DNA from: an uncultured Nitrososphaerota archaeon
Lineage (GTDB): Archaea; Thermoproteota; Nitrososphaeria; Nitrososphaerales; Gagatemarchaeaceae
DNA: 64,000 bases
NCBI GenBank assembly: GCA_963718895.1
Contig: CAVRAG010000004.1
Location: 1 to 64,000, forward strand
Reading direction: 5' to 3'
The notes under the pieces were generated by a model, which was not told the origin of the DNA, did no database searches, and saw only the letters and a program-made list of their open reading frames with translations. The number at the start of each line of letters is the position of its first letter. The stretch's first letter is position 1. Below, piece after piece: positions 1-64,000 of this stretch. The position numbers and the translations under genes were made by a program.

Positions 1-2236
1 CGGCCGTCAGGAGCCTGGGGACGAATCCTTTCTCTGATGCCGGCTGAGAGAGATAGAAGGAATCTTTGGTCAAGCAATTGTGAACGACCCCGCCCTGAAG
101 CACATACGAATTGGCATCCTCGACCTCGAGATTCCAGACCTCGCCCGTGAACGATCGTTTGGAGACTCTTCTGACCGGGAACTCCAGGAATCCACCTTCG
201 AACCACATTGTACGGTACTCTTGACGGGATCTTGTCAGGTGCTGCGCTGGATGCACGATGGTGTTCATCTTCGTCATGTCGCACGATTTGATGTAGTACG
301 AGTGCCTGTGCCAAGTCCCGTCGCGTCCCCGATGTCGAGGAAGGTCGCTTACTGCAAATCGAACTCCCAAACGAAGAAGCGAGAGCTGAAGAAAGTTCCA
401 GAGTCCCTCCGAGACGGTCCCGTAAGTGAATACGTCCTGCGAGTTGCTTCCATCGCCTAGCCAGATACCCTTCAACAGGCTTCTTAGGTGATCATCAGGG
501 AGTGATGTCGCCCATGCTATCGGGACGCTCTTCTGCCATGATGTGTGGCCGAAAGTGGTTCCGAGGTACTCGGCAAGAGGCTTGCACAGCATCCGAGCGG
601 TCATTCCGTTTCCCACTCTCCCGTGGATCTTGACACCGTTGCCGAACGCCTTCGTGGCAATCGAGTCAAGGTCTTCCACGATGAACTCTTCTTTCTTATG
701 TAGCGCGAAGTTGATCTCGTTCTCCCAGATCGTTCCTTCAGCAACATAGAGCCCGAACAGGTACATCATCTCCGGTGTGGTGGCAATCTCTTGCCAAATC
801 CCTCGTCTGTGGTAATCATGGCTGAAGGGAACGGAAGGAATCTGTACGCCTCGCGGCTCAGGAATAGGAAGGCAGAGCACGTCCCCTTGTTCGATGTTGT
901 CGGCGCTGAGGAACTTCTGTTCCGAGGCGCCCTTCATGTTCGTCAGTTTCTTCTTGCCATTCGAATTGTAGAAACGTCGGCCCCTATGGATGCGCTTCCT
1001 GACGAGGACGGGATGCTCAGGCGTGCATTCTATGGGAAACGAGTAGAATCCCCTGCCCGCTATCTTCAGAAGCGGTCCACTGTACCTTCTCGTCAGGACC
1101 TTGGTCACTTTGCGATACTGACCATCATGCGCCAGGACCCTGTCGCCCGCGGTTATGCTGGATATTGCTCGTAGTCCACTCTTTGTCTGAACCTTCGCCC
1201 AGGGAGGCAGGCAAAAACCGCCCACTCCAGGGCCGGGGGTTAGCAGGTTCGTCTTTGGGTCTGTGCGAGTCGCCTCGATAACCCTGATGACGTCTACCCC
1301 TAAGGCCTCGCACGCGAGCGCGAGCTCGTTGGCCAGCGCTATGTTGACGTCGCGGTAGATGTTCAGGAACAGCTTGGCTGCCTCGGTGGTCTTAGGCCCG
1401 TCGAAGAGACGAATCGGGGCATCGAACGACCCGAAGAGCCCTGCTGCCGCGCGGCCGCTTCGCGAATCTATCCCCCCTATCATCTTCGACAGAGTCCGGA
1501 GCTCGAAGAGGGCGAGCCCCTCTATAGTGGTCTCGGGCACGTGGGCGAGACCGAAATCCCTCCCAGGGACAAGACCGGATTGCTCTTTGAGAATCCTGCC
1601 AACGACCTCCTCCGTGGTCCCGACAGAGACCGTGCTTCTGACTACGACCACCGAGCCCTTCTGTAGCCCTGCACCTATGTCCTTCGAGGCTGAGACCAGG
1701 GCACGCGTGTCGGGCCGCTTCTGGGAATCGATAGGCGTTCCTACTGTGATGATAATGAACCCTGAACGCTCCACCCCAGCAGAAGTGTCTGTGCTCAGTT
1801 CGAGGTTGCCTGACTTGAGGGCGAGCTTGAGGAGTTCCTCCATCTCGTGGGAGGACTCATGCCCCATCGCTGCGCTGTTCACACGGCTCGTGAGCCTGAC
1901 CGAACCTGAGGATATCTCGACCTTCCGCATGCAGCTCGGACAGAAGTTCTCGCGACCGACGGATAGGATGCGGACTCCGCAGTTGGGGCAGGTAACACCG
2001 AGGACCTTTGACGAGGGGAACAGGTTCTTGCTGTGCTCGACTATGGGAGATCGTCCGGCCCGAAGCTCGTCGAGGAACTCCTCGTTCTTGTCGCAGCCGA
2101 TGACCTTGGCGCCCTGATTGGCCAGCAGCAGGGCTAGGGGGAGACCGATGTGGCCCATCCCCACTATGCAGACGCGTATCTTGCCGCCCTTCAGCTGGGT
2201 TGTGATTCGATGAGCAGGCGTCTCAAGTAGGTTCAT
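1..2236 (-). CDS. Nucleotide-sugar dehydrogenase (UDP-Glc/UDP-GlcNAc/UDP-ManNAc dehydrogenase family), intein-containing; 3' end lies outside the window
   Basis: Translated by hand; absent from the ORF track because it has no stop in the window. Motifs: IVGMGHIGLP Rossmann motif, ITVGTP, VRSTVSVGTT, EAAKLFLNIYRDVNIALANE, and PGPGVGGF/CLTKD after intein removal. Confidence 0.93.
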   Translation of the reverse strand, partial: MNLLETPAHRITTQLKGGKIRVCIVGMGHIGLPLALLLANQGAKVIGCDKNEEFLDELRAGRSPIVEHSKNLFPSSKVLGVTCPNCGVRILSVGRENFCPSCMRKVEISSGSVRLTSRVNSAAMGHESSHEMEELLKLALKSGNLELSTDTSAGVERSGFIIITVGTPIDSQKRPDTRALVSASKDIGAGLQKGSVVVVRSTVSVGTTEEVVGRILKEQSGLVPGRDFGLAHVPETTIEGLALFELRTLSKMIGGIDSRSGRAAAGLFGSFDAPIRLFDGPKTTEAAKLFLNIYRDVNIALANELALACEALGVDVIRVIEATRTDPKTNLLTPGPGVGGFCLPPWAKVQTKSGLRAISSITAGDRVLAHDGQYRKVTKVLTRRYSGPLLKIAGRGFYSFPIECTPEHPVLVRKRIHRGRRFYNSNGKKKLTNMKGASEQKFLSADNIEQGDVLCLPIPEPRGVQIPSVPFSHDYHRRGIWQEIATTPEMMYLFGLYVAEGTIWENEINFALHKKEEFIVEDLDSIATKAFGNGVKIHGRVGNGMTARMLCKPLAEYLGTTFGHTSWQKSVPIAWATSLPDDHLRSLLKGIWLGDGSNSQDVFTYGTVSEGLWNFLQLSLLRLGVRFAVSDLPRHRGRDGTWHRHSYYIKSCDMTKMNTIVHPAQHLTRSRQEYRTMWFEGGFLEFPVRRVSKRSFTGEVWNLEVEDANSYVLQGGVVHNCLTKDSFYLSQPASEKGFVPRLLTA
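77..1213 (-). mobile_element. Intein (379 aa) with LAGLIDADG homing endonuclease
   Basis: In-frame 1137-nt insert. It starts CLPPWAKV, has block B CTPEHPVLV and endonuclease motifs LFGLYVAEG and LLKGIWLGDG, and ends VWNLEVEDANSYVLQGGVVHN followed by the extein Cys. Confidence 0.95.
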
Positions 2237-2400
2237 GGTGATCTCACGTTTTGCTTTCCCGCCCTCGCTGACGGCAATCGTCTCTAGATTAAGGCTGTTG
2301 CATCATTTTTCCTTTCTCGGAGGGATTGCAAGAAGGTCCGCTAGGTTGACGCTGCTGGGAAGACCCGCCTGTGGGACGCAGAGCCTCCAGCTGATTCGAG

Positions 2401-2436
2401 AGAAAAACAGAGGATTGGAGGAGCAGGCTCCTCCAA
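2401..2436 (-). terminator. Hairpin plus U-tract after PEF-CTERM gene 1
   Basis: Perfect inverted repeat TTGGAGGAGC/GCTCCTCCAA (2415-2436), followed on the minus strand by TCTGTTTTTCT. Confidence 0.65.
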
Positions 2437-2445
2437 CTGCCGCCC

Positions 2446-3509
2446 TTAGGCGGTGTGAATCTTGAGGCTTTGTCTTGACCTGACGAGGAGTGCCAGCAAG
2501 ACAGCGCCGATAGCGGCCACCATGATTGGTGATGCGCCGAACTCAGGCACGCTGTTGCTTGGGGGTATTCCGATTGGAGGTACTGTCGCTGTCGAGGGGA
2601 TGCTTATGACCTGGGCTGCCCACGTGAGGCAGTCGCCAGAGTTGCTGCCTATGCTTGCGCTGTCAGATGTCGCGCCCAATGTCTCGGGCACCGAGTATGT
2701 CTTGGTGTCTGATAGGCTACCGTAGCTCCACGTGGCGCTGGATGTCTTGGGGTCGCTTCCGGGGAAGGCGTTGCTGTCGATCGTTACGCCGTTGTACTCT
2801 GCAAAGTTGCTGGGTAGCTGGCCGTCTAGGACGAAGAATGTGGTCGTTGCGGTGGTAGCGTCGGCCGCTCCGTGGTTGAACACGCTCGTGAGTGGGTTTC
2901 CTGAGGCTGGCTCGGTGTACGCGCCTGTGTAGACGTAGATGTTGTTCGAGGTGGCGCCGGTCGTCACGACGACGAGGCTTGCCCCATCATCCAGAGGCGT
3001 ACCATATTCGGACCAGGGGTCGTCACCATTGGTGTATCCCGACGCAAAGCCGGAGACGGTGTTCGCGCCGTTCGTCACATAGGGTGTGACGTCGGCCGCG
3101 AAGATCCACATGTCACCGCCACCCCAGCAGGGGCTGGCGTCGTTGCTCTGGTAGGTGCCGGTTATCGCGTGGCCGTTTATCGCGGCCGCATGCTAGTCCG
3201 GTCGTGGTCGGGGTTGATTATGCCCCAGATCAGGTATGCGGCCACCACGGTCCCCGTGAATGACAGGGTTATGATGCCGGAACCTGTGTTCCTGAGGGCA
3301 GTTCCTGCTGCGGTGTATTGGTAGTCGCCACCAATCTGGAGGAGCGCGGTTGGGTTGAGTGGAGGATCTGGGCCGGGCACTAGGCCTGGAGGCCAGACTC
3401 CGTTCGAGTTTGTTGGGGATGCCGACGTCGGCGCGATTCGCACGACGAGGCACAACATGATGACTGCTGCGAAAGTCAGGGTCGAAAGACTCCGTACGTT
3501 CTTCTGCAT
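2446..3509 (-). CDS. Secreted PEF-CTERM surface protein 1 (one frameshift near 3180)
   Basis: ORF 3177..3509 supplies a signal peptide. ORF 2446..3111 ends VPEFGASPIMVAAIGAVLLALLVRSRQSLK (motif, TM helix, basic tail). Confidence 0.85.
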
Positions 3510-3534
3510 GCGCAGGGATTCGCTTGTGATTTGG

Positions 3535-3583
3535 TTTTAAGCATCGAGGAGCCCATCTTCATGGATATGAATCCTGAATTCAT
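3535..3583 (-). promoter_or_regulatory. TATA box plus tandem palindromic operator
   Basis: TTAAAA lies 25 nt before the ATG. Palindrome ATGAATCCTGAATTCAT (3567-3583) lies 26 nt from the TATA; a degenerate second box is at 3546-3562. Confidence 0.75.
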
Positions 3584-3726
3584 GTTACACTTTCCAGTCG
3601 TTTGCGCAAGTATTGGCTCGAATAGACCAAAACACTGCCATAATTTGGTCAATATTGAGGCAGATGCTCAGTCCTCACTTGTCGTTGACGGTAGTACGAG
3701 GTGCGAGACAAGAGGAAGTGCCGTGC

Positions 3727-4676
3727 CTATCTCTGGTTTTGTCGACGGGCGAAGTTCCTGATCACTTCGCGCAGGCCTTCCTCCAGCGAGAACCGCGGGG
3801 AGTATCCCAGCACGGTCCTCGCCTTGCCTATGTCAGCCAGGCTGTGACGAACGTCACCCTCCCTCGGGGGAGCGTGCTCTATGCCGAGATGGGGCTTTCC
3901 CATTATCTCCTCGATGGAGGTAGCGAGCCGGTTCAGGGACACCTGGGCGCCGCCGGCGACATTGAAGACCTCGCCGGGCCTGGGGTTCCCTCTCCAGGCT
4001 GAGGATGTTCGCGCTCACCGCGTCTTGCACGTAGGTGAAGTCCCTCGTCTGCTCGCCGTCTCCGAAGACTGATCGGGACTTGGTCATGGATGACCCTGTT
4101 CACGAAGGTCGGTATGACCCCGCTGTAGGGCCCGGGCTTCTGCCTGGGACCGTAGACGTTGAAGTACCTGAGGGAGACCGTGGGCAGGCCGTAGACGCTC
4201 GCGAAGACGCGGCAGTAGTTCTCCGCCGAGAGCTTGGAGACCGCGTAGGGCGAGATCGGCGACGTCTTCATGGTCTCGACCTTTGGCAAGGTCTCTGACT
4301 CGCCGTACACTGAGGACGACGATGCGAAAACGAACCGCTCGACCTTCGCGTCATTGGCCGCCATCAGGAGGTTGAGCGTCCCCCCGACGTTAACGGAGTT
4401 CGTCCGATTCGGGTCTTCGATGGAGCGTGTCACGCTGACAAGCGCTGCCTGGTGGATGATTGCGTCGTATCCCTTCACAGCCTCCTTGACGAACGCTTCG
4501 TCGCGGATATCGCCCCGGTGCATCCGAAGGTGAGCGTCGGTGGGAAGGTTGCTCTCCTCCCCGGTGGCGAAATCATCGAGAACGCCGACCTCGAGGCCGC
4601 GTGCAATCAGGGCGTCCACTATGTGGCTCCCGATGAATCCGGCGCCCCCGGTCACTAGGACCCTCGAGAACTTCAA
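3727..4676 (-). CDS. NAD-dependent epimerase/dehydratase (extended SDR), frameshifted
   Basis: TGGAGFIGSH, SSSSVYG, YAVSK, RYFNVYGPRQ, GDGEQTRDFTYV and REGDVRHS, spread over three ORF fragments. Confidence 0.92.
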
Positions 4677-4734
4677 CTTCGAATTCTCGGCCTTGGTACG
4701 GCGTTAATAATGATTCTTCGGAACTAGGGCGATC

Positions 4735-5265
4735 CTAGCGATCCTGTTGGGCTGCTCTCGATGGCCTCATTGCCAAGCGGACGGCGATGTAGAGGAGCGC
4801 GATGGAGGCCAGGTGTTCCGCCAGGTCAAGCTGATACCAATCCTGCTCGACGATCGTGCTAAGATCGGCCAGAGGGAGGTTCTGAGCGTAGCTCAGGACG
4901 AAGGCGGCCGCGGTCAGGAGTGCCACGCCGAAGACCTTCTCTCTTGTCAAAGAAGTGCCCTTCAAGGCCTCCCTCAACGCGAGACAGAGGAAGACGGCCG
5001 TCAGGACGTGAAGCAAGGCCTCCATGAAGAGATGCGGGCCAGCCGGATGGACTCGGGTGACCTCGGGCCACGTCAGCACGGAGTCGAAGTTCACGGGCGC
5101 ATCGTCGATGAGGGACCAGAAGAAGGCGAGGAAGGCAAAGATGGCGATCCTCTGCTTCGTCACGATGAGGACTGCCGAGCCGAAGACCAGGGGCAGCACG
5201 ACCCCTCCAAGAAGCGTGGTAATGTCGAAGGCTTGACTCTGGAAGACGTACCAGAACGAGACCAC
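4735..5265 (-). CDS. Hypothetical multi-pass membrane protein (start may extend to ~5330)
   Basis: 176-aa ORF with about five hydrophobic segments; the reading frame stays hydrophobic upstream. Confidence 0.65.
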   Translation of the reverse strand: MVSFWYVFQSQAFDITTLLGGVVLPLVFGSAVLIVTKQRIAIFAFLAFFWSLIDDAPVNFDSVLTWPEVTRVHPAGPHLFMEALLHVLTAVFLCLALREALKGTSLTREKVFGVALLTAAAFVLSYAQNLPLADLSTIVEQDWYQLDLAEHLASIALLYIAVRLAMRPSRAAQQDR

Positions 5266-5549
5266 TACGCCCAGTGACGCGGCTGTGATGGCCAGGACCT
5301 GATAGGCTATGCTATTGTTGCCCGTGATTCATTCCACCCTTTAACCCCAGCAGTCGTGCAAGCGGGCTTCCTCCACGTGTATGAACCTTGTCATGAAGCC
5401 TCATGACGCGGAGGACTCTTCACTTGGACTGATCTACCGGAAGTCTTCGAATGGCTCGACACCTAGTACTATTTGACGCCTTCCACTGAATCGGATGGTT
5501 CTTCCAAGATTTGGAGCGAATGTGAAAGCATCCAACTCGTCTGTCCCAG

Positions 5550-5590
5550 CAAAACAATGGAGGCCGCAGCCGGCTTTTGACCTGCTGCGG
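5550..5590 (-). terminator. Hairpin plus short U-tract after PEF-CTERM gene 2
   Basis: CCGCAGC (5564-5570) / GCTGCGG (5584-5590) stem, then TTGTTTTG on the minus strand. Confidence 0.5.
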
Positions 5591-5604
5591 GCTATTCCTT
5601 TCGT

Positions 5605-6168
5605 TTATCGCGTCGCTTGTGCTGCGAACTTGCTCTTGGCGATGAGCATGGCTGGTACGGCCAATGCCATCAGGATAGCAAGTCCGAACGGGAACTCTGG
5701 GACCCTAGGTGGAGGCTGACCTGAGAACAGGCTGAATGGCTCACACGCAGCTTTTGCTGCGGGATACCCGCCAGATCCTGTTCCGCTGTACTTTGCAACC
5801 CACACGTAGTTACCTGCGGTCAATCCGGTGGTCGAGAATGTTGCCGACTGGTATGTGGTCTTCAAGCTGGTCGTCACTGTGACGGCTGGTGAGGTATACT
5901 CCAGGGTTCCAGTTGGATTACCCGAGGTACACGTGCCGCTGTAGACGTAGAAGGTGATGGTTCCGTATGGGCCCCCGTCCGAGGTGAGCTGTAGAGTCGC
6001 CGTGTCGTATACGCCTGTCCCTATGGCTGCCGAGGTAGTGGAAGCAGTGGTGGTGAATGTCTGAACAGACCAGGCAAACGCCGGTGCCACAATGCCACTA
6101 ACTCCAATCAGCACAGAGATCACGCCCAGAGTAGCGAGCGTGACGTTCTTTCCTTTCATGTTCATCAA
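5605..6168 (-). CDS. Secreted PEF-CTERM surface protein 2 (Ig-like beta domain)
   Basis: Signal peptide ending PAFA, Thr/Ser/Gly-rich beta strands, C-terminal VPEFPFGLAILMALAVPAMLIAKSK. Confidence 0.9.
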   Translation of the reverse strand: MMNMKGKNVTLATLGVISVLIGVSGIVAPAFAWSVQTFTTTASTTSAAIGTGVYDTATLQLTSDGGPYGTITFYVYSGTCTSGNPTGTLEYTSPAVTVTTSLKTTYQSATFSTTGLTAGNYVWVAKYSGTGSGGYPAAKAACEPFSLFSGQPPPRVPEFPFGLAILMALAVPAMLIAKSKFAAQATR

Positions 6169-6190
6169 GGAATTTTGACCTTAAATACCC

Positions 6191-6240
6191 TATATATGGA
6201 ACGCGAAGCAGAGATTCATATTCATGGAGTCATGATTCAC
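6191..6240 (-). promoter_or_regulatory. TATA box plus tandem palindromic operator
   Basis: TATATAT at 6191-6197. Box ATGGAGTCATGATTCAC (6224-6240) is 26 nt away; second box GCGAAGCAGAGATTCAT is at 6203-6219. Confidence 0.7.
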
Positions 6241-6390
6241 ATTCTGGCCCCCAGAATCAGAACTTGGATGAACATTCGGCCCCGTCCTTTTGCTTATTCC
6301 AAGTCTCCAACTCGCTCGCGGTTTCGCTCAACGACGCTGCGAATCAGACGGTCGTCGACCTGGCGGGGGCGAATCTGTGCTTAGAACGGG

Positions 6391-8262
6391 TTACTTGTCT
6401 CTCGAGGATCGGACAATCCGGCGAGCAACAATCGCACCCACCATCATGGTGCCGACCAGGAACACGAGACTCGAGTCGCTCAACAAGAGCAACGGGCTCC
6501 CTGAGTTGTTTCGGTTATTCGTTTCCGACGTCTGGCAGGAGACCGGCTGTCCTAGAGTTCCCGAGAGACAGACGGTCGTCGTGACGGTCGTTGTCTGAGT
6601 TGTTGTCGTGGGCGCCTGAGTCGTGGTCACCGTCCCGATTGAAGTTACTGTCGTGGTGCTGGGCGGGGCGACGCTGGTCACTGTCGTGGTCACTCCGGTT
6701 CCGGCCAATGTTATGGTCGTTGTCACGCCAGGCAGGGTCACTGTGGATGTTGAGGTGGCAGTGCTGGTCTGATCCAAGGTGGAGGTCACGGTCATGGTTA
6801 GAGTAACTGACTGAACAGCGCTAGAGGTCACAGTGGTGGTGACGGTGGACGTCTGAGTTGTCGTAACAGGAGGTGGTATGCTCGTGATGGTAGTCGTGAT
6901 GGTAGTCGTGGTGGTGCTGCTCGCAGGAAGGGTTTGTGTCGAGGTCATCGTCGTCGTCTGTGTTACGGTCTGAGTGGTCGTGACCGGCGGAGATGTTGAC
7001 GTGACGGTAGTAGTCGTCGTGCTCCCAGGCAGTGTCTGGGTCGAGGTGGTCGTTGTCGTCTGGGTGACGGTTTGAGTGGTCGTCACTGGCGGGGAGGTTG
7101 AGGTAACCGTAGTCGTGGTAGTGCTCGCGGGAAGAGTCTGGGTGGAGGTCGCCGTCGAAGTGTGAGTCACGGTCTGGGTGGTGGTGACGGGCGGAGCTGT
7201 ACTCGTGACCGTAGTCGTGGTTGTCGTAGCCGGGAGGGTCTGGGTTGACGTGACCGTCGATGTGGTGGTGCTGCCCGGAAGAGTCGACGTTGAAGTGACC
7301 GTGGACGTCTGGGTCTGGGTCTGCGTCTGGGTTTGAGTTACCGTCTGGGTGGTCGTGCTACCAGGGGCTGTGGTCGTGCTCGTTACTGTCGTCGTAGTGG
7401 CCGGGAGAGTCGAGGTCACCGTCGACGTGATCGTCTGAGTCGAGGTCTGCGTGACCGTGCTGGTGACCGTGACGGTCACGGTGGGCGGCGCCATGCTGGT
7501 CGTAGAGCTCGTGGAGGATGTTGAGCTCGACCCCCAGAGCATGGTTCCAGCCGGCAAAGCGCTAACAGAGCCTCCGACGATTATCTCGTTGCTCTGGAGG
7601 TTAGAGTTCTGGGCGTTCCCCTGAACGCCCCAGGCCGTCCCGTAGGAGACGGCCGTCTGGACCGGGCCCCATAAGCCGGACTTCAGGGCCTGCATCGTGT
7701 CCGAGAACGTCACAGCGGGGAAGGAGAAGACGCTGGCCGCCTGCTCCTCTGAGAATGCCTGGACCGGATAACTGGAGCTGGAGGCGCTCGCGCCCATGTC
7801 GAAGGTGCCGAGGACCGTGCCATCGACGACGTAGGCCCAAGTCGTGTCGGTCTGGACATACATAGAGAATGCGTGGGAGCCCGTGGTGATGCTCCCCGTC
7901 CCTCCCGCGAGGATCGTCTGCGAGCCGAGGTTCCAGACCTGGTAGAAGGAGACCGGCGCGTCTCCTGAGCAGAGATAGTAGCCGACCTGGCCCCACTCGT
8001 CGTTGGGGAGTCCATCGGCTATCCAGAAGGCAAGGCATCCGGTCGTTGCGAAGTTGATAACTTGAATGTCGGACTGGACTCCCGTGTTAGGCAACGCAGA
8101 GGAGTCGCTGGATGAAGCGCCCACCCACCAGACCGAGCCGGAGGGAGGGCTGGCGGTGAAGGTCGTGGGCTGGGGTGTGGTCTTCAGTCCGAGCGTCACA
8201 GAGTTCAGCGAAAGGGCACCCCCCACGAAGATGAGAGCGAGCACAAAGTAGGCCCACCTCAT
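6391..8262 (-). CDS. Membrane-anchored surface glycoprotein: putative glutamic-peptidase-like head, Thr-rich stalk, C-terminal TM
   Basis: Intact 623-aa ORF with signal peptide, beta domain containing WGQVGYY and FSEE, about 300 aa of Thr-rich sequence, and TM plus RRIVRSSRDK tail. Confidence 0.85.
   Translation of the reverse strand: MRWAYFVLALIFVGGALSLNSVTLGLKTTPQPTTFTASPPSGSVWWVGASSSDSSALPNTGVQSDIQVINFATTGCLAFWIADGLPNDEWGQVGYYLCSGDAPVSFYQVWNLGSQTILAGGTGSITTGSHAFSMYVQTDTTWAYVVDGTVLGTFDMGASASSSSYPVQAFSEEQAASVFSFPAVTFSDTMQALKSGLWGPVQTAVSYGTAWGVQGNAQNSNLQSNEIIVGGSVSALPAGTMLWGSSSTSSTSSTTSMAPPTVTVTVTSTVTQTSTQTITSTVTSTLPATTTTVTSTTTAPGSTTTQTVTQTQTQTQTQTSTVTSTSTLPGSTTTSTVTSTQTLPATTTTTTVTSTAPPVTTTQTVTHTSTATSTQTLPASTTTTTVTSTSPPVTTTQTVTQTTTTTSTQTLPGSTTTTTVTSTSPPVTTTQTVTQTTTMTSTQTLPASSTTTTTITTTITSIPPPVTTTQTSTVTTTVTSSAVQSVTLTMTVTSTLDQTSTATSTSTVTLPGVTTTITLAGTGVTTTVTSVAPPSTTTVTSIGTVTTTQAPTTTTQTTTVTTTVCLSGTLGQPVSCQTSETNNRNNSGSPLLLLSDSSLVFLVGTMMVGAIVARRIVRSSRDK
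6590..7520 (-). repeat. Thr-rich intragenic tandem repeats (34 aa / 102 bp unit)
   Basis: Unit PPVTTTQTVTQTTTTTSTQTLPGSTTTTTVTSTS occurs about three times clearly, with degenerate flanking copies. Confidence 0.85.
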
Positions 8263-8616
8263 GCTAGGCTCACACTCCCAACCTGCATGCTAAGACAGGA
8301 ACTGGCCTCGTGCAGAGCACAAAAGCCGGATAATGCATGATTATTGGCCTCTTTGTGAATTTTTCTTAGAGGAAGCCTTCGCAGGCTTCGGGCCGGTCTC
8401 TCCGTTCTCAGGCGGGTCGTAGGTGAGGGCGAGCACAGGATCCTCTCCCAGGCCGGAAGTGAGCGGACGTCGGTGGTGACGTTTGAATCTTGGTCCGTGC
8501 TGGAGAAGGTCTGGGAGTCTGCCTGAACCTGCATTGTGCGCCTGGACATGGTAAGAAGCGCCCAAGACCTGGTAGATATATCTTTGGAATATGCATGAAT
8601 ACAGTGTAACATCATC

Positions 8617-11278
8617 ATGCTTTCACTGATAGCTTGGTGGCCGAGCGCCGCACTGTCCTTAAATAATCCTCATCGTAGTCATGTAAAGTCTAACGTGCAC
8701 CACTCCCCAGGCTCGAGTCTGAACCTTCATCCCAGGCAACTCTTGAACCGAAGGCTATCGATACGGTCTTGTCTATGCATCCTCGCTGCGGTCCTAATCT
8801 TCTTGGGGGCCCTGGCAGCTTCCTTTCCTCTGGCTAGCGGGATTGGGGGGATGTCGTTAGATGGGAGCGCGAAGAACAGTTGTGGGTATGTGACCGCCTG
8901 TTCGGTCACGCTGACGACCAGCCAACCTTCGGACGTCATAATCGTAGGATGCGACTGCCTGCCGGCGGGTGCCTCGTTCTCGGTGAGCGACACGGCCGGC
9001 CTGACATTCCACCCTCGAACGGCGCAGTTGGGCATCGGAGGGAGTCAGTTCATCCAGACCTGGTATGCGGTGGCGCCGGCGGCTGTCACGGCGGACAGCA
9101 TATCGGTGCAGACTCCATCCACAGGCGAGACATGGTATGGAGTGATAGCGTTCGCCGTTTCGGGCGCGAACACGGCCAGTCCTTTCGATTCGAATCCGTC
9201 GGTGCCCAGGGCGCAGGCTAACATCGACTGTCCCGGCGGCGACCCGTGCAACACGGGCGTCTCCACGAGCGGCCCTGACTTCGTCTTCGAGTTCGCCGGG
9301 GACACCGGAAGCAGGCTCCAGACACCAGGCACTGGACTTACGCTGATCCAAGCGGGCACTTCCGGCCAGGATGCATATGCCCAGTACGAGGTGACTTCGG
9401 GTGGGCTCTCGGCCGCGACGCTGTCGTTCGGATCCTCACAGGGGAGTGACTTTGGCGCTGTGACGGACGCCCTGGTTCCAGCAGCCACCACCACCTCGAG
9501 CACGTCAACGTCCTCGATCACCACCCTAGGTGAGACTCGACACTACCACGGTGACCCCTCCATCCATCGACGGCAGCGCCAAGAACGGGTGCGGCTACGT
9601 GACTGCATGCACCCTATCTCTGTCAACCTCTCATTCCTCTGATGTCATCATAGTGGGTTGTGATTGTCTGCCGGCGGGTGCCTCGTTCTCGGTGAGCGAC
9701 ACGGCCGGCCTGACATTCCTCCCTCGAACGGCGCAGTTGGGCATCGGAGGGCGGCAATTCATCGAAACGTGGTATGCCCTGGCGTCGATGCCCCTGTCCG
9801 GGGACAGAATCTCCGTCCTTACGCCGGCGACCGGTGAGACTTGGTACGGAGTTGTCGCGTTCGGCGTGTCCGGAGCGAACCTTCAGGTCCCGTTTGACCC
9901 CAATCCCAATCTACCATTACATCAGGCAAACATCAACTGCCCCGGATCTGACCCGTGCAACACTGGTGTATCGACGAGCGACGCAAACGACTTCGTCTTC
10001 CAGTTCGGCGGGGACACCGGCGGAAGTCCCCAGACAGCGGGGCCGGATTTGCACTGATTCAAGACGAGACATCTGGACAGAGTGCCTACATGCAAGTACG
10101 AGACCGCCTCTGCGCCTCTGTCTTCGGTGAATCTCGCCGTTTGGAACCTCCCAGGGACACGACTTTGGGGTCATTGCGGACGCAATCCAGCCCGAGATCT
10201 TCCACTTCCACAACTAGCACCGGGTCTTCGTCCTCATCATCGACGTCGACATTCAGCACGACCTCCTCTTCCACGACCTCGTCGTCGCCGCCATTCATAG
10301 ACGGCTCCTACTGGAATGCGACGGTCAACTGTGGGGTCGCTGGCGACACCAGCTGTTCAGCTATCTTGACGACGAGATTCTCACCTGACCTGGTAGTAGT
10401 GTTCGGTCAAACAGAGTCCCTGCAGTTTGCCAGCTGCTCCGGTCTGGCGGCGCCCTCACTGTCCGGCGTGACGGACGCCTCTGGACTCACGTGGCACCTG
10501 AGGACCACGGTGACTTCTGCATCGACGCCTGCGAGCGACGGATGGTGTTACCAGTTCCATCTCGAGGAGTGGTATGCGAGACCCAACTCCACCCTGACGG
10601 GCGACACAATACAGGATTCACGTAGCCGCAGGATTGACATCGACTCAGCACCTGGGCCTCCTCGCCTTCGGGGTAGCCAACATCAACCAGCTCCATCCGT
10701 ACGACGCTAACCCGAACGCCAGCTGCACAGGAACCGGGACTTCGACGACGTTCTCCTGTGAGGTGTCCACAAGCAGCCCTGACGATCTGATTGTCGGAGG
10801 TCCGGACTTCTTCTTTGGAGCGTTCAGTTTCGGGACGGGCTATCAGACTGTCTCCCCCTACTTCGCCCCCGATTGCACCATCCAGGTCGATGTCTCTTGC
10901 TCCGAATACCAGGCGGTGGGGTCGGCTGAGACGGGCTTTGCGGTGTCCTACACTCAGGCGACGAACGCGATCTGGTGTCTGATAGGCGATTCCATACAGG
11001 GAAGCGGGGTGTCCTCCTCAATGTCTTCCAGTTCTTCGACTTCAAGCCGTGCAAGTTCTACCAGTGCGGGTGGGTCAGCCAGTCGGCGGCTAGGCTCTCG
11101 AACGGAGAGCTTCCACCCGCCGAATATCGGCATGATGGGCACAATCCAGGTTGTCAAACTCGCCGCAGCCAACAGCCAGCGCCTGCCGTTCTGGGTTGCA
11201 GACGGACTTCGGGCTCCTTCTGGGGTCAGAACGGTTACTAGCCAGACTCCGAAGATTGCGACCGCGGGCGCGAATTAA
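8617..11278 (+). CDS. Secreted protein with three copies of the ~210-aa repeat domain joined by Ser/Thr linkers (frameshifted; true start may be ~8695)
   Basis: ORFs 8617..9642, 9530..10057, 10082..10300, 9955..10710 and 10634..11278 join into signal peptide plus three homologous domains. Confidence 0.8.
8857..9477 (+). repeat. ~210-aa extracellular repeat domain, copy A
   Basis: LDGSAKNSCG...SDVIIVGC...TWYA...AFAVSGANTASPFDSNP...CNTGVST...DFGAVTDAL. Confidence 0.85.
9565..10188 (+). repeat. Repeat domain, copy B
   Basis: IDGSAKNGCG...AFGVSGANLQVPFDPNP...DFGVIADAI. Confidence 0.85.
10297..10996 (+). repeat. Repeat domain, copy C (divergent)
   Basis: IDGS...DLVVVF...DASGLTWHLR...EEWYA...AFGVANINQLHPYDANP...VSTSSPDDLIVG...LIGDSI. 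Confidence 0.75.
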
Positions 11279-11308
11279 TAAGACCCGGGTTTTGGCATCC
11301 GCTCTCGT

Positions 11309-12631
11309 ATGAGAGTCTGGATTCCCATCCTGGTGCTCGGGGTCATTGGCCTCATCACCGGGGGAGTCCTAGTGATTACGCATTTGCACCGCACAGTCGG
11401 GCTGGGCGGGATAGGGCTCGGTGCGCTTCTCATCCTGATAGGCCTGGGAGGAGGTGTTCCTGAGAGGGAGACCCGTGAGAGTCGAAGACAGGAAGACTGC
11501 CGTCCAGACAGGACAACGGTCACAGGCTCGAAAGGCTATCATTGCTGTATTGGTGGTTATCCTCATCGGTGTTGGAACGTTCTACGGGACGACATACCTT
11601 ACGGGGCTCCAGTCCGGAGGGCAACCTCCGCCTACCGGAAACTCTGGGCAGAGCTCGCAACAGACCAGCGTCGTGACGAGCAACCCTAGCAGCACAACCG
11701 CTTCCGTCTCCGGATCGATAACCACCTTCCAACCAAGCACAACCTCCAGCAGCACCGCCGTCTCCCATACGACCACCAGCACAACCATCAGCACCTCCAC
11801 TCAGAGCGGCTCAGGCAGCGGCACGGCCAGTAGCACTTCCAGCACCACCGCCACGAGCAGCGTGAGCACCTTGACTGGCACGAGTTCAACATCCCAACAG
11901 ACCCAATCTCTCAGCCAGAGTACGACGACATCGAGTGATTGCCTTGCCTCGACCAAATCCCTTGACGGCTCAGCGATAAACTATAACGCATCCGGCACTT
12001 CTGGAGTCGTTTCTCTTACGACGCAAAGGTCCTCGGACGTGATAGTCGTCTTTGTCTCCGCGGTCACTAATCCGGAGGGGAACAAGACCACCCCGCCCGC
12101 TGTTACGCGAATCCAAGATGGCACAGGTTCTCTCTCGTTCCATGACAGAGCGTCCTTCGTGACGCCTGGTAGCGACTCTGGTGGCAACAAGTTCTCAGAG
12201 GAAGAGTGGTACGCGATCGCTCCGGTCCCTCTGGCCAATGACCCCATCACAGTTACCCTGGCGTCCAAGACGGGGGTCCTCACGATTATCGCCTTCGCGG
12301 TGTCCGGTGCTAACACCAATTCTCCATTCGATCCGAACCTTCCGGTCCGGTCGGGGTGGAGGGGACCACCCAGGGAACGATATCTGCCGCAGTCTCGACC
12401 GACTGTTCGAGCGACCTGATCGTCGGGGGGGCGATTGACGTTAATCCGCAACTGGGAACTGGTCAGGGCTACACGTTGATACAATCGGACGGCGGCATCT
12501 CACAGGCGCAGAGCATAGTCGCCGAATACATGCTGGTTTCTGCTCCCCAGGCAAAACTAGAAGTGTCGTTCACAAGCGTGTCCCAGCCCTTTACGTACAC
12601 CTGGCTCATAATCGCCGACGCGTTCAACTAG
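11309..12631 (+). CDS. Membrane protein: three N-terminal TM helices, Ser/Thr stalk, C-terminal repeat domain (frameshifted)
   Basis: Joined from ORFs 11309..11689, 11454..12419 and 12356..12631. Confidence 0.8.
11961..12628 (+). repeat. Repeat domain, copy D (divergent)
   Basis: LDGSA...SDVIVVF...EEWYA...AFAVSGANTNSPFDPN...VSTDCSSDLIVG...IIADAF. Confidence 0.8.
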
Positions 12632-12995
12632 AGGAAGCTGCTGCACGCATCTGTAACCTCTCCTAGACAACCCTTCAGGTGGATCGCGTTTCGTTTGCCT
12701 CTCCCTCCTTGAGCCGAGCCAAGGCCTCCTAGCTCACTCAGATGGTCTGAATACAGGGCGAGTGAGCCATGGAAACACACCCATTTCGAATCCCGAAACT
12801 TCTCGTGAATGAAGACTCCCCGGTAGCGAGCAGGATCTCTCAAGGGCTGGCAGAACCCGCTTCCCATCCCGGCCGGGTCACGGCGGGAGAGGGTACAATC
12901 GACGCGGCTCTGTCCCAACAGGACCTGGCTGATGTCAGCCGAAAGAGGTACTAGGGTCTAGCCTTGGAATCTAAAGGGCTTCAGGAACTTAGATC

Positions 12996-13038
12996 AGAAA
13001 AACAGATGGCAGCAGTGTAGTTGTGACTTACACTGCTG
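12996..13038 (-). terminator. Hairpin plus U-tract after the PQF-CTERM gene
   Basis: CAGCAGTGTA/TACACTGCTG stem (13010-13038) overlapping the stop codon, then TCTGTTTTTCT, the same 11-mer as at 2401-2411. Confidence 0.65.
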
Positions 13039-13660
13039 TACCGACTGTGGGCGCAATCTGCGGGAGACTCTTCTTCCGCAAGAAGAGGAGTCCTACCGCG
13101 CCGAGCACCACAGCTAGGCCCGTTCCGACAACCGCGAACTGGGGCACAGTCGCTGTGACTGTGAGTGACGCTATCTCAGTGTACGAACCGCCACACTTCA
13201 TCTCTGTACCGACCTGGGAGCATGCGTAGATGGTCAGCGTCTCCTGGCCGTTTGTGGGAGTTACCGTCGATGGGGCGGTAAGTGACAGCGTCATTGTTGA
13301 GGGTGACCCATACCCTGCTCCTTCACAGGTGCCCGATGGGCATGTGCTCACGGTCCCTGATGCGGGAGTAAAGGTCCAGCTCCATCCGTTGTCGGTGCCT
13401 GAGTTTGAGCTGCAACCGGTTCCTATTGGGCAGACGTAGTAGTGCATTGTCGTACCACTGGGAGCGTTGCTTGCGTAGAACTCGAAGTTCGCGGTCCCCG
13501 TGCTTCCAGGACCAGTCAGGGCTATTACGTTACCTACGGAACAGCCACTCACGCATTGTAGTTGTCCAGTGTATGTTGTCGCTGCCATTGCGGTTGGCAG
13601 CACCATGAGAGCGAACATCGCTCCAACGGACGCCAGTACAGCCAGCTTCCTCAGTTGCAT
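13028..13660 (-). CDS. Secreted Cys-rich surface protein with variant PEF-CTERM (VPQF) sorting signal
   Basis: Signal peptide, eight Cys in four close pairs, C-terminal VPQFAVVGTGLAVVLGAVGLLFLRKK. Confidence 0.85.
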   Translation of the reverse strand: MQLRKLAVLASVGAMFALMVLPTAMAATTYTGQLQCVSGCSVGNVIALTGPGSTGTANFEFYASNAPSGTTMHYYVCPIGTGCSSNSGTDNGWSWTFTPASGTVSTCPSGTCEGAGYGSPSTMTLSLTAPSTVTPTNGQETLTIYACSQVGTEMKCGGSYTEIASLTVTATVPQFAVVGTGLAVVLGAVGLLFLRKKSLPQIAPTVGTAV

Positions 13661-13683
13661 GACTGTGGCTTAGCGTGGGTCGG

Positions 13684-13732
13684 TTATAAGGCCTAGGAAG
13701 CCGAAATCAATGGACATGAATTTGAAATTCAC
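13684..13732 (-). promoter_or_regulatory. TATA box plus tandem palindromic operator
   Basis: TTATAA (13684-13689) lies 23 nt before the ATG. ATGAATTTGAAATTCAC (13716-13732) lies 26 nt from the TATA; a degenerate second box is at 13695-13711. Confidence 0.75.
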
Positions 13733-13981
13733 GTCGGATTTGGAGGGATAATCCACCAGAAAATGGGCTGTTTCGGACCTCTTCAGGGAGCCTAAGCTCA
13801 TGGCATCCCCCGTTAGAGGCGGTCGCCGCAAGCACATTTCGATAGTTCTGGAAGGGCGCTTATATGGATTGCGCCGACAGCGGACCCCTGGCCCATGGCC
13901 TTGAGAGGGACTCTCCAGAAAAGTACAGGTCAGATCAGACCAGAAATTTTTAATTACGCCTGACAGATTCCATCAGAATCG

Positions 13982-14912
13982 TTGAAGTCGGGACTAACCA
14001 CCGCTATTGACTGGCGCAGGATGTCTCGCCCCAACGCATACCTTGTGGCGTTAGTGGTAGCGTTCCTGATTCCCATTGCGATCCCCGGAGTCGGGATCGA
14101 CTTCACGTATTTCTTCATCTTCATCATCGTCTTCTTTGCCTGGTTGATAATGAAGTGGGAGAGCTTCGAGGGCCTCACAAACAAGAGCACGCTCTGGGAG
14201 ACGGTCATCGGGGTGGGCGGGGTCGTAGCAGTCTACGCGTACAAGGCAGCCTCGGCCACACGCCTGGGACTACTCGATATGGTGATCATCTTCGGGGCGC
14301 TGGCGGTCGCATTCTTCGGGATCAGGTCCTACAAGCTCTTCTGGGTTCCCGCGGCCTACGGGGTCGTTCTTCTGCTCGGCTATCAGGTCGAGAACGACAT
14401 ACCGAACTACGTCGTCTTGCAGGACTGGATGGCCGGGGTCATGGCGTCGGCGATGAGCGTGCTTGGGATACCGTCGGTCGCCTCGGGCCACCTCGTCGCT
14501 GTGAATTCCAATTCAAGCTCGCCGCTCCTTCTGGACGTAGCCAGCGACTGCACCGGGAATCCAGGGCGTTCTGGCGTTCGGGCTCCTGGGGAGCATGGCT
14601 CTGATCGACGTCAAGGCGAAGCTCTCGAGGGTAATTCCGCTACTTGCGATAGGTTTCGTCGGTGTCTTCCTGATCAACATCCTGAGGCTGCTGGTCGTCT
14701 TCCTGTCATTCGATTTCCTTGGCATCTCCATTGGAAACACCGTTCACGTCTATGCAGGGTACACCCTCTTCATAATCTGGGTTCTGGTCTTCTGGGGTCT
14801 CGCCTTCAAGTACCTGTCTCCCAAACCGGCGACCGTGGTCACCCCTGTCGTACCTCCAGAGCAGCAGCCCGGTCTAGTCATTGAGACCTCCTGCAAGACT
14901 CCATTATTGTAA
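13982..14912 (+). CDS. Archaeosortase/exosortase family transpeptidase (one frameshift near 14555)
   Basis: About eight TM helices, with catalytic-triad motifs VASDCTG, INILRL and VHVYAG across ORFs 13982..14884 and 14595..14912. Confidence 0.9.
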
Positions 14913-14949
14913 GCGTCCCGGACGAGAACCGTGAAGGGTTCTCTCTTGG

Positions 14950-16066
14950 TCCAGCGCTGCGGTCAGTTATCAAAATTCTCTCGAGCTGAGTCGTCGTAAC
15001 GTCCCAGGTGAAGTCACGCAGGACCCGAGCCCTCGCATTCCTGCCGAGTTGCTCTCTGAGGCTCCGGTACCGAGAGGAGCGTGCGCAGTGGCCGCCGTCA
15101 GCTCATCGGCGTTTCCCTCTTTGACCAAGAGACCCCGGTGACTCCGTCGGTCACGGCCTCGGGAATCCCCCCTGAGTAGGTGCCTATGGAAGGACTTGCC
15201 CCGTCAGGCCGGCCTCCAGAAAGACAGTCCCAAAGCCCTCTACGTCGCCGCGGATCGTCTTCGGGACGGCATCGACGACGAGGTCGCAACTCTTCATATC
15301 TCGCTGTACAGGGCGTCGCCCCTCAGGCTGCCATGAGAACCTCACCCTATCGACCAGGCCGAGCCTCCGGACGAGCTCCGTCAAGCTTTGGCATCTCAGG
15401 GCCGTCTCCCACTATCTCAAGCCGGGCCGCCGGGAAGTCCGCCAGGACGTTGAAACGAGTTTATCAGGTCGTCGACCCCCTTTCTCTCGACCAGTCTCCC
15501 CACGAAGAGGATCCTGCCATCAGCGGTTGAGGGCCTCCCCTTCCGGCGCGCCGCAGTTCGGGATTGACGCTCGGATAGAGGAGCGCTACTTCCTCGGGAG
15601 AAGGGGGGCAAGAGCGAGGCGGTGAATCGGGAGTTCGTCGCTATCCGGCTCGCCAGGATTTGAGAGCGAACAGGAGAACCTTACCCAAGGAGCTCTTGCG
15701 GGCTTGAAGGATGTCCTTGCCGTAGAGGAGCATCGCGGTCCTCTTTCCTCGCAACCTGCAGTAGAGGAGCAGAAAGTTCCCGAACAGGGTGACTCCGCCG
15801 CTCAAGAGAAAGACTGAATCGATCGATTTCCTGCTGATGAGCTTCAGGGTGTAGCGGAACGAACGCAGGAGCGCTCTCGAGCCGGAGGGGCACTTGTGCA
15901 GGAGTGAACCATAGAAGGCTTCGTCCGTGAACCTGTAGCCGGGCGCAAAGGCCTCGACCTCGACGAAGCGGCCGCGCTTCATGAGCTCCGTTACGTAGCC
16001 TTGCACTCTGCCCTCAACTCCTCCTATGTTCTGCGGCGGGTCAAAGGTCACGATTAGGAGTCTCAA
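14950..16066 (-). CDS. GT4 glycosyltransferase (heavily frameshifted)
   Basis: PPQNIGGVE, ILFVGRLVERKGVDDLI, EGFGTVFLEA, GGIPEAVTDG, FTWD. Confidence 0.85.
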
Positions 16067-16178
16067 GGCTAATCCATTTCTCGAGGAGCGCAGGTGGTGC
16101 CGGAACGGAGGGGCATTTATCTCATTATGAGACCTCCGGAGCGGCGAACTTCAGGGTTCCGCTCCCGGGTGTCGGTGT

Positions 16179-17247
16179 CTAGGCCGCAACCAGAAGCAGC
16201 GCGACCAGCAGGGCCGCAAAAGAGGACCCGAGCATCAAAGACATAAGCACGGGCGAGCTCCATACATCAATGAAGAGCGTCCAGAGCAAGACCTGTCCCT
16301 ACGGGATTGACACGGGATTTACCCCCTCGGGGAACAGGCGGTTGAGTTCCTGGGGGTTAAGATCGTCCAGCGTCATGTTCTTCCGGTACAGCCTGAAGAT
16401 GAAAGTGAAGATCACGGCGAGGTTGGTCGGATGGAGCCACGCTCCGAGGCTGTAGACCCACATCAGGATGAGGCCGAGCAGGAACCACTCGAAGAAGGCA
16501 GTCGCCGTGAGTGGCGCCGACGCAAACCCGCCCGGGACCAACCCCTCCAGAAATGAGCCAGACGAAGGCGAAGGCGGAGGCCCCCGAGGCGCACTTCCAA
16601 AAAGCGCAGGGTCCCACAGCGAAAGCGAGTAGACCCAGAAGAACCTATAGCCGCGGGCGACCCTCAGCTTCCTGTCGAGTACCTGTTGACCGCCAGCCGC
16701 AGGGCAACTTCGTGGTCAACCAGCAATGTTCTTCGCCGAGACTAGGTACCTCATTACCTCAAGGAACTCGTCTTCGGAGAGGTCACTCAGCTCGCTCCTT
16801 AAGGTGTCCCATGGGAACAGAGGGTCCCCATCTCCGACCAGCCGCCCATCCTGGAGATACGTGGGGCTCTATCTTGGCTTTGAGAGCGGGCGGGAGGTCT
16901 ACACTCACATCCCAGCACAGGACGTAGAAGACCGTCCCGCCAGGGAGGGGGTGCCTCTCGACGACCCCGGCCTTGACGAGGGGCTTGAGGTTGTAGATTA
17001 CTGCGGCAGGTGTTTGTATCCGACGGCTGCCGACATCTGAGTCGGTGTCATGGCTTTCTTCTGTCTTAGTTCGGTGAAAGGGACCTCTTCCGGGGGAGTC
17101 ACTGAACGAGTTCACGAGGGTGCCTCCGTGCAGGATTTGGAAAGTTCGACCCTCGAAGTAGCCGCTGTACCCTTTCTTCAGCAGACGGGCCAGTTTGAGG
17201 CCGCCCCCGAGGTCGAGGTCGCTTCCGCTCATCTGGAGAACCTCCAT
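16179..17247 (-). CDS. Putative membrane-anchored transcription regulator (ArsR-like wHTH plus C-terminal TM helices), frameshifted
   Basis: Reconstruction gives ELRQKKAMTPTQMSAAVGYKHLPAVIYNLKPLVKAGVVERH...VFYVL, followed by several hydrophobic segments. Confidence 0.6.
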
Positions 17248-17468
17248 GTGTACCCAATCTATTTAAATCATGAACGGCGCATAAATAATTAATTCTCGGG
17301 CAAGAATACGGACTTTTCATTTTTTTTTATTTTTTTTCGCTCCCCTTTAGAGCGGAGCGCCGTTCGGCGGAGTCGACAGCAAGCCCCCGACGACGAAGCT
17401 ATCCGGCGCAATCATCGGATTCTCGAGCATGCCCCTGAAGCCCCCAGGTGCCTCCGTGGTTGTAGACG

Positions 17469-19000
17469 CTAACGGACGGCAGGGTCGGCCCAGACGCCGT
17501 TCACCCGGGCCTGGAATACCGGGAAGCTCGTCGTCGCGATGCCAATGGGCAAGGCCAGACCGTTCTCCTCAGACAGCGCGTAGATTGGGTAGGACGAGGA
17601 GGAGGCAGACGCTCCCAGGTTGTAGCTTCCAACGACGGTCCCGTCGTAGGTCGCCACCCACGTGGTGCCGGACTGCAGGTAGACCGTGAACTGGTGGGTC
17701 CCGGATGTTGGAGTGGACCCCAACATGTTTCCATACATGCAACGGTGTAGGTTGCGAGGTTCCAGACCTCTGTGAACACGACGGGGGTCGAGCCGTCGCA
17801 GATGTAGTAGCCGACCTGCATCCAGAAGTTGCTGGCTGAATCGTCGGACACCCAGAAGGAGACGCAGCCCACCGGTACCAGGATGGACTGGACCTGGATT
17901 GAACTTCGGCACACCCGTGTTCGGCAGAGCCGACGGTGTTCTCGTCGTCGCTCCCAGGTAGAACACCCCGTTCCCTTTGGACTTCCGGTCTGGGTGGTGG
18001 AGCTCGATGTCGTGGTCGTGGTGGACGTTGATGTGCGGGAGGTCGTTGCTCGAGCTGGTGGTTGATGACGTTGAGGTCGTTGTGTGGGAGGTGGTGCTTG
18101 ACGTTGTCGAGGACGACGATGTCGAGTGCGACGTGGTCGTTGATGAGGAAGAAGAGGAAGAGCTCATCGAGTTGCTCGTTGAACTCGATGTCGACTGGAA
18201 GTGCTGTGGGGGGATGAAGAAGTCGAGGATGCAGCCGGATTGATGGCATCGGCTATCACGCCGAAGTCGCTTCCCGGGGGTGGTGCCGAAAGACAGGGTG
18301 GCACCGGATAAGGAAGCGGAGAGCACTTCGTACTGGGCGAAGACGTTCTGTTCCGAGGTAGACGATTGAATTAGTGTCATCCCGGGCCCTGGGCCGCCTG
18401 GAGCTTAGATCCCGTAGACTCCGCCTATCTGGAACACGAAGGAACCGGCAGGCGCAGAGACTCCGATGTTGCACGGCCTTGTGCAGGCATTCAGATTAGC
18501 TTGGGCCACGGAAAAGGTAGCCGCGAAAGGCTGAGCGGTGTTCGCGCCTGATACGGCAAAGACGACCACGCCGTACCACGTCTCTCCGGTCAGGGATTTT
18601 GTCTTGAGCGGAGATTATCTTGTCCGCTCGTCAGCGGCGTTCGGTGATATCGCATACCAGGTCTGCACGAACTGGTTTCCGCCGATGCCCCTCTGAGCTG
18701 GTTCACCCTCGGGGTGAACGTCTGAGTCCGGCACTGTCCTTCACCGAGAACTATTCGCCGGCAGGCCTAGCAGTCGCATCCCACTACGATCACGTCAGAA
18801 GGGTTCGCCGTGCTAAGCGACACGGAGCAGGACATAACGTACCCGCATCCTGTTCCCGCGCTGCTATCCAGCCCTGCCAGATGGGAGGTTGCGGCGGCGA
18901 CGGGTCCTATTCCTCTCCGGCTATGACCGCTGAAAGTTACAAAAAGAGAAGCGCCAGCCCCGCGCTGAAAGGAGTCTGAAGCCCGCCTTCACGGCCCACA
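17469..19000 (-). CDS. Secreted protein: repeat domain, Ser/Thr linker, glutamic-peptidase-like domain (frameshifted)
   Basis: The C-terminal domain (SALPNTGV, FWMQVGYY, ASASSSSYPIYALSEE) is a paralogue of the 6391..8262 head; the N-terminal part is repeat copy E. Confidence 0.75.
18243..18875 (-). repeat. Repeat domain, copy E
   Basis: GCGYV..CSVSLST...SDVIVVGCDC...TGETWYGVVVFAVSGANTAQPF...TLIQ...AQYE...DFGVIADAI in minus-strand fragments. Confidence 0.8.
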
Positions 19001-19548
19001 GCAAAGCTTTGAGGCTATTTAAAATTAAAATACAATATAAAGGCTATGCATCGCCAAGCCCGATCATGAGCTCGAGACTAGCCAAGGTTCCGGAGCCACT
19101 CAATCCGATTCGAGTAGGGCAAGTCTAGTCCGGCGAGGGTTTCTGTGTAATCTTCCTCGAGGTCCCTGCGCCATGAATGGAATCTGGCGCCCTAACCATT
19201 TAAAATTTAAATAACATATAGTTTACTTGCACTGGGATGGGCTCACAGTGGCTAGATTGGGGTGAAATCAATGAATAATCGGCAAGACATCCATATAAAG
19301 TTAGCGCTTTAGATATTATTTTAGCAGATTCATGGTATCTGATATTTTGCACTAAAGATTGCTGGTTCTCATGTTAGAGAAAGCATAGTCATAGCTAAAT
19401 AACCCTATGGAAAGTCCGGGGATGCCATCGAGATGGACCTTGACTCTCAAAGACAACCAAGACTCGTCCGTTCACTCTAACTTTAGGGAATGCCCCCCAT
19501 ATCGAAACAAGGCTTTCACCAGCGGCTAAGAACAGGGGTGCGTTTATC

Positions 19549-22500
19549 TTGACCGAGAGCAAGAACACGGCAGCCACATCCAAAGGCCCGCTGGCGGTCG
19601 ACGAATATCCAGGAGGACGTTCGTCCCGGGGGCATGCTCGCGCTGGGTGCAGTCGGTGCGGTTACTATGGTTGGCAGCACCACCCACCTTCCAGGGCAAG
19701 TGCTCAAGTTTCTCGGTCGGGCGAGGTTATTCCTCTCCTCCTCCTGTTCCGGCGTACCCGTCCGATCAGGGACACCCGGATCTATGATACCCCTGTGGAT
19801 TCTTCACGCCGCAGGACTCGAGCAGCGGCAAGGTCTTCACCCCGTCTTCGGGGACCTATGGGTTCTGTCAGAGCTTCACGATGCCATCCCCGGCGACGGC
19901 CATAAGCATCATGTTGTACGCTTCAGTAGTCGGGAAGACCCGGTCCCCTCGTCGTGACCATCAATGATTCCGGCTGGCAACTCTCTGGGCTCTGGGAGCA
20001 TCGCCGCCTCCTCGATCAGAGGGATAGGGTGGATTCCCCCCATCGTGATAAGCCTCACCAAATCTCTCAAGGCCGGGAGCGTCTACACGGCCTCTCTCTC
20101 CGCCCAGAACAGCAGCCCAGCCAACTGCTACAGCGTCTGGATCTTAACCACGCAGTTCCCAACTGGTGGGACGTCTAAACGCCGTCGCGAACGGCTATAG
20201 TATCGTCCAGTATTATCCGAAATAGGGAACACGGGGTCGTCACTCTTGAGGGTACTCGACCAGACCGGCTCGGAGGTTGTGACCCTGCCGTTCACATCCT
20301 GGAACATTGAGCCCTGGAAACACGCTTTCTGTTCACTGCCGACAGGGAGTTCTCCTTCAGGACCATCTCTCCGTGGCTTTCCGACATGCACCAGACGACT
20401 CCCGGCTATCATGGAAACTACACGGTTACCGATTCCTTACGACGGGGATGCTGATGGCTACCGCAACAGCGACCCAATTTGCGAATTCTCACGGGGAAAC
20501 AGGGATTGCTCCCATTCACGCTGGACAACGTGGTAACCACGGTCGCTCGGTCACAGATACAAGATAACCCTCAATGAGCCGTCGTATGCCTACTTCAGTC
20601 CTGTTCAGAGGAAACAATGTCAGCCAATCCCTGTCCTAGGATTCCAGGGCCAATGGGACAGTCGCAATGGTGTCAGCTCGTCAACACGCAGCTGGTCGTC
20701 GGACACGTCGACTACAACGGGCCATTTGGCGCAGGAGGCCAGTACGAGGTCAACTCAACTCAAGCAGCCAGCCGTTAGATTCTCACCAACCCAGAGCGCG
20801 ACGCTGACGGAGATCCAGTGGGAAGTCTGGAACAATTTTCCGACAGGGCAATTCTACCCCCGTCCGGGCAGCCACTCACGGTGTCAATCTACAGCGACAA
20901 CCCCTCTTACAGCGGCAATACGCTTCGCATCGCTCCCAACGTGCCCCTTGCTTCCCTCAGTGACCATCGACTCTGGCAGGATACCCCAGCAAGGCTACCT
21001 TGACGCGAAGGGTTTCAGTGTTCCCGTGGCGGCAGGCACGAACTACTGGGTCGTCCTATCCACCAGTTCGAAGACCCTGAGTGTTCCTCTGATGCGCATG
21101 GTGAGCCCTTTCAGATTCTACTGCCTCACGCGATCCGGCCCCGGTTGGACCGTGGACCTACTGTTCCGAAGGCCCCACGGACTGGGCTTTCAAGGTCTTC
21201 ACGACGGCTGAGGCTGTGAGGCGAACCCCGTCGTCCAAGGACTCGCACTGCCCGTGAGCCCGACCAACTACGTGGCACAGCCCTTCGTTGCGCCGTCAAC
21301 GGAACAGGTCAATTGTGTTTGGCTGTACGGCGTCTCCAGCAACACGACCGTCTCCATTCTGACGCCGACAACGGCTCTGGAGCTCCAAACATGAATCTAA
21401 GCTCATTGCGCAATGGGAACCTACGGAAGCCCATACGTCTTCTTCTATTCAGCGCATTATGTTGCCGTGAGTGGCTCGAATCCTGTTCTTCAGCAAGGAA
21501 CCAAGTACTGGGTGGTGGTTTCTTCTCCTCAGCGTGGGGAGCTCCTCGGAATCCATCCCTCTCAACTACTACTGGTTCAGATACGGGTCACAGGGCACAG
21601 ACCAGGGCACACCGAATGGGTTCGATACTCTGGTGTCCAGCGACTCCGGGGTAGCGCTTGGAGGCCTGCCGATCAAGGCCCGTGTGAAATCACCTTCCAG
21701 GTGGGTTACTCGACAGGGCGGACTGACTCGACGACTTCGAGCACGACGTCCATCATCACCAGCAAGCACGATTTCATCTTCTAGTCCGAGCTCGAACAAC
21801 CAGGGTCGCCGGCCGCGTCGAGAACCAAAAAAGATACGACCTCTAACCAATCGACATCGACGCAGACCGGGGCAGTCCCGGCGCATGCGCGTACAATCAA
21901 GTCCTCCTCGCCCATGGCATGAAGACGTGCGGGCTGGTCGCATTCGGAGCGCCTATTCAATCCGGCGTCTCGCCCTTCTCTTCGGTGCAAGCAGCAGTCA
22001 ACTACTACTGGTCGATCTGGGGGTTTTGGCGTTTACCCCTGTCAAGACGGCAGCAACGGCAGCACATCTGGACATGGCCGCCGCATGTCGCCCAGCGGGC
22101 AGTCGGTATGAGCAATGGTGCTTGGACCGTTGGACGGATGGGGGTACAACACAGGATTCATCTTCAACGCCGCGACACTCTATCCCAACGAGCAAGAGTA
22201 CTACTTTGCAAAGGGCACCTTAACGCCCGCCAGCTCATATGGCATGAGAGGGGTGGGTGATTCTATGCGCCCGAATACCTGCAACTCTGGGTAGATTTCT
22301 ACGGGAGGATTCACAGGGATGCCGGATTGAAGAATTTTGCGGGAATCGCAGGGTGGATCCAGTCTGACCATGGGGTGAACTATGGGGGCGCCCAAGGTGC
22401 AAACGGCGGGCACAACATGAACTCGTATGTCCGCTACGTGAACAGCCCGCTCGGTTTCTACAGATGACAACCGAGTACCGGAGCTAATCTTCGGACGGCA

Positions 22501-24000
22501 GCCCGTGCATGATCGCCCCTCACGGGACAAAATGCTAACTATGCAGGGCAAGAACACAGTTTCAGTCGATTTCAGCGGATTCCCGTAGCGGGAACCGGCA
22601 TAATCCGACCGCCCAGATGGCGACCGATGTTACCACCTATCATAGAGCTGGCGGACAGCCCTCCAGCTTTGACTCCTATATGGCGACGGCGAACGCGGCC
22701 ATCGAGGCGGCGTGTTTCGGAGCGTCCTGCAGAAGACGCCGTACGCGTTCGCGAGGACCGCGATCCCCAACTACGTCGCCAACATTCCGTCGTACATCAG
22801 TTCGGTCCTCGAGACGATGAATCAACGTGAAACGGCCTTTGCCGGGCTCCAGACGAGCGGAGGCAAACGGCTGTGCATCCCCACTTCAACTTCTGCAACC
22901 CCGGCGACAACAGTTCAATCCCTGGAAGAGCGGCACGGTTGGGGTCGCTACCCCATCGACCGTCCTGGGTTTCTGGAACAGGGTGGTCCCCTACTTCTCC
23001 TCCTATCCGTTAATGGAAGCAGATACCGCCGTCGCTCAGATTCAGACTCAGACAGCAAGTACCGCATGGGGTCACTTTGGCTCCCTGTACAGGACCATAC
23101 CCATAGGTAGCTGGTATGGTTACGACAGGACCAGATTCGACTCCTTACCATCCACCACTATTACAATAATCCAAATACGTATTCGGCGCTTGGGCTGGTT
23201 TGCCATCAGTGGGGCGTAGACTCCCAGCTTTCCCTGCAGACCCAGGCGCAGAATCTGACGGGGCTCACAAATCCGTCGCTCGGAAGCTTCAACGTTCTCT
23301 ACGGGGTGCCAGAGTCCGCCGCCGACCTTGACCTCGTCAGAGCTACGTCAGAAACGGCGGTAACCTATTCGTCTACAGCCGTTCAGGGGCGCCGAAAGAC
23401 TTGACAGGGGTGGGCACTACGGCCGTGCCGATACCCTATGGGCATCCAATCACCCAGCCCTACGCGAAGGCAGACCTGGACGCCGCGATGCCCGGCGGCT
23501 ACGGAGCGATAAACCAGTACGGCGCCGGAAAGGTCGTGACGCTCTCGTCTTCCTATTACGGCGAAGGAATCGGGTGTGACAACGAGAATGGTTCCGGAGG
23601 CTGTGATGGCCTTGCATCGGGTCTCGGGTATCTCACCCTGAACACCATTCTCTGGCTCGGGGGTTTCACGCCTCCTGCCATCTATCTTCCAAAATACGTT
23701 AGGAGGACCGCTTGGGCAACCGCTTTGAATGGCACCGGGGAGGGTGGTTCCTCTGGGATCGGCATTCACTTGAACTCCTCGACGACTAATCCTAGCCAAA
23801 AGAGGCTGATGATAAGCAACTCCACGACCAGTACGCCCCGGGTGCAGTTCGGCCTGTCCTCGAGCTTCTACGGCTCTCCCTTCACTTCCGCATGGACTAT
23901 GAAGGACTACAACTCTGGCCAGGTCATTCAGGGTGTGGGAGACCCATCCATAGATCAGAATCTGCCGGCCAACGACTGGATCGTGTATGTCTCGCAGTGA
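19549..24000 (+). CDS. Very large, probably Tat-exported protein, putatively carbohydrate-active (heavily frameshifted)
   Basis: SRRTFV..MLALGAVGAV twin-arginine signal at ~19608, repeated beta modules with AQPF/YWVVL motifs, C-terminal INQYGAGKVV segment. Contiguity as a single gene is inferred. Confidence 0.55.
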
Positions 24001-24139
24001 GGGTAGCCTCAGGATGCGCAAGTCGCACTTCGTGTCATCTCGTGCGCGACCCTCGTAGTCCCGTCAGTATGCGGACTCTGTAGGATGATTACGCGGAGAA
24101 GGCAGCCCTGAGCGCGCCCGGTCGAGGTCCAAGGCCTGA

Positions 24140-24994
24140 CTATTGCGGTTCAGAGGGTTGCGTCGCAATGATGTATCCTTTCTCCAACCAAGGATTTGCC
24201 GCATCCTTCTGGTAGTAGTACGCCAGGTCCTGGTGAATCACTCTTGCAACGAAGCCGGCCTTCTCCAGGCGGCGGACCAACGCTCCTGCTCCATAGTGAT
24301 ACTCGAGTATTATCTCCGAAAAGTGGTGAAGCGTTTCCGGCGAGGTGCCCATAAGCCCTTCGTACTCACAGCCCTCGCAATCCAGCTTCAGAACACCATC
24401 TTTGATCGAAAACCGGTCGACTAGCTCGCCAAGGGTTGTAATCCGTATCGGGGTTCCGTTGGGCACCTCTCTCAGGTCGCTCGGCAACGTTCCGGCTGAC
24501 GTCCAACCCAGTCACCGTGCCTTCTTTTCCCAAGCCCTCGTTCAACAGGACTATCCCGTCTCGAAATCCATTCGCCGTGGCATTCAACCTGGCAATCTCG
24601 CACGTCCTCGGGTAAGGCTCGACAGCTATGACCCTTCTGCCCTTGAGCGCGAAGTAGATTGCTGAGTCTCCAATATTCGCTCCGACATCCACAACATCCA
24701 GACCATTTATGTTCACCTGACCATAAGTCTTGGATGCGAAGGTCTCCCTTGTGACGTGAATGGCGTCCTTCCTCAGCTCCTTTCTGAAGTACAATCTAAT
24801 CTTCCTTTCCGAGAATTCAAATTCGAGGAATCCGAGTTCGCCGTCACCGCCTTCGGTGATAGGGAGTGATGGTTCGGGGCGCGGTTAGCAAGAAACGCTG
24901 GAGGTCCGATGTAGAGTTTGCGGCCCTTTGAAACCCTGTATACAAGACCTTGGAGTCTGTAGCCGATAAGCCATCTCGTCTTGGGAAGACGCAA
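24140..24994 (-). CDS. FkbM family methyltransferase (frameshifted)
   Basis: VVDVGANIGDSAIYFA, VIAVEP, LKLDCEGCEY, IILEYH. Confidence 0.88.
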
Positions 24995-25196
24995 CTGAAT
25001 AAGAAACCGGTTTGTATGTGATAAGCATTGTCGTTGCCCGCAGCGGGCTCAATCCTGCAAGCTCGGTGAATGGCTCCGGGCTTCACGCCATCGAAAGACA
25101 GTGTCCAAGGGTACCAAACAAGGTCGGAATGTGGGCGACCAAGTTCCACTCTGATCTTGGTCCCTTCTTGGAGCTGAAAAGTTTGTCCATTGTGGC

Positions 25197-28100
25197 TCAA
25201 CCAAAGGCGTAGAGTCCGCCCGACCCCCCCGTGCCGAAACACATAGGGACGAACACGAGCCCCTCTGCGGCAGTGATTCCTCCGCGACGCTGCCTGGAAC
25301 GGTCGTGTGGAACAGCTGACTTCCGGAACTCGTGGACAACGCGAATACATTCCCGCTCACATCTCCGAAGAGTACGGCGCGAGGGACAACCACGACTGAA
25401 CCCTGGACTGTGCCTGGCGTGTTGAACTGCCACTTGAGCGAGCCGTCGAGAGGAGTTACGGCCTTGACGACTCCGTAGTCGCCGCCAACTACCGTGTTGT
25501 ACGATGGGATGAAGAGCTCCGGGTTGTTTTGACTCAGGTAGATGAACCCAGCAAGGCCGATTATCCCACCGTCTGCGTTTCCAGTCCCTATCGGGAGCGT
25601 CTCCAGCAGGCTGCCGGTGACCCGGTCCAAGACGTAGTACTTGCCATCCTTGGCGCCGAGGCCGACCGCAGCGTGCGTCACTCCGTTTATCACGACCGAG
25701 AAGAGGTTCGGACTGGAGCCGAAGTCCAAATCCCCACCAGAGCTGAGAGAGCTGTACGCCTGATAATACCAGTTCAAGGTGCCTGTCTTTGCGTTCAGCG
25801 AGAGTATCGAGTAGGAGTAGAGCGAGTTTGTTCCCGGTCCGTAAGCGTTCGACGTCCCGAAGTAAATCGAGTCTAGGGACGGATCTATTGCGACCGAGCC
25901 CCAGACCCCGGCGCCCCCGGTATTGCCTATCGACGTCGTGAAGCTCCAGGCCACATGCCCCGTCGTGGCATTCACGGCGAATATCTTCCCGACCAAAGAC
26001 GTATCAGTTTCACTTCCGTTGGTAGCCACCCCGATGTAGACCATGCCATTGAATACTATGGGCGAAGCATAAGCGGCATACGCGCTCGTGTCGAGGGTTG
26101 TGCTCCAGATGGTGTGCCCATCCGTCTGCGAGAGCGCGTACAAATCGGCCAGGCCGCCGGGCGGTCCAACGCCATCACTGACGTAGACCATGCCGTTCGC
26201 CAGCAGGAGCGTCGAGGTGATCGGGACGTTGCCTAGGTTGACTTCCCAGTTCACATGTCCTGTGGATACAGAAGCCGAATAGACATTACCTCCCCAGTCT
26301 GCAAAATAGACGTTCCCATTCAGGACTACCGGCGTCGAGGTGATAGAGTCTTGAGTCGGAATCACCCACTTCTGTGAAACTGTCCGACGTTGGCCGAGGT
26401 GATCGTCGAACTCGCCTGGTATCTGGAGTTGGAAGTGTCAAAGGTTAACGACGTCCAATCGCCTCCTCCGGAGGCTGTGACGGTGACAGCTGATGTGCCC
26501 GAGCTCGTCGAGTGATCGAAGTCACCTGAGTAAGTTGCTGTTATCGTCGGGGAACCTGTAGTCGAAGGCGCTGTGTATGCTATCGAACACGCAGCGGAGG
26601 ATGGGCCTGACGGAATCAGGGTGCATTGAGGCAGTATGCCAAAGTTTCCACCGGCCCCACCATCGATCCAGCTCACCAGGCCTGTGGGTGTGCTCGGGGA
26701 ACTGCTCGTATCCTTGACGGTGGCTGTGAATGTGTTTATGCTCGATATTGAGACCGTGGCCGGATTGGGTGCGACCTTTGTGGAGGTCGGATTCGAAGCA
26801 GAAGCGCTGGCTTCTATCGCATCGGCGATCACTCCGAAAGCCGCTCCTTGCGACGTCCCGAATGCAAGAGTCGCTGAAGATATTGGGTTCGAAAGACGTT
26901 CGTATTGCGCGTAGGTATTCTGGCCAGCGGGGCTGTACTGGATCAGCGTGAATCCTGCACCGGGTGTTTGACTTGTGTAGCCCGTGTCCCCACCGAACTG
27001 GAAGACGAAGTCGTCTGGGTCGGTCGTAGACACACCCATGTTGCAGGGGTCGGAGCCAGGGCAGTTGAGGTTTGCCTGACTCCTAGGTATTGAAGGGTTC
27101 GGATCAAACGGAGCCTGGGTATTCGCCCCGGACACGCCGAACGCTATCACGCCGTACCACGTCTCGCCGGTCAGGGGTGTCTTGACGGAGATGACATCAG
27201 AGCTCAGAGGGGTTGATGCGACTGCGTACCAGGTCTGAATGAATGATTCCCGCCTATGTTCATCTGGCTTGTCCTGGCAGGAAAGTAACCCGGCCGTGTC
27301 GGTGACCGAGAAGGACCCGCCGACGGGCCAGCAGTTGCACCCGACCACGATCACGTCGGAGGGGTTCACCGTGCTAAGTGTCACGGAGCAGGAGGAGCAG
27401 TAGCCGCACCCGTTCTTGGCGCTACCGTCGAGCGAAGGGGGATTCGCGGACATCGTCGTGCTTGTGTAGAAGTCGTCGGTGGAGTACGTGGAAGTCGTGG
27501 TGCTTGACGAGCTGGGCTGTATCGCGTCAGCGATGACTCCAAAGTCCGATCCTGGGGAAGTTCCGTAACCAGAGTTGCTGGAGAGCGAGATCTGTAGGCG
27601 ATTAGTGCAGCGCGTATGCCGTCTGGCCAGCCAGTTTGGACTGGATTAGCGTCACTCCGGTTCCCGGCGTCTGTGTTATGTAACCGGTGTCCCCGCCGAA
27701 CTGGAACACGAAGTCGTTCGATGGTCGTCGATACGCCGGTATTGCACGGGTAGAGAGGGCATGTTATGTTCGCCTGGGCCTTCGGCAGGAGGGGGTTGGG
27801 GTCGAACGGGCTTGCTTGTTTGCCCCGGACACTCCGAACGCTATCACGCCGTACCACGTTTCGCCGGTCAGAGGCGTCTTGACGGAGATGACGTCGCGGA
27901 AGAGAGTGGGCTGGAAGCGATCTCGCATACCACGTCTGTATGAACTGACCCCCACCAATGGCTATCGGAGCGGTCCTCGGCAGGAACGTCAACCCGGCCG
28001 TGTCGGTCACGGAGAAGGACCCGCCGATGGTCGTAGTAGTTGCACCCGACCACGATCACGTCGGATGGGTTCACCGTGCTAAGTGTCACGGAGCAGGAGG

Positions 28101-28937
28101 AGACGTAGCCGCACCCGTTCTTGGCGCTACCGTCGAGAGAAGGGGGGCTTCCGGAGATTGTCGTTGTAGAAGTCGTCGTCGAACTCGTAGTGCTCGACGA
28201 GCTCGGTTGTATCGTGTCAACTATCACTCCAAAATCGAAACCTTGGGCTGCTCCGAACGAGAGTGTCGCCGTAGACAACGGATTGGCCGCTATCTGGTAT
28301 TGTGCATAGGCTATTCTGTCCAAAAACACTTCGTACTGGATCAGAGTCATGCCGGCTCCTGCCGTCTGTGTGATGTAACCCGTGTCCCCGCCGAACTGGA
28401 AGACGAAGTCGTTCGCATTGCTCGTCGATACGCCGGTGTTGCACGGGGCAGAAAAGCCAGGGCAGTTGATGTTCGCTTGGGCCTTTGGCAGGAGGGGATT
28501 GGGGTCGAACGGGCTTGCCGTGTTCGCCCCGGACACTCCGAACGCTATCACGCCGTACCACGTCTCGCCTGTAAGCGGTGTCCTGACCGAGATACTGTCA
28601 CTGCTCAAAGGTGTTGTCGATATGGCGTACCAGGTCTGAATGAACTGGCCTCCGCCTATGGCGAGCGGAGCGGTCCTCGGCAGGAAACGTCAACCCGGCC
28701 GTGTCGGTCACGGAGAAGGACCCGCCGACGGGCCAGCAGTTGCACCCGACCACGATCACGTCGGATGGGTTCACCGTGCTAAGTGTCACGGAGCAGGAGG
28801 AGACGTAGCCGCACCCGGTTCTTGGCGCTACCGTCGAGAGAAGGAGGAGTAGTAGCTTGAGCAATCACGGTAGCGGTCGCGAGGACTCCGAAGCTAATCA
28901 GGAGCACAAGGGCGGCGCAAGCTACGCTACGTCGCAT
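25197..28937 (-). CDS. Large secreted protein: three repeat domains, Ig-like domain, PQQ-binding-like beta-propeller (frameshifted)
   Basis: Signal peptide from ATG 28937; repeats H, G, F; Ig-like TFTATV...ITATYSGD; propeller blades STPVVLNGNVYFADWGGNVY, GAGVWGS, DLDFGSSP. Confidence 0.8.
26816..27433 (-). repeat. Repeat domain, copy F
   Basis: N-terminal part of ORF 26362..27453. Confidence 0.9.
27520..28137 (-). repeat. Repeat domain, copy G
   Basis: Fragments in ORFs 27868..28608, 27381..28010 and 27764..27958. Confidence 0.85.
28210..28838 (-). repeat. Repeat domain, copy H
   Basis: ORFs 28598..28864 and 27868..28608. Confidence 0.85.
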
Positions 28938-29201
28938 CGCCTTACCTTTGAGAACGATTGTTATTAAAACCTACGTCATTGAAACATGAGTGGAATGGTC
29001 ATTTTCATGCAAAAAATTGGGTAATCACATCCCTCTATCACCGCAAGATGGAGGGCACCTGTGCAGAAGACTGGCATATGGTCGGTGGACTCGATTACGA
29101 GTTCCTTCGTCGTGGGCAGATACCTTCTGGTTTATCAAAGAGCACCCTATCCGCTTGTGCCGCATGTACCGGGACCATGAGTCGCGAAGCTTGCTGAGTG
29201 A

Positions 29202-30341
29202 ATGGGTATGAAGGTAAGCATGTTCGTAGACAAACCGCTCCCAGACGAGCGACCTACCGGCATCGGAGTTGCCGCTTTCAACATGGCCCTGGCATTGTCG
29301 AAACAGAACACCACTATCAGATACATCTGCAGAGGGCGCACAGACAGGACTTTCGTGTGGAACAATCAACTGACCGTACAGACGATCGTCAACTACTCGC
29401 GGGACAACCTTCGCGCCGCGAGCAATCTGCTCTCGAGTGAAAGAATCGACGTAGTACACGTTCATTCCAGCGCTGCGCTTCCATCTCTACTCCTCGCAAA
29501 GACCCTCGGGAAAGCCGTGGTGATGCATTCGCACGGAGATGAGCCTCTTCATCCCATCAGACCCGCCCTAATGCGCAAAATCGGGATGAATCTGAGCAAC
29601 AGGATCATCGCTGCGAGCAAAAGCAACAGAGACGAACTAATCAGGAACCAGCGCTTGTCGCCGGAGAAGGTCTCTGTCGTGTACAACGGGGTGAGCGTAG
29701 AGGATTTCAAACCATCCAGTGAGTCTTCTCACGTCCTGTCAAAGTATGGGATTGAGGATGGAGGGAGGGTCCTCCTCTCGATCGGCACAGTTCAGGAGAG
29801 AAAAGGACAGTGGAAGGTCATTCAGTGCCTGCCTGGCATACTGCGAAGATGGCCGAACCTGACCTACGTCAATGTGGGTCGCGCCTATGATTCGTCCTAC
29901 CAGGAACGTCTCCTCGAAGAAGCAAGGCGATTGGGTCTCTCAGAGAGAGTTAGGTTGCTGACCGAGGTGTCACAAGAGGACCTGGTCTCGTTGATCAACT
30001 CGGCCAGCGTCTGCGTCCACGCATCCGTGCGAGAGGGTTTCGGGCTTGCCGTTGTGGAAGAGATGGCATGCGGCAAGCCTGTGGTGACGTTCGATATCCC
30101 TGCGATGGCGGAGATAATTGACAGTGGGGTGGACGGACTGCGGGTCCAACCCAACAGCAGAGAAGACCTTACTCAATCTATCTTGAAGTTATTGGCAGAT
30201 TCCAGAAACATCCAAGAGACTCGGGGATACCGCGAGAGTAAAAGTCATTGCGAAATTCACCTGGGACAGGGCAGCGACCAGCCTCGAGACCTTGTATCGA
30301 CAACTTCTTTCCTAGCTCGGATGCTAGGGGAGGAGCGGTGA
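29202..30341 (+). CDS. GT4 glycosyltransferase
   Basis: DVVHVH, VVYNGV, IGTVQERKG, EGFGLAVVEEMACGKPVV. Confidence 0.93.
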   Translation: MGMKVSMFVDKPLPDERPTGIGVAAFNMALALSKQNTTIRYICRGRTDRTFVWNNQLTVQTIVNYSRDNLRAASNLLSSERIDVVHVHSSAALPSLLLAKTLGKAVVMHSHGDEPLHPIRPALMRKIGMNLSNRIIAASKSNRDELIRNQRLSPEKVSVVYNGVSVEDFKPSSESSHVLSKYGIEDGGRVLLSIGTVQERKGQWKVIQCLPGILRRWPNLTYVNVGRAYDSSYQERLLEEARRLGLSERVRLLTEVSQEDLVSLINSASVCVHASVREGFGLAVVEEMACGKPVVTFDIPAMAEIIDSGVDGLRVQPNSREDLTQSILKLLADSRNIQETRGYRESKSHCEIHLGQGSDQPRDLVSTTSFLARMLGEER

Positions 30342-30651
30342 CTCGACTTCGGTAGAGGGTCGAACATTGAAGACGATCAGTCCTGACCAGCTGGTGCGCA
30401 CGTCTAGCTTGCAGTTCGCGGAAGTACATAGAGGCACGCTCTACACCGGCTCTTGGGAGCGATTGGAATCAGAGTGAGAGTAGCCAGTAGTCATCCGCAC
30501 GGACTGCGAGAGAGTTCGGGACGTTCCGCGACGACAATCCCCTCAAAAGTACAAGGGCTCCACGAGTTAGCCGCGCTGTGAGAATCAAGAATCTCGCAGA
30601 CAGGCGAAATCCCTAAAGCGCTCTTATAGTGCTCAGACCCGGCCAGCAAAC

Positions 30652-33162
30652 GTGAGGATTTCGCAGAGCGGCAAGGTCACTGCGATTGTCGTAGCTCTAG
30701 GACTCCTCTTCGTCATATATCTCCCTGCGCACTCTCACGCGGCGGTCTCGGCTGACCCCCTCTCTCTCGACTCGTCCGGCACTTCTGGGTGCAACGGTTG
30801 CATCCACCAGTCAATAGCGCTGCAGGTGACCCAGGGCGATCTCGTCGTCGTCCAAGCGGCCCTCAGTCCTCAGAGCGTGCTATCTCGCGGAGGAGGCTAC
30901 GCTGTCCTGACCTCCGTAACGAGCGCGTGGCCAGGGATGCCATTCCAGCAGAGATACTCATACCTCACAAAGCCTGGCGGAGGCGACGGCAGTATGGTGT
31001 GGGAAGATTACGCTGTTGCGCCGGTTTCCGGGACCGTCGTGATTACCGGGACCACCAACAGTTCAGAGGCAGCGTGGGACATGGTAGGATACAGCGTGAA
31101 GGGGGTAAACACCACCGCGCCCTTCGATTCCAATCCAGGGGTTCCGAACTATGAATTCAGCGATTGTAATCTCGTCGACGGCTGTTCTGTGACATTCTCG
31201 ACGACCAACACCAACGCATTTGTGGTTGTCGGGATTGGCGCTGAATCGTGCTCGACCGCAACCGCCCCCAGCAATTTCACGCTCATTGGGTCGACCTGCA
31301 GCTCCGCCTGGATAACAGACGCCGTCGCATATCACATCTACTCTTCGCCGCAGTCGAAGACGAACACGGGGAACTGGGTCCTAATCCCCGCTGAATCTGC
31401 GCTGTGGTTTGTCGATGCAATCCGGTCTTGCGTGGGCGCGTGTCCGGCGCCAACGTCCTCATTGGCGGTCATCCAGCCGATTTCAGTCGCCGTCAGCAAC
31501 TCGGCGCCGGATGCGAACATCACTGTCAATGGGTGCTCCTCCAGTCCTTCGACATTCGCCAGTGACGGCAAGCCGCACTCCGTAGTGATGGTTCCATCCT
31601 GCGCATTCACCCTGTCTTACTCGAACGAGGGCGAAATCCGGGACGGGTTCTCGGTCTCTGGATCGTTTACGGCGGCCTCGCCATCACAGACCTCGTGCCC
31701 GACCGCGACATGTCAACCAATCCAGCTGACAGCCTATGAGCAACTCCTGAACTCCTACGGCGCCAAACCAGTCGACCCTGGCGCGTGGGACGCCGCGCTC
31801 ACAATCCCCGTATCAGGGACACAACTGGGCGTGACGGCTCAGAAAGGATGCGCAATCTCAACGGCAAAGGAGGGAGGAGTCAACAGTTGCACGGCATGGT
31901 TCGACTATCACACGCAGGTCGATATCGCTAATCCAGTTGCGGTCTCGGGTACCGAGCAGTGGATTCAGCCGAGGGGAGCCAACTTCACTCAGACGACCGC
32001 GGGCAACCAGGACACCGTGAGCTTCACCGACCAGTTCCAGGTCAGCTTCTCGATCAACCCATCGGGTGTCGGAACCACTAATCCCTCTGGCTCGAAGGTT
32101 TGGGAAGACTATGGACCTCTATCGATAAGCGCGACCCCGAACACAGGGTATCTCTTCAACACCTGGTCGACCGATGTCGGAGGCATCTCGCTAGCCTCAC
32201 CAGGGAGAGCCTCTACGACAGCGACCATTCTCGGCCCAGGAACCATTACGGCGACATTCTCAGCTCCGGTGACCCAGCCCATAACCCTCGCTCTGGCAGA
32301 GCGGCAAGGCACGCCCGCCAACTTCACGCTCTCGGGTTGTTCGATCTCGCCCCTGTCTCTCCTCGGCGACGGCAAGTCGCACTCCTTTACCGCGCTCCCC
32401 TCTTGCCAAGTAACCATAACGGTCGCATCTGGTTCCTCGAGTGTCAGGTACGGTTTCGATGTGGCGGACGCCATCTCGGGCACAGTTTCCGTCATGACCT
32501 GTCCAGGGCAGACTTGCTCGGACTACTCGCCGACCTACTACGAGCAGATCAGCCAACAATTTGCGTATTCCGTCGTTGGAGGCGCTGCGCCCTATGTCAA
32601 GGCGCCAGTCCTCAATTACTCTGCGTTGGGATCGTCGACATCGTACACGGAGACTGGAAATCCTACAGCCCAGTGGCTCGACTTTGGAACATCCTGGTCA
32701 TTGACCAATCCACTTCCTGGTTCAGGCGGCTCGGAGAGGTGGTTCGCGTTCGCAGCGGCGTCGGGAACGGCCGCGACGGGGGGCGAGAACATCACGAGTT
32801 ATCAGCACCAGTATTCCGTGCTGATTGCAGCGACTCCGGCAGACTGCGGAAGCGCCTCACCTTCCGGCGTCAACTGGGAGAGTGCGGGGGACAACTTCCA
32901 GGTTACAGGGATAACGAATCCTAATTGTACTTTCTCTGCATGGGGAGCGACCGGAATCATCGCGATAGCCCAGCCAGACCAGCTCTTGACGACCGTATTC
33001 GCCGATTCCAACGGTACCCTGACCGCATCTTTCTCAAGAAACCCAGTGCCAGCGTTACCGGCAAGTACGCTCGTTCTAATCGCGGGGAGCGGAGCAACGG
33101 CGGCCGCCGTCGGGATAGTCGTCGTTGCAAGTAGGCGTGTTCGGTCGAAACGCGCGCGATAA
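30652..33162 (+). CDS. Membrane-anchored surface protein: repeat domain plus duplicated beta-sandwich/InlB-B-repeat-like modules
   Basis: Intact 836-aa ORF with signal peptide, internal duplication (GCS.SP....DGK.HS; ATP..GY.F..W), C-terminal TM and RRVRSKRAR tail. Confidence 0.85.
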   Translation: MRISQSGKVTAIVVALGLLFVIYLPAHSHAAVSADPLSLDSSGTSGCNGCIHQSIALQVTQGDLVVVQAALSPQSVLSRGGGYAVLTSVTSAWPGMPFQQRYSYLTKPGGGDGSMVWEDYAVAPVSGTVVITGTTNSSEAAWDMVGYSVKGVNTTAPFDSNPGVPNYEFSDCNLVDGCSVTFSTTNTNAFVVVGIGAESCSTATAPSNFTLIGSTCSSAWITDAVAYHIYSSPQSKTNTGNWVLIPAESALWFVDAIRSCVGACPAPTSSLAVIQPISVAVSNSAPDANITVNGCSSSPSTFASDGKPHSVVMVPSCAFTLSYSNEGEIRDGFSVSGSFTAASPSQTSCPTATCQPIQLTAYEQLLNSYGAKPVDPGAWDAALTIPVSGTQLGVTAQKGCAISTAKEGGVNSCTAWFDYHTQVDIANPVAVSGTEQWIQPRGANFTQTTAGNQDTVSFTDQFQVSFSINPSGVGTTNPSGSKVWEDYGPLSISATPNTGYLFNTWSTDVGGISLASPGRASTTATILGPGTITATFSAPVTQPITLALAERQGTPANFTLSGCSISPLSLLGDGKSHSFTALPSCQVTITVASGSSSVRYGFDVADAISGTVSVMTCPGQTCSDYSPTYYEQISQQFAYSVVGGAAPYVKAPVLNYSALGSSTSYTETGNPTAQWLDFGTSWSLTNPLPGSGGSERWFAFAAASGTAATGGENITSYQHQYSVLIAATPADCGSASPSGVNWESAGDNFQVTGITNPNCTFSAWGATGIIAIAQPDQLLTTVFADSNGTLTASFSRNPVPALPASTLVLIAGSGATAAAVGIVVVASRRVRSKRAR
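30765..31422 (+). repeat. Repeat domain, copy I (divergent)
   Basis: LDSSG...DLVVV...EDYA...GYSVKGVNTTAPFDSNP...FSTTNTNAFVVV...FTLI...WFVDAI. Confidence 0.7.
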
Positions 33163-33517
33163 CTAATGTTTAGGAAGGGATTTCAATTGGCGGCACTCAA
33201 GAGAATTCCGTAGTGTTCTTTGAGCCACTTCAGTCGGCCTTGTCTCTTGAGCTTCAAGGATGCCGCACATGGGAGCGACGAAGGCGTTCTGTGCTGCCAG
33301 AAGGTTATGGAATTGGCCGCGAAATGGAGGCAAGAGAACCCTGACTGAAGTTAGACCGCGGGGCATGCCCTTCAACGACTTCCAATGTTACAGGGTAATC
33401 GTCCGAGATGCACTGCACGGAGTCGGTTGTCAGGCGTTTCCCAAGAAGTGTGGTGCTCAGGTGGGAGATAGAACATGCGTCCGGCGGTTGCAAATGCGTT
33501 TCCAACTCCTTACTCAA

Positions 33518-34288
33518 TCACGAGTTGCTTCGGGCGCAAAAGAGTTGGAGATCGCTGTGATACGGTTCAACCTTCCCCTGATATCCCAACCCCTTCAAGA
33601 ACTCCAAGATGACCTCCCCGCTATCGCTGAACAATGGGTGAGCCTCGCCGACAATCTTTGGATGGAACCTCTCGAGGGTCCTAGTGGCACCTTTGAGGAC
33701 CTTGAGTTCGTATCCCTCTGTGTCTATCTTGATTAGATCGAGGTGAGAGAGATCTTCGCTTTTGAAGCAATCGTCCAACGTCTTTATCTCGGCGAACTGT
33801 TTCCCGATTAGAACCCTGTTCCCGTGACACGAAGGCATGAACGTAGTGTCGCCAGAACTGGCGTATATGGAGAGTTCCGCGTGCAGCATGGGTATGTCCC
33901 CGAGGGCCGCTCTTGCCGGCTTCACGTTTGTGAGTCCGTTCAGTCTGATGTTCTTCAGCAGGAGCTGGTAGTTTGACTCCAACGGTTCGAAGGACATAAT
34001 CCTTCCACTCTCGCCGACAAGGCGCGAAGCCCGCAGGGTGAAACATCCGATGTTGGCTCCAGCGTCGACGACGAATTCGCCTGGTCCAGGCTTGAAGAAT
34101 CTCTCATATGGCCTAGCCTCGAAAATCTCCTTCGAGACCCCAGAGTCGGACCCACTGGTCCGCATGGCGACTCGTGTCCCGTTCTCGAGGGAAGTGGTGT
34201 AGGTCGAAAAGAGATTCCGGCCTATGATCCTCACGTATTTCGTCTCCAAGAGAAAGCGCTGAATCCTCGTATCAGGTCTGGGTTTCAA
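33518..34288 (-). CDS. FkbM family methyltransferase
   Basis: VVDAGANIG, SFEP, LIKIDTEGYELKVLKGA. Confidence 0.93.
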   Translation of the reverse strand: MKPRPDTRIQRFLLETKYVRIIGRNLFSTYTTSLENGTRVAMRTSGSDSGVSKEIFEARPYERFFKPGPGEFVVDAGANIGCFTLRASRLVGESGRIMSFEPLESNYQLLLKNIRLNGLTNVKPARAALGDIPMLHAELSIYASSGDTTFMPSCHGNRVLIGKQFAEIKTLDDCFKSEDLSHLDLIKIDTEGYELKVLKGATRTLERFHPKIVGEAHPLFSDSGEVILEFLKGLGYQGKVEPYHSDLQLFCARSNS

Positions 34289-34516
34289 TTGGAATCACAG
34301 ACTCTGGACAATGAGCTATCAGAAATCGAATTGTGGCGCAATGTGGAGACGTGAACGCATCTCTGTATTTTAGCACTCCTGGAGGAATTCTACGAGGGCC
34401 TGCAGATTCTCCCCAACCGGGGAGCATGTTAATCGCCTTCTAAACGTAAATTGATAGTTCGTCTGCCCAAGGGCCTCCCGTTATCAAGTTCGTAGGTAGA
34501 AACATCTCTGGGGTGC

Positions 34517-35670
34517 CTACCTTGGCTGAAGTTCGACACTCCGTTGTAGTCTTGGGCTCGTTTTCGTCTTGCGTCCGGCAAATCGCTGAGTATCGGGAGT
34601 CTGAACTCTGAGAAGTATTGCAGTTATGATTCTTTCCGCCGCCTTGCCATCTCCATACGGATTGGTCCATTCCCTCTTCAACTTACTCATTCGTTTAGCG
34701 GAAAGCAGAATCTTATGTGGGTCTAATCCGGCTAGAACGTTGCATCCGATTCTAATGGTTTCTGGTCTTTCAGTGTTTTCGCGCAAAGTCACGCATGGAA
34801 CTTTCAGAATGCAAGCCTCCTCTTGGACTCCCCCTGAGTCGGTCAGTACCAATTCGGCGTTCTTCAACATCTTAAGGAAAGTTAGATAACCTACCGGTTC
34901 GATTAGCTTCAGTTCGTCTCCAATCGGGATGCCGAAGTCCGAAGCTTCTTCCGCGAGCGAGGGTGGATGGGCCAGATGACGGGTTTTCCCAGCCATTCCG
35001 CGACGATACGTAACCCATTCAACAGAAGCCGGAGCTTCTTCTCATCATCTACGTTTTCCTGACGATGGAGTGTTGCAAGTATATACTTGCCCTCACTCCA
35101 CACTCCGCGACTCTGAATTCCTTCAGATATGGCGAGGTTCTGCTTAACTGCATCGACTATTGTGTTACCGGTTACATGGATTCTTCGAGGGGAAATCCCT
35201 TCTCGAAGCAGATTCTGACGTGTTTCCTTAGTTGGAGCGAAAAGAAGATCCGACATGTGGTCAGTCAGCATTCTATTAATCTCCTCGGGCATCTCTCGAT
35301 CAAAGCTTCTAAGACCTGATTCAACGTGGCCGATCGCAATGTGGAGCTTGGCAGCCGTCAAAGCTGACGCGAGGACAGTATTCGTGTCACCTTGAACGAG
35401 AACAATACCGGGATTCTCGGTCAGGAATATCTTCTCTAGCCCAATAAGCATCTTTGCTGTCATCTCAGCATGGGTTCCAGAACCCGTACCGAGGTTGTAC
35501 TTTGGGAGTCTCAAGCCTAATTCTTTGAAGAAGATACCGTCCATATTCGATGAGTAGTGCTGACCGGTGTGTATCAAACAGAAGTCCAACTTGCGGTCTT
35601 GAGCTTGCCGGATTATCGCGGACATCTTGATAATCTCTGGCCGAGTGCCAACAACGATAGCGATCTTCAT
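34517..35670 (-). CDS. wecB: UDP-N-acetylglucosamine 2-epimerase (non-hydrolysing), one frameshift near 34950
   Basis: GTRPEIIK, HTGQHY, QGDTNT, HVESGLRS, PEEINR, TLHRQEN, TDSGGVQEEA, NPYGDG. Confidence 0.95.
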
Positions 35671-35688
35671 TTTTGCATCGGTCCTGCC

Positions 35689-36990
35689 TTACGACAGTAT
35701 GGCCTCATAGGCCGCTGTTATCTTCCCCACGGCTCCGGCCCAAGTGAATGAATCTATTGCTAACGTATGCTCCGCCATTGAGACTTGAGGCCCTGTGCCA
35801 CTTTCCTTGATCTTCCGAAAAGCAATCTTCAGCTCGGATACGGTACCATCGTGCAACAACACTGTCGGGCAGCGCTTGAGTTGTTCCCTAAACACACCCA
35901 AACCGTTTGCATTCACGATAATGGGTTTTCCCATCATGAGGGCTTCTGCGAAGGTAAGGTTGAAATTGGTCAGCTGTCCGTTTAGAACGATGACGTCGCA
36001 GGCAGCGAGGAACTCTGGAATGCGTGAGTGCTCAATGGGGCCTATGAATTTGATGCGCCGTTCGTTACGATGGCCCTTTACAAGAGCCAAAATCTCGCTG
36101 TAGTATCGAGAATCCCTGACTTCTCCTGCGACTAACAGATTATCACCGACTTCAGCCCAGTCAAGAAAGGATGCCACAACCTCGCGCACTCCCTTTGTGG
36201 GTTCAATTCTTCCTAGAATACCAAATACGACAGAATCCTCATTGATGCCTAAGCTCTCCCGAATTTCCGTTCCGGAAACGTGGATGGGATCAAACAACGT
36301 CGTGTCAACCCCAGAGAAGAACGAGGAAACTGACTTGATTCCCATTTTCTCGGCCTTAATTGCGGCGCCGGTCCCATCTTCGTGCATTAAGTACCAATCG
36401 TAGCTGAGGCAGTAGCAGAGTTTATCATAGCAGCGGTCCCGGGACCAACGCATCCAGAAAGTCCCAGGAAAGGTTACAACGATTGGCACCCGAGTGAGAA
36501 AGGCAACCGGATAAAGACTGACGGCCATTCTTGGGCTGAAGACATGCACCACATCGGGCTGTTCAGAACTCATTACGCGAAGAAGCCACTTCGAGGAACT
36601 CAACGCGAGGCAAGGCACGTAGCTATTGTTGACAAAGAACTGTGTAAGAAGAGCGAGTGGCTTGCCGACGCCCGACTTGTATCGCAGAATTCTGTCGACT
36701 AATCCCGCGAATCGCCATTCAATTCGTCGCACTGGCATCAACCGCGTCGCTCGTACGAAGTGCCTGAAGACGCGTAGGTTTCCGATACGTTCTTCCGATG
36801 GTAAATCTGACCTCGTAGTGAAGCACGCCACCACGACATCGATGTTATGACTGCCTAGTCGTTTCGATATCTCATCGACAAGAGTCTCGTATCCCCCGAC
36901 TTCTGGAAGAAAGCGATAGGCTACAACAAGGACCTTCATCCAGTCATAGGACTTCTCGCTTCGCTTTAAGTTTCTACCTACGTACGACAA
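35689..36990 (-). CDS. GT4 glycosyltransferase
   Basis: FLPEVGGYE, DVVHV, LGRIEPTKG, EALMMGKPII, FTW. Confidence 0.88.
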   Translation of the reverse strand: MSYVGRNLKRSEKSYDWMKVLVVAYRFLPEVGGYETLVDEISKRLGSHNIDVVVACFTTRSDLPSEERIGNLRVFRHFVRATRLMPVRRIEWRFAGLVDRILRYKSGVGKPLALLTQFFVNNSYVPCLALSSSKWLLRVMSSEQPDVVHVFSPRMAVSLYPVAFLTRVPIVVTFPGTFWMRWSRDRCYDKLCYCLSYDWYLMHEDGTGAAIKAEKMGIKSVSSFFSGVDTTLFDPIHVSGTEIRESLGINEDSVVFGILGRIEPTKGVREVVASFLDWAEVGDNLLVAGEVRDSRYYSEILALVKGHRNERRIKFIGPIEHSRIPEFLAACDVIVLNGQLTNFNLTFAEALMMGKPIIVNANGLGVFREQLKRCPTVLLHDGTVSELKIAFRKIKESGTGPQVSMAEHTLAIDSFTWAGAVGKITAAYEAILS

Positions 36991-37214
36991 TGCAGAGTCC
37001 TCTTGTTAATGAAGACAAGGATCATCACACCCCTCAAGGAATGAACATTATGATGACATGGAGAGGACCTAGAATTTGAAACGTGAGCACTCGACGAAGA
37101 AGATTTGATATTTTCGCGTGTAACCTCACGGGAGTGGGCGTCGGAATCCCAACACTTGGTGAGATAACGGCACTCATGGCCCGAGACTAGCTTGTTATGT
37201 AGAAAGGATTTATC

Positions 37215-37957
37215 TTGCCTGGCTGGTTGACGGGTTCGCAACTGATGGTGGACTACTCTGTCTGCATGCTCTGCTACAACTACGTGGAACGGTTGAGTGA
37301 GAGCCTTGATAGTATCCTCGGACTCTCAGAGTTCGCTTCAATCGAGGTCATAGTTGTCGATAACCAGAGCAGCGACGGGTCCCGGGAGGTCCTCTCCGAA
37401 TACCATCAGCGAGGACTGATAAAATGCATTGAAATGAAGTGCACGCGGGGGAAGGGCCGGCAAGTCGCCGTCGAAGCGAGCTCAGGCAGGTACGTGCTCG
37501 CTCATCTCGATTGCGACGACATCTTCCCGTTTCCGGCCTAAAAAGAGCTCCTAACGCTGTACCATAGGGACTATGAGGGGACGATGCTCGTGACGAAGAG
37601 GACCAAAGTCGACGAACGCTCAAACGTAACGATTGGGCCAAGGATGATTTGTTTCTAAGCCTGGGCTGGCGCGATATCAATTGGTTCGAGGATTGGGACC
37701 TCTGGAACAGGGCGAGGGCCGTAGGCAAGTACCAGTTCCTGCAATACCCCGAGTCCTTCTCACCCCACTTGGCCATCAAAGTCAGGATGTCCAGAAGAAG
37801 AAGACTCTTGAGTCGTAATGTGATGACTTTCGGCAGATACAGGGACATGTACCGAATCGGTAGGCCTGTCTTTCCCAAGGGCAATCCCCCTGTCGGTCAG
37901 CGTCTGCTATTCGATTTGGCTCGTGCAGATGTCTTTCTCAGACGCTCCAAGCTTTAA
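37215..37957 (+). CDS. GT2 glycosyltransferase (frameshifted)
   Basis: EVIVVDNQSSDGS, DCDD, EDWDLW. Confidence 0.85.
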
Positions 37958-38103
37958 GCCGGTCCCCGACCCCTCTTTTGACTCGAACAAGGCTTGATAG
38001 GTAAGTCAATCCTCTTCCAGCAATCTGGATAGCTTAGCCGGGCGTCTCCCGGCTAGGGTTTGCTCCGTCTTGCTCTCGGGCTGGCTGAGAGTTAATGGGC
38101 GGT

Positions 38104-41100
38104 TCAGGCACATGCTATTCCTTGCTCCACCTTCTCCCTCCGCCTAATTACCAAGAATACAAGCATCCCCGCCTCTGCGATGACAATCGCTACCTCGAAT
38201 ATCGTAATCACCGGCTGCTGTGGAAGGACCGCCGGAGGTGGCACAGGAGGAGTGTAGAAGACGAACCGCAGAGTGTCGACTCCGGTCGACTGGTACTTCA
38301 CGAAGAGGCTGTCGGTCTTTCCGTCAAAGTACCAACCCGACGTTGCAGTTGTAGAGTTGACCGGCTGACGATGCCTGCGGAAGACTCGTCCTGTCATTGA
38401 GGAGAATCTGACTTGCCGACTCGTTGGTCGAGATCATGACGAGGACCGACTGGTTGTACTTTCCGAGGACGGAGTAGAGCGATTGATCGGGGTAGGCAAA
38501 CTGCGTCTGCACAATCGCCGACGAGTAGCCGATCAGCGGTTCGCTCCTGGACACGACGACGACCCCAAAGGGCCTCCGCTGGCACCGTCGTCTGGATCCT
38601 CACGTCTGAGCCGGAACCGAGGGTCACATTGGGCCCCGGTATCTCGACGGCCTTCCAGGACGATGGTACCCCATAGTAGCTGCCGTTCAGGTCCAGCGTG
38701 AACGTCGAAGCCGAATTTCGAGGGTTATGTACCCACACGAGCAGCGGACTTCGTAGTCCCTTCGATGCTGTAGGTCCCCGTCGAAGAGGTTTGGGAATCT
38801 GTTGTCTCGTACCAGAACGGTGGCTGGACGCCGGCAGCGCTGGAGAGGATGTTCGACATGACCACCAATTGGTCACTCGTTTGGGGAACGACCGAGCTCC
38901 CAAAGCCCACGAAGACGACCTTCCCTAGCCCGAGGGCTCGGCCGAGATGAGCAGGTGGTCGACCGCGCTGTGAGCGACGTGTTGTGACGGTCTCTGGAAG
39001 GAATCGTTGGCATATCCTGTGTGCACGAGAGCGGTTTGAAGAAACGATGAAGCGTTCAGTACAGGTGCCGATGAGGCATTGGTCACTGCGACGGTTGGCA
39101 GCGCGCTCAGATTGGCGAACGCGGCGTCCGTCGTCACGAGTTCGCCCCCGTTCCGCACGTATCGGCTGAGCAGGCCCCGGCCGACGGGGAGATAGTTTCG
39201 TTGCTCGAGGAGACCCAGAGGATGGCTTTGAACGATGAAAGGTTGCTCTGAATCTGAAGGTTGGGGTTCGCGCCAGGTTGATGTAGGTCGCGTTGAAGAC
39301 GTTCGAAAGGAAGCCCGTCAGGTTTGCAGCAGATTGTCGCCGACGACGAGGACCTTGCTCGACGTGCTCGATCCGAAGGAACTCCCCACGTACGGGACGT
39401 AGTTGAGCTGGTTCGCCAAGTCCTGACGCCGCTGGAGGCACACTCTGCAGCAGGGAAGGGGGGCGTACGAGAACTGGCCGGCCCCCGAAGCGATTGCGCT
39501 CTCCTCTCCCTTCAGGAGTTCCTCGCAGGTCAACGTGGAGTTCGCCGTGGGAAGGACCACTATGTCTTCAGGTCGAGGCTGGTTCACGACGTTCGCCTGC
39601 GCGTTCCTGTAGAACTCGAAGCTCTTCCCGTGAAATTGGAGAGCCACTGTGTGAATGCTGAAGGTCGACAGCTCGGACGCCTGGACGTAGGCGTTCCATC
39701 CTCTGAGCGGCCCGCTGGAGACCGAGAAGTCATGGTTCGTGGATAGGTCTTGGCCAGGGTCTGATGTTATACTGTGGCGGCTGGACAGGTGGGTGCTTCC
39801 AGCAGGTACTCTGAGATCAGCGCCGTCGTGTTGCTGATGTCCTTCCAGGTGAGGCCGTTGTCATTTGAAACGACGGCGCTCGAGTTGACGGGCACGTCTG
39901 GGGCCGATTCAGGTAGAACAGAGAGATGACGTTGATAGTCTCCGCCAATTGGATGGATCACGATCCAGTACTCCTGACCCTTCTGCAGGTTGGCGACGGA
40001 GGAGAATTGGACGAACTCCGGACCATAGTCAAGGGTGATGTTGCCAGCATCGTACACTCCCGACCCAAGCGGGGAGACCGTGGGCTTGCCGTCCGCCCCG
40101 GTCGGGTTTATCGAGATGAGCACGTGCGGCCCGGGAATCAGCGGGCCGATGTAGATCCCCTCCACCGAGTAGTCGATGAGGCGACGAAGGGTTGGGCGAA
40201 GATGCTGTTCGCCGTCAAGCTGTTCGGACCTGAGCCTGCGACGAACGTCCCGAGGGTCTCCTTCGAGAGGGTGACGGTGAACGCGAACTCCGTGGGTCCT
40301 TCTGATGGATTGTTCCAAGAGGCTCCGCCGTTCCGGAGACGAGGACCAGAAACTCGAAGGGACTGGTCAATCGGCCAAAGGTGAACATCTGGGTGGAATT
40401 CGCGGAGAAGACGATCCAGTAGTCCTTTCCCGCGCGTTACTGCTGTGCTAAACCCTGAGATGTTGAGGAGGCCGTTTTGTGGGACATGCGTGCGCCGGGA
40501 CGTCGTTGCTGCAGAGCGGCTTCGGTGCCGACCCGTCCGGCTTGCTTCCCCAGATAGCGACCGAGAACGTCCCGGAAGTGTAGTTCTGGTTCGTCCCCTG
40601 GCGCTGGTCCATGAGGATCTGCACCGATTTCAGGGTTTCGTTGGCGCTGGGTGAGAACCTGACCGCATCCATGTAGCCGGTCGTGACCGCGTCGTTGCCG
40701 TTGCTCGTCATCCCACCCCAGTTCCGGAGGCCCTGAGCTCCAGTCGACATTGGCCAATTGAAAGAGCAGGGTCTGGCTCTGGTTCTGGAACCCTGCCTGT
40801 GGTGGGTTCGTGGTGACGTATCTCATCACAGGTCGTCCACGTGACGGATGGGTCGGTCACGGTGAGCAGGTACTCGTGGCCGGTCACGGTCGTCACGTTG
40901 CCGTTGAGGGCGATCGGAACCCAGTTCTCCAGGCCCTGCACGAGCGCCTGGCTCAGCAGCCCGGTCGCGACCACCTTGCCGCCATCCGTGGTGTCGGTGA
41001 TCGTTAGGGTCGCGTTCGCTGGATTGTACGCCCGGTCGGAGAGGAACAGGAACACGGTGTTGAAGGAGAATGCGTGGGTCGCGGTGAACGGCTGCGCAGG

Positions 41101-42418
41101 GGCGCCGACTGCGGCCTCTTGATAGGGGTAGATCGCAAGGTTCTCGCCAGCCTGGTTCTTGAGCCACAGTATTGTGGAACCGTGCTGCAGGCCCGGACCT
41201 ATCGCGGACTGCGCAGCGTACGCGGTCGCGTTGTTGATCGAGGTAGTCTTTCATGTAGAGGGTGTAGTAGTTGTTCTCGGTCGCTCGAAGGACTGGAGAA
41301 CTTGACCCAGTACCACCCCGCTGAGAAGTTCCCCTTGCCTGGACCCCGCTCTGCCAGCCGGTGGAGTTGGTGAAGGACGAGGCACTCGCGATTCGAGCTC
41401 GCAAGCTTCCTGCTGGAGTCCAGGCCGCCGTTCTTGTCTCCGAATATCGTCACGTTGAGGCTGCCCGGGTTGCCCACTTCATTGCCGTACCACCCCACCT
41501 GGAGCGTCGTCGTGTTCGAGGGAATCTCGAAGCGCATCTCCACGAAACTGGTCGCGCTTCCGCTTCCGTACACCTGGTAAGGCGTGGATGTCATCCACAA
41601 CTCCGGAGGACAGGACTATCGCAGGCTGCACGTTTCGATACTCGCTCCAGAGAGCGTCGAGCTTCCCGTTCGGAAGATAGCCGGTCCCGTTCACGTCGGC
41701 GTTGTAGTATGGCGAGTTGACGAAGCTGCTGATCGAGACGTTCGAGTACCCGATGATGGGCACCGATCCGCCCGTGAGCGTAGTACGGGTTGCTCTGAGA
41801 GGAGCCCGTCCCGAGACCGACCCAGCTGGGGTGCGTCCCGTAGTAGGAGTACAGCATGCCAAGGTCGCTCTCGAGGTAGCGGGCGACCTCCGGATTGTCC
41901 AGGGATACGAATGCCGCGCGGGTGCCGTTGGAGTAGTACGTGGCGACGGTGGGATCTATGCTGATAAGGCTGTCCACCCACGGGGACCCAAATCCTTCCG
42001 TGGTGAGCTGTCCCACGTAGAGCACGTTGCTGAGGCCCATCACGTCGCTGGCGGTAAACCAGTTGTTGACCCAGGTCTGATATGGCGGGCTGCCGGCCGT
42101 GAAGTTCTCCCAGCCGATGTCGAGCAGGACCTCCCTCACGTTCAGGGGGAGAAACGTCTTCTGTATCACCTTCTCAAAGGCGCTGACGCTGATGTTGCCA
42201 CCCGTCAAAGCCTCCAGGGAGCTCAGGGTCACCCTGTCGCCTGCCGCAAGTGTGGCGAAACCGTGGTCGGCATACTGAGAGGAATTTGCCGTGTTGGTCT
42301 GCGCCTGCGCGATGGAGACGAAGGGGCTGCGACGAGCAGGAGAAGTATCAGTGGCAGCGCGGCGCAGGACAGACTCAGAAGGTGACCTCTTTCCGCTTCT
42401 CAACCGCATTCTTCTCAT
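38104..42418 (-). CDS. Very large Sec-exported, C-terminally anchored protein, putatively glycoside-hydrolase-like (heavily frameshifted)
   Basis: Signal peptide; SLDNPEVARYL...LYSYYGTHPSWVG resembling a GH42-like barrel segment; repeated AQPF/YWIV beta modules; NGGELV and LGKVVF; TM plus RRREK tail. Confidence 0.6.
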
Positions 42419-42482
42419 CTCGAGGCGATTAGTCAAGAAGTCGGCTCGCCCGTGTCGCGATTCCGGAGACTGATGCATCGGG

Positions 42483-43301
42483 TCAATACCATCCTAGCGT
42501 CCCGTCCTTCTTTGCTCTGTTAAGGCCCCACCGATAGACGTACACGGAGATGGGGACCAGGACGAGTGCGTAGGCCAGAGTGACAAGGAACGCCTCTGCG
42601 ATTCCCGGATTGAGGAGTGAACCTGCCTCGAGGGTCGAGAGCCTCATGATGTGATATATCCAGGTTTGAGGCAGAAGCCAGGAAACAGTCGAGAGTCCTG
42701 GAATGTAGTTGTTCAGCTGGGAGACGGGATAGGTCAGACCCGAGAGCAGGGACGCGGCCATGGCCAGGCCCCACGTTATCGGGTCGGTGACCTTCGTCAC
42801 TATCCTTATCCCGGTCGAGATCATCGCCAGGCAGAAGATGATCAGGCTGGAAATGAGTATGAGCGACGACCAGGGAGATGTAGTTTACCACGAGATGCGG
42901 CCCCGAAGACGTAGATGCCAAGGTAGAGCTGAGGTATGAAGAGTATCACCGAGAGGATGTAGGTCCAGAGCGAAGTCCCCAGGACGAACGTGGGCGTCTT
43001 GATTCCCGTCATGAGTATCGTCTCCAGAGTCCAAGGATTCAGCTGCTTCTGGACTCCGCTCCCGAGCGGGAGGACCAGGTTCGTCACCAGGATCCCGACA
43101 ATCAGGAACGAGACGTAGTCGGTGTTGTATTGGGGACGACGTGATGCGATCGTTCCTGTAGTCAGCATTAACACCCCACGCTGCGATGCCGATGACGGAA
43201 GTCGCCACCGTGGTGAGGATCTGGCTCTTGTAGGTGGACCAGTTGTAGATGTCCCGCTTCGTCAGAGCCCAGACCTTTCTGAACTCGATGGGCGACTGCA
43301 T
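42483..43301 (-). CDS. ABC-2 type transporter permease (frameshifted)
   Basis: KVWALTKRD, DYVSFLIVG, TLETILMTG, LSGLTYPVS, LPQTW; directly downstream of the ATPase. Confidence 0.88.
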
Positions 43302-44368
43302 TACGACTTGTCTCCCCGTGTGAGTCTGATGAAGGCCTCTTCCAGACTCGGTTGGGACGCCTCAATCCCCACTATCCTCAGCCCGAGAGAGGAGAGCGTC
43401 TCGAAGATCTTGTTGTAGTCCACGTCCCTGGTGGCCTCGACGCTCGAGCCGGACGTTGGTCGTCTCGGGGTCCTTCTTCACACTCGAACTGCGTCACTCC
43501 GTCGATATGCGAGATCTTCCCGAAATCCTTCTGCGTTGACTCGCAGCCCGTTCCCAGAGATGCGTTATGGTCATGTTGACCTTCTCTGCGATGGCGTTCC
43601 TGACTTCGGAGGGGGTCCCGGTTGCTACGATGTGTCCCTTGTTCAGGACGCCTATCGTGTCGCAGACCTGCTGCGCCTCCGGAAGGTTGTGCGTCGCCCA
43701 GATCGAGCGTCTTTCCCCTCTCCTGCACGAGGACGTTCTTCAGGAATCGCTCTGAAGTCGGCGGCCGAGGCAGGGTCGAGGCCGGAGGTCGGTTCGTCGA
43801 AGAGGAGGACGGAAGCGTCGGTGAGCAGCGCCCTGCCGACGAGCAGCTTTCGGGTCATCCCGGTCGAGTACTTCTGGAACATCTGATCCGCCGCATCCGC
43901 GAGCTGGCAGAACTCCAGAAGTTCGTCGATCCGCTTCGCGGCCGTCTCGCTGGGAATCCCGTACAGCGTCGCGTAGAACTGCAGGTTCTGTCTCCCGCTG
44001 AGCCGGCTCTCGAATCCCCACCCCTCAGCGAGGACGGCCTGGAGCTTCTTCAGAACGGCCCTGGGCTGTTTCACCACATCCGTCCCGAAGACCAGCGCCT
44101 GGCCCGAATCCGGCAGGACGAGGGTCGAGAGTATCTTGATCAGGGTGGTCTTCCCTGCGCCGTTCGGTCCGAGGAGGCCGAATACCTCGCCGGGCGCTAT
44201 CGTGAAGTTGACCTTGTCCAGCGCGGTCATCTGGCGGTCCCTCTTCCCCCGGAGCACCGAGAGGTAGGTCCGAAACTCCATCGAGCTGGTTATCTTCCTC
44301 ACCCGCACGTCGTAGTGCTTGGTGATGTCGATGACCTGCAGCGCTGGGACTTCCGAAGTAGCAGTCAT
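43301..44368 (-). CDS. ABC transporter ATP-binding protein (frameshifted)
   Basis: GPNGAGKTT Walker A, YSTGM signature, LLFDEPTSGLD. Confidence 0.93.
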
Positions 44369-44419
44369 CGGATAACAGAACCTCGGCGGGGCCGTAAAAT
44401 GCTGGGCTTTCAACCTTTT

Positions 44420-45576
44420 CACCGCGGGACCAGTGGAGGTTCATGGGGTTCATCTGGAGTAGGACTCCAGGAGGACGTCCGTCGCCCTGTCCCAGCTGAA
44501 GCGGGACATCGCACTCTGGAGCGCCGACGCGCCCATCGAGCTGGGCTGTGTCCGGGTTTGTCAATATGGTCGATAATCGCCTCCGCCAGAGCGTCGCGGG
44601 TCCCCCGGGGGGACCAGCAGACCGTTCTCTCCCTGCCTCACTATCTCAGGGATTCCGCCGTGGAATGTCCCGACCAGGGGCTTGGCGTGCATGGATGCCT
44701 CGATCAGAGCGAGGCCGAGACCCTCGTTGGCAGGGTCGGAGGCGACGTCCTTCGACGGGAGGACGAAGACACGTGCAGCGCTCATACTCCTGGTCAAGCT
44801 TGGGTCCGACAGGGTTCCCTTGAACTCCACGCAGTCCCGGAGGCCCAGCTGTTCCGCCAGCTTGACCAGATCTCCCATCTCCGGACCATCCCCCACGATG
44901 GAGAGCCGGGCATCGGGGAGACGCGACCTCACGATCGCGAACGCCTTCAGGAGGTCGTCCACCCCCTTTCTCGCGACCAACCGTCCCACGAACAGAACCG
45001 TGGGTGGAGAGCCAGCGTCCCGCGACACTGTTTTCGGGGGCTCCTCTGCCGCCCCGAGCAGGACGTGCACCTTTGGCCTGAGCTCCTGCGGGAGCAGGGA
45101 CCTCGTCGCCGTCGAATTCACGTCGATAGAATCGGCGAGGACAGTCGAGAAGCGGAAGAGCATCTGGGTACAGCACTTGTGAACTCGAAGTCCTCGCGTC
45201 CGAACAGGCTTATCACTGGTTTGGCCCCTGCCAACTTGGCGACGACGAGCGCGTAGACCCCAAGCAGGGTCGAGGATCCCGTGAACACGTGCACCACATC
45301 AGCTCTCGAGTCGATAACGCTCTTCGTCACGAGTCTGACGCTGTTGGGTAGATGCCGCATCCCTCCCGGACATGGGACGACCTCAGCACCAGGCGTGTCG
45401 CTCCGCACCACGGGGACGCGCCCGGCCACGAGCACCTTGACCCGGATCCCTCGCCTCGACAACCTGTCGACGTACTTTGATATCCTCGTCTGGATGCCGC
45501 CAACCTCTGGCGGGAAGTGATAGGTAAGATAGACAACGGAGCGAACGGTTGGCATCGGAATCCACCTGGTCCTCAA
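44420..45576 (-). CDS. GT4 glycosyltransferase (frameshifted)
   Basis: FPPEVGGIQ, LFVGRLVARKG, EGLGLALIEA, GGIPEIV. Confidence 0.9.
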
Positions 45577-46895
45577 TCTATCCTGTCTGCGACGGGGCGA
45601 TCATCTGACTCGGTCCGTCTTCCCTCTCGATTACCACGCCCACGCGCGACGGCGAGCAGAGGACCTCGCCGGACTCCAACCTGGGATTGATCTGGGCGTT
45701 CGCCCGAAGCTGCCACCAGCTCGGCGCACTCTCGAGCCGTAGCGACCCAGTACCCCTGCTTCTTTGCGGTCTCGAGGAGCGCCTTGAAGGTCCCGTAGAC
45801 GCTCGGAAACGTCTCGCGGTTGAGGTACGTGTTGTGGAAGTTCGCGACCAGGACCCCGTGATATCCTTCGACCGCCTTTCTGGTCTTCTCCAGCGTCTCG
45901 AGCTGCTCTCCCGCACCCTGGTCCTTGTGGAGGGAGGTCCAGTCCATGTAGCCCGTCGGCAGCTCGAGGATGGGGAGCCTCGACTGCTGGGAGAAGGGAC
46001 GGTAGGGGAAGCAGATGCCGGCTCTGAACCCGAAGAAGCGGTTGTAGTAGAAGGTGGCGTCGTACTCCAGCCCGGCGGCGGCCTCTATCTCCCACGTGTG
46101 CGGAGGCTCGAACTTCAGGATGTGGTAGCGCAGGCCCCTCGGGTCGAGCCCGATTCGCTTCCGGAAGAGGGCGATTTCATCCCTTAGCGATTCAGGGTCC
46201 TTGTAGGAGGTCTGCGCCCCGTGCAGGCCCACCTCGAAAGACTGCTTCTTCAGGATGTCAGCGCTCTGCTCCAGCAGGTCCTTGCCGCCGTAGGACATCT
46301 GAAAGAAGAAGGTGGACTTGAAGCCGTATTCCTGCTCGAGCGCGGCCGTCTCCGGGATGTTCCAGCCGTAGTCCTTCTTCCTGACCAGGGAATCGAAGGT
46401 CAGGCGCAGCAGCCTGAACGGGTTGGCCGACTGCCTCAGTACCTGCTTGTGGAACGGCGAGTAGTCGAACCAGTCGATGTCGTGGGTGAGAACGCAACAC
46501 GCCTTTGCCGAGCCGGGCCAGTACCATTTGCGGACGAGCGGGAGGTTCAGCGCGAAGAGACGCTCCCTCACGGCCGAGAGCAGCTTCTCTTCCTCCGCGT
46601 TGACGGCCAAGTCGAAGTTGTCTCGTCTGTCTGTCACCTCCCCTCCAGCAGTGAGAGCACGAGGTCGAACGCGACGATCTTCTCGGCTATGATTACGTCA
46701 GACTCTGCGTTGCACGACCGGAGGGCGAGGGAGTAGGCTTCCTCCGAGTACCTGGATATCAGGACGACTGGATACTTTCGTGGTTCGCCCTCTCGATCCC
46801 ACGACTCGGTAGGCCAGCCCGTGGTGGTCGAGCATCTCGCAGAGCAGCTCGTCGTAGATGGAACCTTGCGGAACGACGCCGATGGTCAGGTCCAA
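45573..46895 (-). CDS. Polysaccharide deacetylase family protein (frameshifted)
   Basis: LTHDID, STFFF, EVGLHG, GLRYH, YDAT, GFRAG, ELP, NFH. Confidence 0.85.
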
Positions 46896-46920
46896 TTCTG
46901 TCTCAGGTCTCCCGCGTGCG

Positions 46921-47902
46921 TCATGATCTGGCCGGTGACCTCGGACAGCTCAAAGCCCCCTCGCGTACTGGACGTACTCTCTCAGGCCCGCCTCGAGGGA
47001 GACGCTCGGCTCGTAGCCTATGACCTCCTTCGCCCTGCGTGTTGTCCGAGACGAGTCTCCTGATGTCCCCCGGTTTCGGTTCGGCGTAGACGAGCGGGGC
47101 TTCGTATCCGCACGCCTTCATGACCATGAGCGCCAGGGCTTCGATGCTCACCTCGTCGCCTCCTCCGCCGATGTTCATGATCTGGCCGGCGGAACGGGCG
47201 CTCTTGTAGGCGAGCAGGTTCGCTGCGACGACGTCCCTCACGTTCAGGAAGTCGCGCGTCTGCTTCCCGTCCCCGAAGATCCTCAGCGGCTGCTTCCGGA
47301 GGGCCCTCGAGACGAAGATTGGGATCACCCCCATCTCCTCGTTGACGGTCTGCCTCGGTCCGTAGACGTTGAAGTACCTGAGCGCGACCACGTCCAGCCC
47401 GTAGTTCCTGAAGTACATCGAGCAGTAGAGCTCGGACGTGAGCTTGCTCACGCCGTAGGGCGAGATGGGGTTGAGCGGATGGTCCTCCGAGATCGGTATC
47501 TTGGTCGGATTGCCGTAGACGCTCCCGGACGAAGCGTGCACGAGCTTCACGTCGTGCTTCCTGGCGTATTCGAGCAGCCGAATCGTCCCACCGGCGTTCA
47601 CCAGTCAGGTCCGTCACAGGGTCGACGAACGAGGGGAGGAGCGCCCTCGCTGCCTCGTTGAAGACGCCGTCGAGCTTGCCCAGAGAATCGAAGTCGAAGG
47701 TCCGCACGTCTCCCTGCAGCAGTTCGAGGGAGCTTTCGACGCCCGAGAGGTTGGCGCTCTTTCCGTTCGAGAGGTCGTCCAAGACGACGACCCTGGCCCC
47801 CAGGGCGAGCAGCCGCTCGGCGATGTGCGAGCCGATGAAGCCGCTCCGCCGACGACCAAGAACCTCTTGCCCCGGAACGCCTCGGCGAGGCTCTGATTGC
47901 AT
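46921..47902 (-). CDS. NAD-dependent epimerase/dehydratase (frameshifted)
   Basis: GFIGSH, SSGSVYG, YGVSK, RYFNVYGPRQ, GDGKQTRDF. Confidence 0.92.
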
Positions 47903-49048
47903 CTACGCCGCGACCTCCCGGTACAAGGACGTGAGCTTGTCGATCATCGAGTCGAGAGTGTAGCGCTCCTCGACGGCCCGCCTGGCGTTCGTTTCCAGGG
48001 TCTTGAGATACGTCGGGTCGGTGGCGAGCCTTTTCAACTCGGAGGCCAACCGGGCGCCGTCCTCCGGCTGCATCAGGATCCCAACCCCGTCCGCGAGCAC
48101 GTCAGGGATGCCACCCGGCACGTTCGTCGATATCACCGCCTTGCCGCAGCTCAGGCCCTCGAGCACCGTGCAGGATATCGGCCCTCCGACGTTGGAGGGC
48201 AGGACAACGATGTCGGAACTCCTGTAGAGCTCGAGCAGACGGGCGTCGTCTCTACGGGACCCCTGAACTGTACTGCGCCGTCCAGGTTCAGGCCCTGCAC
48301 GTACTTCTTGTACTCCGGGGCCCTCGGCCCGCTACCCACGAGGACCAGCCTCATGCTCCGGGACCTTGCTGTGGGCGGCCACGAAGGCGTTGAGCAGACA
48401 CGTGACCCCCTTGATCTCGGAGAGCGCGCCGACGAAGAGGACCTGGGGCGCGCCACCCTCCTTCGGAGGCACCCAGAACTTCTCCTGGTCGACTCCCGTG
48501 TGGACGATCCGAATCTTGTCCTTGAGCTGAGGGCCATAGATCCTCAGCATGTAGTCCTTCACCCCCTGGGACTGGGCGATGACGACGTCGCAGTGGTTCA
48601 GGACGAACTTCTCGAAGATAGTGATGAACATCATCTCGCGCTGGCTCTTCCACCACAGATTCCTGGGCCAGAGCAGCTCCGTCCCGTGGGTCGTGACGAT
48701 CAGCGGGACGCCGAACATGTACTTGCTGGGGAGCGCCGCCAGACCTGCCGCGAGCCCGTGGACGTGGATGACGCTGAACCGCTCCTTCCTCTGGAGCGCT
48801 ATGATCATCATCATCTGCTCGAGCATAAGCCTGACCTTGTTGAGGAGCGTACCGCCGCGGAACGAGTAAGAGGAACGGCGGACGTGGATGCCCTCGAAAG
48901 TCTCTTCCTGTTTGGTGCCTTCGATACCCCTCGTCACCAGGTAGACATCGTTCCCCCGCTGCGCGAGCTTCCGCGCGTGGTCGTAGACGCACCTCGTCGA
49001 CCCGTCAATCTTCGGGTAGAACGATGACGACACGAGCAGGATTTTCAA
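47903..49048 (-). CDS. GT4 glycosyltransferase (frameshifted)
   Basis: FYPKIDG, IHVH, TTHG, LFVGALSEIKG, LEGLSCGKAVI. Confidence 0.9.
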
Positions 49049-49069
49049 TTCAGGACCCCTCTCCCGGAT

Positions 49070-50298
49070 TCATCTGGCCAGGACCTCGCCGTAGATCGAG
49101 TCGATCCTTGCGGCGACGGCCTTCCAGGTGAAATCGCGGACGACCTTTTGCCTTCCAGCCCTTCCCATCCTTCGCGCCAGTCCTTCGTCCTGGAGAACCG
49201 TCACTATCGCCCTCGCCAGGTCGGCCGGGTCGGCGAAGTTCACCAGGTAGCCGTTGACTCCGTCCTCTATCGAGTCCTGTGTGCCGCCCATCCGCGAGGA
49301 GATCGCCGGCCTCTCGCACGCCATCGCCTCTATCAGGACCTTCGGGAACGCCTCGTAGTAGGATGGCAGGACGAGCACGCTCGACATCGAGTAGTAGTTC
49401 GGCAGTCTCTCGTTGGGGACGCGGTCAAGGAGTATGACCTTCCCGACCAGGTCGTTCTGCTCGATCGAGCCCATTAAGGTAAGACCAGTAGTCCCTCTTC
49501 GGGAGCCAGGAGGGGACTCCGCCGACGCAGACCAGCATCGAGTTCGGGACCTCCTTCGTGACCGCCTTCATCGCCCGGATGAGGAACGGTATGCCCTTCC
49601 TCAGTCCGAAATGACCCACGTAAAGGACGACCTTCTTCCCTTCCACCGAGCCTTCTCGGGGAAATCCGGGTTCTCGATCGGCCTGAACAGGTCCGAGTCG
49701 ACGCCATTGTAGACCAGCCTGATCTTGTCGTCCGGAATCCCGTATCGGCGGCTGAGGTCGGACTTCACGGACGTGCTCACGGCAGCTATCCTGTCTGCCG
49801 CCGACCAGAGCGCCTTCTCCCTGATGAACGAGGTCGTCACACCCCAGCGCGAGTATCCGACTCTTATGCCCCCGAAGGCGAGCACCGTCGGGCGTGGCCA
49901 CCGAGTAGGTCGTCCCGTGGACGTGGGAGACGACCGGAGCGCTCATTGTCCGCTTGGTCGCGGCCAGGAAGGCTCCGGTCGTCGAGTGCGTGTGGACGAC
50001 GCTCGGCGAACCGCTCTTCGTCAGCTCGCGAAGCTTGGTCAGAGCGTTCAGCGTGAAGGGGTTTCCCACCCTGTGCACCTTGACACCGTCGTCCGTCTCG
50101 AGTGCCGGTTCGTTCGAGCGCCTCCGCGCTATCACGTGCACATCGTGTCCGTTCATGGCCTGGACCCTGGAGAGGTTGTAGTAGACCGGCTGGAGACCGT
50201 AGGAAGCCTTCGCCGCCGCCCGCGTACTCCGGGACGATCCGGACGACGCGGGCGGTCGAGACCGTGCGGACCTCGGGAGGCTCTAGATATTGTTCCAA
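49070..50298 (-). CDS. GT4 glycosyltransferase (frameshifted)
   Basis: VVHTH, VYNGVD, YVGHFGLRKG, EAFPKVLIEAMAC, FTW. Confidence 0.9.
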
Positions 50299-50299
50299 G

Positions 50300-51315
50300 C
50301 TATCTCTCTTCCCTTGAATCTTCCTGACGAGAATCGTGACGAGGGCGATGGAGTATCCCATCGCCATGGAGAAGTTGCGAGTCATGACGAAGATCGGGAT
50401 AGCCGAGGAAGTTCCGCTTCCTCTCGACCACCGGCCACGCGATCCTCATGATTCTCAGGGTGTTCGCGACGAAGAGGAGCGCGACGAGGAGGATGACGAA
50501 GACCCCCCAGCAGCGGCGACCGTATCAAGAGAATGACCCCAAGGACAGTAACCCAGAACGGGGCCAAGGTCTTGAGGATATCAAGTATCCGGCGGTGTTT
50601 TATGGAGTAGAGGACCCTCGTCCTGCCTCGGGTGAACCACTTCTTGGCCAGCTGGGGGGTGGTCTGGTCCCTCCTGTGCCGCCAGTTGACCCCCGGCACC
50701 CAGGCCACCGCGTAATGGGCTTTCTCGAGCCTCCTGAAGAGGTCCTTGTCCTCCCCCTGGAAGAGCTTCTCGTCGAACCCGCCGAGCTTCAGCAGTACCT
50801 CCCTCCGGTAGACCCAGGCGTAGAACGGCTTGATCTTCCCCTGGTCCAGCAGCCTGTGCTGGACCTTGTTCTCGATGTCGATGGACTCGCGTTGCGAGCG
50901 TCGACCGGGTGATCAGTGGGGCGCCGGTGAGACAGACGGCACCTGCCTCCGGCTCCGAGTCCAGGCGCTCCACCGCCTTCTGCAGGTAGGACTCGTCATA
51001 GACGCAGTCGGACTCGGCAAAGAAGACGATCTCTCCCCTGGCCCTCTCGACCCCCACGTTCCTGGCGTGGGACGCGCCGCCGTGGTTCGTCTCCACGACG
51101 GTCACGTCCTTCCTGCCCGAAGAGAGGTCCGTCGCGACCTGCGTCCCGTCGGTCGACCCGTCGTCGACCAGGATTATCTCCCTGTCATGGTACGACTGCC
51201 GGTCCAGCTCTGCCAATACCTCGGCGACCTCACCTGCAGAGTTGTAGAGAGGCAGGACTATCGAGACCTTCGGCGTGCCGTTCGGCTCCTTGAGTTCGCG
51301 CTGTTGTGGAATCAT
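50300..51315 (-). CDS. GT2 glycosyltransferase with C-terminal TM helices (frameshifted)
   Basis: VSIVLPLYN, EIILVDDGSTDGT, ARNVG, GGFDE, EDKD, hydrophobic C-terminus. Confidence 0.88.
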
Positions 51316-51329
51316 CGATGGTCGACTCG

Positions 51330-52564
51330 CGGCGTCAGTTCGCTGGTGTTCCGTCGGCACTGACGACCGCCTCGAAGATGTCTCCAGCTGCTTCGCGACG
51401 ATACTCCAGGAGTAGTTGGCGATCACAGACTGCCTTCCCGCTGCGCCCACCTTCTCTGCCGCTCTCTGTCCTCGAGCATCCTCAGGATGGCAGAGCCAAG
51501 CGCCTTCGAGTCTCCCGGAGGTATGAGGTAGCCGGTGACCCCGTCCTGGATCGGGTCGGAGATCGGCTTCACGTCTGTGGTTATCACGGGCTTGCCGACG
51601 GCCATGTACTCGAAGACCTTGAGGGGCGACCCGAGACCGTGCTTACGGACCTGCTCGGTCGACTCAATTCTCTCCGGGTTGTAGGGCGCCACCAGCACGT
51701 CGCTTGCGTTCATGTACTTCGGGACCTGCTCGTACTGGATCGGGCCAGTGAAGATGAAGGAATCGGCGATCCCGGCCGCGGCGACCTTTCCTGGGTCTCC
51801 TTGTAGTAGGGTCCGACCATGAGGAACTTCACGTCGCTCCTTGATCGTGTAGGACTTCCTGCGCGGCCTCGATCAGCTCGCTCAGACCGTGCCATTCCTG
51901 GAACGTCCCGACGTATCCGACGACAGGCGAGTCGCCGAGGGAGTACCTCTCCCTGACCTCCTCGCCGGAGGCCGGGTCGGGCCTGAACGTCTCCGTATCG
52001 ACGGCGCCCGTCACGAGCACGACCTTGGAGGCCTGCTCCTTGCCCTCGAACATGCCCTTCGAGTAGGCGATTATCTTCCTGGACTGGCTCAGCTGAAGCC
52101 CCGTGACGCGGTTCCCTATCACCTCCAGGACGAGAGGCCTCCCGGTCAGCATGCTCGCCATCGCCCCCGCCCCGAAGGAGGTCTCCCTCTCGAAGATCAG
52201 GTCGATCGAGCTCTCCTTGACGACGCGGGCGACTTCCACGGCTATGTAGACCGGAAAGACCGTCCGGAGGTACGCCTCGTAGGACTTCCACAGCAGACGT
52301 CGAGGTGTTGCCCCGGTACGAGCCCCGCGCCTGGGTGTCTGAGAAGCTCGACCTCCTCGATGAGAAGAAGATGCCCCGCTGGAACCTGTGGATGGTGACT
52401 CCGTCGAGCATCTCGAGGCTCGGCTGGGACGAGTTGACTCGGCGGGCCACTACGTGCACCTCGTGACCAAGCTTGGCCAGGTTGCGGGCGAGCTCGTAGA
52501 CATGAGTGGAGGAGCCCCTGTAGTGGGGGACCGCGACGTCCGCCGCGACATAGCAGATCCTCAT
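51330..52564 (-). CDS. GT4 glycosyltransferase (frameshifted)
   Basis: GHEVHV, GYVGTFQEWHG, SPLKVFEYMAVGKPVI, YSW. Confidence 0.9.
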
Positions 52565-53196
52565 CGTCTTGATTCTCCAGCCTAGAGGAATGGAGGATGG
52601 TAGCTCCCCGGGACATAGTCGAACGGTTGCTTCTTCCTCTCGCCGATGACCTTGGCCGGATTGCCACCGACGACGCTGTAGGCGGGGACATCCTTGGTGA
52701 CGACGGCCCCGGCAGCGACGACTGCCCCCTCTCCTATTGTCACTCCGGCCAGCACGATCGCGTTGGTGGCAATCCACGCCCAGTCCTCGATCGTTATCGG
52801 CTCATACTTTGCCTCGAAGCTTCGGCGAGTTTACGTCGTGCTTGGCCGTTATTATCACGGCCCCGTCTGAGACGTTGACGTTTCTTCCCTATCTTGACCC
52901 CTCCTGTGCAGTACAAGGCTGGCCCTCCCCACGAAGCTCCCGTCTCCCAGCTCGAGCTCGTTCGGGCTCCCCAGGTAGACTCCTCGGCGGATCACGCAGC
53001 CCTTGCCGATCTTCATGCCGATCCTGCGGTACAGGTAGAGCCTCAGTCTCAGGCCGTGAAGCCGACCGATGTTGTATGCGAGTTTGGTTGCAAGGTACGA
53101 ATGCTTCGTGTTCCGGACTCGGGGAGGAGCGACGGCCGTGCCGATTCCCGTGCCGGTAGGTCGACCGGGCGGGTCCAGCCTCACGGTCGGATTCAC
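52560..53196 (-). CDS. Hexapeptide-repeat (LbH) sugar O-acyltransferase (frameshifted)
   Basis: [58 protein letters not shown]. Confidence 0.88.
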
Positions 53197-53567
53197 TCAT
53201 CGGTCAAGCACCGCGTGATGGTCTGTGGAAGTGATCGTAGGCGAGGAGGAATATCGTCAGGGCTGGGACTACCAACTTGATGGGAAGGGATCTCGCTGCC
53301 CGGTATGATTGTCTGGAGGGAGTACACAGAGAGAAGAATGCCGATGCTCCAGGCGAGCGTATAGAAGAGCGTCTCCAGGAGCGTGCCCGTGTTCCGAAGG
53401 AGCAGGGCGGCGAAGTATCCGGGCACGAGGATGAAATACGGCAGGATGATCAGGTTCGAGACCGTGGCGAATCCCGGGATGATGGTGGCCATCACGATTA
53501 TTGAGTAGACCACCACGACGGCATTGCGCAGCTGCTCCCGAGCGACTTTCAGGCCCGCGATTTCCAA
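53193..53567 (-). CDS. Small membrane protein, DUF1616-like
   Basis: LPYFILVPGY...LE...SIGI pattern with four TM segments. Confidence 0.6.
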   Translation of the reverse strand: MEIAGLKVAREQLRNAVVVVYSIIVMATIIPGFATVSNLIILPYFILVPGYFAALLLRNTGTLLETLFYTLAWSIGILLSVYSLQTIIPGSEIPSHQVGSPSPDDIPPRLRSLPQTITRCLTDE

Positions 53568-55690
53568 TTTCCTCTCACGTATTTCTCTATGGCTGCAAGC
53601 CCAAGGATCACGGCTGCGAACGCGAAGCCGGCGACGAGCCCAGGCACTACCGCTATGACGGTCTTGTCGGGCGTCATCTCGCCTACCCTGACTCCTCCGT
53701 CTCCTATCATCAGGGCGACGAGCAGCAGGCGAGCACGGTCGTCGTACGGCCCATCCTCTTCAGGTAGGCGAGGGGGATGAGACCGGCGAAGAAGAGAATC
53801 TTTCCCGCAGACAGGAGGTAGACGGGGCTGGCGTCCCCTCCCAGCGCCGCGCCGAAGCCGTAGATGAATCCCTTGAGCGAGAGCGAGTTTGAGAAGGCGG
53901 TCCCGAACGCATAGTTGCCCAGCGGGAAGAGGAGCAGGATGCCCTGGTACACATACTGTCCGATGTAGAGAGGATTGGCGAGGAGAATCAAGGCGACTCC
54001 GGCTATCAGGGCAAAGTCGGCCTTCTTGACCTGCAATCCTCCCTCCGCGCCCACCGCGCCCATCAGGACTCCGAGGAATCCTGCGGCCAGTCGTGGAGTA
54101 CTTCCCCCTCCGAAGCCCAGAAGGCCTATGGCCGTGATGTCGTGGGCGTCCGAGTTCACGGCGTGCAGCGAGAGAGGGACTGCAAGAATCGAGCTGGTAA
54201 CGACGTAGATGGTCTCGCTGAAGAAGAAGACGAATACGCCCGCTCCAATCAGCATGACCAGATGGGAGAGATCGGTCGTGGTGCGCGATTCGGAGGTGAG
54301 GGACCCGAGATACGCCCATCCCAGGAGGACGAGCACCATGGAGAGGACGGCCTCCACTGCGAGGAGGACCTTGAACTCCCCGTTGCTCAGGCTGATGCCG
54401 AGGATGTTGGTTCGCTGATTGAGTGAGAGCTGGAGCTTCAGCGTGGTCTGCTCCGGGCCCGTCAGGTTTGCCGCGTTCCCGACCGGCAAGACTTGGTCCG
54501 GGTAGAGATTCTTTATCAGAGTGTAGGTGATGGTATCGTCTGGCACGGTGTTGTCAACGACGATAACCGGAACGTTCCCTAGGTTCGGCAGGATGAAACC
54601 ACTTGTTTGGCCCACTGTTGGGTATAGTCTGAAAACACGAGATGTTGAACTGACCGACGCTCGACATCACGTTGAAGTCCGTGTAATCCTGCGTAGGGGT
54701 GAGGACCTGCACGTTCCCAAACATCGGCCTGGAGTTCGTTTCCTATCTGCTAGTGGTGGTCGGCTGACCAGCGATGACGTAGGCCTTCACTCTCGGGTCT
54801 GGGCCACCGAGGGCGCCCAAGGCCACCATCACCAATGCGCACAGAATGAAGAGTGCGAGCAGCTTCCGGGGCTGGAAGAGACCTCTGAACTTGAAACCCT
54901 TTCGCGACCCGAGGAACGGGATGGCTCCGGTGATGGCTTCGACTCCGCTCTTCAGCTGACTGGAGATGGCGTCGAACAGCTGCCTACCCTGCGCGAAGAG
55001 GTTGAGCGCCGCCAGAGCGACCACAGCCAGGGCGGCGACCGTGATAGCGATGCTGGCCGGCAGGAACGACGACGACTGGAATATGAGCAGTCCACCTATG
55101 GCGCGGCGAGTACGTTGTATGTCACCTGATCCGGCTCCGCTACTCGGTTGACCGAGACAGTAGCCGAGAGGAAGAGTTCACGCCCTTGCCGCTGTAGACT
55201 TGCGAGAGGATGGTTCCAGAAGGAACGGTGATGAAGAACGTTGGGGCTCAATGCGAAACCTGTAGAAGCTGACGACAACGGGACGCCGGCCAGATACCTC
55301 CAGAGAAAACTTGCCCCACTCTCATGACCCTTGCATGGTGATGCTGAAGGAACTGTCACTGGAATTGACATTGAAAGTGGTGATGTACTCGCCACCGGAA
55401 GGACCGGTCTGACTGGTTCGCGTTGAGTCCAGTTATCGTAGGCTTGAAGAGGGTAGTGATTGTGAAGACGTCCCGGAAACGAGCAGAGTGCTCCCGTTGA
55501 TTGAAACGGTGACTGGGTTCGTGTTTCCCCCGTAGACGTCGTACAGCGGCTGAACCTGTTCGGTTACAGTGAAACCAGTAAGACTGGAACCGCTGGAAGA
55601 CTGAGCGTGGGCTGGACTCGCAGAGAGAGCATCATGATCAGCATCAGCCCCGAAATCAGTCCCAAGAGAAGGATGCGGTGACCTGGCCAT
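53549..55690 (-). CDS. Large multi-pass membrane protein with N-terminal extracellular domain, function unknown (frameshifted)
   Basis: ORFs 55433..55714, 55096..55395, 54743..55024 and 53710..54615 join into signal peptide, beta domain, TMs, loop domain and about eight further TMs. Confidence 0.65.
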
Positions 55691-55695
55691 GCAAT

Positions 55696-57460
55696 CTAGA
55701 CTACCGTCCTCCAAACAGAGACTATGTCAGCGCCCTCTCTCGATTAGCGACCTTCTGACCAGACGTCTCTGCTCAAGCTCTCTCAGCGACGAATCCAACC
55801 GTTCGGTGTCTGAGCGGCGCCGACAGACCCGCGCCCGACGCCAGCTCTTGGCCTGTCCCGGCGTGGTGCGCCTGCTTCAGCAGACCTGAAAGGTAGGACC
55901 AGTTCTCTGTGTCTGGGCAGACGCCATGGTAAGAAAGCGGTCGAGTCGCTCGTCCAGGAGGCTCGCACGATGCGCCGCCCACACTATGAGCGCCACAGAT
56001 GATGCAAGAAGCACGAACGTGCTCGCGAGCACTCCCCCCTGATCCAGCGTGAACAGGAAGTCCGTCCAGCCCGAGAACGAGGAGTCCCTCGTGATTCCGG
56101 GGAGCCACAGAGCATTCAGGTCCCCGAGGAACTGGGTGGTGTCTGCGGTCACGTTGGAGTTCCTGAACTCCCTCATGAAACCGAAGCCGACATAGTACTG
56201 CACGAACTGGCTGCCGTTCGATGAAGAGCATTGATGTCTTTCCCTGATAGGCCAGCATCACCCGGTCCGGGGCCACGTAGGTCGTCAGGTGACCCTGAAA
56301 CGGTCCGACCACGGTGAAGATGTTCGAGCCCCTGTTCCATCCTGGGATATCGTTGCCGAACGAGTTGTTGGTGTAGGGCGTTGGCAGAGCCGACAGTTCG
56401 TAGTAGACCGTGTAGTTCTTGGTCTCCGGATGATAGAGCGGCACGTACACCTGCTTTATGGCGTATGCGTCGTTCGTGAATTGGGGACTTGACACCGAGA
56501 TGCTCTCTGTAGACAGCCGTGGAGTTGATCTGCCAGCCTGGCGGCGTCGGCGGCGTGATCGTCCCCGAGTATCCGTGGGACGAGTAGTACGCGTCGTAGG
56601 GTATGCCTCCGGCGAACCCCAGCGCCGGTACCGTGGTGAAGATCAGCAGAGCAGCGACCGCGAGGACGGCCAGGAAGCCCCAGACGCCGACGTTCTCGCC
56701 CGTCCTGGGCCGCGCGAGCTTCGACCCGCAGACCGAGCAGAACCCGTCTGGGAGCAGGTGATGTCCGGGACACGCCTCCGCGGTCGCGCCGCTTGGCAGC
56801 GAAGCGAAGGAGCGAATCCTGTGGGACGAGGAGGGCGAGCAGAGGGAGGGGGACGAAGAGAGCTGTATCGACCTGATGGCCTGACAGCGGGAACGAGGTT
56901 TCGCTCCGAGCGAGGAGCCCCAGATCATGATCGCGAACGGGATGATCATCGCCTTCAACCGGAGTCCCACGAAGGTCAGGAAGAAGAGGAACACTAGGTC
57001 TGCGGAGAGGAATGTCACGACCTCCTGGTCGTTCGAGCCAGGGAAGAAGCCAACCGGAGGAACAGCCAGGACAAGATCGCCAGCAGCGGCGCGAGGGACC
57101 GGAGGATCCCGGTCCCTATCCTGAGAGCGACGTAGCCGACTGTCAGGAAGAAGAGCGACTCGTAGTGGTACCAGGCGCTATTCGCCGAGTAGGAACCGTA
57201 GACATAGAGCAGAGCGCCACGCCGAGGAAAAGGAGCCCCCAGATGAAGCTTATCTTCGAGAGCTCAAGGCGAGTCCTCAGGATTCTCCTCTTCAGCACCA
57301 CGCCGAGCAGGAACAGCGAGACCGTAACCGCGAAGAACGCTCCTTCGCCGTCCGAGATGATGAGAGTATAGAACTTCGAAAAATCAAAGAAATAGATGGC
57401 CACCAGTATCGGGACGAGCGTCAGCAGCTTGGTGACCGTCCCCGGGATGGTATTGCCCAC
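55696..57460 (-). CDS. Exosortase-N-like membrane protein with Zn-knuckle, EpsI-like extracellular domain and C-terminal wHTH; no catalytic triad seen (frameshifted)
   Basis: N-terminal TM pattern (..LKRRIL..GLLFLG..YGS..SLFFLTVG..IG..LRSL), CPGH...CSVC, PPTPPGW domain, and tail TGQELA...LDSSLRELEQRRLVRR...VW. Confidence 0.6.
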
Positions 57461-58233
57461 TAGGTGCTCACCAGGACGGTCGGTCCGAAGCGCATCGGAA
57501 TGGTCCAAGCTCCTGTGTCGGTCTCGCGCACGCATCGTTCAAGGAGAACCTGCTTGTTCGTCGCCGCGCTGACAAGGACCGCGAGGAAGCTTGCGACTGC
57601 GCACCCTACCGAGCCCTTCGATGTTGGGTCTTGTCTGGCCTATGCCGCAGGTGCAGGTGGTTGAAGCGCCGTGAAGGGTCACGTCGACCCTGTCGTCCGT
57701 CGAGACGATGTCCACGGAGCGAGCCAGCCCAAAGTTCTCCCGCATCGCCTCGGGCAGCGAGGCGCGCAGCACGTCCATCGTGAGCTGGGTCGCGCCGGTC
57801 TCGCGCACGTAGAGCTTCGCGAGCCCCCGTCCTGGCGGCGTGATGCCTCCGCGGAAGGAGCGCTCGAGGGAGCGCCGTTGGGCAGAGCCGCCCCTTCGGC
57901 GCTCTCGGGGATTATGACGACCATCTCGACGCCGTCGCCGGTCGGCACATAGGTGAATCCGGCGTCGGAGGCCGATAGCTCGCCTATCGCCTCGTCTGTC
58001 GACCCCAGCACGGCATCGAAGACCCTGGCCTGGACCCTGGCCCGAGGGTCCTTGAAGAGCAGGACGATCGCCGCCAGGAAGGCGACTATCGAGTCTATCT
58101 CGAAGACGATGAACTGGTCGGAGACCGCGATGACGAGGAAGACGACGCTGAGCACGATGAAACCGATGCCCGCATACCTGGAGTAGCGTCCGACCTGCCC
58201 GTACAGCTTGGAGAAGACGTTCACGTCAGGCAT
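57460..58233 (-). CDS. Membrane protein with two N-terminal TMs and a Cys-containing V4R-like C-terminal domain (frameshifted)
   Basis: TM hairpin, TYVP, ITPPG, CTC...GCAVASFLAVL...KQV. Confidence 0.6.
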
Positions 58234-58288
58234 CAGACTCTGGAACTCCGAGGGGCTTCGGAACAGAATCGACCTATGGGCAACAGAC

Positions 58289-60444
58289 TCAGGCTCGGGA
58301 TGCCTTTCTCGCCGCTTCGTCCACCCTGAAAGTCAGCTCGGTCGCCGAGAACACCTCCTCCGAGGTTATGATGGAGGAGTCGGCGCCGCGGAGGAACTTC
58401 GCAAGCTCGGCGAACTCGGTCGAGTGCCCCTTGTCGGCCCTGCCCAGGCTGACGGTCTCGGGCTGGGGGCCGTAGATCTGGAGCTCCTTGAAGTCGTCGA
58501 GGACCATGGAGGTCCCCTGGCCGAAGACCTCCATCCGCTCCCTGTCCATGTCCTTGGACCCCATCGCCACGTAGAGGAGGGTCGCCACCGAGCCGTCCGG
58601 GTAGTCCAGAGTGATCGAGAGGTTGTCGCGGGCGACCGAGCTGGAGCCGTTTATCCCTGCGGAGCGGACGACTATCTCCGGGCCGTCCTGGCCGAGCAGG
58701 AAGTTGAACAGGTCGAAGAAGTGGCAGCACTCGTGGATGATCCTCCCGCCGCCCACGAGAGGGTCCTGGGACCATCTCGACGCCTGGACGAACCCCGCGT
58801 TGACCCTGTAGTTTATCATGAAGGGGCCGTCGATCTTCCTCATCCTCGCCTTGACCTTCAGGACGAGCGGCGCGTACCTCCTGTTGAACCCGACGATCAC
58901 CGGCTGCTTCAGCTCGGCGTGCAGCTTCTTGATCTCCTCGAACTCGCCCCGGGTGATGCAGAGGGGCTTCTCGACGAGGGCGGTCTTGGCCGCCTTCATC
59001 GCCGCCCATGAGCATGGGCGCGTGGAGGTTGTTCGGGGCGGTTATGACCACGAGGTTCGTCTTCGGGTCGTTCAGGACGTCGTCGTAGTCGCAGGTGCTC
59101 TTCTCGAAGCGATAGCGAGAGGCCACCCTCGTCGCGTGGGTCGGGTTCGAAGAGACGACCCACCTCAGGTTGAACTCAGGGCTGGCTCTCATGAGAGGGA
59201 TCAGGGTCTCCTTGGCGAAGTTCCCCGGCCCCACCACCGCGACGTTGATCTTGCCTGTCACTGGGGTGCGCGACTGTCGCCGGCTGCGCAGCCTTCTTGG
59301 ATCCTCACAGGCGCCTGCTGAACGTCGTAAGAGAGCAGGACCGCCGTCTTCGCCTGCTTCCCGAGGGAGTCATAGGCCTCCGGGGCCGAGGCGAGGGGGA
59401 ACTCCGAGCCGACCAGACCGCCGACTCGGACGCGTCCGGACGAGAGCAGCTCCATGAAAGACTCCATGTTCCTGTTGAGCGTCCACCTGACGTACTCCAC
59501 TGGATAGTCCACGCCCTTCTCCTCGTAGACGGGGTCGTAGCGCCCAGGACCCAGCGACCGGGACATCAGCAGGCTGAGCTCCTTCTGGTAGAAGTCCTTC
59601 CGCTCTATCTCCATCCCGACCCTTCCGACGACCACTATCCTGCCCCGGTTCCTCGCAATCCGGCCGGCCATGTTCAGCGGGTCGCTGCTCGAGGTCGCCG
59701 CGCAGACCAGGACGTGGTCCAGGCCGATTCCTCCCGTGAAGTGGGAGATGTGCGAGACCATCGCCGGGTCGTCCGGCTTCAGGGTCAGGTCGACTCCGAG
59801 CTCGGCCGCCAGCGCCAGCCGGGACGTCCTTGAGGTCGATGCAGACGACCCTGCACCCGGATGCCCTCGCTATCTGCGCGACCAGATTGCCCACGAGGCC
59901 CGCCCCTATGACCCCCACGGTCTCCCCTACCTGGAGCTGGCTCGTCCTCACGGCGTGGACCGCTATCGCGCCGATGGTGGCGAAGGCCGCGTCCTTCATC
60001 GGCAGCCCTGCGGGGCACCTTGGCGACGAGGTTCCTCGGCACCGAGACGAGCTCCGCGTGGCACGCCTTGCCCTCTCCGGCGCAGGCCACCCTGTCCCCG
60101 ACCAGCACGTCCTTCACGTTCTGTCCCACCTCGATGACGACGCCCGATGAGCTGTAGCCAAGGGTGACCTCGGGGTGGCGCACATAGTCCGCGTAGTCGA
60201 TGAGACCCCCGATGCCCTCCTGCCGTATCACCTCCCTCGAAAGCCTGAGCGCCTTGCCGGCGAGCGACGAGTCCTTGATCAGGTCCGTCGTGGCGAGCGG
60301 GTCGGTCGAGTCGATGGTCCATGATTCGGTCCCGGTGCTTATCACCGAGTAGTTTGTCTGGACGAGGAGCCCGTTCTCCCCGCAGACCGGAGCCGGGACG
60401 TCAGCGACGACGACCGTGCCCGCTCGTGCTATGACTTGCTTCAA
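58289..60444 (-). CDS. Bi-domain oxidoreductase (MDR/ADH-like plus Gfo/Idh/MocA), sugar-modifying (frameshifted)
   Basis: SVISTGTE, LGYSSSG, HAE, GAGLVG, SRSLGPGRYDP.YEE.G.DYP, RWT..RNM, then VEKPL, VGFNRRY, GGGRIIHECCHFFD. Confidence 0.92.
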
Positions 60445-61420
60445 CGCGCCTCACCCATGACCTCGGGGGCCGTTTTGAACCAATCTACGAACATCCTCAG
60501 CCCTTCGTCGAGGTCGACGGCCGGGGTCCAGTGGAGCAGCTCGGCCGCCTTCCGGTTGCTCGCCTGTGTGTCCGGAAACTCGCCCGGGCCCTCCGCGACG
60601 TAGGTCGGAGGGATTGCCCTTCCTGGGCTTATGATCTGGGTCAGCCTCTCTGCGAGCTCCGATACGGAGGTCCTGGACCCGAAGCCGATGTTGAAGACCT
60701 CGCCTCCGAGCCCGTCGTTCTGGGCCGCCAGGATGTTCGCGGCCACTATGTCCGTTACGTAGGTGAAGTCGCGTGTGTGGGACCCGTCTCCCTGAATGAC
60801 CGGCGGCCTTCCCTTCTGCGAGGCTCTTGGTGAACTTGTGTATCACCTGGTCAGGGCGGCCCCTCGGCCCGTAGACCGAGAAGTAGCGGAGCGACACCAC
60901 GTCCGTCCCGTAGACCCTGTGGAACGCCCTGCAGTACTGCTCCGCCGCGAGCTTCGAGACCCCGTAGGGCGAGGTCGGGTTGGTCGGATGGTCCTCGTCG
61001 ATAGGGAGGTACTCCGGCCTGCCGAAGATCGAGGAGGACGAGGCGTTGACTATCCGCTCGCACGCCGTGCTTCTTCCCCAGCGAGAGGACGTTGAGGGTC
61101 CCGTTGACGTTGACGTTGTTGACCTGCACCGGATGCTTGACGCTGAACCCTATCCCCGCCTGGCCGGCCTCGTGGAAGACGACGTCCACGTCTTTCATCG
61201 CCGAGTCCAGCCTGTCGACGTCGAGGATGTCGCCGTTGACGAGCCTGAACCGCGGGTTGTTGACCGCGCCTGCGAGGTTCCTCTCCTTGCCCGGGTAGAA
61301 TTCGTCGAAGCGGTCGTACACGGTGACCCGTGCGCCCATGCCAAGCAGCCTCTCCGTCAGGTGGGAACCGATGAACCCGGCGCCCCCGGTGACCAGCACC
61401 TTTGCACCGTCGAGGTTCAG
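60441..61420 (-). CDS. NAD-dependent epimerase/dehydratase (frameshifted)
   Basis: TGGAGFIGSH, YGVSK, LRYFSVYGPRGRPD, TRDFTYV. Confidence 0.9.
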
Positions 61421-62600
61421 CTTCCCGCCTCCGCTTGTTCGTAGATCTTCTCGAGGTTTGCCGTCAGCACGGAGTAGCGGTTCCCCCGCACCCTCTCCTT
61501 GCCTCGCCTTCCAAGTTCGGCCGCCAGAGCTGGGTCTCTCAGGACCTCTGCGATCTTCCCCGCGAGGAGGCGCGAGTCGCCGTACTCGACCAGGAAACCC
61601 TCCACGCCGTCGGTGATCTGGTACGGGATTCCTCCGACGTTCGTCGCCACCACCGGCTTCCCCTGGGACATGGCCTCGAAGATGGCCTGGCTCGTACCCT
61701 CGTAGGTCGTGGGCAGCACGAAGACCGTGGCCGAGGCGTAGGCCTGCATCTTCTCCTGAAAGTCGTAGATCGGTCCGAGGAAGTGGACTGAGGAGGTGAC
61801 TCCCAGCCTCGAGGCCTGTGTCTTTAGCGTCTCGGAGTACCCAGACTGGTCCGCCCCGACGAAGACGAAGGACGCGTCGGGGAACTCCTTGAGGATCGAC
61901 GGGGCTGCCTCGAGCAGGTGCTGGGGGCCCTTGAGCGGGTTCAGCCGCCCTAGGAAGAGGACGACCGGCCAGCCGGTCGATCTGGTACTTCGTCATGAAG
62001 GGCTTCTCGTCGAAGACCCCGAGCGATTCGTCGCGGATCCCCGAAGGCGTGACGACCATCCGGTCAGCGTCGCCGCCCAGCTTGAGCAGAGGAGGGATGA
62101 GGTTGGGGGCCCGGACCAGGACCTTGTCGGCGGACGGTAGCGTCCTCTTCCCGAGGTACCCCTCCATCAGCTTCATCGGGAACTGCTTGTACCAGGTACG
62201 GGGGATCATCGAGTGTACGTCGAAGACGGTCAGGGCCGTGGCGCTGTGGGTCTTCTCCGCTGCCTTGAGGGCGACCCGGCTGTGGGGCTGGGCGTAGTCG
62301 TAGGTGTGGATGACGTCGAACGACCCGGCCGTCAGCGCCTCTCCGAGGCCCTTCCAGACCTTCATGCGATAGGACCAGTCCAGCCTCATAGGCAGCCTGT
62401 GCACGTTTATCCCGTCTACGACCTCGCTCGCCTTGGCCTCGGTCCCGTTGCACCTGGCCGCGGTGAAGACGTGCACGTCGTGCCCCTTCCGCGTGAGCTC
62501 CCTCGAGATGTTGTAGACGTACCACTCGGCTCCTCCGACCATGAAGGGCGTGAAGAAGACGTTCACCTGTGCGATCTTCAGGCTCTCTGCCTCGGGTCAG
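61417..62600 (-). CDS. GT4 glycosyltransferase (frameshifted)
   Basis: VGGAE, FDVIH, LGRLNPLKG, EGTSQAIFEAMSQGKPVVATNVGGIP. Confidence 0.9.
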
Positions 62601-62617
62601 ACGCCATGCAGGCCATC

Positions 62618-63502
62618 TCAGTTGCTTTCAGCGCGAACCACCGTTCTCGACGCCATGGTGGAGTCGAAGTGGTCGGCGATCTCCCCCATCGTGCACAGAG
62701 CAAGGACGCCGCGACGGTTCATCTCGCGCAGATGACTGAAGACGGGGTCCAGGGTCTTGACCATGGGGTTCGGGTCTCCTCCCATGACGATGCTCCAGGG
62801 ATGGGTCCAGAGATGGAAGACCGCGGATGTCTGGGAGCAGAGGTCGGCGTACTTCATGATCAGGGACTCGGCCCCGAAGGACTTCTGGTCGACGTAGTAG
62901 ACGGGCCTCTCGTTCCAGAGCCCGTTGCTGCGGTCGGGCGGTCCGATCACCCTCTCCTTTCCCCGGTAGGTCTTGAAGCCCAGCTTGCGTAGGACCTCGA
63001 AGTGGTTCTCTCTGTTCCAGGGGAACACGAACGTCCTCGGCGCGGACCGCATGTCCAGCGCGTCCAGGCACTTCCTGATGTCCTCTTCGAACTCGGCGGG
63101 ACCGCACTTGAGCGCGTCCATGTGGGAGTAGGTGTGTATCCCTATCTCCTGCCTGACCGGGGAGTCGAGTATCCGGTGGTAGCTTTCTGGTTCCTCGACG
63201 GCCGTCTTGCCGCATATCGCCCAAGTCAGGGGGACCTCGTATCGCTGCGAGAGCTCGAGGAGCTTCTCCGTTCCGGCGCGATTCGGCCCGTACCTGTCGC
63301 TCTGGGTGACGTCGAAGTCGACCGAGATGCAGGCTGCGGCCTTCGCACCACCGGGATAGCTGGTCCCGGGAGGAGGCGCGTCGTAGGCGATCTTGATCTC
63401 CCTGAGCACGCCCCGGGTGACGAAGCCAGCGCCGACCGAGGCTGAGAATCGGGCGCCGTCAAGGGCGGCGTTCTTCATCGTCCTCTTGAGATTTAGCCCC
63501 AT
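62618..63502 (-). CDS. Polysaccharide deacetylase family protein
   Basis: ISVDFD, PLTWA, EIGIHTYSH, FVFPWN, HLWTHP. Confidence 0.88.
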   Translation of the reverse strand: MGLNLKRTMKNAALDGARFSASVGAGFVTRGVLREIKIAYDAPPPGTSYPGGAKAAACISVDFDVTQSDRYGPNRAGTEKLLELSQRYEVPLTWAICGKTAVEEPESYHRILDSPVRQEIGIHTYSHMDALKCGPAEFEEDIRKCLDALDMRSAPRTFVFPWNRENHFEVLRKLGFKTYRGKERVIGPPDRSNGLWNERPVYYVDQKSFGAESLIMKYADLCSQTSAVFHLWTHPWSIVMGGDPNPMVKTLDPVFSHLREMNRRGVLALCTMGEIADHFDSTMASRTVVRAESN

Positions 63503-63531
63503 TTCAGGTCACCCGGCGGGTTTGAGGCGCC

Positions 63532-63581
63532 ATGAAGTTCAGAACCACAAGCATGAATCTCAGCCTTCACTAGCCTTAAAT
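63532..63581 (+). promoter_or_regulatory. Fourth tandem-operator plus TATA promoter, facing the plus strand
   Basis: ATGAAGTTCAGAACCAC - 4 nt - ATGAATCTCAGCCTTCAC - 5 nt - TTAAAT; the same layout as the three PEF-CTERM promoters with one extra base. Confidence 0.6.
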
Positions 63582-63606
63582 CGGAAAAAACGCCACTATC
63601 ACAACT

Positions 63607-63672
63607 GGGTGTGTGGGGGCTTAGGAAACTGCCCTCGTGACCGTTGAGGTCTGGGGGCATTTCCGCACACCC
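63607..63672 (+). ncRNA. Candidate small structured RNA (long hairpin)
   Basis: Starts 25 nt after the TATA. Pairings GGGUGUGU/GCACACCC, GGAAA/UUUCC, UGCCCUC/GGGGGCA and GACC/GGUC. Two G-U pairs work only on the plus strand. No plus-strand ORF longer than 12 codons starts here. Confidence 0.5.
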
Positions 63673-63689
63673 TCTTCTCGGCCAATTCC

Positions 63690-64000
63690 TCAAGAGAAGA
63701 GTCTTTCCCTGAAGAGTTTGTAGTCCTGCAGGACCTTCAGACCGTCGCTCGTCGCCTGATAGTACTTCCCGCCGAGCGTCGCCTCCATGCTGATCAGTCC
63801 GCTCCGCTCCAGGTCGTCGACTATCGTCTTGAGCTCGGTGTAGGAGATGTTGGCGGCCTTCATGATGTGGGTGGTCCTCAGAGGCCTTAGGGAGGTGGCC
63901 TGGATTATGTCTATCCGGATCTCCATCTTCGACCTCCTTCTGAGGGCCGCCTCCTCGCGGGGCGCCTCGTAGAGTCCCCTGATCTCGTCGATTATGAGCT
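63690..64000 (-). CDS. Archaeal winged helix-turn-helix (HTH_45-type) domain protein, 5' partial
   Basis: RRSKMEIRIDII...TTHIMKAANISY...L...GLI...YQATSDG; the frame stays open to the window edge. Confidence 0.85.
   Translation of the reverse strand, partial: LIIDEIRGLYEAPREEAALRRRSKMEIRIDIIQATSLRPLRTTHIMKAANISYTELKTIVDDLERSGLISMEATLGGKYYQATSDGLKVLQDYKLFRERLFS

Follow-up and report, generated by a model that had tools for sequence, protein, structure and literature searches.

A 51-bp tandem-palindrome promoter module marks PEF/PQF-CTERM genes and a conserved 66-nt RNA in an uncultured Nitrososphaerota archaeon

The window analysed here is a 64,000-nt stretch of DNA (GCA_963718895.1, CAVRAG010000004.1:1-64000) from the 3.13-Mb genome of an uncultured Nitrososphaerota archaeon; the host is described as a soil archaeon and its genome belongs to Nitrososphaerales. 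Three genes for secreted proteins with a PEF or PQF sorting tail lie on its minus strand, together with a divergent exosortase/archaeosortase-family gene and, at the far end, a small structured RNA that faces the 3' end of a candidate regulator gene (Table 1). The first-pass annotation had treated the three as separate genes starting at 3509, 6168 and 13660. The starts hold, with that of gene 2 at 6165/6168, but gene 1 is not a single reading frame: a frameshift in this assembly splits it into a 110-aa part and a 221-aa PEF-tailed ORF, while the orthologs, of 354 and 349 aa, are unbroken. The tail of gene 1 matches TIGR03024 with E 0.006, below the cut-off, and that of gene 2, which also has a weak Big_3_5 match, with E 0.12. 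Gene 3 has paralogs with 90-97% identity on contigs C2 and C7, and its orthologs adjoin the archaeosortase in 5 loci. The archaeosortase gene is also frameshifted in the window; an intact ortholog passes the signature TIGR04178 (41.3 bits; cut-off 23) but falls short of the archaeosortase C (ArtC) equivalog TIGR03762 (26 bits; cut-off 100).

Table 1. Genes, promoter modules and RNA in the window (positions counted from its first letter).
Feature	Position	Strand	Details
Gene 1, secreted PEF-CTERM protein	2446..3509	-	frameshift-split: signal-peptide part 3177-3509, PEF-tailed part 2446-3111/3189
PEF-box promoter, gene 1	3533..3583	-	box1 3583-3567, box2 3562-3546, TATA-like TTAAAACC 3540-3533; 54.7 bits
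Gene 2, 186-aa secreted protein	5605..6165	-	VPEF tail, TM helix, basic end
PEF-box promoter, gene 2	6190..6240	-	box1 6240-6224, box2 6219-6203, TATA-like ATATATAG 6197-6190; 51.3 bits
Gene 3, 210-aa secreted protein	13028..13660	-	VPQF tail
PEF-box promoter, gene 3	13682..13732	-	box1 13732-13716, box2 13711-13695, TATA-like TTATAACC 13689-13682; 63.5 bits
Exosortase/archaeosortase-family gene	13982..14912	+	frameshifted: 13982-14566 and 14547-14912; Pfam Exosortase_EpsH E 2.9e-8
Fourth module copy	63532..63583	+	box1 63532-63548, box2 63553-63570, TATA-like TTAAATCG 63576-63583
Conserved structured sRNA, 66 nt	63607..63672	+	23 nt past TATA octamer; convergent with wHTH gene
Candidate regulator gene, 3' end	63690..64000	-	C-terminal part with HTH_45 winged-helix domain; gene runs to contig position 65027

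Each of the three protein genes is preceded by the same module, in which a 17-bp palindrome (box1, consensus ATGAAT-N5-ATTCAT), 4 nt, a second and more degenerate 17-bp palindrome (box2), 5 nt, a TATA-like octamer and about 22 nt lead up to the start codon or, in the RNA promoters, to the 5' end of the sRNA. As the first-pass annotation had claimed, box1 reads ATGAATCCTGAATTCAT at 3567-3583 before gene 1, ATGGAGTCATGATTCAC at 6224-6240 before gene 2 and ATGAATTTGAAATTCAC at 13716-13732 before gene 3. The gap from box1 to the octamer, also foreseen there, is exactly 26 nt on the gene strand in all three promoters, and the predicted degenerate partner lies 4 nt on, giving a period of 21 bp, or two helical turns. 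The start codon follows 21-23 nt after the octamer, and the target protein genes appear to be leaderless. TATA and BRE are assigned here by sequence, and the 5 nt preceding the putative TATA element do not clearly differ from those of the generic promoters of the host genome, so they give no sign of a weak BRE dependent on an activator. In the gene 2 promoter, box1 has a weak half-site and box2 alone scores 14.6 bits. The gene 3 promoter sits in the intergenic region common to the archaeosortase gene, and this divergent layout recurs in two other genomes, G011 and G103 (loci L034 and L040). Upstream of the intact gene 1 orthologs (354 aa in L009, 349 aa in L036) the box and the architecture are identical to those of the window. 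The fourth copy, before the sRNA, matches the module profile with E 0.004, and its box2 is one base longer than in G001 and G011. Three weaker sites proposed near 5371, 8610 and 28990 did not hold up: the box matrix gives each of them less than 11 bits, and they resemble single half-sites.

The pattern RTGAAT-N5-ATTCAY has 7 exact matches in the genome, while about 0.16 are expected from the half-site frequency. The identical half-sites at every other spacing from 0 to 15 gave 0-2 matches, and inverted and direct half-site arrangements gave 0-3. Chance is therefore excluded. One of the seven matches is a different operator that adjoins a TetR gene. A 51-bp composite matrix found 12 sites in the host genome at 49-64 bits, the next best (26 bits) being reverse-strand echoes. 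Since 10 of the 12 served to train the matrix, its scores are partly circular; independent support comes from the number of exact matches, the comparison of spacings and the findings in other genomes. A regular expression for the PEF/PQF tail found 13 tails in the host genome; scores with the curated models were 12.6-16.7 bits for TIGR03024 (cut-off 23) and 14.8 bits for TIGR04296 (cut-off 25). The module stands upstream of 11 of these 13 genes and is missing from two (C8:868184 and C8:1508762). A further strong site, at C8:926323, is followed by no recognisable gene, and its TATA is poor. Similarity among the target proteins is confined to the C-terminal 23-107 residues and mostly to the last 25-40, as had been supposed from the three genes of the window; the exception is one paralogous trio.

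Among 97 genomes of the family, the module profile (R1) matches 32, in 9 of the 10 genera. The 44 full-length matches in other genomes all lack internal gaps; conservation is limited to the boxes, their spacing and the TATA, the sequence between the boxes being variable. Of the 29 best loci in other genomes, 12 have a complete ORF with a PxF-TM-basic tail as the first one of 60 aa or more past the site. PEF-tailed ORFs in several other genera, both orthologous and non-orthologous, are preceded by the module. Given as both/first only/second only/neither, the module and the archaeosortase ortholog co-occur as 18/14/1/64, so that 18 of the 19 archaeosortase genomes are module-positive, and the module and the ortholog of the candidate regulator as 24/8/1/64, or 24 of the 25 ortholog genomes; as the 97 genomes include kin and are not independent, Fisher p-values on these counts overstate the support. 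The resemblance of the site profile to the sortase and regulator profiles is thus inexact, with 14 and 8 module-positive genomes, respectively, in which no ortholog was detected. Taken together, the enrichment, the fixed distance to TATA, the indel-free conservation before PEF-tailed genes of other genera and a profile that follows the archaeosortase bear out the earlier proposal of a dedicated archaeosortase-substrate regulon with its site just upstream of BRE/TATA.

The module also marks a conserved structured RNA just past the 3' end of the candidate regulator gene. The 66-nt RNA folds with a minimum free energy of -38.9 kcal/mol (z -5.35), compared with -28.2 (z -3.29) for the reverse strand. 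In its 10-bp closing helix 91.9% of the cells are paired and 4 pairs show compensatory changes, and none of 500 shuffles matched the observed values. A tRNA search ruled out a tRNA, and a search of Rfam 15 gave no family, the sole match (E 0.34) being an unrelated lncRNA model. A model of the RNA (R2) finds it in 22 of the 97 genomes, each of which has the wHTH ortholog (ortholog and sRNA: 22/3/0/72). Additional copies distant from the wHTH gene, with an R1 match just upstream, occur at G103:C2:628854, G095:C37, G099:C97 and G001:C25. The stronger box is the distal one in surface-protein promoters; in sRNA promoters it is the proximal one, which is near-perfect.

The gene facing this RNA encodes a 445-aa protein with a DUF354 domain of GT-B fold (Pfam E 5e-32) and, in its C-terminal 80 residues, an HTH_45 domain (E 1.5e-12; 47.8 bits against a gathering score of 25.5). 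The same 80 residues match NCBIfam Sso10a_fam (E 3.7e-12, 46 bits, below the cut-off of 60). Pfam TrmB matches the wHTH with E 0.077, and Pfam and NCBIfam searches found no Lrp/AsnC domain. In an AF2 model (pLDDT 83.5), Foldseek gave UDP-GlcNAc 2-epimerases and GT-B transferases as the best PDB folds (E ~1e-13), with target-normalised TM of 0.6-0.7 to 3beo, 1f6d, 6vlb and others, so that the two predicted Rossmann-like domains appear superposable. Conservation of the DUF354 domain is very strong, with a mean column identity of 74%. In the operon, a Glycos_transf_4 gene, for a GT4 of the dolichyl-phosphate sugar-1-phosphate transferase type, ends with its stop codon 5 nt ahead of the wHTH gene start, and another ORF looks like a sugar nucleotidyltransferase from an N-terminal G-x-G-x-R motif read by eye. 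A convergent module of at least 15 bits is present in 23 of the 25 wHTH loci (24 genomes, G072 contributing two), with 95-115 nt separating its TATA end from the stop codon. At the site homologous to the fourth copy, scores range over 15.7-46.1 bits in 23 of 24 related loci, L097 being the exception with 0.3.

On balance we lean towards a dedicated regulon in which two dimers of a single winged-helix factor would bind the two boxes on one face of the DNA, beside BRE/TATA. We take the DUF354-wHTH protein as this factor because it is the sole DNA-binding-domain protein so far found to co-occur with the module and because the module lies beside its gene. The proximal dimer would touch TFB/TBP bound at BRE/TATA and probably aid their recruitment, that is, activate. 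That the distal box is strong in surface-protein genes and the proximal one in RNA promoters suggests graded, cooperative occupancy. The UDP-GlcNAc 2-epimerase-like GT-B domain and the operon partners suggest that the factor may sense or make a nucleotide-sugar or glycosylation intermediate; surface-protein expression would then be tied to glycosylation capacity. More tentatively, and with the chances rather against it, the protein could be a new one-component archaeal regulator in which a nucleotide-sugar or lipid-linked glycan intermediate is read (or converted) by the GT-B domain and the wHTH then switches on the full set of archaeosortase substrates through the tandem boxes. In that case the sRNA, with its like promoter and its head-on course towards the regulator operon, would close a feedback loop by transcriptional interference, antisense action or protein binding. 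The combination of double box, sRNA gene and sugar-enzyme-like DNA-binding protein points to a dedicated cell-surface control circuit not described before.

The same module and factor could also form a repressor operator, the proximal dimer occluding the BRE and blocking TFB, which we consider possible but doubtful. Box2 ends just 5 nt upstream of the octamer and would overlap the expected BRE, an arrangement that fits repression equally well, and the proximal box is near-perfect in the sRNA promoters; since the octamers are near consensus and the preceding 5 nt generic-like, the promoters may be strong unaided. However, the strongest box in the protein-coding targets is the distal one, at a distance from TATA where occlusion is impossible, and for most of the archaeal repressors characterised, the binding site overlaps the start site or TATA/BRE instead of lying wholly upstream. 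That a nucleotide-sugar ligand would then remove the factor, freeing the surface-protein genes and the sRNA, has a comparably small chance.

We regard it as unlikely that the module, taken as a real binding site, serves another factor, with the DUF354-wHTH gene merely belonging to the same accessory surface/glycosylation module and lying beside one regulated gene, that of the sRNA. Co-occurrence cannot separate a regulator from a fellow member of such a module, because the archaeosortase co-occurs nearly alike and a common profile is thus no specific proof of a regulator. In addition, 74% column identity is what would be expected of an enzyme, and the NCBIfam match is to Sso10a chromatin proteins, which are not known to be sequence-specific. 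The 8 module-positive genomes in which no wHTH ortholog was detected also favour another factor, but they are 62-94% complete, several have a single weak module match, and the missing orthologs are about as many as MAG incompleteness predicts. Moreover, the module adjoins the DUF354-wHTH gene in nearly all of its loci, and the conserved neighbours of the archaeosortase in 16 loci include no further DNA-binding protein. Of three wHTH regions named as candidate regulators by the first-pass annotation, that at 63690-64000 is substantiated, whereas Pfam gives no support for those at 16179-17247 and 55696-55900. A promoter cassette spread by recent duplication or recombination, with no dedicated factor, is highly improbable: among the 12 sites, those of gene 3, C2 and C7 were clearly duplicated along with their genes, and contig C2 may represent the window region in a variant strain, but the nine others precede unrelated proteins, the conserved parts are the boxes, spacing and TATA and not the spacers, and the pattern holds across 9 of the 10 genera. 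The claim that the motif is no by-product of duplication therefore stands outside the paralogous trio.

Regarding known systems, the candidate's C-terminal domain matches HTH_45 above the gathering score and Sso10a_fam below the NCBIfam cut-off, it is fused to a 350-aa GT-B domain, and the proposed role is sequence-specific regulation, not chromatin binding. The predicted fold of that domain superposes on solved structures of UDP-GlcNAc 2-epimerase-like GT-B enzymes. Ptr2, an Lrp-family protein of Methanocaldococcus, and TFB-RF1 of Pyrococcus use archaeal upstream activating sites with a TBP/TFB recruitment geometry. Their tandem dimer-type palindromes directly upstream of BRE/TATA resemble the module, but the candidate factor is not of the Lrp/AsnC type, activation is only presumed for it, and the strict 4-nt/5-nt spacings and 17-bp 6-N5-6 boxes are particular to the present case. 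The Thermococcales glycolytic motif TATCAC-N5-GTGATA, associated with the TrmB family of sugar-sensing regulators, has the same 6-N5-6 inverted-repeat geometry, with unlike half-sites. TrmB also fuses a winged helix to a sugar-binding domain, a role the GT-B domain may have here, but domain order and folds differ, the candidate having an N-terminal GT-B/DUF354 and a C-terminal HTH_45. As to the PEF-CTERM/archaeosortase C pair, the sortase fails that equivalog and passes the general signature. The nearest parallel is the PEP-CTERM/exosortase regulon of Proteobacteria, in which a cis-site lies upstream of 99 of 167 genes and regulation involves PrsR, PrsK and PrsT; its promoter is of the sigma-54 (-24/-12) kind, and it relies on a histidine kinase together with a response regulator of the NtrC enhancer-binding type (Haft et al. 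2006, PMC1569441). Both systems place a cis-site before most sorting-signal genes (11 of 13 here), both show a cis-site profile that matches the regulator genes, and both lie among exopolysaccharide/glycosylation genes with sorting enzymes of the same exosortase/archaeosortase superfamily. They differ in that the bacterial sigma-54 promoter is replaced here by an archaeal TATA-like octamer with tandem palindromes abutting the BRE, the two-component regulator by a candidate one-component DUF354+HTH_45 protein, and the regulon includes an sRNA, leaving the sortase as the only homologous protein.

The promoters of the three minus-strand PEF/PQF-CTERM genes of the window (genes 1-3) are laid out identically on the gene strand: a 17-bp box1 with the consensus RTGAAT-N5-ATTCAY, 4 nt, a degenerate 17-bp box2, 5 nt and a TATA-like octamer, after which the ATG follows at 21-23 nt. 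Genes were called as crude ORFs, and TATA, BRE and start sites were assigned from the sequence. All three boxes were found where the first-pass annotation had located them, and given the identical layout both distances that it had proposed, 26 nt from box1 to TATA and a period of 21 bp, are exact. The weaker sites that it had added at ~5371, 8610 and 28990 did not hold up, scoring below 11 bits with the box matrix and showing by eye single half-sites only. Gene 2 encodes 186 aa ending in VPEF, a hydrophobic helix and basic residues, and gene 3 (210 aa) shows this arrangement with VPQF in place of VPEF. Gene 1 is split into a 110-aa ORF with a signal peptide and a PEF-tailed ORF in a different frame; two related genomes have the ortholog as one uninterrupted ORF, 354 aa and 349 aa long, with the identical promoter upstream.

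Positions of modules, tail-bearing genes, small RNA and split genes (coordinates without a contig number are those of the window)
Feature	Coordinates	Remarks
Genes 1, 2 and 3, module-bearing	starts 3509, 6165/6168, 13660	minus strand
Gene 3 paralogs, module-bearing	C2, C7	
Further module-bearing tail genes	ends C6:1132, C8:66620, C8:77458, C8:808638, C8:847216, C8:1417016	
Module beside the regulator (wHTH) gene	63532-63583	low score
Conserved small RNA	63607-63672	module strand; begins 22-26 nt after the TATA octamer
Genes split into two overlapping frames	2446-3509, 13982-14912, 34517-35670, 49070-50156, 51423-52777	
Further split genes	C6:271-1132, C8:808638-812424, C8:868151-869658	

Across the source genome the box stands well above background, with seven matches to RTGAAT-N5-ATTCAY against about 0.16 expected from the half-site frequency (1408 counting both strands). 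The same half-sites at any other spacing from 0 to 15 gave 0-2 matches each, and inverted or direct arrangements gave 0-3. One of the seven, C3:36523, is part of a longer palindrome (C3:36519-36539, type ATGAATGA-N-TCATTCAT) that separates a TetR gene's start from its TATA-like element. This palindrome recurs by TetR genes in four related genomes (loci L007, L010, L013 and L014), three of them negative for the PEF module, and is probably a different operator, TetR's own, which fits the box pattern by accident only. Single-box matches elsewhere (C8:921376, C8:652760 and others) were taken as chance because they lie inside coding frames or have neither second box nor TATA.

We searched all stop-to-stop frames of at least 60 aa for sorting tails (P[EQ]F, a hydrophobic stretch and a C-terminal basic residue) and obtained 14 frames, 13 of them credible; the full module stands upstream of 11 of these 13. 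It was not found at the other two, which start near C8:868184 and C8:1508762. Upstream of the former, C8:868080-868184 carries CTACACATGC twice as a direct repeat and then a TATA-like CACATAACC, and the repeat may be a different control element. When the genome was scanned with a 51-bp position matrix trained on 10 sites, 12 sites scored 49-64 bits and the next were reverse-strand echoes at 26 bits or less, a ranking that is partly circular since 10 of the 12 are the training set. The twelfth site, C8:926323-926373 (+), has two strong boxes and a poor TATA (TTGGGATC), and lacks a credible gene behind it; the site closely follows the 3' end of a convergent gene for a 384-aa membrane protein, whose C-terminus (SFQF, a hydrophobic helix, RRRPRG) resembles a variant sorting tail.

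Shared promoters could simply be inherited from recent gene duplication. Compared by BLASTP, the 13 tail proteins include a gene 3 trio with 90-97% identity, and otherwise match each other only at the C-terminus, over 23-107 residues (mostly 25-40); in the 61-bp alignment of the 12 sites, conservation is limited to box, TATA and a few flanking positions. Both features argue that the motif is not a trace of recent duplication. Within the trio, C2:10246-12092 on the 12.9-kb contig C2 repeats gene 3 and the archaeosortase of window 13028-14884, promoter included, with protein identities of 96-97% for gene 3 and ~82-83% for the sortase. C2 may stem from another strain that entered the MAG bin and not represent a true paralog, in which case the module count would be 10 of 12 tail genes instead of 11 of 13.

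The source assembly comprises 3.13 Mb in 11 contigs with 59% G+C, with completeness listed as 80.5% and contamination as 5.4%. Besides gene 1, the archaeosortase, an Epimerase_2 gene, GT1 genes and three further PEF genes are split, and where checked their orthologs are whole in related genomes; we take the splits, without proof, as assembly indel errors, and the assembly seems prone to them. The window itself forms an island of surface and glycosylation genes, which encode glycosyltransferases, epimerases, a UDP-glucose dehydrogenase and large secreted proteins and include the exosortase-family gene. A UDP-glucose/GDP-mannose dehydrogenase at 2-2236 (-) contains an intein (Hint, Intein_splicing and LAGLIDADG_3 matches); it follows gene 1 on the same strand after 210 nt, so the two may share a transcript. 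From the similarity of its archaeosortase, the source organism is probably a member or close relative of the Gagatemarchaeaceae, the non-ammonia-oxidising Group I.1c Thaumarchaeota described in PMC10640624.

The module is conserved well beyond this genome. The exact pattern occurs 0-4 times per genome in 18 genomes of the same genus and its reversed control not at all, and these matches keep the whole architecture with a PEF/PQF-tailed ORF downstream. Exact matches in other families of the order (L001-L003, L016-L021) were rejected, having neither the architecture nor a tail-bearing ORF. With a covariance model built from the 61-bp alignment on sequence only (R1, E <= 0.01), matches came up in 32 of 97 family genomes and in 9 of 10 genera; a genome has at most 10, often in clusters. 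Aligned to R1, the 44 matches of 48 nt or more (52 loci) all lack internal gaps, so the spacings of 4 and 5 are invariant across genera. We inspected the first ORF of at least 60 aa after the best site at the 29 best loci from other genomes: it was complete and tail-bearing at 12, and at 5 it left the locus end with a signal peptide at its start; two loci held the conserved small RNA described below and one a UDP-glucose dehydrogenase, the others being short or split frames or contig ends. In a genome of another genus (L060, G053:C63, minus strand), a 29-bit module with two good boxes immediately precedes a UDP-glucose dehydrogenase-like gene and not a PEF-tailed one; the regulon may extend to glycosylation enzymes.

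The distribution of the module follows that of the archaeosortase. An intact sortase ortholog (E < 1e-80) is present in 19 of 97 genomes, 18 of them motif-positive, which leaves one among the 65 motif-negative genomes, and several complete or near-complete genomes have neither sortase nor motif. The sortase system together with the promoter module is thus an accessory trait, gained or lost as a unit. The window archaeosortase is 86% identical to a Nitrososphaerales archaeon gene and 81% to a Candidatus Gagatemarchaeum stordalenia gene; it passes the general exosortase/archaeosortase signature and fails the archaeosortase C equivalog, and the tails score under the cut-offs of the PEF-CTERM and PEFG-CTERM models. 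Judged by these models, the system is a PEF-like variant and not a member of a curated family. Neighbours kept at 16 archaeosortase loci are a gene-3-like protein, NAD epimerase, UDP-glucose dehydrogenases, GT1, large surface proteins and two multi-TM membrane families; no DNA-binding protein was found among the conserved neighbours of these 16 loci. The two small multi-pass families match no known family and stand beside the archaeosortase in 8 and 5 loci (L064-L078), one with the motif WVYELxNW and the other with FLAYFWxxxDDAPVxFDS, of which the window has a copy at 4735-5265 (-).

A candidate regulator lies elsewhere in the window. Three wHTH domains had been proposed for this role; the one at 63690-64000 has Pfam support, and those at 16179-17247 and 55696-55900 fell away, since the frames tried there gave no Pfam match at E thresholds up to 1-5. 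The supported frame runs past the window end to C4:65027 and encodes 445 aa, with DUF354 at residues 13-348 (E 5e-32), HTH_45 at 364-441 (E 1.5e-12) and a sub-cut-off NCBIfam match to Sso10a_fam (E 3.7e-12). Searching the 97 genomes with the 78-aa wHTH (E < 1e-20, identity at least 55%), we found orthologs in 25, of which 24 are motif-positive (the exception is G107), in a phylogenetic profile that covered DUF354-wHTH only among regulator candidates; the Fisher p-values for co-occurrence overstate independence, as the genomes are all MAGs and mutually related. By our reading, every one of the 24 has at least one further motif match, so the association does not come from the module neighbouring the gene alone. 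Eight of the 32 motif-positive genomes had no detected ortholog; their completeness is 62-94%, and four have a single weak motif match. Ortholog frames are mostly 450-750 aa, with three shorter, and weaker matches (E > 1e-10, identity up to 40%) are small stand-alone paralogs in every genome.

The family comprises at least 120 clusters at 66-94% identity, all with DUF354 and HTH_45 and none with a functional name, the database names being 'DUF354 domain-containing' or 'predicted glycosyltransferase/predicted transcriptional regulator'. A literature search for DUF354 returned unrelated DUF354x families, an Agl24 paper does not mention DUF354, and a PDB sequence search with the regulator gave no match. 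In the AlphaFold model (pLDDT 83.5) the N-terminal 350 residues match UDP-GlcNAc 2-epimerases and GT-B glycosyltransferases (E about 1e-13, target-normalised TM 0.6-0.7); a predicted homodimer of residues 352-445 scored 0.41 against a mark of 0.42. A Glycos_transf_4 gene (E 5e-32), from a family that includes dolichyl-phosphate sugar-1-phosphate transferases, stops 5 nt ahead of the wHTH gene, and farther upstream an ORF starts, by eye, with G-x-G-x-R like sugar nucleotidyltransferases.

Just past the wHTH stop codon, 23 of 25 loci (24 genomes, two loci from G072) carry a module of at least 15 bits that reads on the opposite strand, and 95-115 nt separate its TATA end from the stop; at the two exceptions the gap is 236 nt (L084) or there is no good module (L097). 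The window copy scores low only because its box2 (63553-63570) has one base more than in the two closest genomes, and this base may be another indel. Where transcription from this module is expected to start begins a conserved 66-nt sequence (GGGTGTGTGGGGG ... GCACACCC). It folds at -38.9 kcal/mol (z -5.35) in the window against -28.2 (z -3.29) for the reverse strand, and at -33.7 against -27.6 in a second species; all 25 copies reach -29 to -47 kcal/mol, sharing the closing helix and differing in the inner hairpin. In the 10-bp closing helix 91.9% of cells are paired and four pairs changed on both sides, values that none of 500 shuffles reached, and slid controls pair at 35-70%. One position is U-G in 20 sequences and the next is G-U in 10; both would be mismatches on the other strand, which places the RNA on the module strand and not in the 3' UTR of the regulator gene.

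The small RNA matches no tRNA and no Rfam family. By its own covariance model (R2) it is present in 22 of 97 genomes, each of which has the wHTH gene; additional copies that are not beside this gene also have an R1 match directly upstream (G103:C2:628854, G095:C37, G099:C97 and G001:C25). At the RNA promoters it is the proximal box that forms a near-perfect palindrome, with a weaker distal box, opposite to the protein-coding targets. Duplex energies against the 5' ends of the 13 PEF genes gave no outliers relative to 1200 other gene starts, the best duplex (5.6th percentile) being with a gene without the module.

The module is thus specific for sorting-signal genes and the small RNA, invariant, and co-occurring with the sortase and the DUF354-wHTH gene. 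Each 6-N5-6 palindrome would bind one dimer, and the two dimers would sit two helical turns apart on the same DNA face, the proximal one ending 5 bp from TATA and abutting TFB/TBP. The factor is probably the DUF354-wHTH protein, whose GT-B domain could make its DNA binding respond to a nucleotide sugar or to an intermediate of glycosylation. Activation is the sign that we favour: at the protein-coding targets the strongest site sits entirely upstream, a position from which archaeal activators are known to work. Repression through the module is a serious rival, as box2 overlaps the expected BRE; in a comparison that looked for a weak BRE, which would speak for activation, the 5 nt ahead of TATA at the PEF promoters had A at -5/-4 about as frequently as those of 161 generic leaderless-type promoters. 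One can speculate that an RNA promoter placed head-on to the regulator operon provides feedback.

If this reading is true, the conserved DUF354+wHTH family acquires a testable function and the circuit gains an undescribed small RNA family. The fixed geometry, with a box period of two turns and 5 nt to TATA, suits in vitro studies of archaeal promoter-proximal regulation, and a sequence-defined regulon is a rare handle on surface remodelling since these Thaumarchaeota of acid soil and peat are uncultured. Our literature search, with subscription journals outside its coverage, brought up no publication that deals with the promoters of archaeosortase substrates or with their regulators. A similar geometry is found in archaeal upstream activating sites and in TrmB-type 6-N5-6 operators. 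Closest in logic is the proteobacterial PEP-CTERM regulon, in which, according to PMC1569441, 99 of 167 PEP-CTERM genes are preceded by a cis-site whose phylogenetic profile pointed to PrsR, PrsK and PrsT. Both promoter type and regulator are wholly different here, and the system would be an archaeal counterpart of the bacterial PEP-CTERM/PrsR regulon made from entirely different parts.

Follow-up and report, generated by a model that had tools for sequence, protein, structure and literature searches.

Exosortases and archaeosortases are widespread, and EpsH and EpsI are associated with polysaccharide loci, but we know of no role for the fused or adjacent EpsI domain. A gene in the window, by which the whole analysed stretch of 64,000 nucleotides is meant, raises the question of what an exosortase may do once its catalytic half is gone. 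A sequence-only reading had described it as an apparent pseudo-exosortase fused to a zinc knuckle, an EpsI-like domain and a C-terminal winged helix. The product is a ten-helix membrane protein of ~587 residues, in which part of an exosortase domain is followed by a zinc ribbon, a transmembrane (TM) helix, an outer domain, another TM helix and a winged helix (Table 1).

Table 1. Features of the target gene, its neighbours and the distant exosortase gene, in window coordinates.
Feature	Position	Strand	Basis or remark
Whole gene	55696..57460	-	GTG start at 57460, TAG stop at 55696-55698; conceptually ~587 codons, nine 1-nt indels
N-terminal half, exosortase membrane domain (residues 2-136, ~five TM helices, LYxYGSYS...WxHYES)	57055..57457	-	hhalign, sub-threshold PF09721, model helices
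TM helices 6-8 (residues 137-225), poorly conserved, replacing the catalytic half	56788..57054	-	No Cys, Arg, His equivalents
Cytoplasmic predicted zinc ribbon (residues 226-256), C231-x2-H234-x7-C242-x2-C245	56695..56787	-	Conservation, model strands
TM helix 9 (residues 260-281)	56620..56685	-	Prediction and model
Extracytoplasmic beta-rich domain (residues 282-470), Mog1p/PsbP-like fold	56051..56619	-	Model, structure search, conservation
TM helix 10 (residues 478-496), within one long helix 437-514	55973..56029	-	Prediction and model
Cytoplasmic winged helix (residues 515-587) made up of three helices with a beta-hairpin wing	55699..55918	-	Model, structure search
Upstream partner gene, product with two TM helices plus a soluble domain that bears a CxC...GC motif; 248-343 aa in relatives	57539..58233	-	Conserved, frameshifted here
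Downstream partner gene (720-732 aa in relatives)	53549..55694	-	Conserved, frameshifted here
Small membrane protein, last of the four-gene core; 113-121 aa in relatives, with several predicted TM helices	53193..53567	-	Conserved
Catalytically equipped exosortase/archaeosortase	13964..14881	+	PF09721, 33.7 bits; orthologues with Cys, Arg, His; frameshifted near 14557

A prior question is whether the window holds a living gene. The boundaries and strand proposed earlier agree exactly with the start and stop codons, and six-frame reading recovers every string quoted from the product: CPGHHLLPDGFCSVCG, TITPPTPPGW, TGQELA, LDSSLRELEQRRLVRRSL and the final VW. Between these boundaries the reading frame switches nine times. 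Alignment with an intact orthologue (genome G011) extends over all 1839 nt at 87.2% identity and places nine single-base indels at window positions 57220, 57072, 56923, 56821, 56508, 56218, 55910, 55813 and 55729, none of them in a long homopolymer. If these indels are real, the gene is dead in this organism, and the window sequence as given is indeed untranslatable in a single frame. That the gene is a true pseudogene with nine biological frameshifts is, however, exceedingly improbable. The syntenic 17 kb (window 47080-63998 against G011) contains 87 gap runs of lengths not divisible by three, which amounts to 5.1 per kb over 16,982 columns of adjoining enzyme genes, many of them likewise split between frames; the target gene has 4.9 per kb (9 in 1.84 kb). 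The assembly is only 80.5% complete despite having just 11 contigs, and the correct-frame pieces of the gene are free of in-frame stops and larger lesions.

In one public run, short-read contigs with 97% and 88% identity to the window span the sites at 57072 and 56821 and lack the indel at both, and the alignment of one contig ends at 56923, a third indel site. The remaining six sites, without independent read coverage, leave the pseudogene reading some room: only two sequencing runs contain 5% of the words, and 10 of the 30 gene bins and three of the nine indel sites are covered. An artefact had been suspected near 56900-57050, and the indels at 56923 and 57072 correspond to it. Because the neighbouring genes share the indel rate and the short-read contigs of close relatives lack the indels, the nine frameshifts are assembly errors and not gene decay. 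Programmed frameshifting and a different genetic code are ruled out, since indels occur at an even density throughout the neighbouring genes. The assembly carries ~5 indels per kb, and its apparent pseudogenes should therefore not be trusted at face value.

The frame pieces of the window gene give nothing usable in Pfam or NCBIfam, so intact orthologues were analysed instead. Genomes of the same genus contain four full-length open frames of 587-628 aa when the longest start is taken; the same four frames as called (exact or nearest stored counterparts) measure 576-594 aa. Two further orthologues in these genomes are interrupted by contig ends. A search with a six-row alignment finds nine related loci, and a profile search among 1.84 billion entries returns 104 representatives at E<=1e-3, 55 of them at E<=1e-30. 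The family has had no name so far and, as far as named records go, is confined to the Nitrososphaerales/Thaumarchaeota, including Candidatus Gagatemarchaeum. From 130 collected proteins, 78 full-length sequences (524-631 aa) form the alignment of these short forms (A2), and conservation was counted in 62 core members of the short forms against 52 long forms, which are archaeal four-module exosortases.

Over their whole length, the short forms match the long ones in hhalign (99.9%, E 1.2e-33, 566 columns). Taken by parts, the N-terminal 135 residues of the short forms match the exosortase domain of the long archaeal fusions (98.2%, E 4.8e-14, 135 columns) and the winged-helix tails match each other (97.3%); the outer domains alone match weakly (E 0.007, probability 5%). 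The long forms in turn align with bacterial exosortases (99.4%, E 9.8e-22), and the columns for Cys, Arg and His coincide. Direct comparison of the short forms with the bacterial exosortase is weak (E 0.016), and PF09721 scores the orthologues below its cut-off (19.2-23.7 bits against 25.7, the G011 protein having 19.2). These sub-threshold matches span positions 4-138 of the 254 in the profile. The G021 orthologue gives no PF09721 match, the orthologues give none to NCBIfam TIGR04178 or TIGR02602, and 15 of 82 proteins, a set that includes four long forms, reach E<=0.01 with PF09721. In a protein atlas, the target lies nearest to archaeal PF09721 clusters (0.88), which serves as a lead only. 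In a quick tree the long forms group together as a clade with support 100, and the rest of the tree consists of short forms. In the 62 core members, conserved residues occur in the N-terminal half and the zinc ribbon as well as in the outer domain and tail. By these profile comparisons, the target family derives from the archaeal four-module exosortases by shortening, and its conservation pattern indicates that it is kept by selection.

Structure prediction makes all modules visible (pLDDT 89.7, pTM 0.81). A Foldseek search with the whole 587-residue model is weak: its one match at E<=0.001 is an unrelated transporter-GFP chain, and MTC28 and LpqN appear at ~0.03-0.07. An alignment-based wide structure search is more informative. 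Solved structures searched by sequence with the long-form profile yield nothing meaningful (best E 0.23). The sequence-only reading had named as grounds against itself the lack of any profile or structural match, or the restoration of a catalytic triad; neither was found. A full-text literature search with subscription journals outside its scope brought up, among the matches listed, none on a winged-helix exosortase or on an exosortase without catalysis.

The call of a pseudo-exosortase depends on the columns that carry catalysis in bacterial exosortases, against which the archaeal alignments were checked. In the short forms the Cys and Arg columns are gaps in 78 of 78 sequences and the His column never contains His (0/78), so that the homologues share the loss of the triad seen in the window. 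The long forms have Arg and His in 52 of 52; 39 of them use Cys as nucleophile and 13 use Ser. In the short forms, the stretch that separates residues 115 and 233 has no nearly invariant column. In the alignment, the catalytic segment with Cys, Arg and His is lost and poorly conserved helices stand in its place.

The protein could still be an enzyme, either with catalysis moved to residues such as His99, Ser102 and Arg114 or with a different reaction. S102, Y110, R114 and K57 are nearly invariant in the 62 core members and His99 is common; the H-x-x-S element is common to short and long forms, and the Ser found for Cys in the 13 long forms is an example of the nucleophile swaps known in the superfamily. 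The long forms, however, have the same residues alongside the full Cys/Arg/His set, so these are more likely to be structural or substrate-binding. The active-site segment is wholly deleted rather than substituted, and the outer-domain Cys, which in long forms occurs only together with the catalytic Cys, is missing too. A retained or altered enzymatic activity is thus very unlikely.

Two ligand pairs on two knuckles support a predicted zinc ribbon on the cytoplasmic side, where a zinc knuckle had been recognised before. All 62 core members have C242 and C245, while 57 have H234 and 52 have C231 (His in three). The ribbon of the long forms has four Cys where the short form has C-H-C-C. Pfam zinc-ribbon matches are weak and occur in 4 of 82 proteins.

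The outer domain appears to occupy the position of EpsI in the bacterial fusions and contains two conserved N-glycosylation sequons (NST at 313, NYT at 349). The earlier designation EpsI-like may hold for fold and position: the target domain and a folded genuine bacterial EpsI match the same solved chains (6e8a, 6e5d, 5yfg, 2xb3, 7cu8, 3lyd and 6xrb). It does not hold for sequence. No family member among 82 reaches E<=0.01 with PF11984/DUF3485, and when 33 genuine EpsI domains are compared by hhalign, the short forms reach E 0.11 and the long forms 0.078, no better than negative controls (0.1-0.28). A PF11984 genome search is silent in 61 genomes of the order, and equally so in all control genomes, which deprives its silence of meaning. 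In the 33 bacterial fusions an outer-domain Cys is invariant, within an H-P-P-E-x-C motif. The long archaeal forms have H-x-W-E-x-C, with the Cys in 31 of 52, and no outer-domain column of the short forms has Cys in at least 30% of the 62 members. By alignment, the H-x-W-E-x-C motif is replaced in the target family and its conserved Cys is gone.

The tail was correctly recognised as a winged helix-turn-helix (HTH) fold, the model showing three helices and then a beta-hairpin wing. This fold invites the idea of a membrane-tethered one-component regulator, whose outer domain would sense a ligand or the condition of the surface glycan and whose winged helix, with the zinc ribbon, would bind DNA at the membrane and control the cluster. 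A sensor acting as such a DNA-binding regulator is weakened by the tail's net charge of about zero, with means of -0.15 in the 62 short forms and +0.12 in the 52 long forms (range -6 to +7). A basic, conserved recognition helix or wing suited to DNA was not found in either set: conservation in the recognition helix is confined to core leucines while its surface varies, and the kept tail residues are acidic or part of the core (E539, E563, E574, D578, L562, W583). Pfam assigns none of eight tails to an HTH family below E 0.05, the best being HxlR at 0.098, and the fold also matches winged helices that do not bind DNA, such as RPA32C and ESCRT-II. The zinc ribbon and winged helix thus probably do not bind DNA, judging from residue conservation and charge, and a regulator of this kind is possible but somewhat unlikely.

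The setting of the gene is constant. A four-gene core is surrounded by genes for GT4 and GT2 enzymes, an epimerase, a deacetylase and an acyltransferase in the window and in four of four short-form loci (G011, G021, L039 and L040), and the two long-form loci inspected are likewise set among glycan genes. No family was found for the upstream partner. The downstream partner has a signal peptide, a secreted domain of ~215 aa, an internal element of FLP[AT]S, a TM helix and basic residues (GR/GK), and ~10 TM helices. No family was found for it either, and its 721-aa form gave nothing usable against solved structures searched by sequence or in the protein atlas.

A distant exosortase in the 14-kb region of the window has the catalytic equipment that the target lacks, and its probable substrates carry a PEF motif. 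The target or its 720-aa neighbour may be imagined as a substrate or decoy that presents an element resembling a sorting signal (motif, TM helix, basic residues). The exosortase would cut this element in trans and set free the outer domain or the tail, much as happens in regulated proteolysis, with the dead half only holding the signal. Among 22 genomes of the genus, which are not independent samples, six have both this sortase and the short form, two the short form alone, two the sortase alone and 12 neither; where both lie on one contig (three genomes), 34-42 kb separate them. The neighbour's conserved internal FLP[AT]S element would suit such a role, and ArtA signals can sit away from the C-terminus, according to a review (PMC9263693). 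That element lacks the PEF motif, however, TM10 lies within one continuous confident helix in the model, and the sortase was not found with this query in G005, a 90% complete genome that has the short form. Cleavage of the target or its neighbour by the distant sortase is therefore unlikely.

Given the constant setting in a sugar-polymer cluster, the pseudo-enzyme is probably a non-catalytic adaptor of the membrane machinery that the surrounding glycan cluster builds, a reading to which we assign a probability of roughly 55%. The retained exosortase helices and the Mog1p/PsbP-like outer domain, which is probably N-glycosylated, would hold a partner outside the membrane. This could be one of two products of the conserved four-gene core, the 720-aa neighbour or the 250-340-aa two-helix protein, or else the surface glycan as it is being made. 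On the cytoplasmic side, zinc ribbon and uncharged winged helix would form a docking surface for soluble enzymes of the cluster, and any transpeptidation would come from a separate enzyme, for which the co-occurring 14-kb exosortase is the obvious candidate. The sequence-only reading had proposed a scaffold or transmembrane sensor with catalysis supplied by that sortase, roles that would find their backing in conserved synteny and co-occurrence. Several observations temper the adaptor reading: the near-invariance of Ser102 and Arg114, with His99 common, leaves room for an unrecognised activity; PF09721 stays below threshold (19.2 against 25.7 bits) or, for G021, is absent; and conserved neighbours are no proof of a complex.

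The family is a natural separation-of-function variant, from which evolution has removed the catalytic half and both functional cysteines. As the first five helices, zinc ribbon, outer domain and winged helix are kept under selection, and always within a glycan cluster, they have a function of their own, probably that of holding partners in surface-polymer assembly. This makes the family a clean system for asking what the accessory modules of exosortases do. It also draws attention to a hitherto unannotated four-gene membrane core in a cell-surface island of Gagatemarchaeum-like Thaumarchaeota, non-ammonia-oxidising archaea of peat and acid soils whose envelopes are, to our knowledge, unstudied.

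The closest known proteins are the archaeal four-module exosortases of 650-760 aa, which databases name only "exosortase/archaeosortase family protein" (Brockarchaeota, Bathyarchaeia, Hodarchaeales) and which also occur in other Nitrososphaerales (G032, G027). They share with the target whole-length homology, module order, topology, the winged-helix tail and the glycan-cluster setting; the target lacks ~100 residues of their catalytic half, with Cys, Arg and His, and differs in its C-H-C-C zinc ribbon and the replaced H-x-W-E-x-C motif. ArtA of Haloferax volcanii belongs to the same enzyme superfamily and likewise acts in an archaeal cell-surface context. According to the review, it requires Cys173, Arg214 and Arg253 (PMC9263693); the target has no equivalent of this active-site region, and ArtA has no fused modules. 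The bacterial exosortase-EpsI fusions (PF09721 with PF11984; XrtD TIGR04152, XrtW NF038142) combine an exosortase domain, one TM helix and a Mog1p/PsbP-like outer domain, an arrangement that the target appears to share. Unlike the target, they retain the catalytic Cys, Arg and His together with the invariant outer-domain Cys, and have no zinc ribbon, second TM helix or winged helix; target and bacterial EpsI do not match at the sequence level. Other extracytoplasmic or soluble domains of this fold, in LpqN, DcrB, TiME, Mog1 and PsbP, resemble the target outer domain with middling scores at 8-13% identity.

An analogy is offered by the inactive rhomboids, iRhoms and Derlins, intramembrane pseudo-proteases that bind clients without cutting them. 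Like the target, they are polytopic membrane proteins with a protease fold that lacks catalytic residues, and their non-catalytic domains are conserved. Their fold is unrelated, however, client binding is a feature of the rhomboids, and the target has lost half of its fold outright instead of having it mutated. By this analogy, the target might be an archaeal counterpart whose helices capture a sorting-signal-like element, namely the FLP[AT]S, TM and basic element of the neighbour or its own TM10, and whose EpsI-like domain, zinc ribbon and winged helix couple glycan assembly to a cytoplasmic output, with the PEF-type exosortase perhaps cutting in trans. This is quite doubtful, but a dead intramembrane sortase, if true, would represent a new archaeal route of transmembrane signalling or quality control and would reveal a role for EpsI and for the non-catalytic half of the exosortase.

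The minus-strand gene analysed here (about 587 aa, ten TM helices) very probably encodes a four-module archaeal exosortase that is shortened and non-catalytic (probability about 0.9); the long members of this group combine an exosortase domain, a zinc ribbon, an outer domain and a winged helix. Searched directly, its orthologues stayed below the cut-off of Pfam profile PF09721 (19.2 to 23.7 bits versus 25.7), always covering profile positions 4-138 of 254; the orthologue of the same-genus genome G021 gave no match, and NCBIfam matched none of the orthologues. When relatives were searched with PF09721, two other families of the order yielded proteins of 723-748 aa. Their exosortase domain is complete (E 1e-22 to 1e-26); after it come CxxC...CxxC, one TM helix, a sizeable outer domain, a further TM helix and a tail with VWK as its last residues. 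Such long forms were also recovered from 1.84 billion representatives, and a further search returned 57 from Brockarchaeota, Bathyarchaeia and Hodarchaeales, with 'exosortase/archaeosortase family protein' as the best name. Profile-profile comparison aligned 62 members of the target family (short forms) with 52 long forms along their full length (probability 99.9%, E 1.2e-33, 566 columns). The transmembrane part (98.2%, E 4.8e-14, short-form columns 2-136) and the tail (97.3%, E 2.7e-11) also matched separately; the outer domain in isolation matched weakly (E 0.007).

The long forms in turn match 33 bacterial exosortase-EpsI fusions (99.4%, E 9.8e-22), and their Cys (CSG), Arg (NxxR) and His superpose on the bacterial counterparts in that alignment. 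Arg and His are invariant in the 52 long forms, whose nucleophile is Cys in 39 cases and Ser in the other 13. In the joint alignment, the Cys and Arg columns are gapped in all 78 short forms, and not one of these carries His in the His column. The sequence-only reading, a pseudo-exosortase without a triad, is thus borne out for the target and extends to every short form aligned. Cryptic catalysis by the target, which would have to proceed without these residues, is very improbable. A quick FastTree tree on columns outside the catalytic half, unrooted and with local support values, groups all long forms and one 631-aa secondary truncation in one clade (support 100). The rest are short forms, and at least two changes between the long and the short state are needed. 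Because the long state is common to bacteria, the short forms probably arose by deletion.

Over all 1839 nt, the window copy shares 87.2% identity with the intact orthologue of G011, a same-genus genome, and differs from this orthologue by nine single-base indels (57220, 57072, 56923, 56821, 56508, 56218, 55910, 55813 and 55729). The limits first assigned to the gene coincide with its start and stop codons, and all strings quoted from it were recovered by six-frame translation, distributed over three frames. A broken frame could indicate a true pseudogene. However, the density of frame-breaking indels within the gene (4.9 per kb) is matched in the syntenic 17 kb (window 47080-63998), where 87 frame-breaking gap runs occur in 16,982 aligned columns (5.1 per kb). 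The surrounding glycosyltransferases, epimerases and dehydrogenases are likewise divided between frames, and the window's genome, in 11 contigs, has a marker completeness of only 80.5%. About 5% of the gene's words occur in only two public sequencing runs. Short-read contigs from these runs, with 97% and 88% identity to the window, inform on three of the nine sites: the indels at 57072 and 56821 are missing from them, and one contig ceases to align at 56923. The artefact suspected near 56900-57050 corresponds to the indels at 56923 and 57072. Given the equally indel-rich flanks, the split neighbours, the low completeness and the short-read contigs, the frameshifts are almost certainly noise and the gene is intact in the organism; a pseudogene is extremely improbable. 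Most genes of the window are divided between frames, at about five frame-breaking single-base indels per kb versus a relative (measured over 47080-63998).

The G011 orthologue was modelled with AlphaFold2 from an 82-row alignment (pLDDT 89.7, pTM 0.81). Membrane helices extend to residue 220 and are followed by short strands at the zinc site, a helix (260-275), a beta-rich domain (277-432) and a single long helix (437-514) containing TM10. A crude hydropathy scan is consistent with the model. The proposed Zn-knuckle is upheld as a putative metal site by its conservation: C242 and C245 occur in 62 of 62 family members, H234 in 57 and C231 in 52. The C-terminus, previously read as a winged helix-turn-helix, does consist of three helices and a beta-hairpin in the model, but the tails matched no HTH family. 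A membrane-tethered regulator would be expected to use this module on DNA. However, its mean net charge is close to zero (-0.15 in short forms versus +0.12 in long forms), the residues conserved in it are either acidic or buried, and the recognition-helix surface is variable. Together with the missing family match, these properties disfavour sequence-specific DNA binding by the tail, and a regulatory role is unlikely.

The outer domain had been called EpsI-like. PF11984 matched none of 82 family members, and profile-profile comparison with EpsI gave E 0.078-0.11, equal to negative controls; the best local alignment placed long-form H-x-W-E-x-C opposite bacterial H-P-P-E-x-C. When a genuine bacterial exosortase-EpsI fusion was folded for comparison (pLDDT 83), the chains matched by its EpsI domain were those matched by the target's outer domain (EpsI-domain scores: DcrB 8.0, LpqN 7.9, Mog1 7.6, PsbP 7.4, TiME 7.4, 3lyd 6.8, SciW 6.7). 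The likeness thus fails at the level of sequence but appears to hold, indirectly through these common chains, for fold and position, and common descent via the long forms is plausible. In the 52 long forms (alignment A4), the catalytic and outer-domain residues are Cys/Cys in 31, Ser/Ser in 13, Cys/Ser in 8 and Ser/Cys in none. All 13 Ser-nucleophile forms therefore also have Ser at the outer-domain position; the outer Cys is seen only together with the catalytic one, yet the coupling is not strict. Short forms lack both, and no Cys is conserved in the outer domain of 62 family members. Two N-glycosylation sequons are conserved there, NST at 313 (59 of 62) and NYT at 349 (60 of 62), and the protein may itself be a glycoprotein.

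The target lies in a four-gene core whose genes abut or overlap one another and matched no Pfam family. The gene order is common to G011, G021 and the stored loci L039 and L040, the last two only 42% identical, and the window keeps it from 63.5 kb down to 49 kb. Upstream of the core, all four loci have a polysaccharide deacetylase, a GT4 and an epimerase, followed in three (not L040) by an ADH-GFO/IDH/MocA oxidoreductase fusion. GT4 glycosyltransferases lie downstream in all four, with a hexapeptide acyltransferase ahead and a GT2 alongside in three each; L040 has neither. At the head of the cluster, the three loci extending that far (G011, G021, L040) have a DUF354-HTH_45 fusion. Both long-form loci examined likewise have GT2, GT4, oxidoreductase and flippase genes around them. 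In the 720-aa neighbour of the target, a secreted domain of roughly 215 aa precedes a conserved internal FQxxxFLP[AT]S[IV]AI, TM and GR/GK element that looks like a sorting signal in an internal position. In G021, an epimerase of the cluster has LAGLIDADG and intein-splicing matches.

Coordinates of the features (window positions unless a locus or contig is named)
Feature	Location	Strand	Remark
Core gene 1, two-helix protein			248-343 aa in four loci
Core gene 2, target	55696..57460	minus	GTG start 57460, TAG stop 55696-55698
Outer-domain sequons of target	56051-56619	minus	
Core gene 3, membrane protein	53549-55694; L030:9379-11541	minus (window)	720-732 aa in four loci
Core gene 4, membrane protein			113-121 aa in four loci
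Zinc-type alcohol dehydrogenase-GFO/IDH/MocA oxidoreductase fusion	L030:4636-6783; L039:2774-5005		716-744 aa, directly upstream of core
DUF354 (glycosyltransferase-like)-HTH_45 fusion	L030:59-1393; L029:17761-18996; L040:179-2065		cluster's second enzyme-like protein with winged-helix tail
UDP-glucose/GDP-mannose dehydrogenase	2-2302; L029:13370-15496	minus (window)	LAGLIDADG-type insert, intein-looking
Catalytic exosortase	13964-14881		
VPEF open frames	2449-3192 and 5608-6180	minus	near catalytic exosortase
Second exosortase copy of 14-kb type	G000 contig C2:10255-11134		
Long forms (examples)	L009:1429-3597; L010:1339-3582		

From what selection kept and from the synteny, the target is probably a non-enzymatic adaptor of the glycan cluster's membrane machinery. 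On the outer face, the retained helices and the EpsI-like domain would hold a partner or the glycan; on the inner face, the zinc ribbon and the uncharged winged helix would dock soluble components.

A separate exosortase at 14 kb scores above the Pfam cut-off, and its orthologues have Cys, Arg and His. Two nearby open frames end in VPEF, a TM and basic residues, a PEF-CTERM-like signal. Among 22 same-genus genomes, both genes occur in six, the short form alone in two (one a weak match), the sortase alone in two and neither in 12; in the three genomes with both on one contig they are 42, 36 and 34 kb apart. This co-occurrence and linkage is suggestive only, since related genomes do not count as independent samples and several of them are incomplete. 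It is improbable that the target serves a genuine sortase as substrate or decoy. On another contig, genome G000 has a second copy of the 14-kb type, 83-85% identical to the G001 query and also split by a frameshift.

Full-length open frames of the target family in four same-genus genomes measure 587-628 aa by longest start (576-594 aa as called in exact or nearest stored counterparts), and two further orthologues are truncated at contig ends. The 33 proteins (568-612 aa) recovered by word matching are all 'hypothetical' and come from Thaumarchaeota or Nitrososphaerales MAGs; in the profile search, 104 of the 1.84 billion representatives reached E<=1e-3 and 55 reached E<=1e-30. Candidatus Gagatemarchaeum stordalenia is among the named genome records. 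Within the genus, 8 of 22 genomes matched, and in an order-wide sample 14 of 151 (G000 included). Only two further genomes of the same family contributed full-length short-form matches to that sample, G154 with two weaker ones, and another family gave one partial match. The remaining matches are N-terminal and fall in open frames of 326-774 aa; seven have long-form size (610-774 aa).

The archaeosortase ArtA requires Cys173, Arg214 and Arg253 for activity, according to a review (PMC9263693). No paper on an exosortase that bears a winged helix or lacks catalysis turned up in literature searches. Judged by these searches, both the catalytically dead derivative and its constant position within the four-gene core are new.
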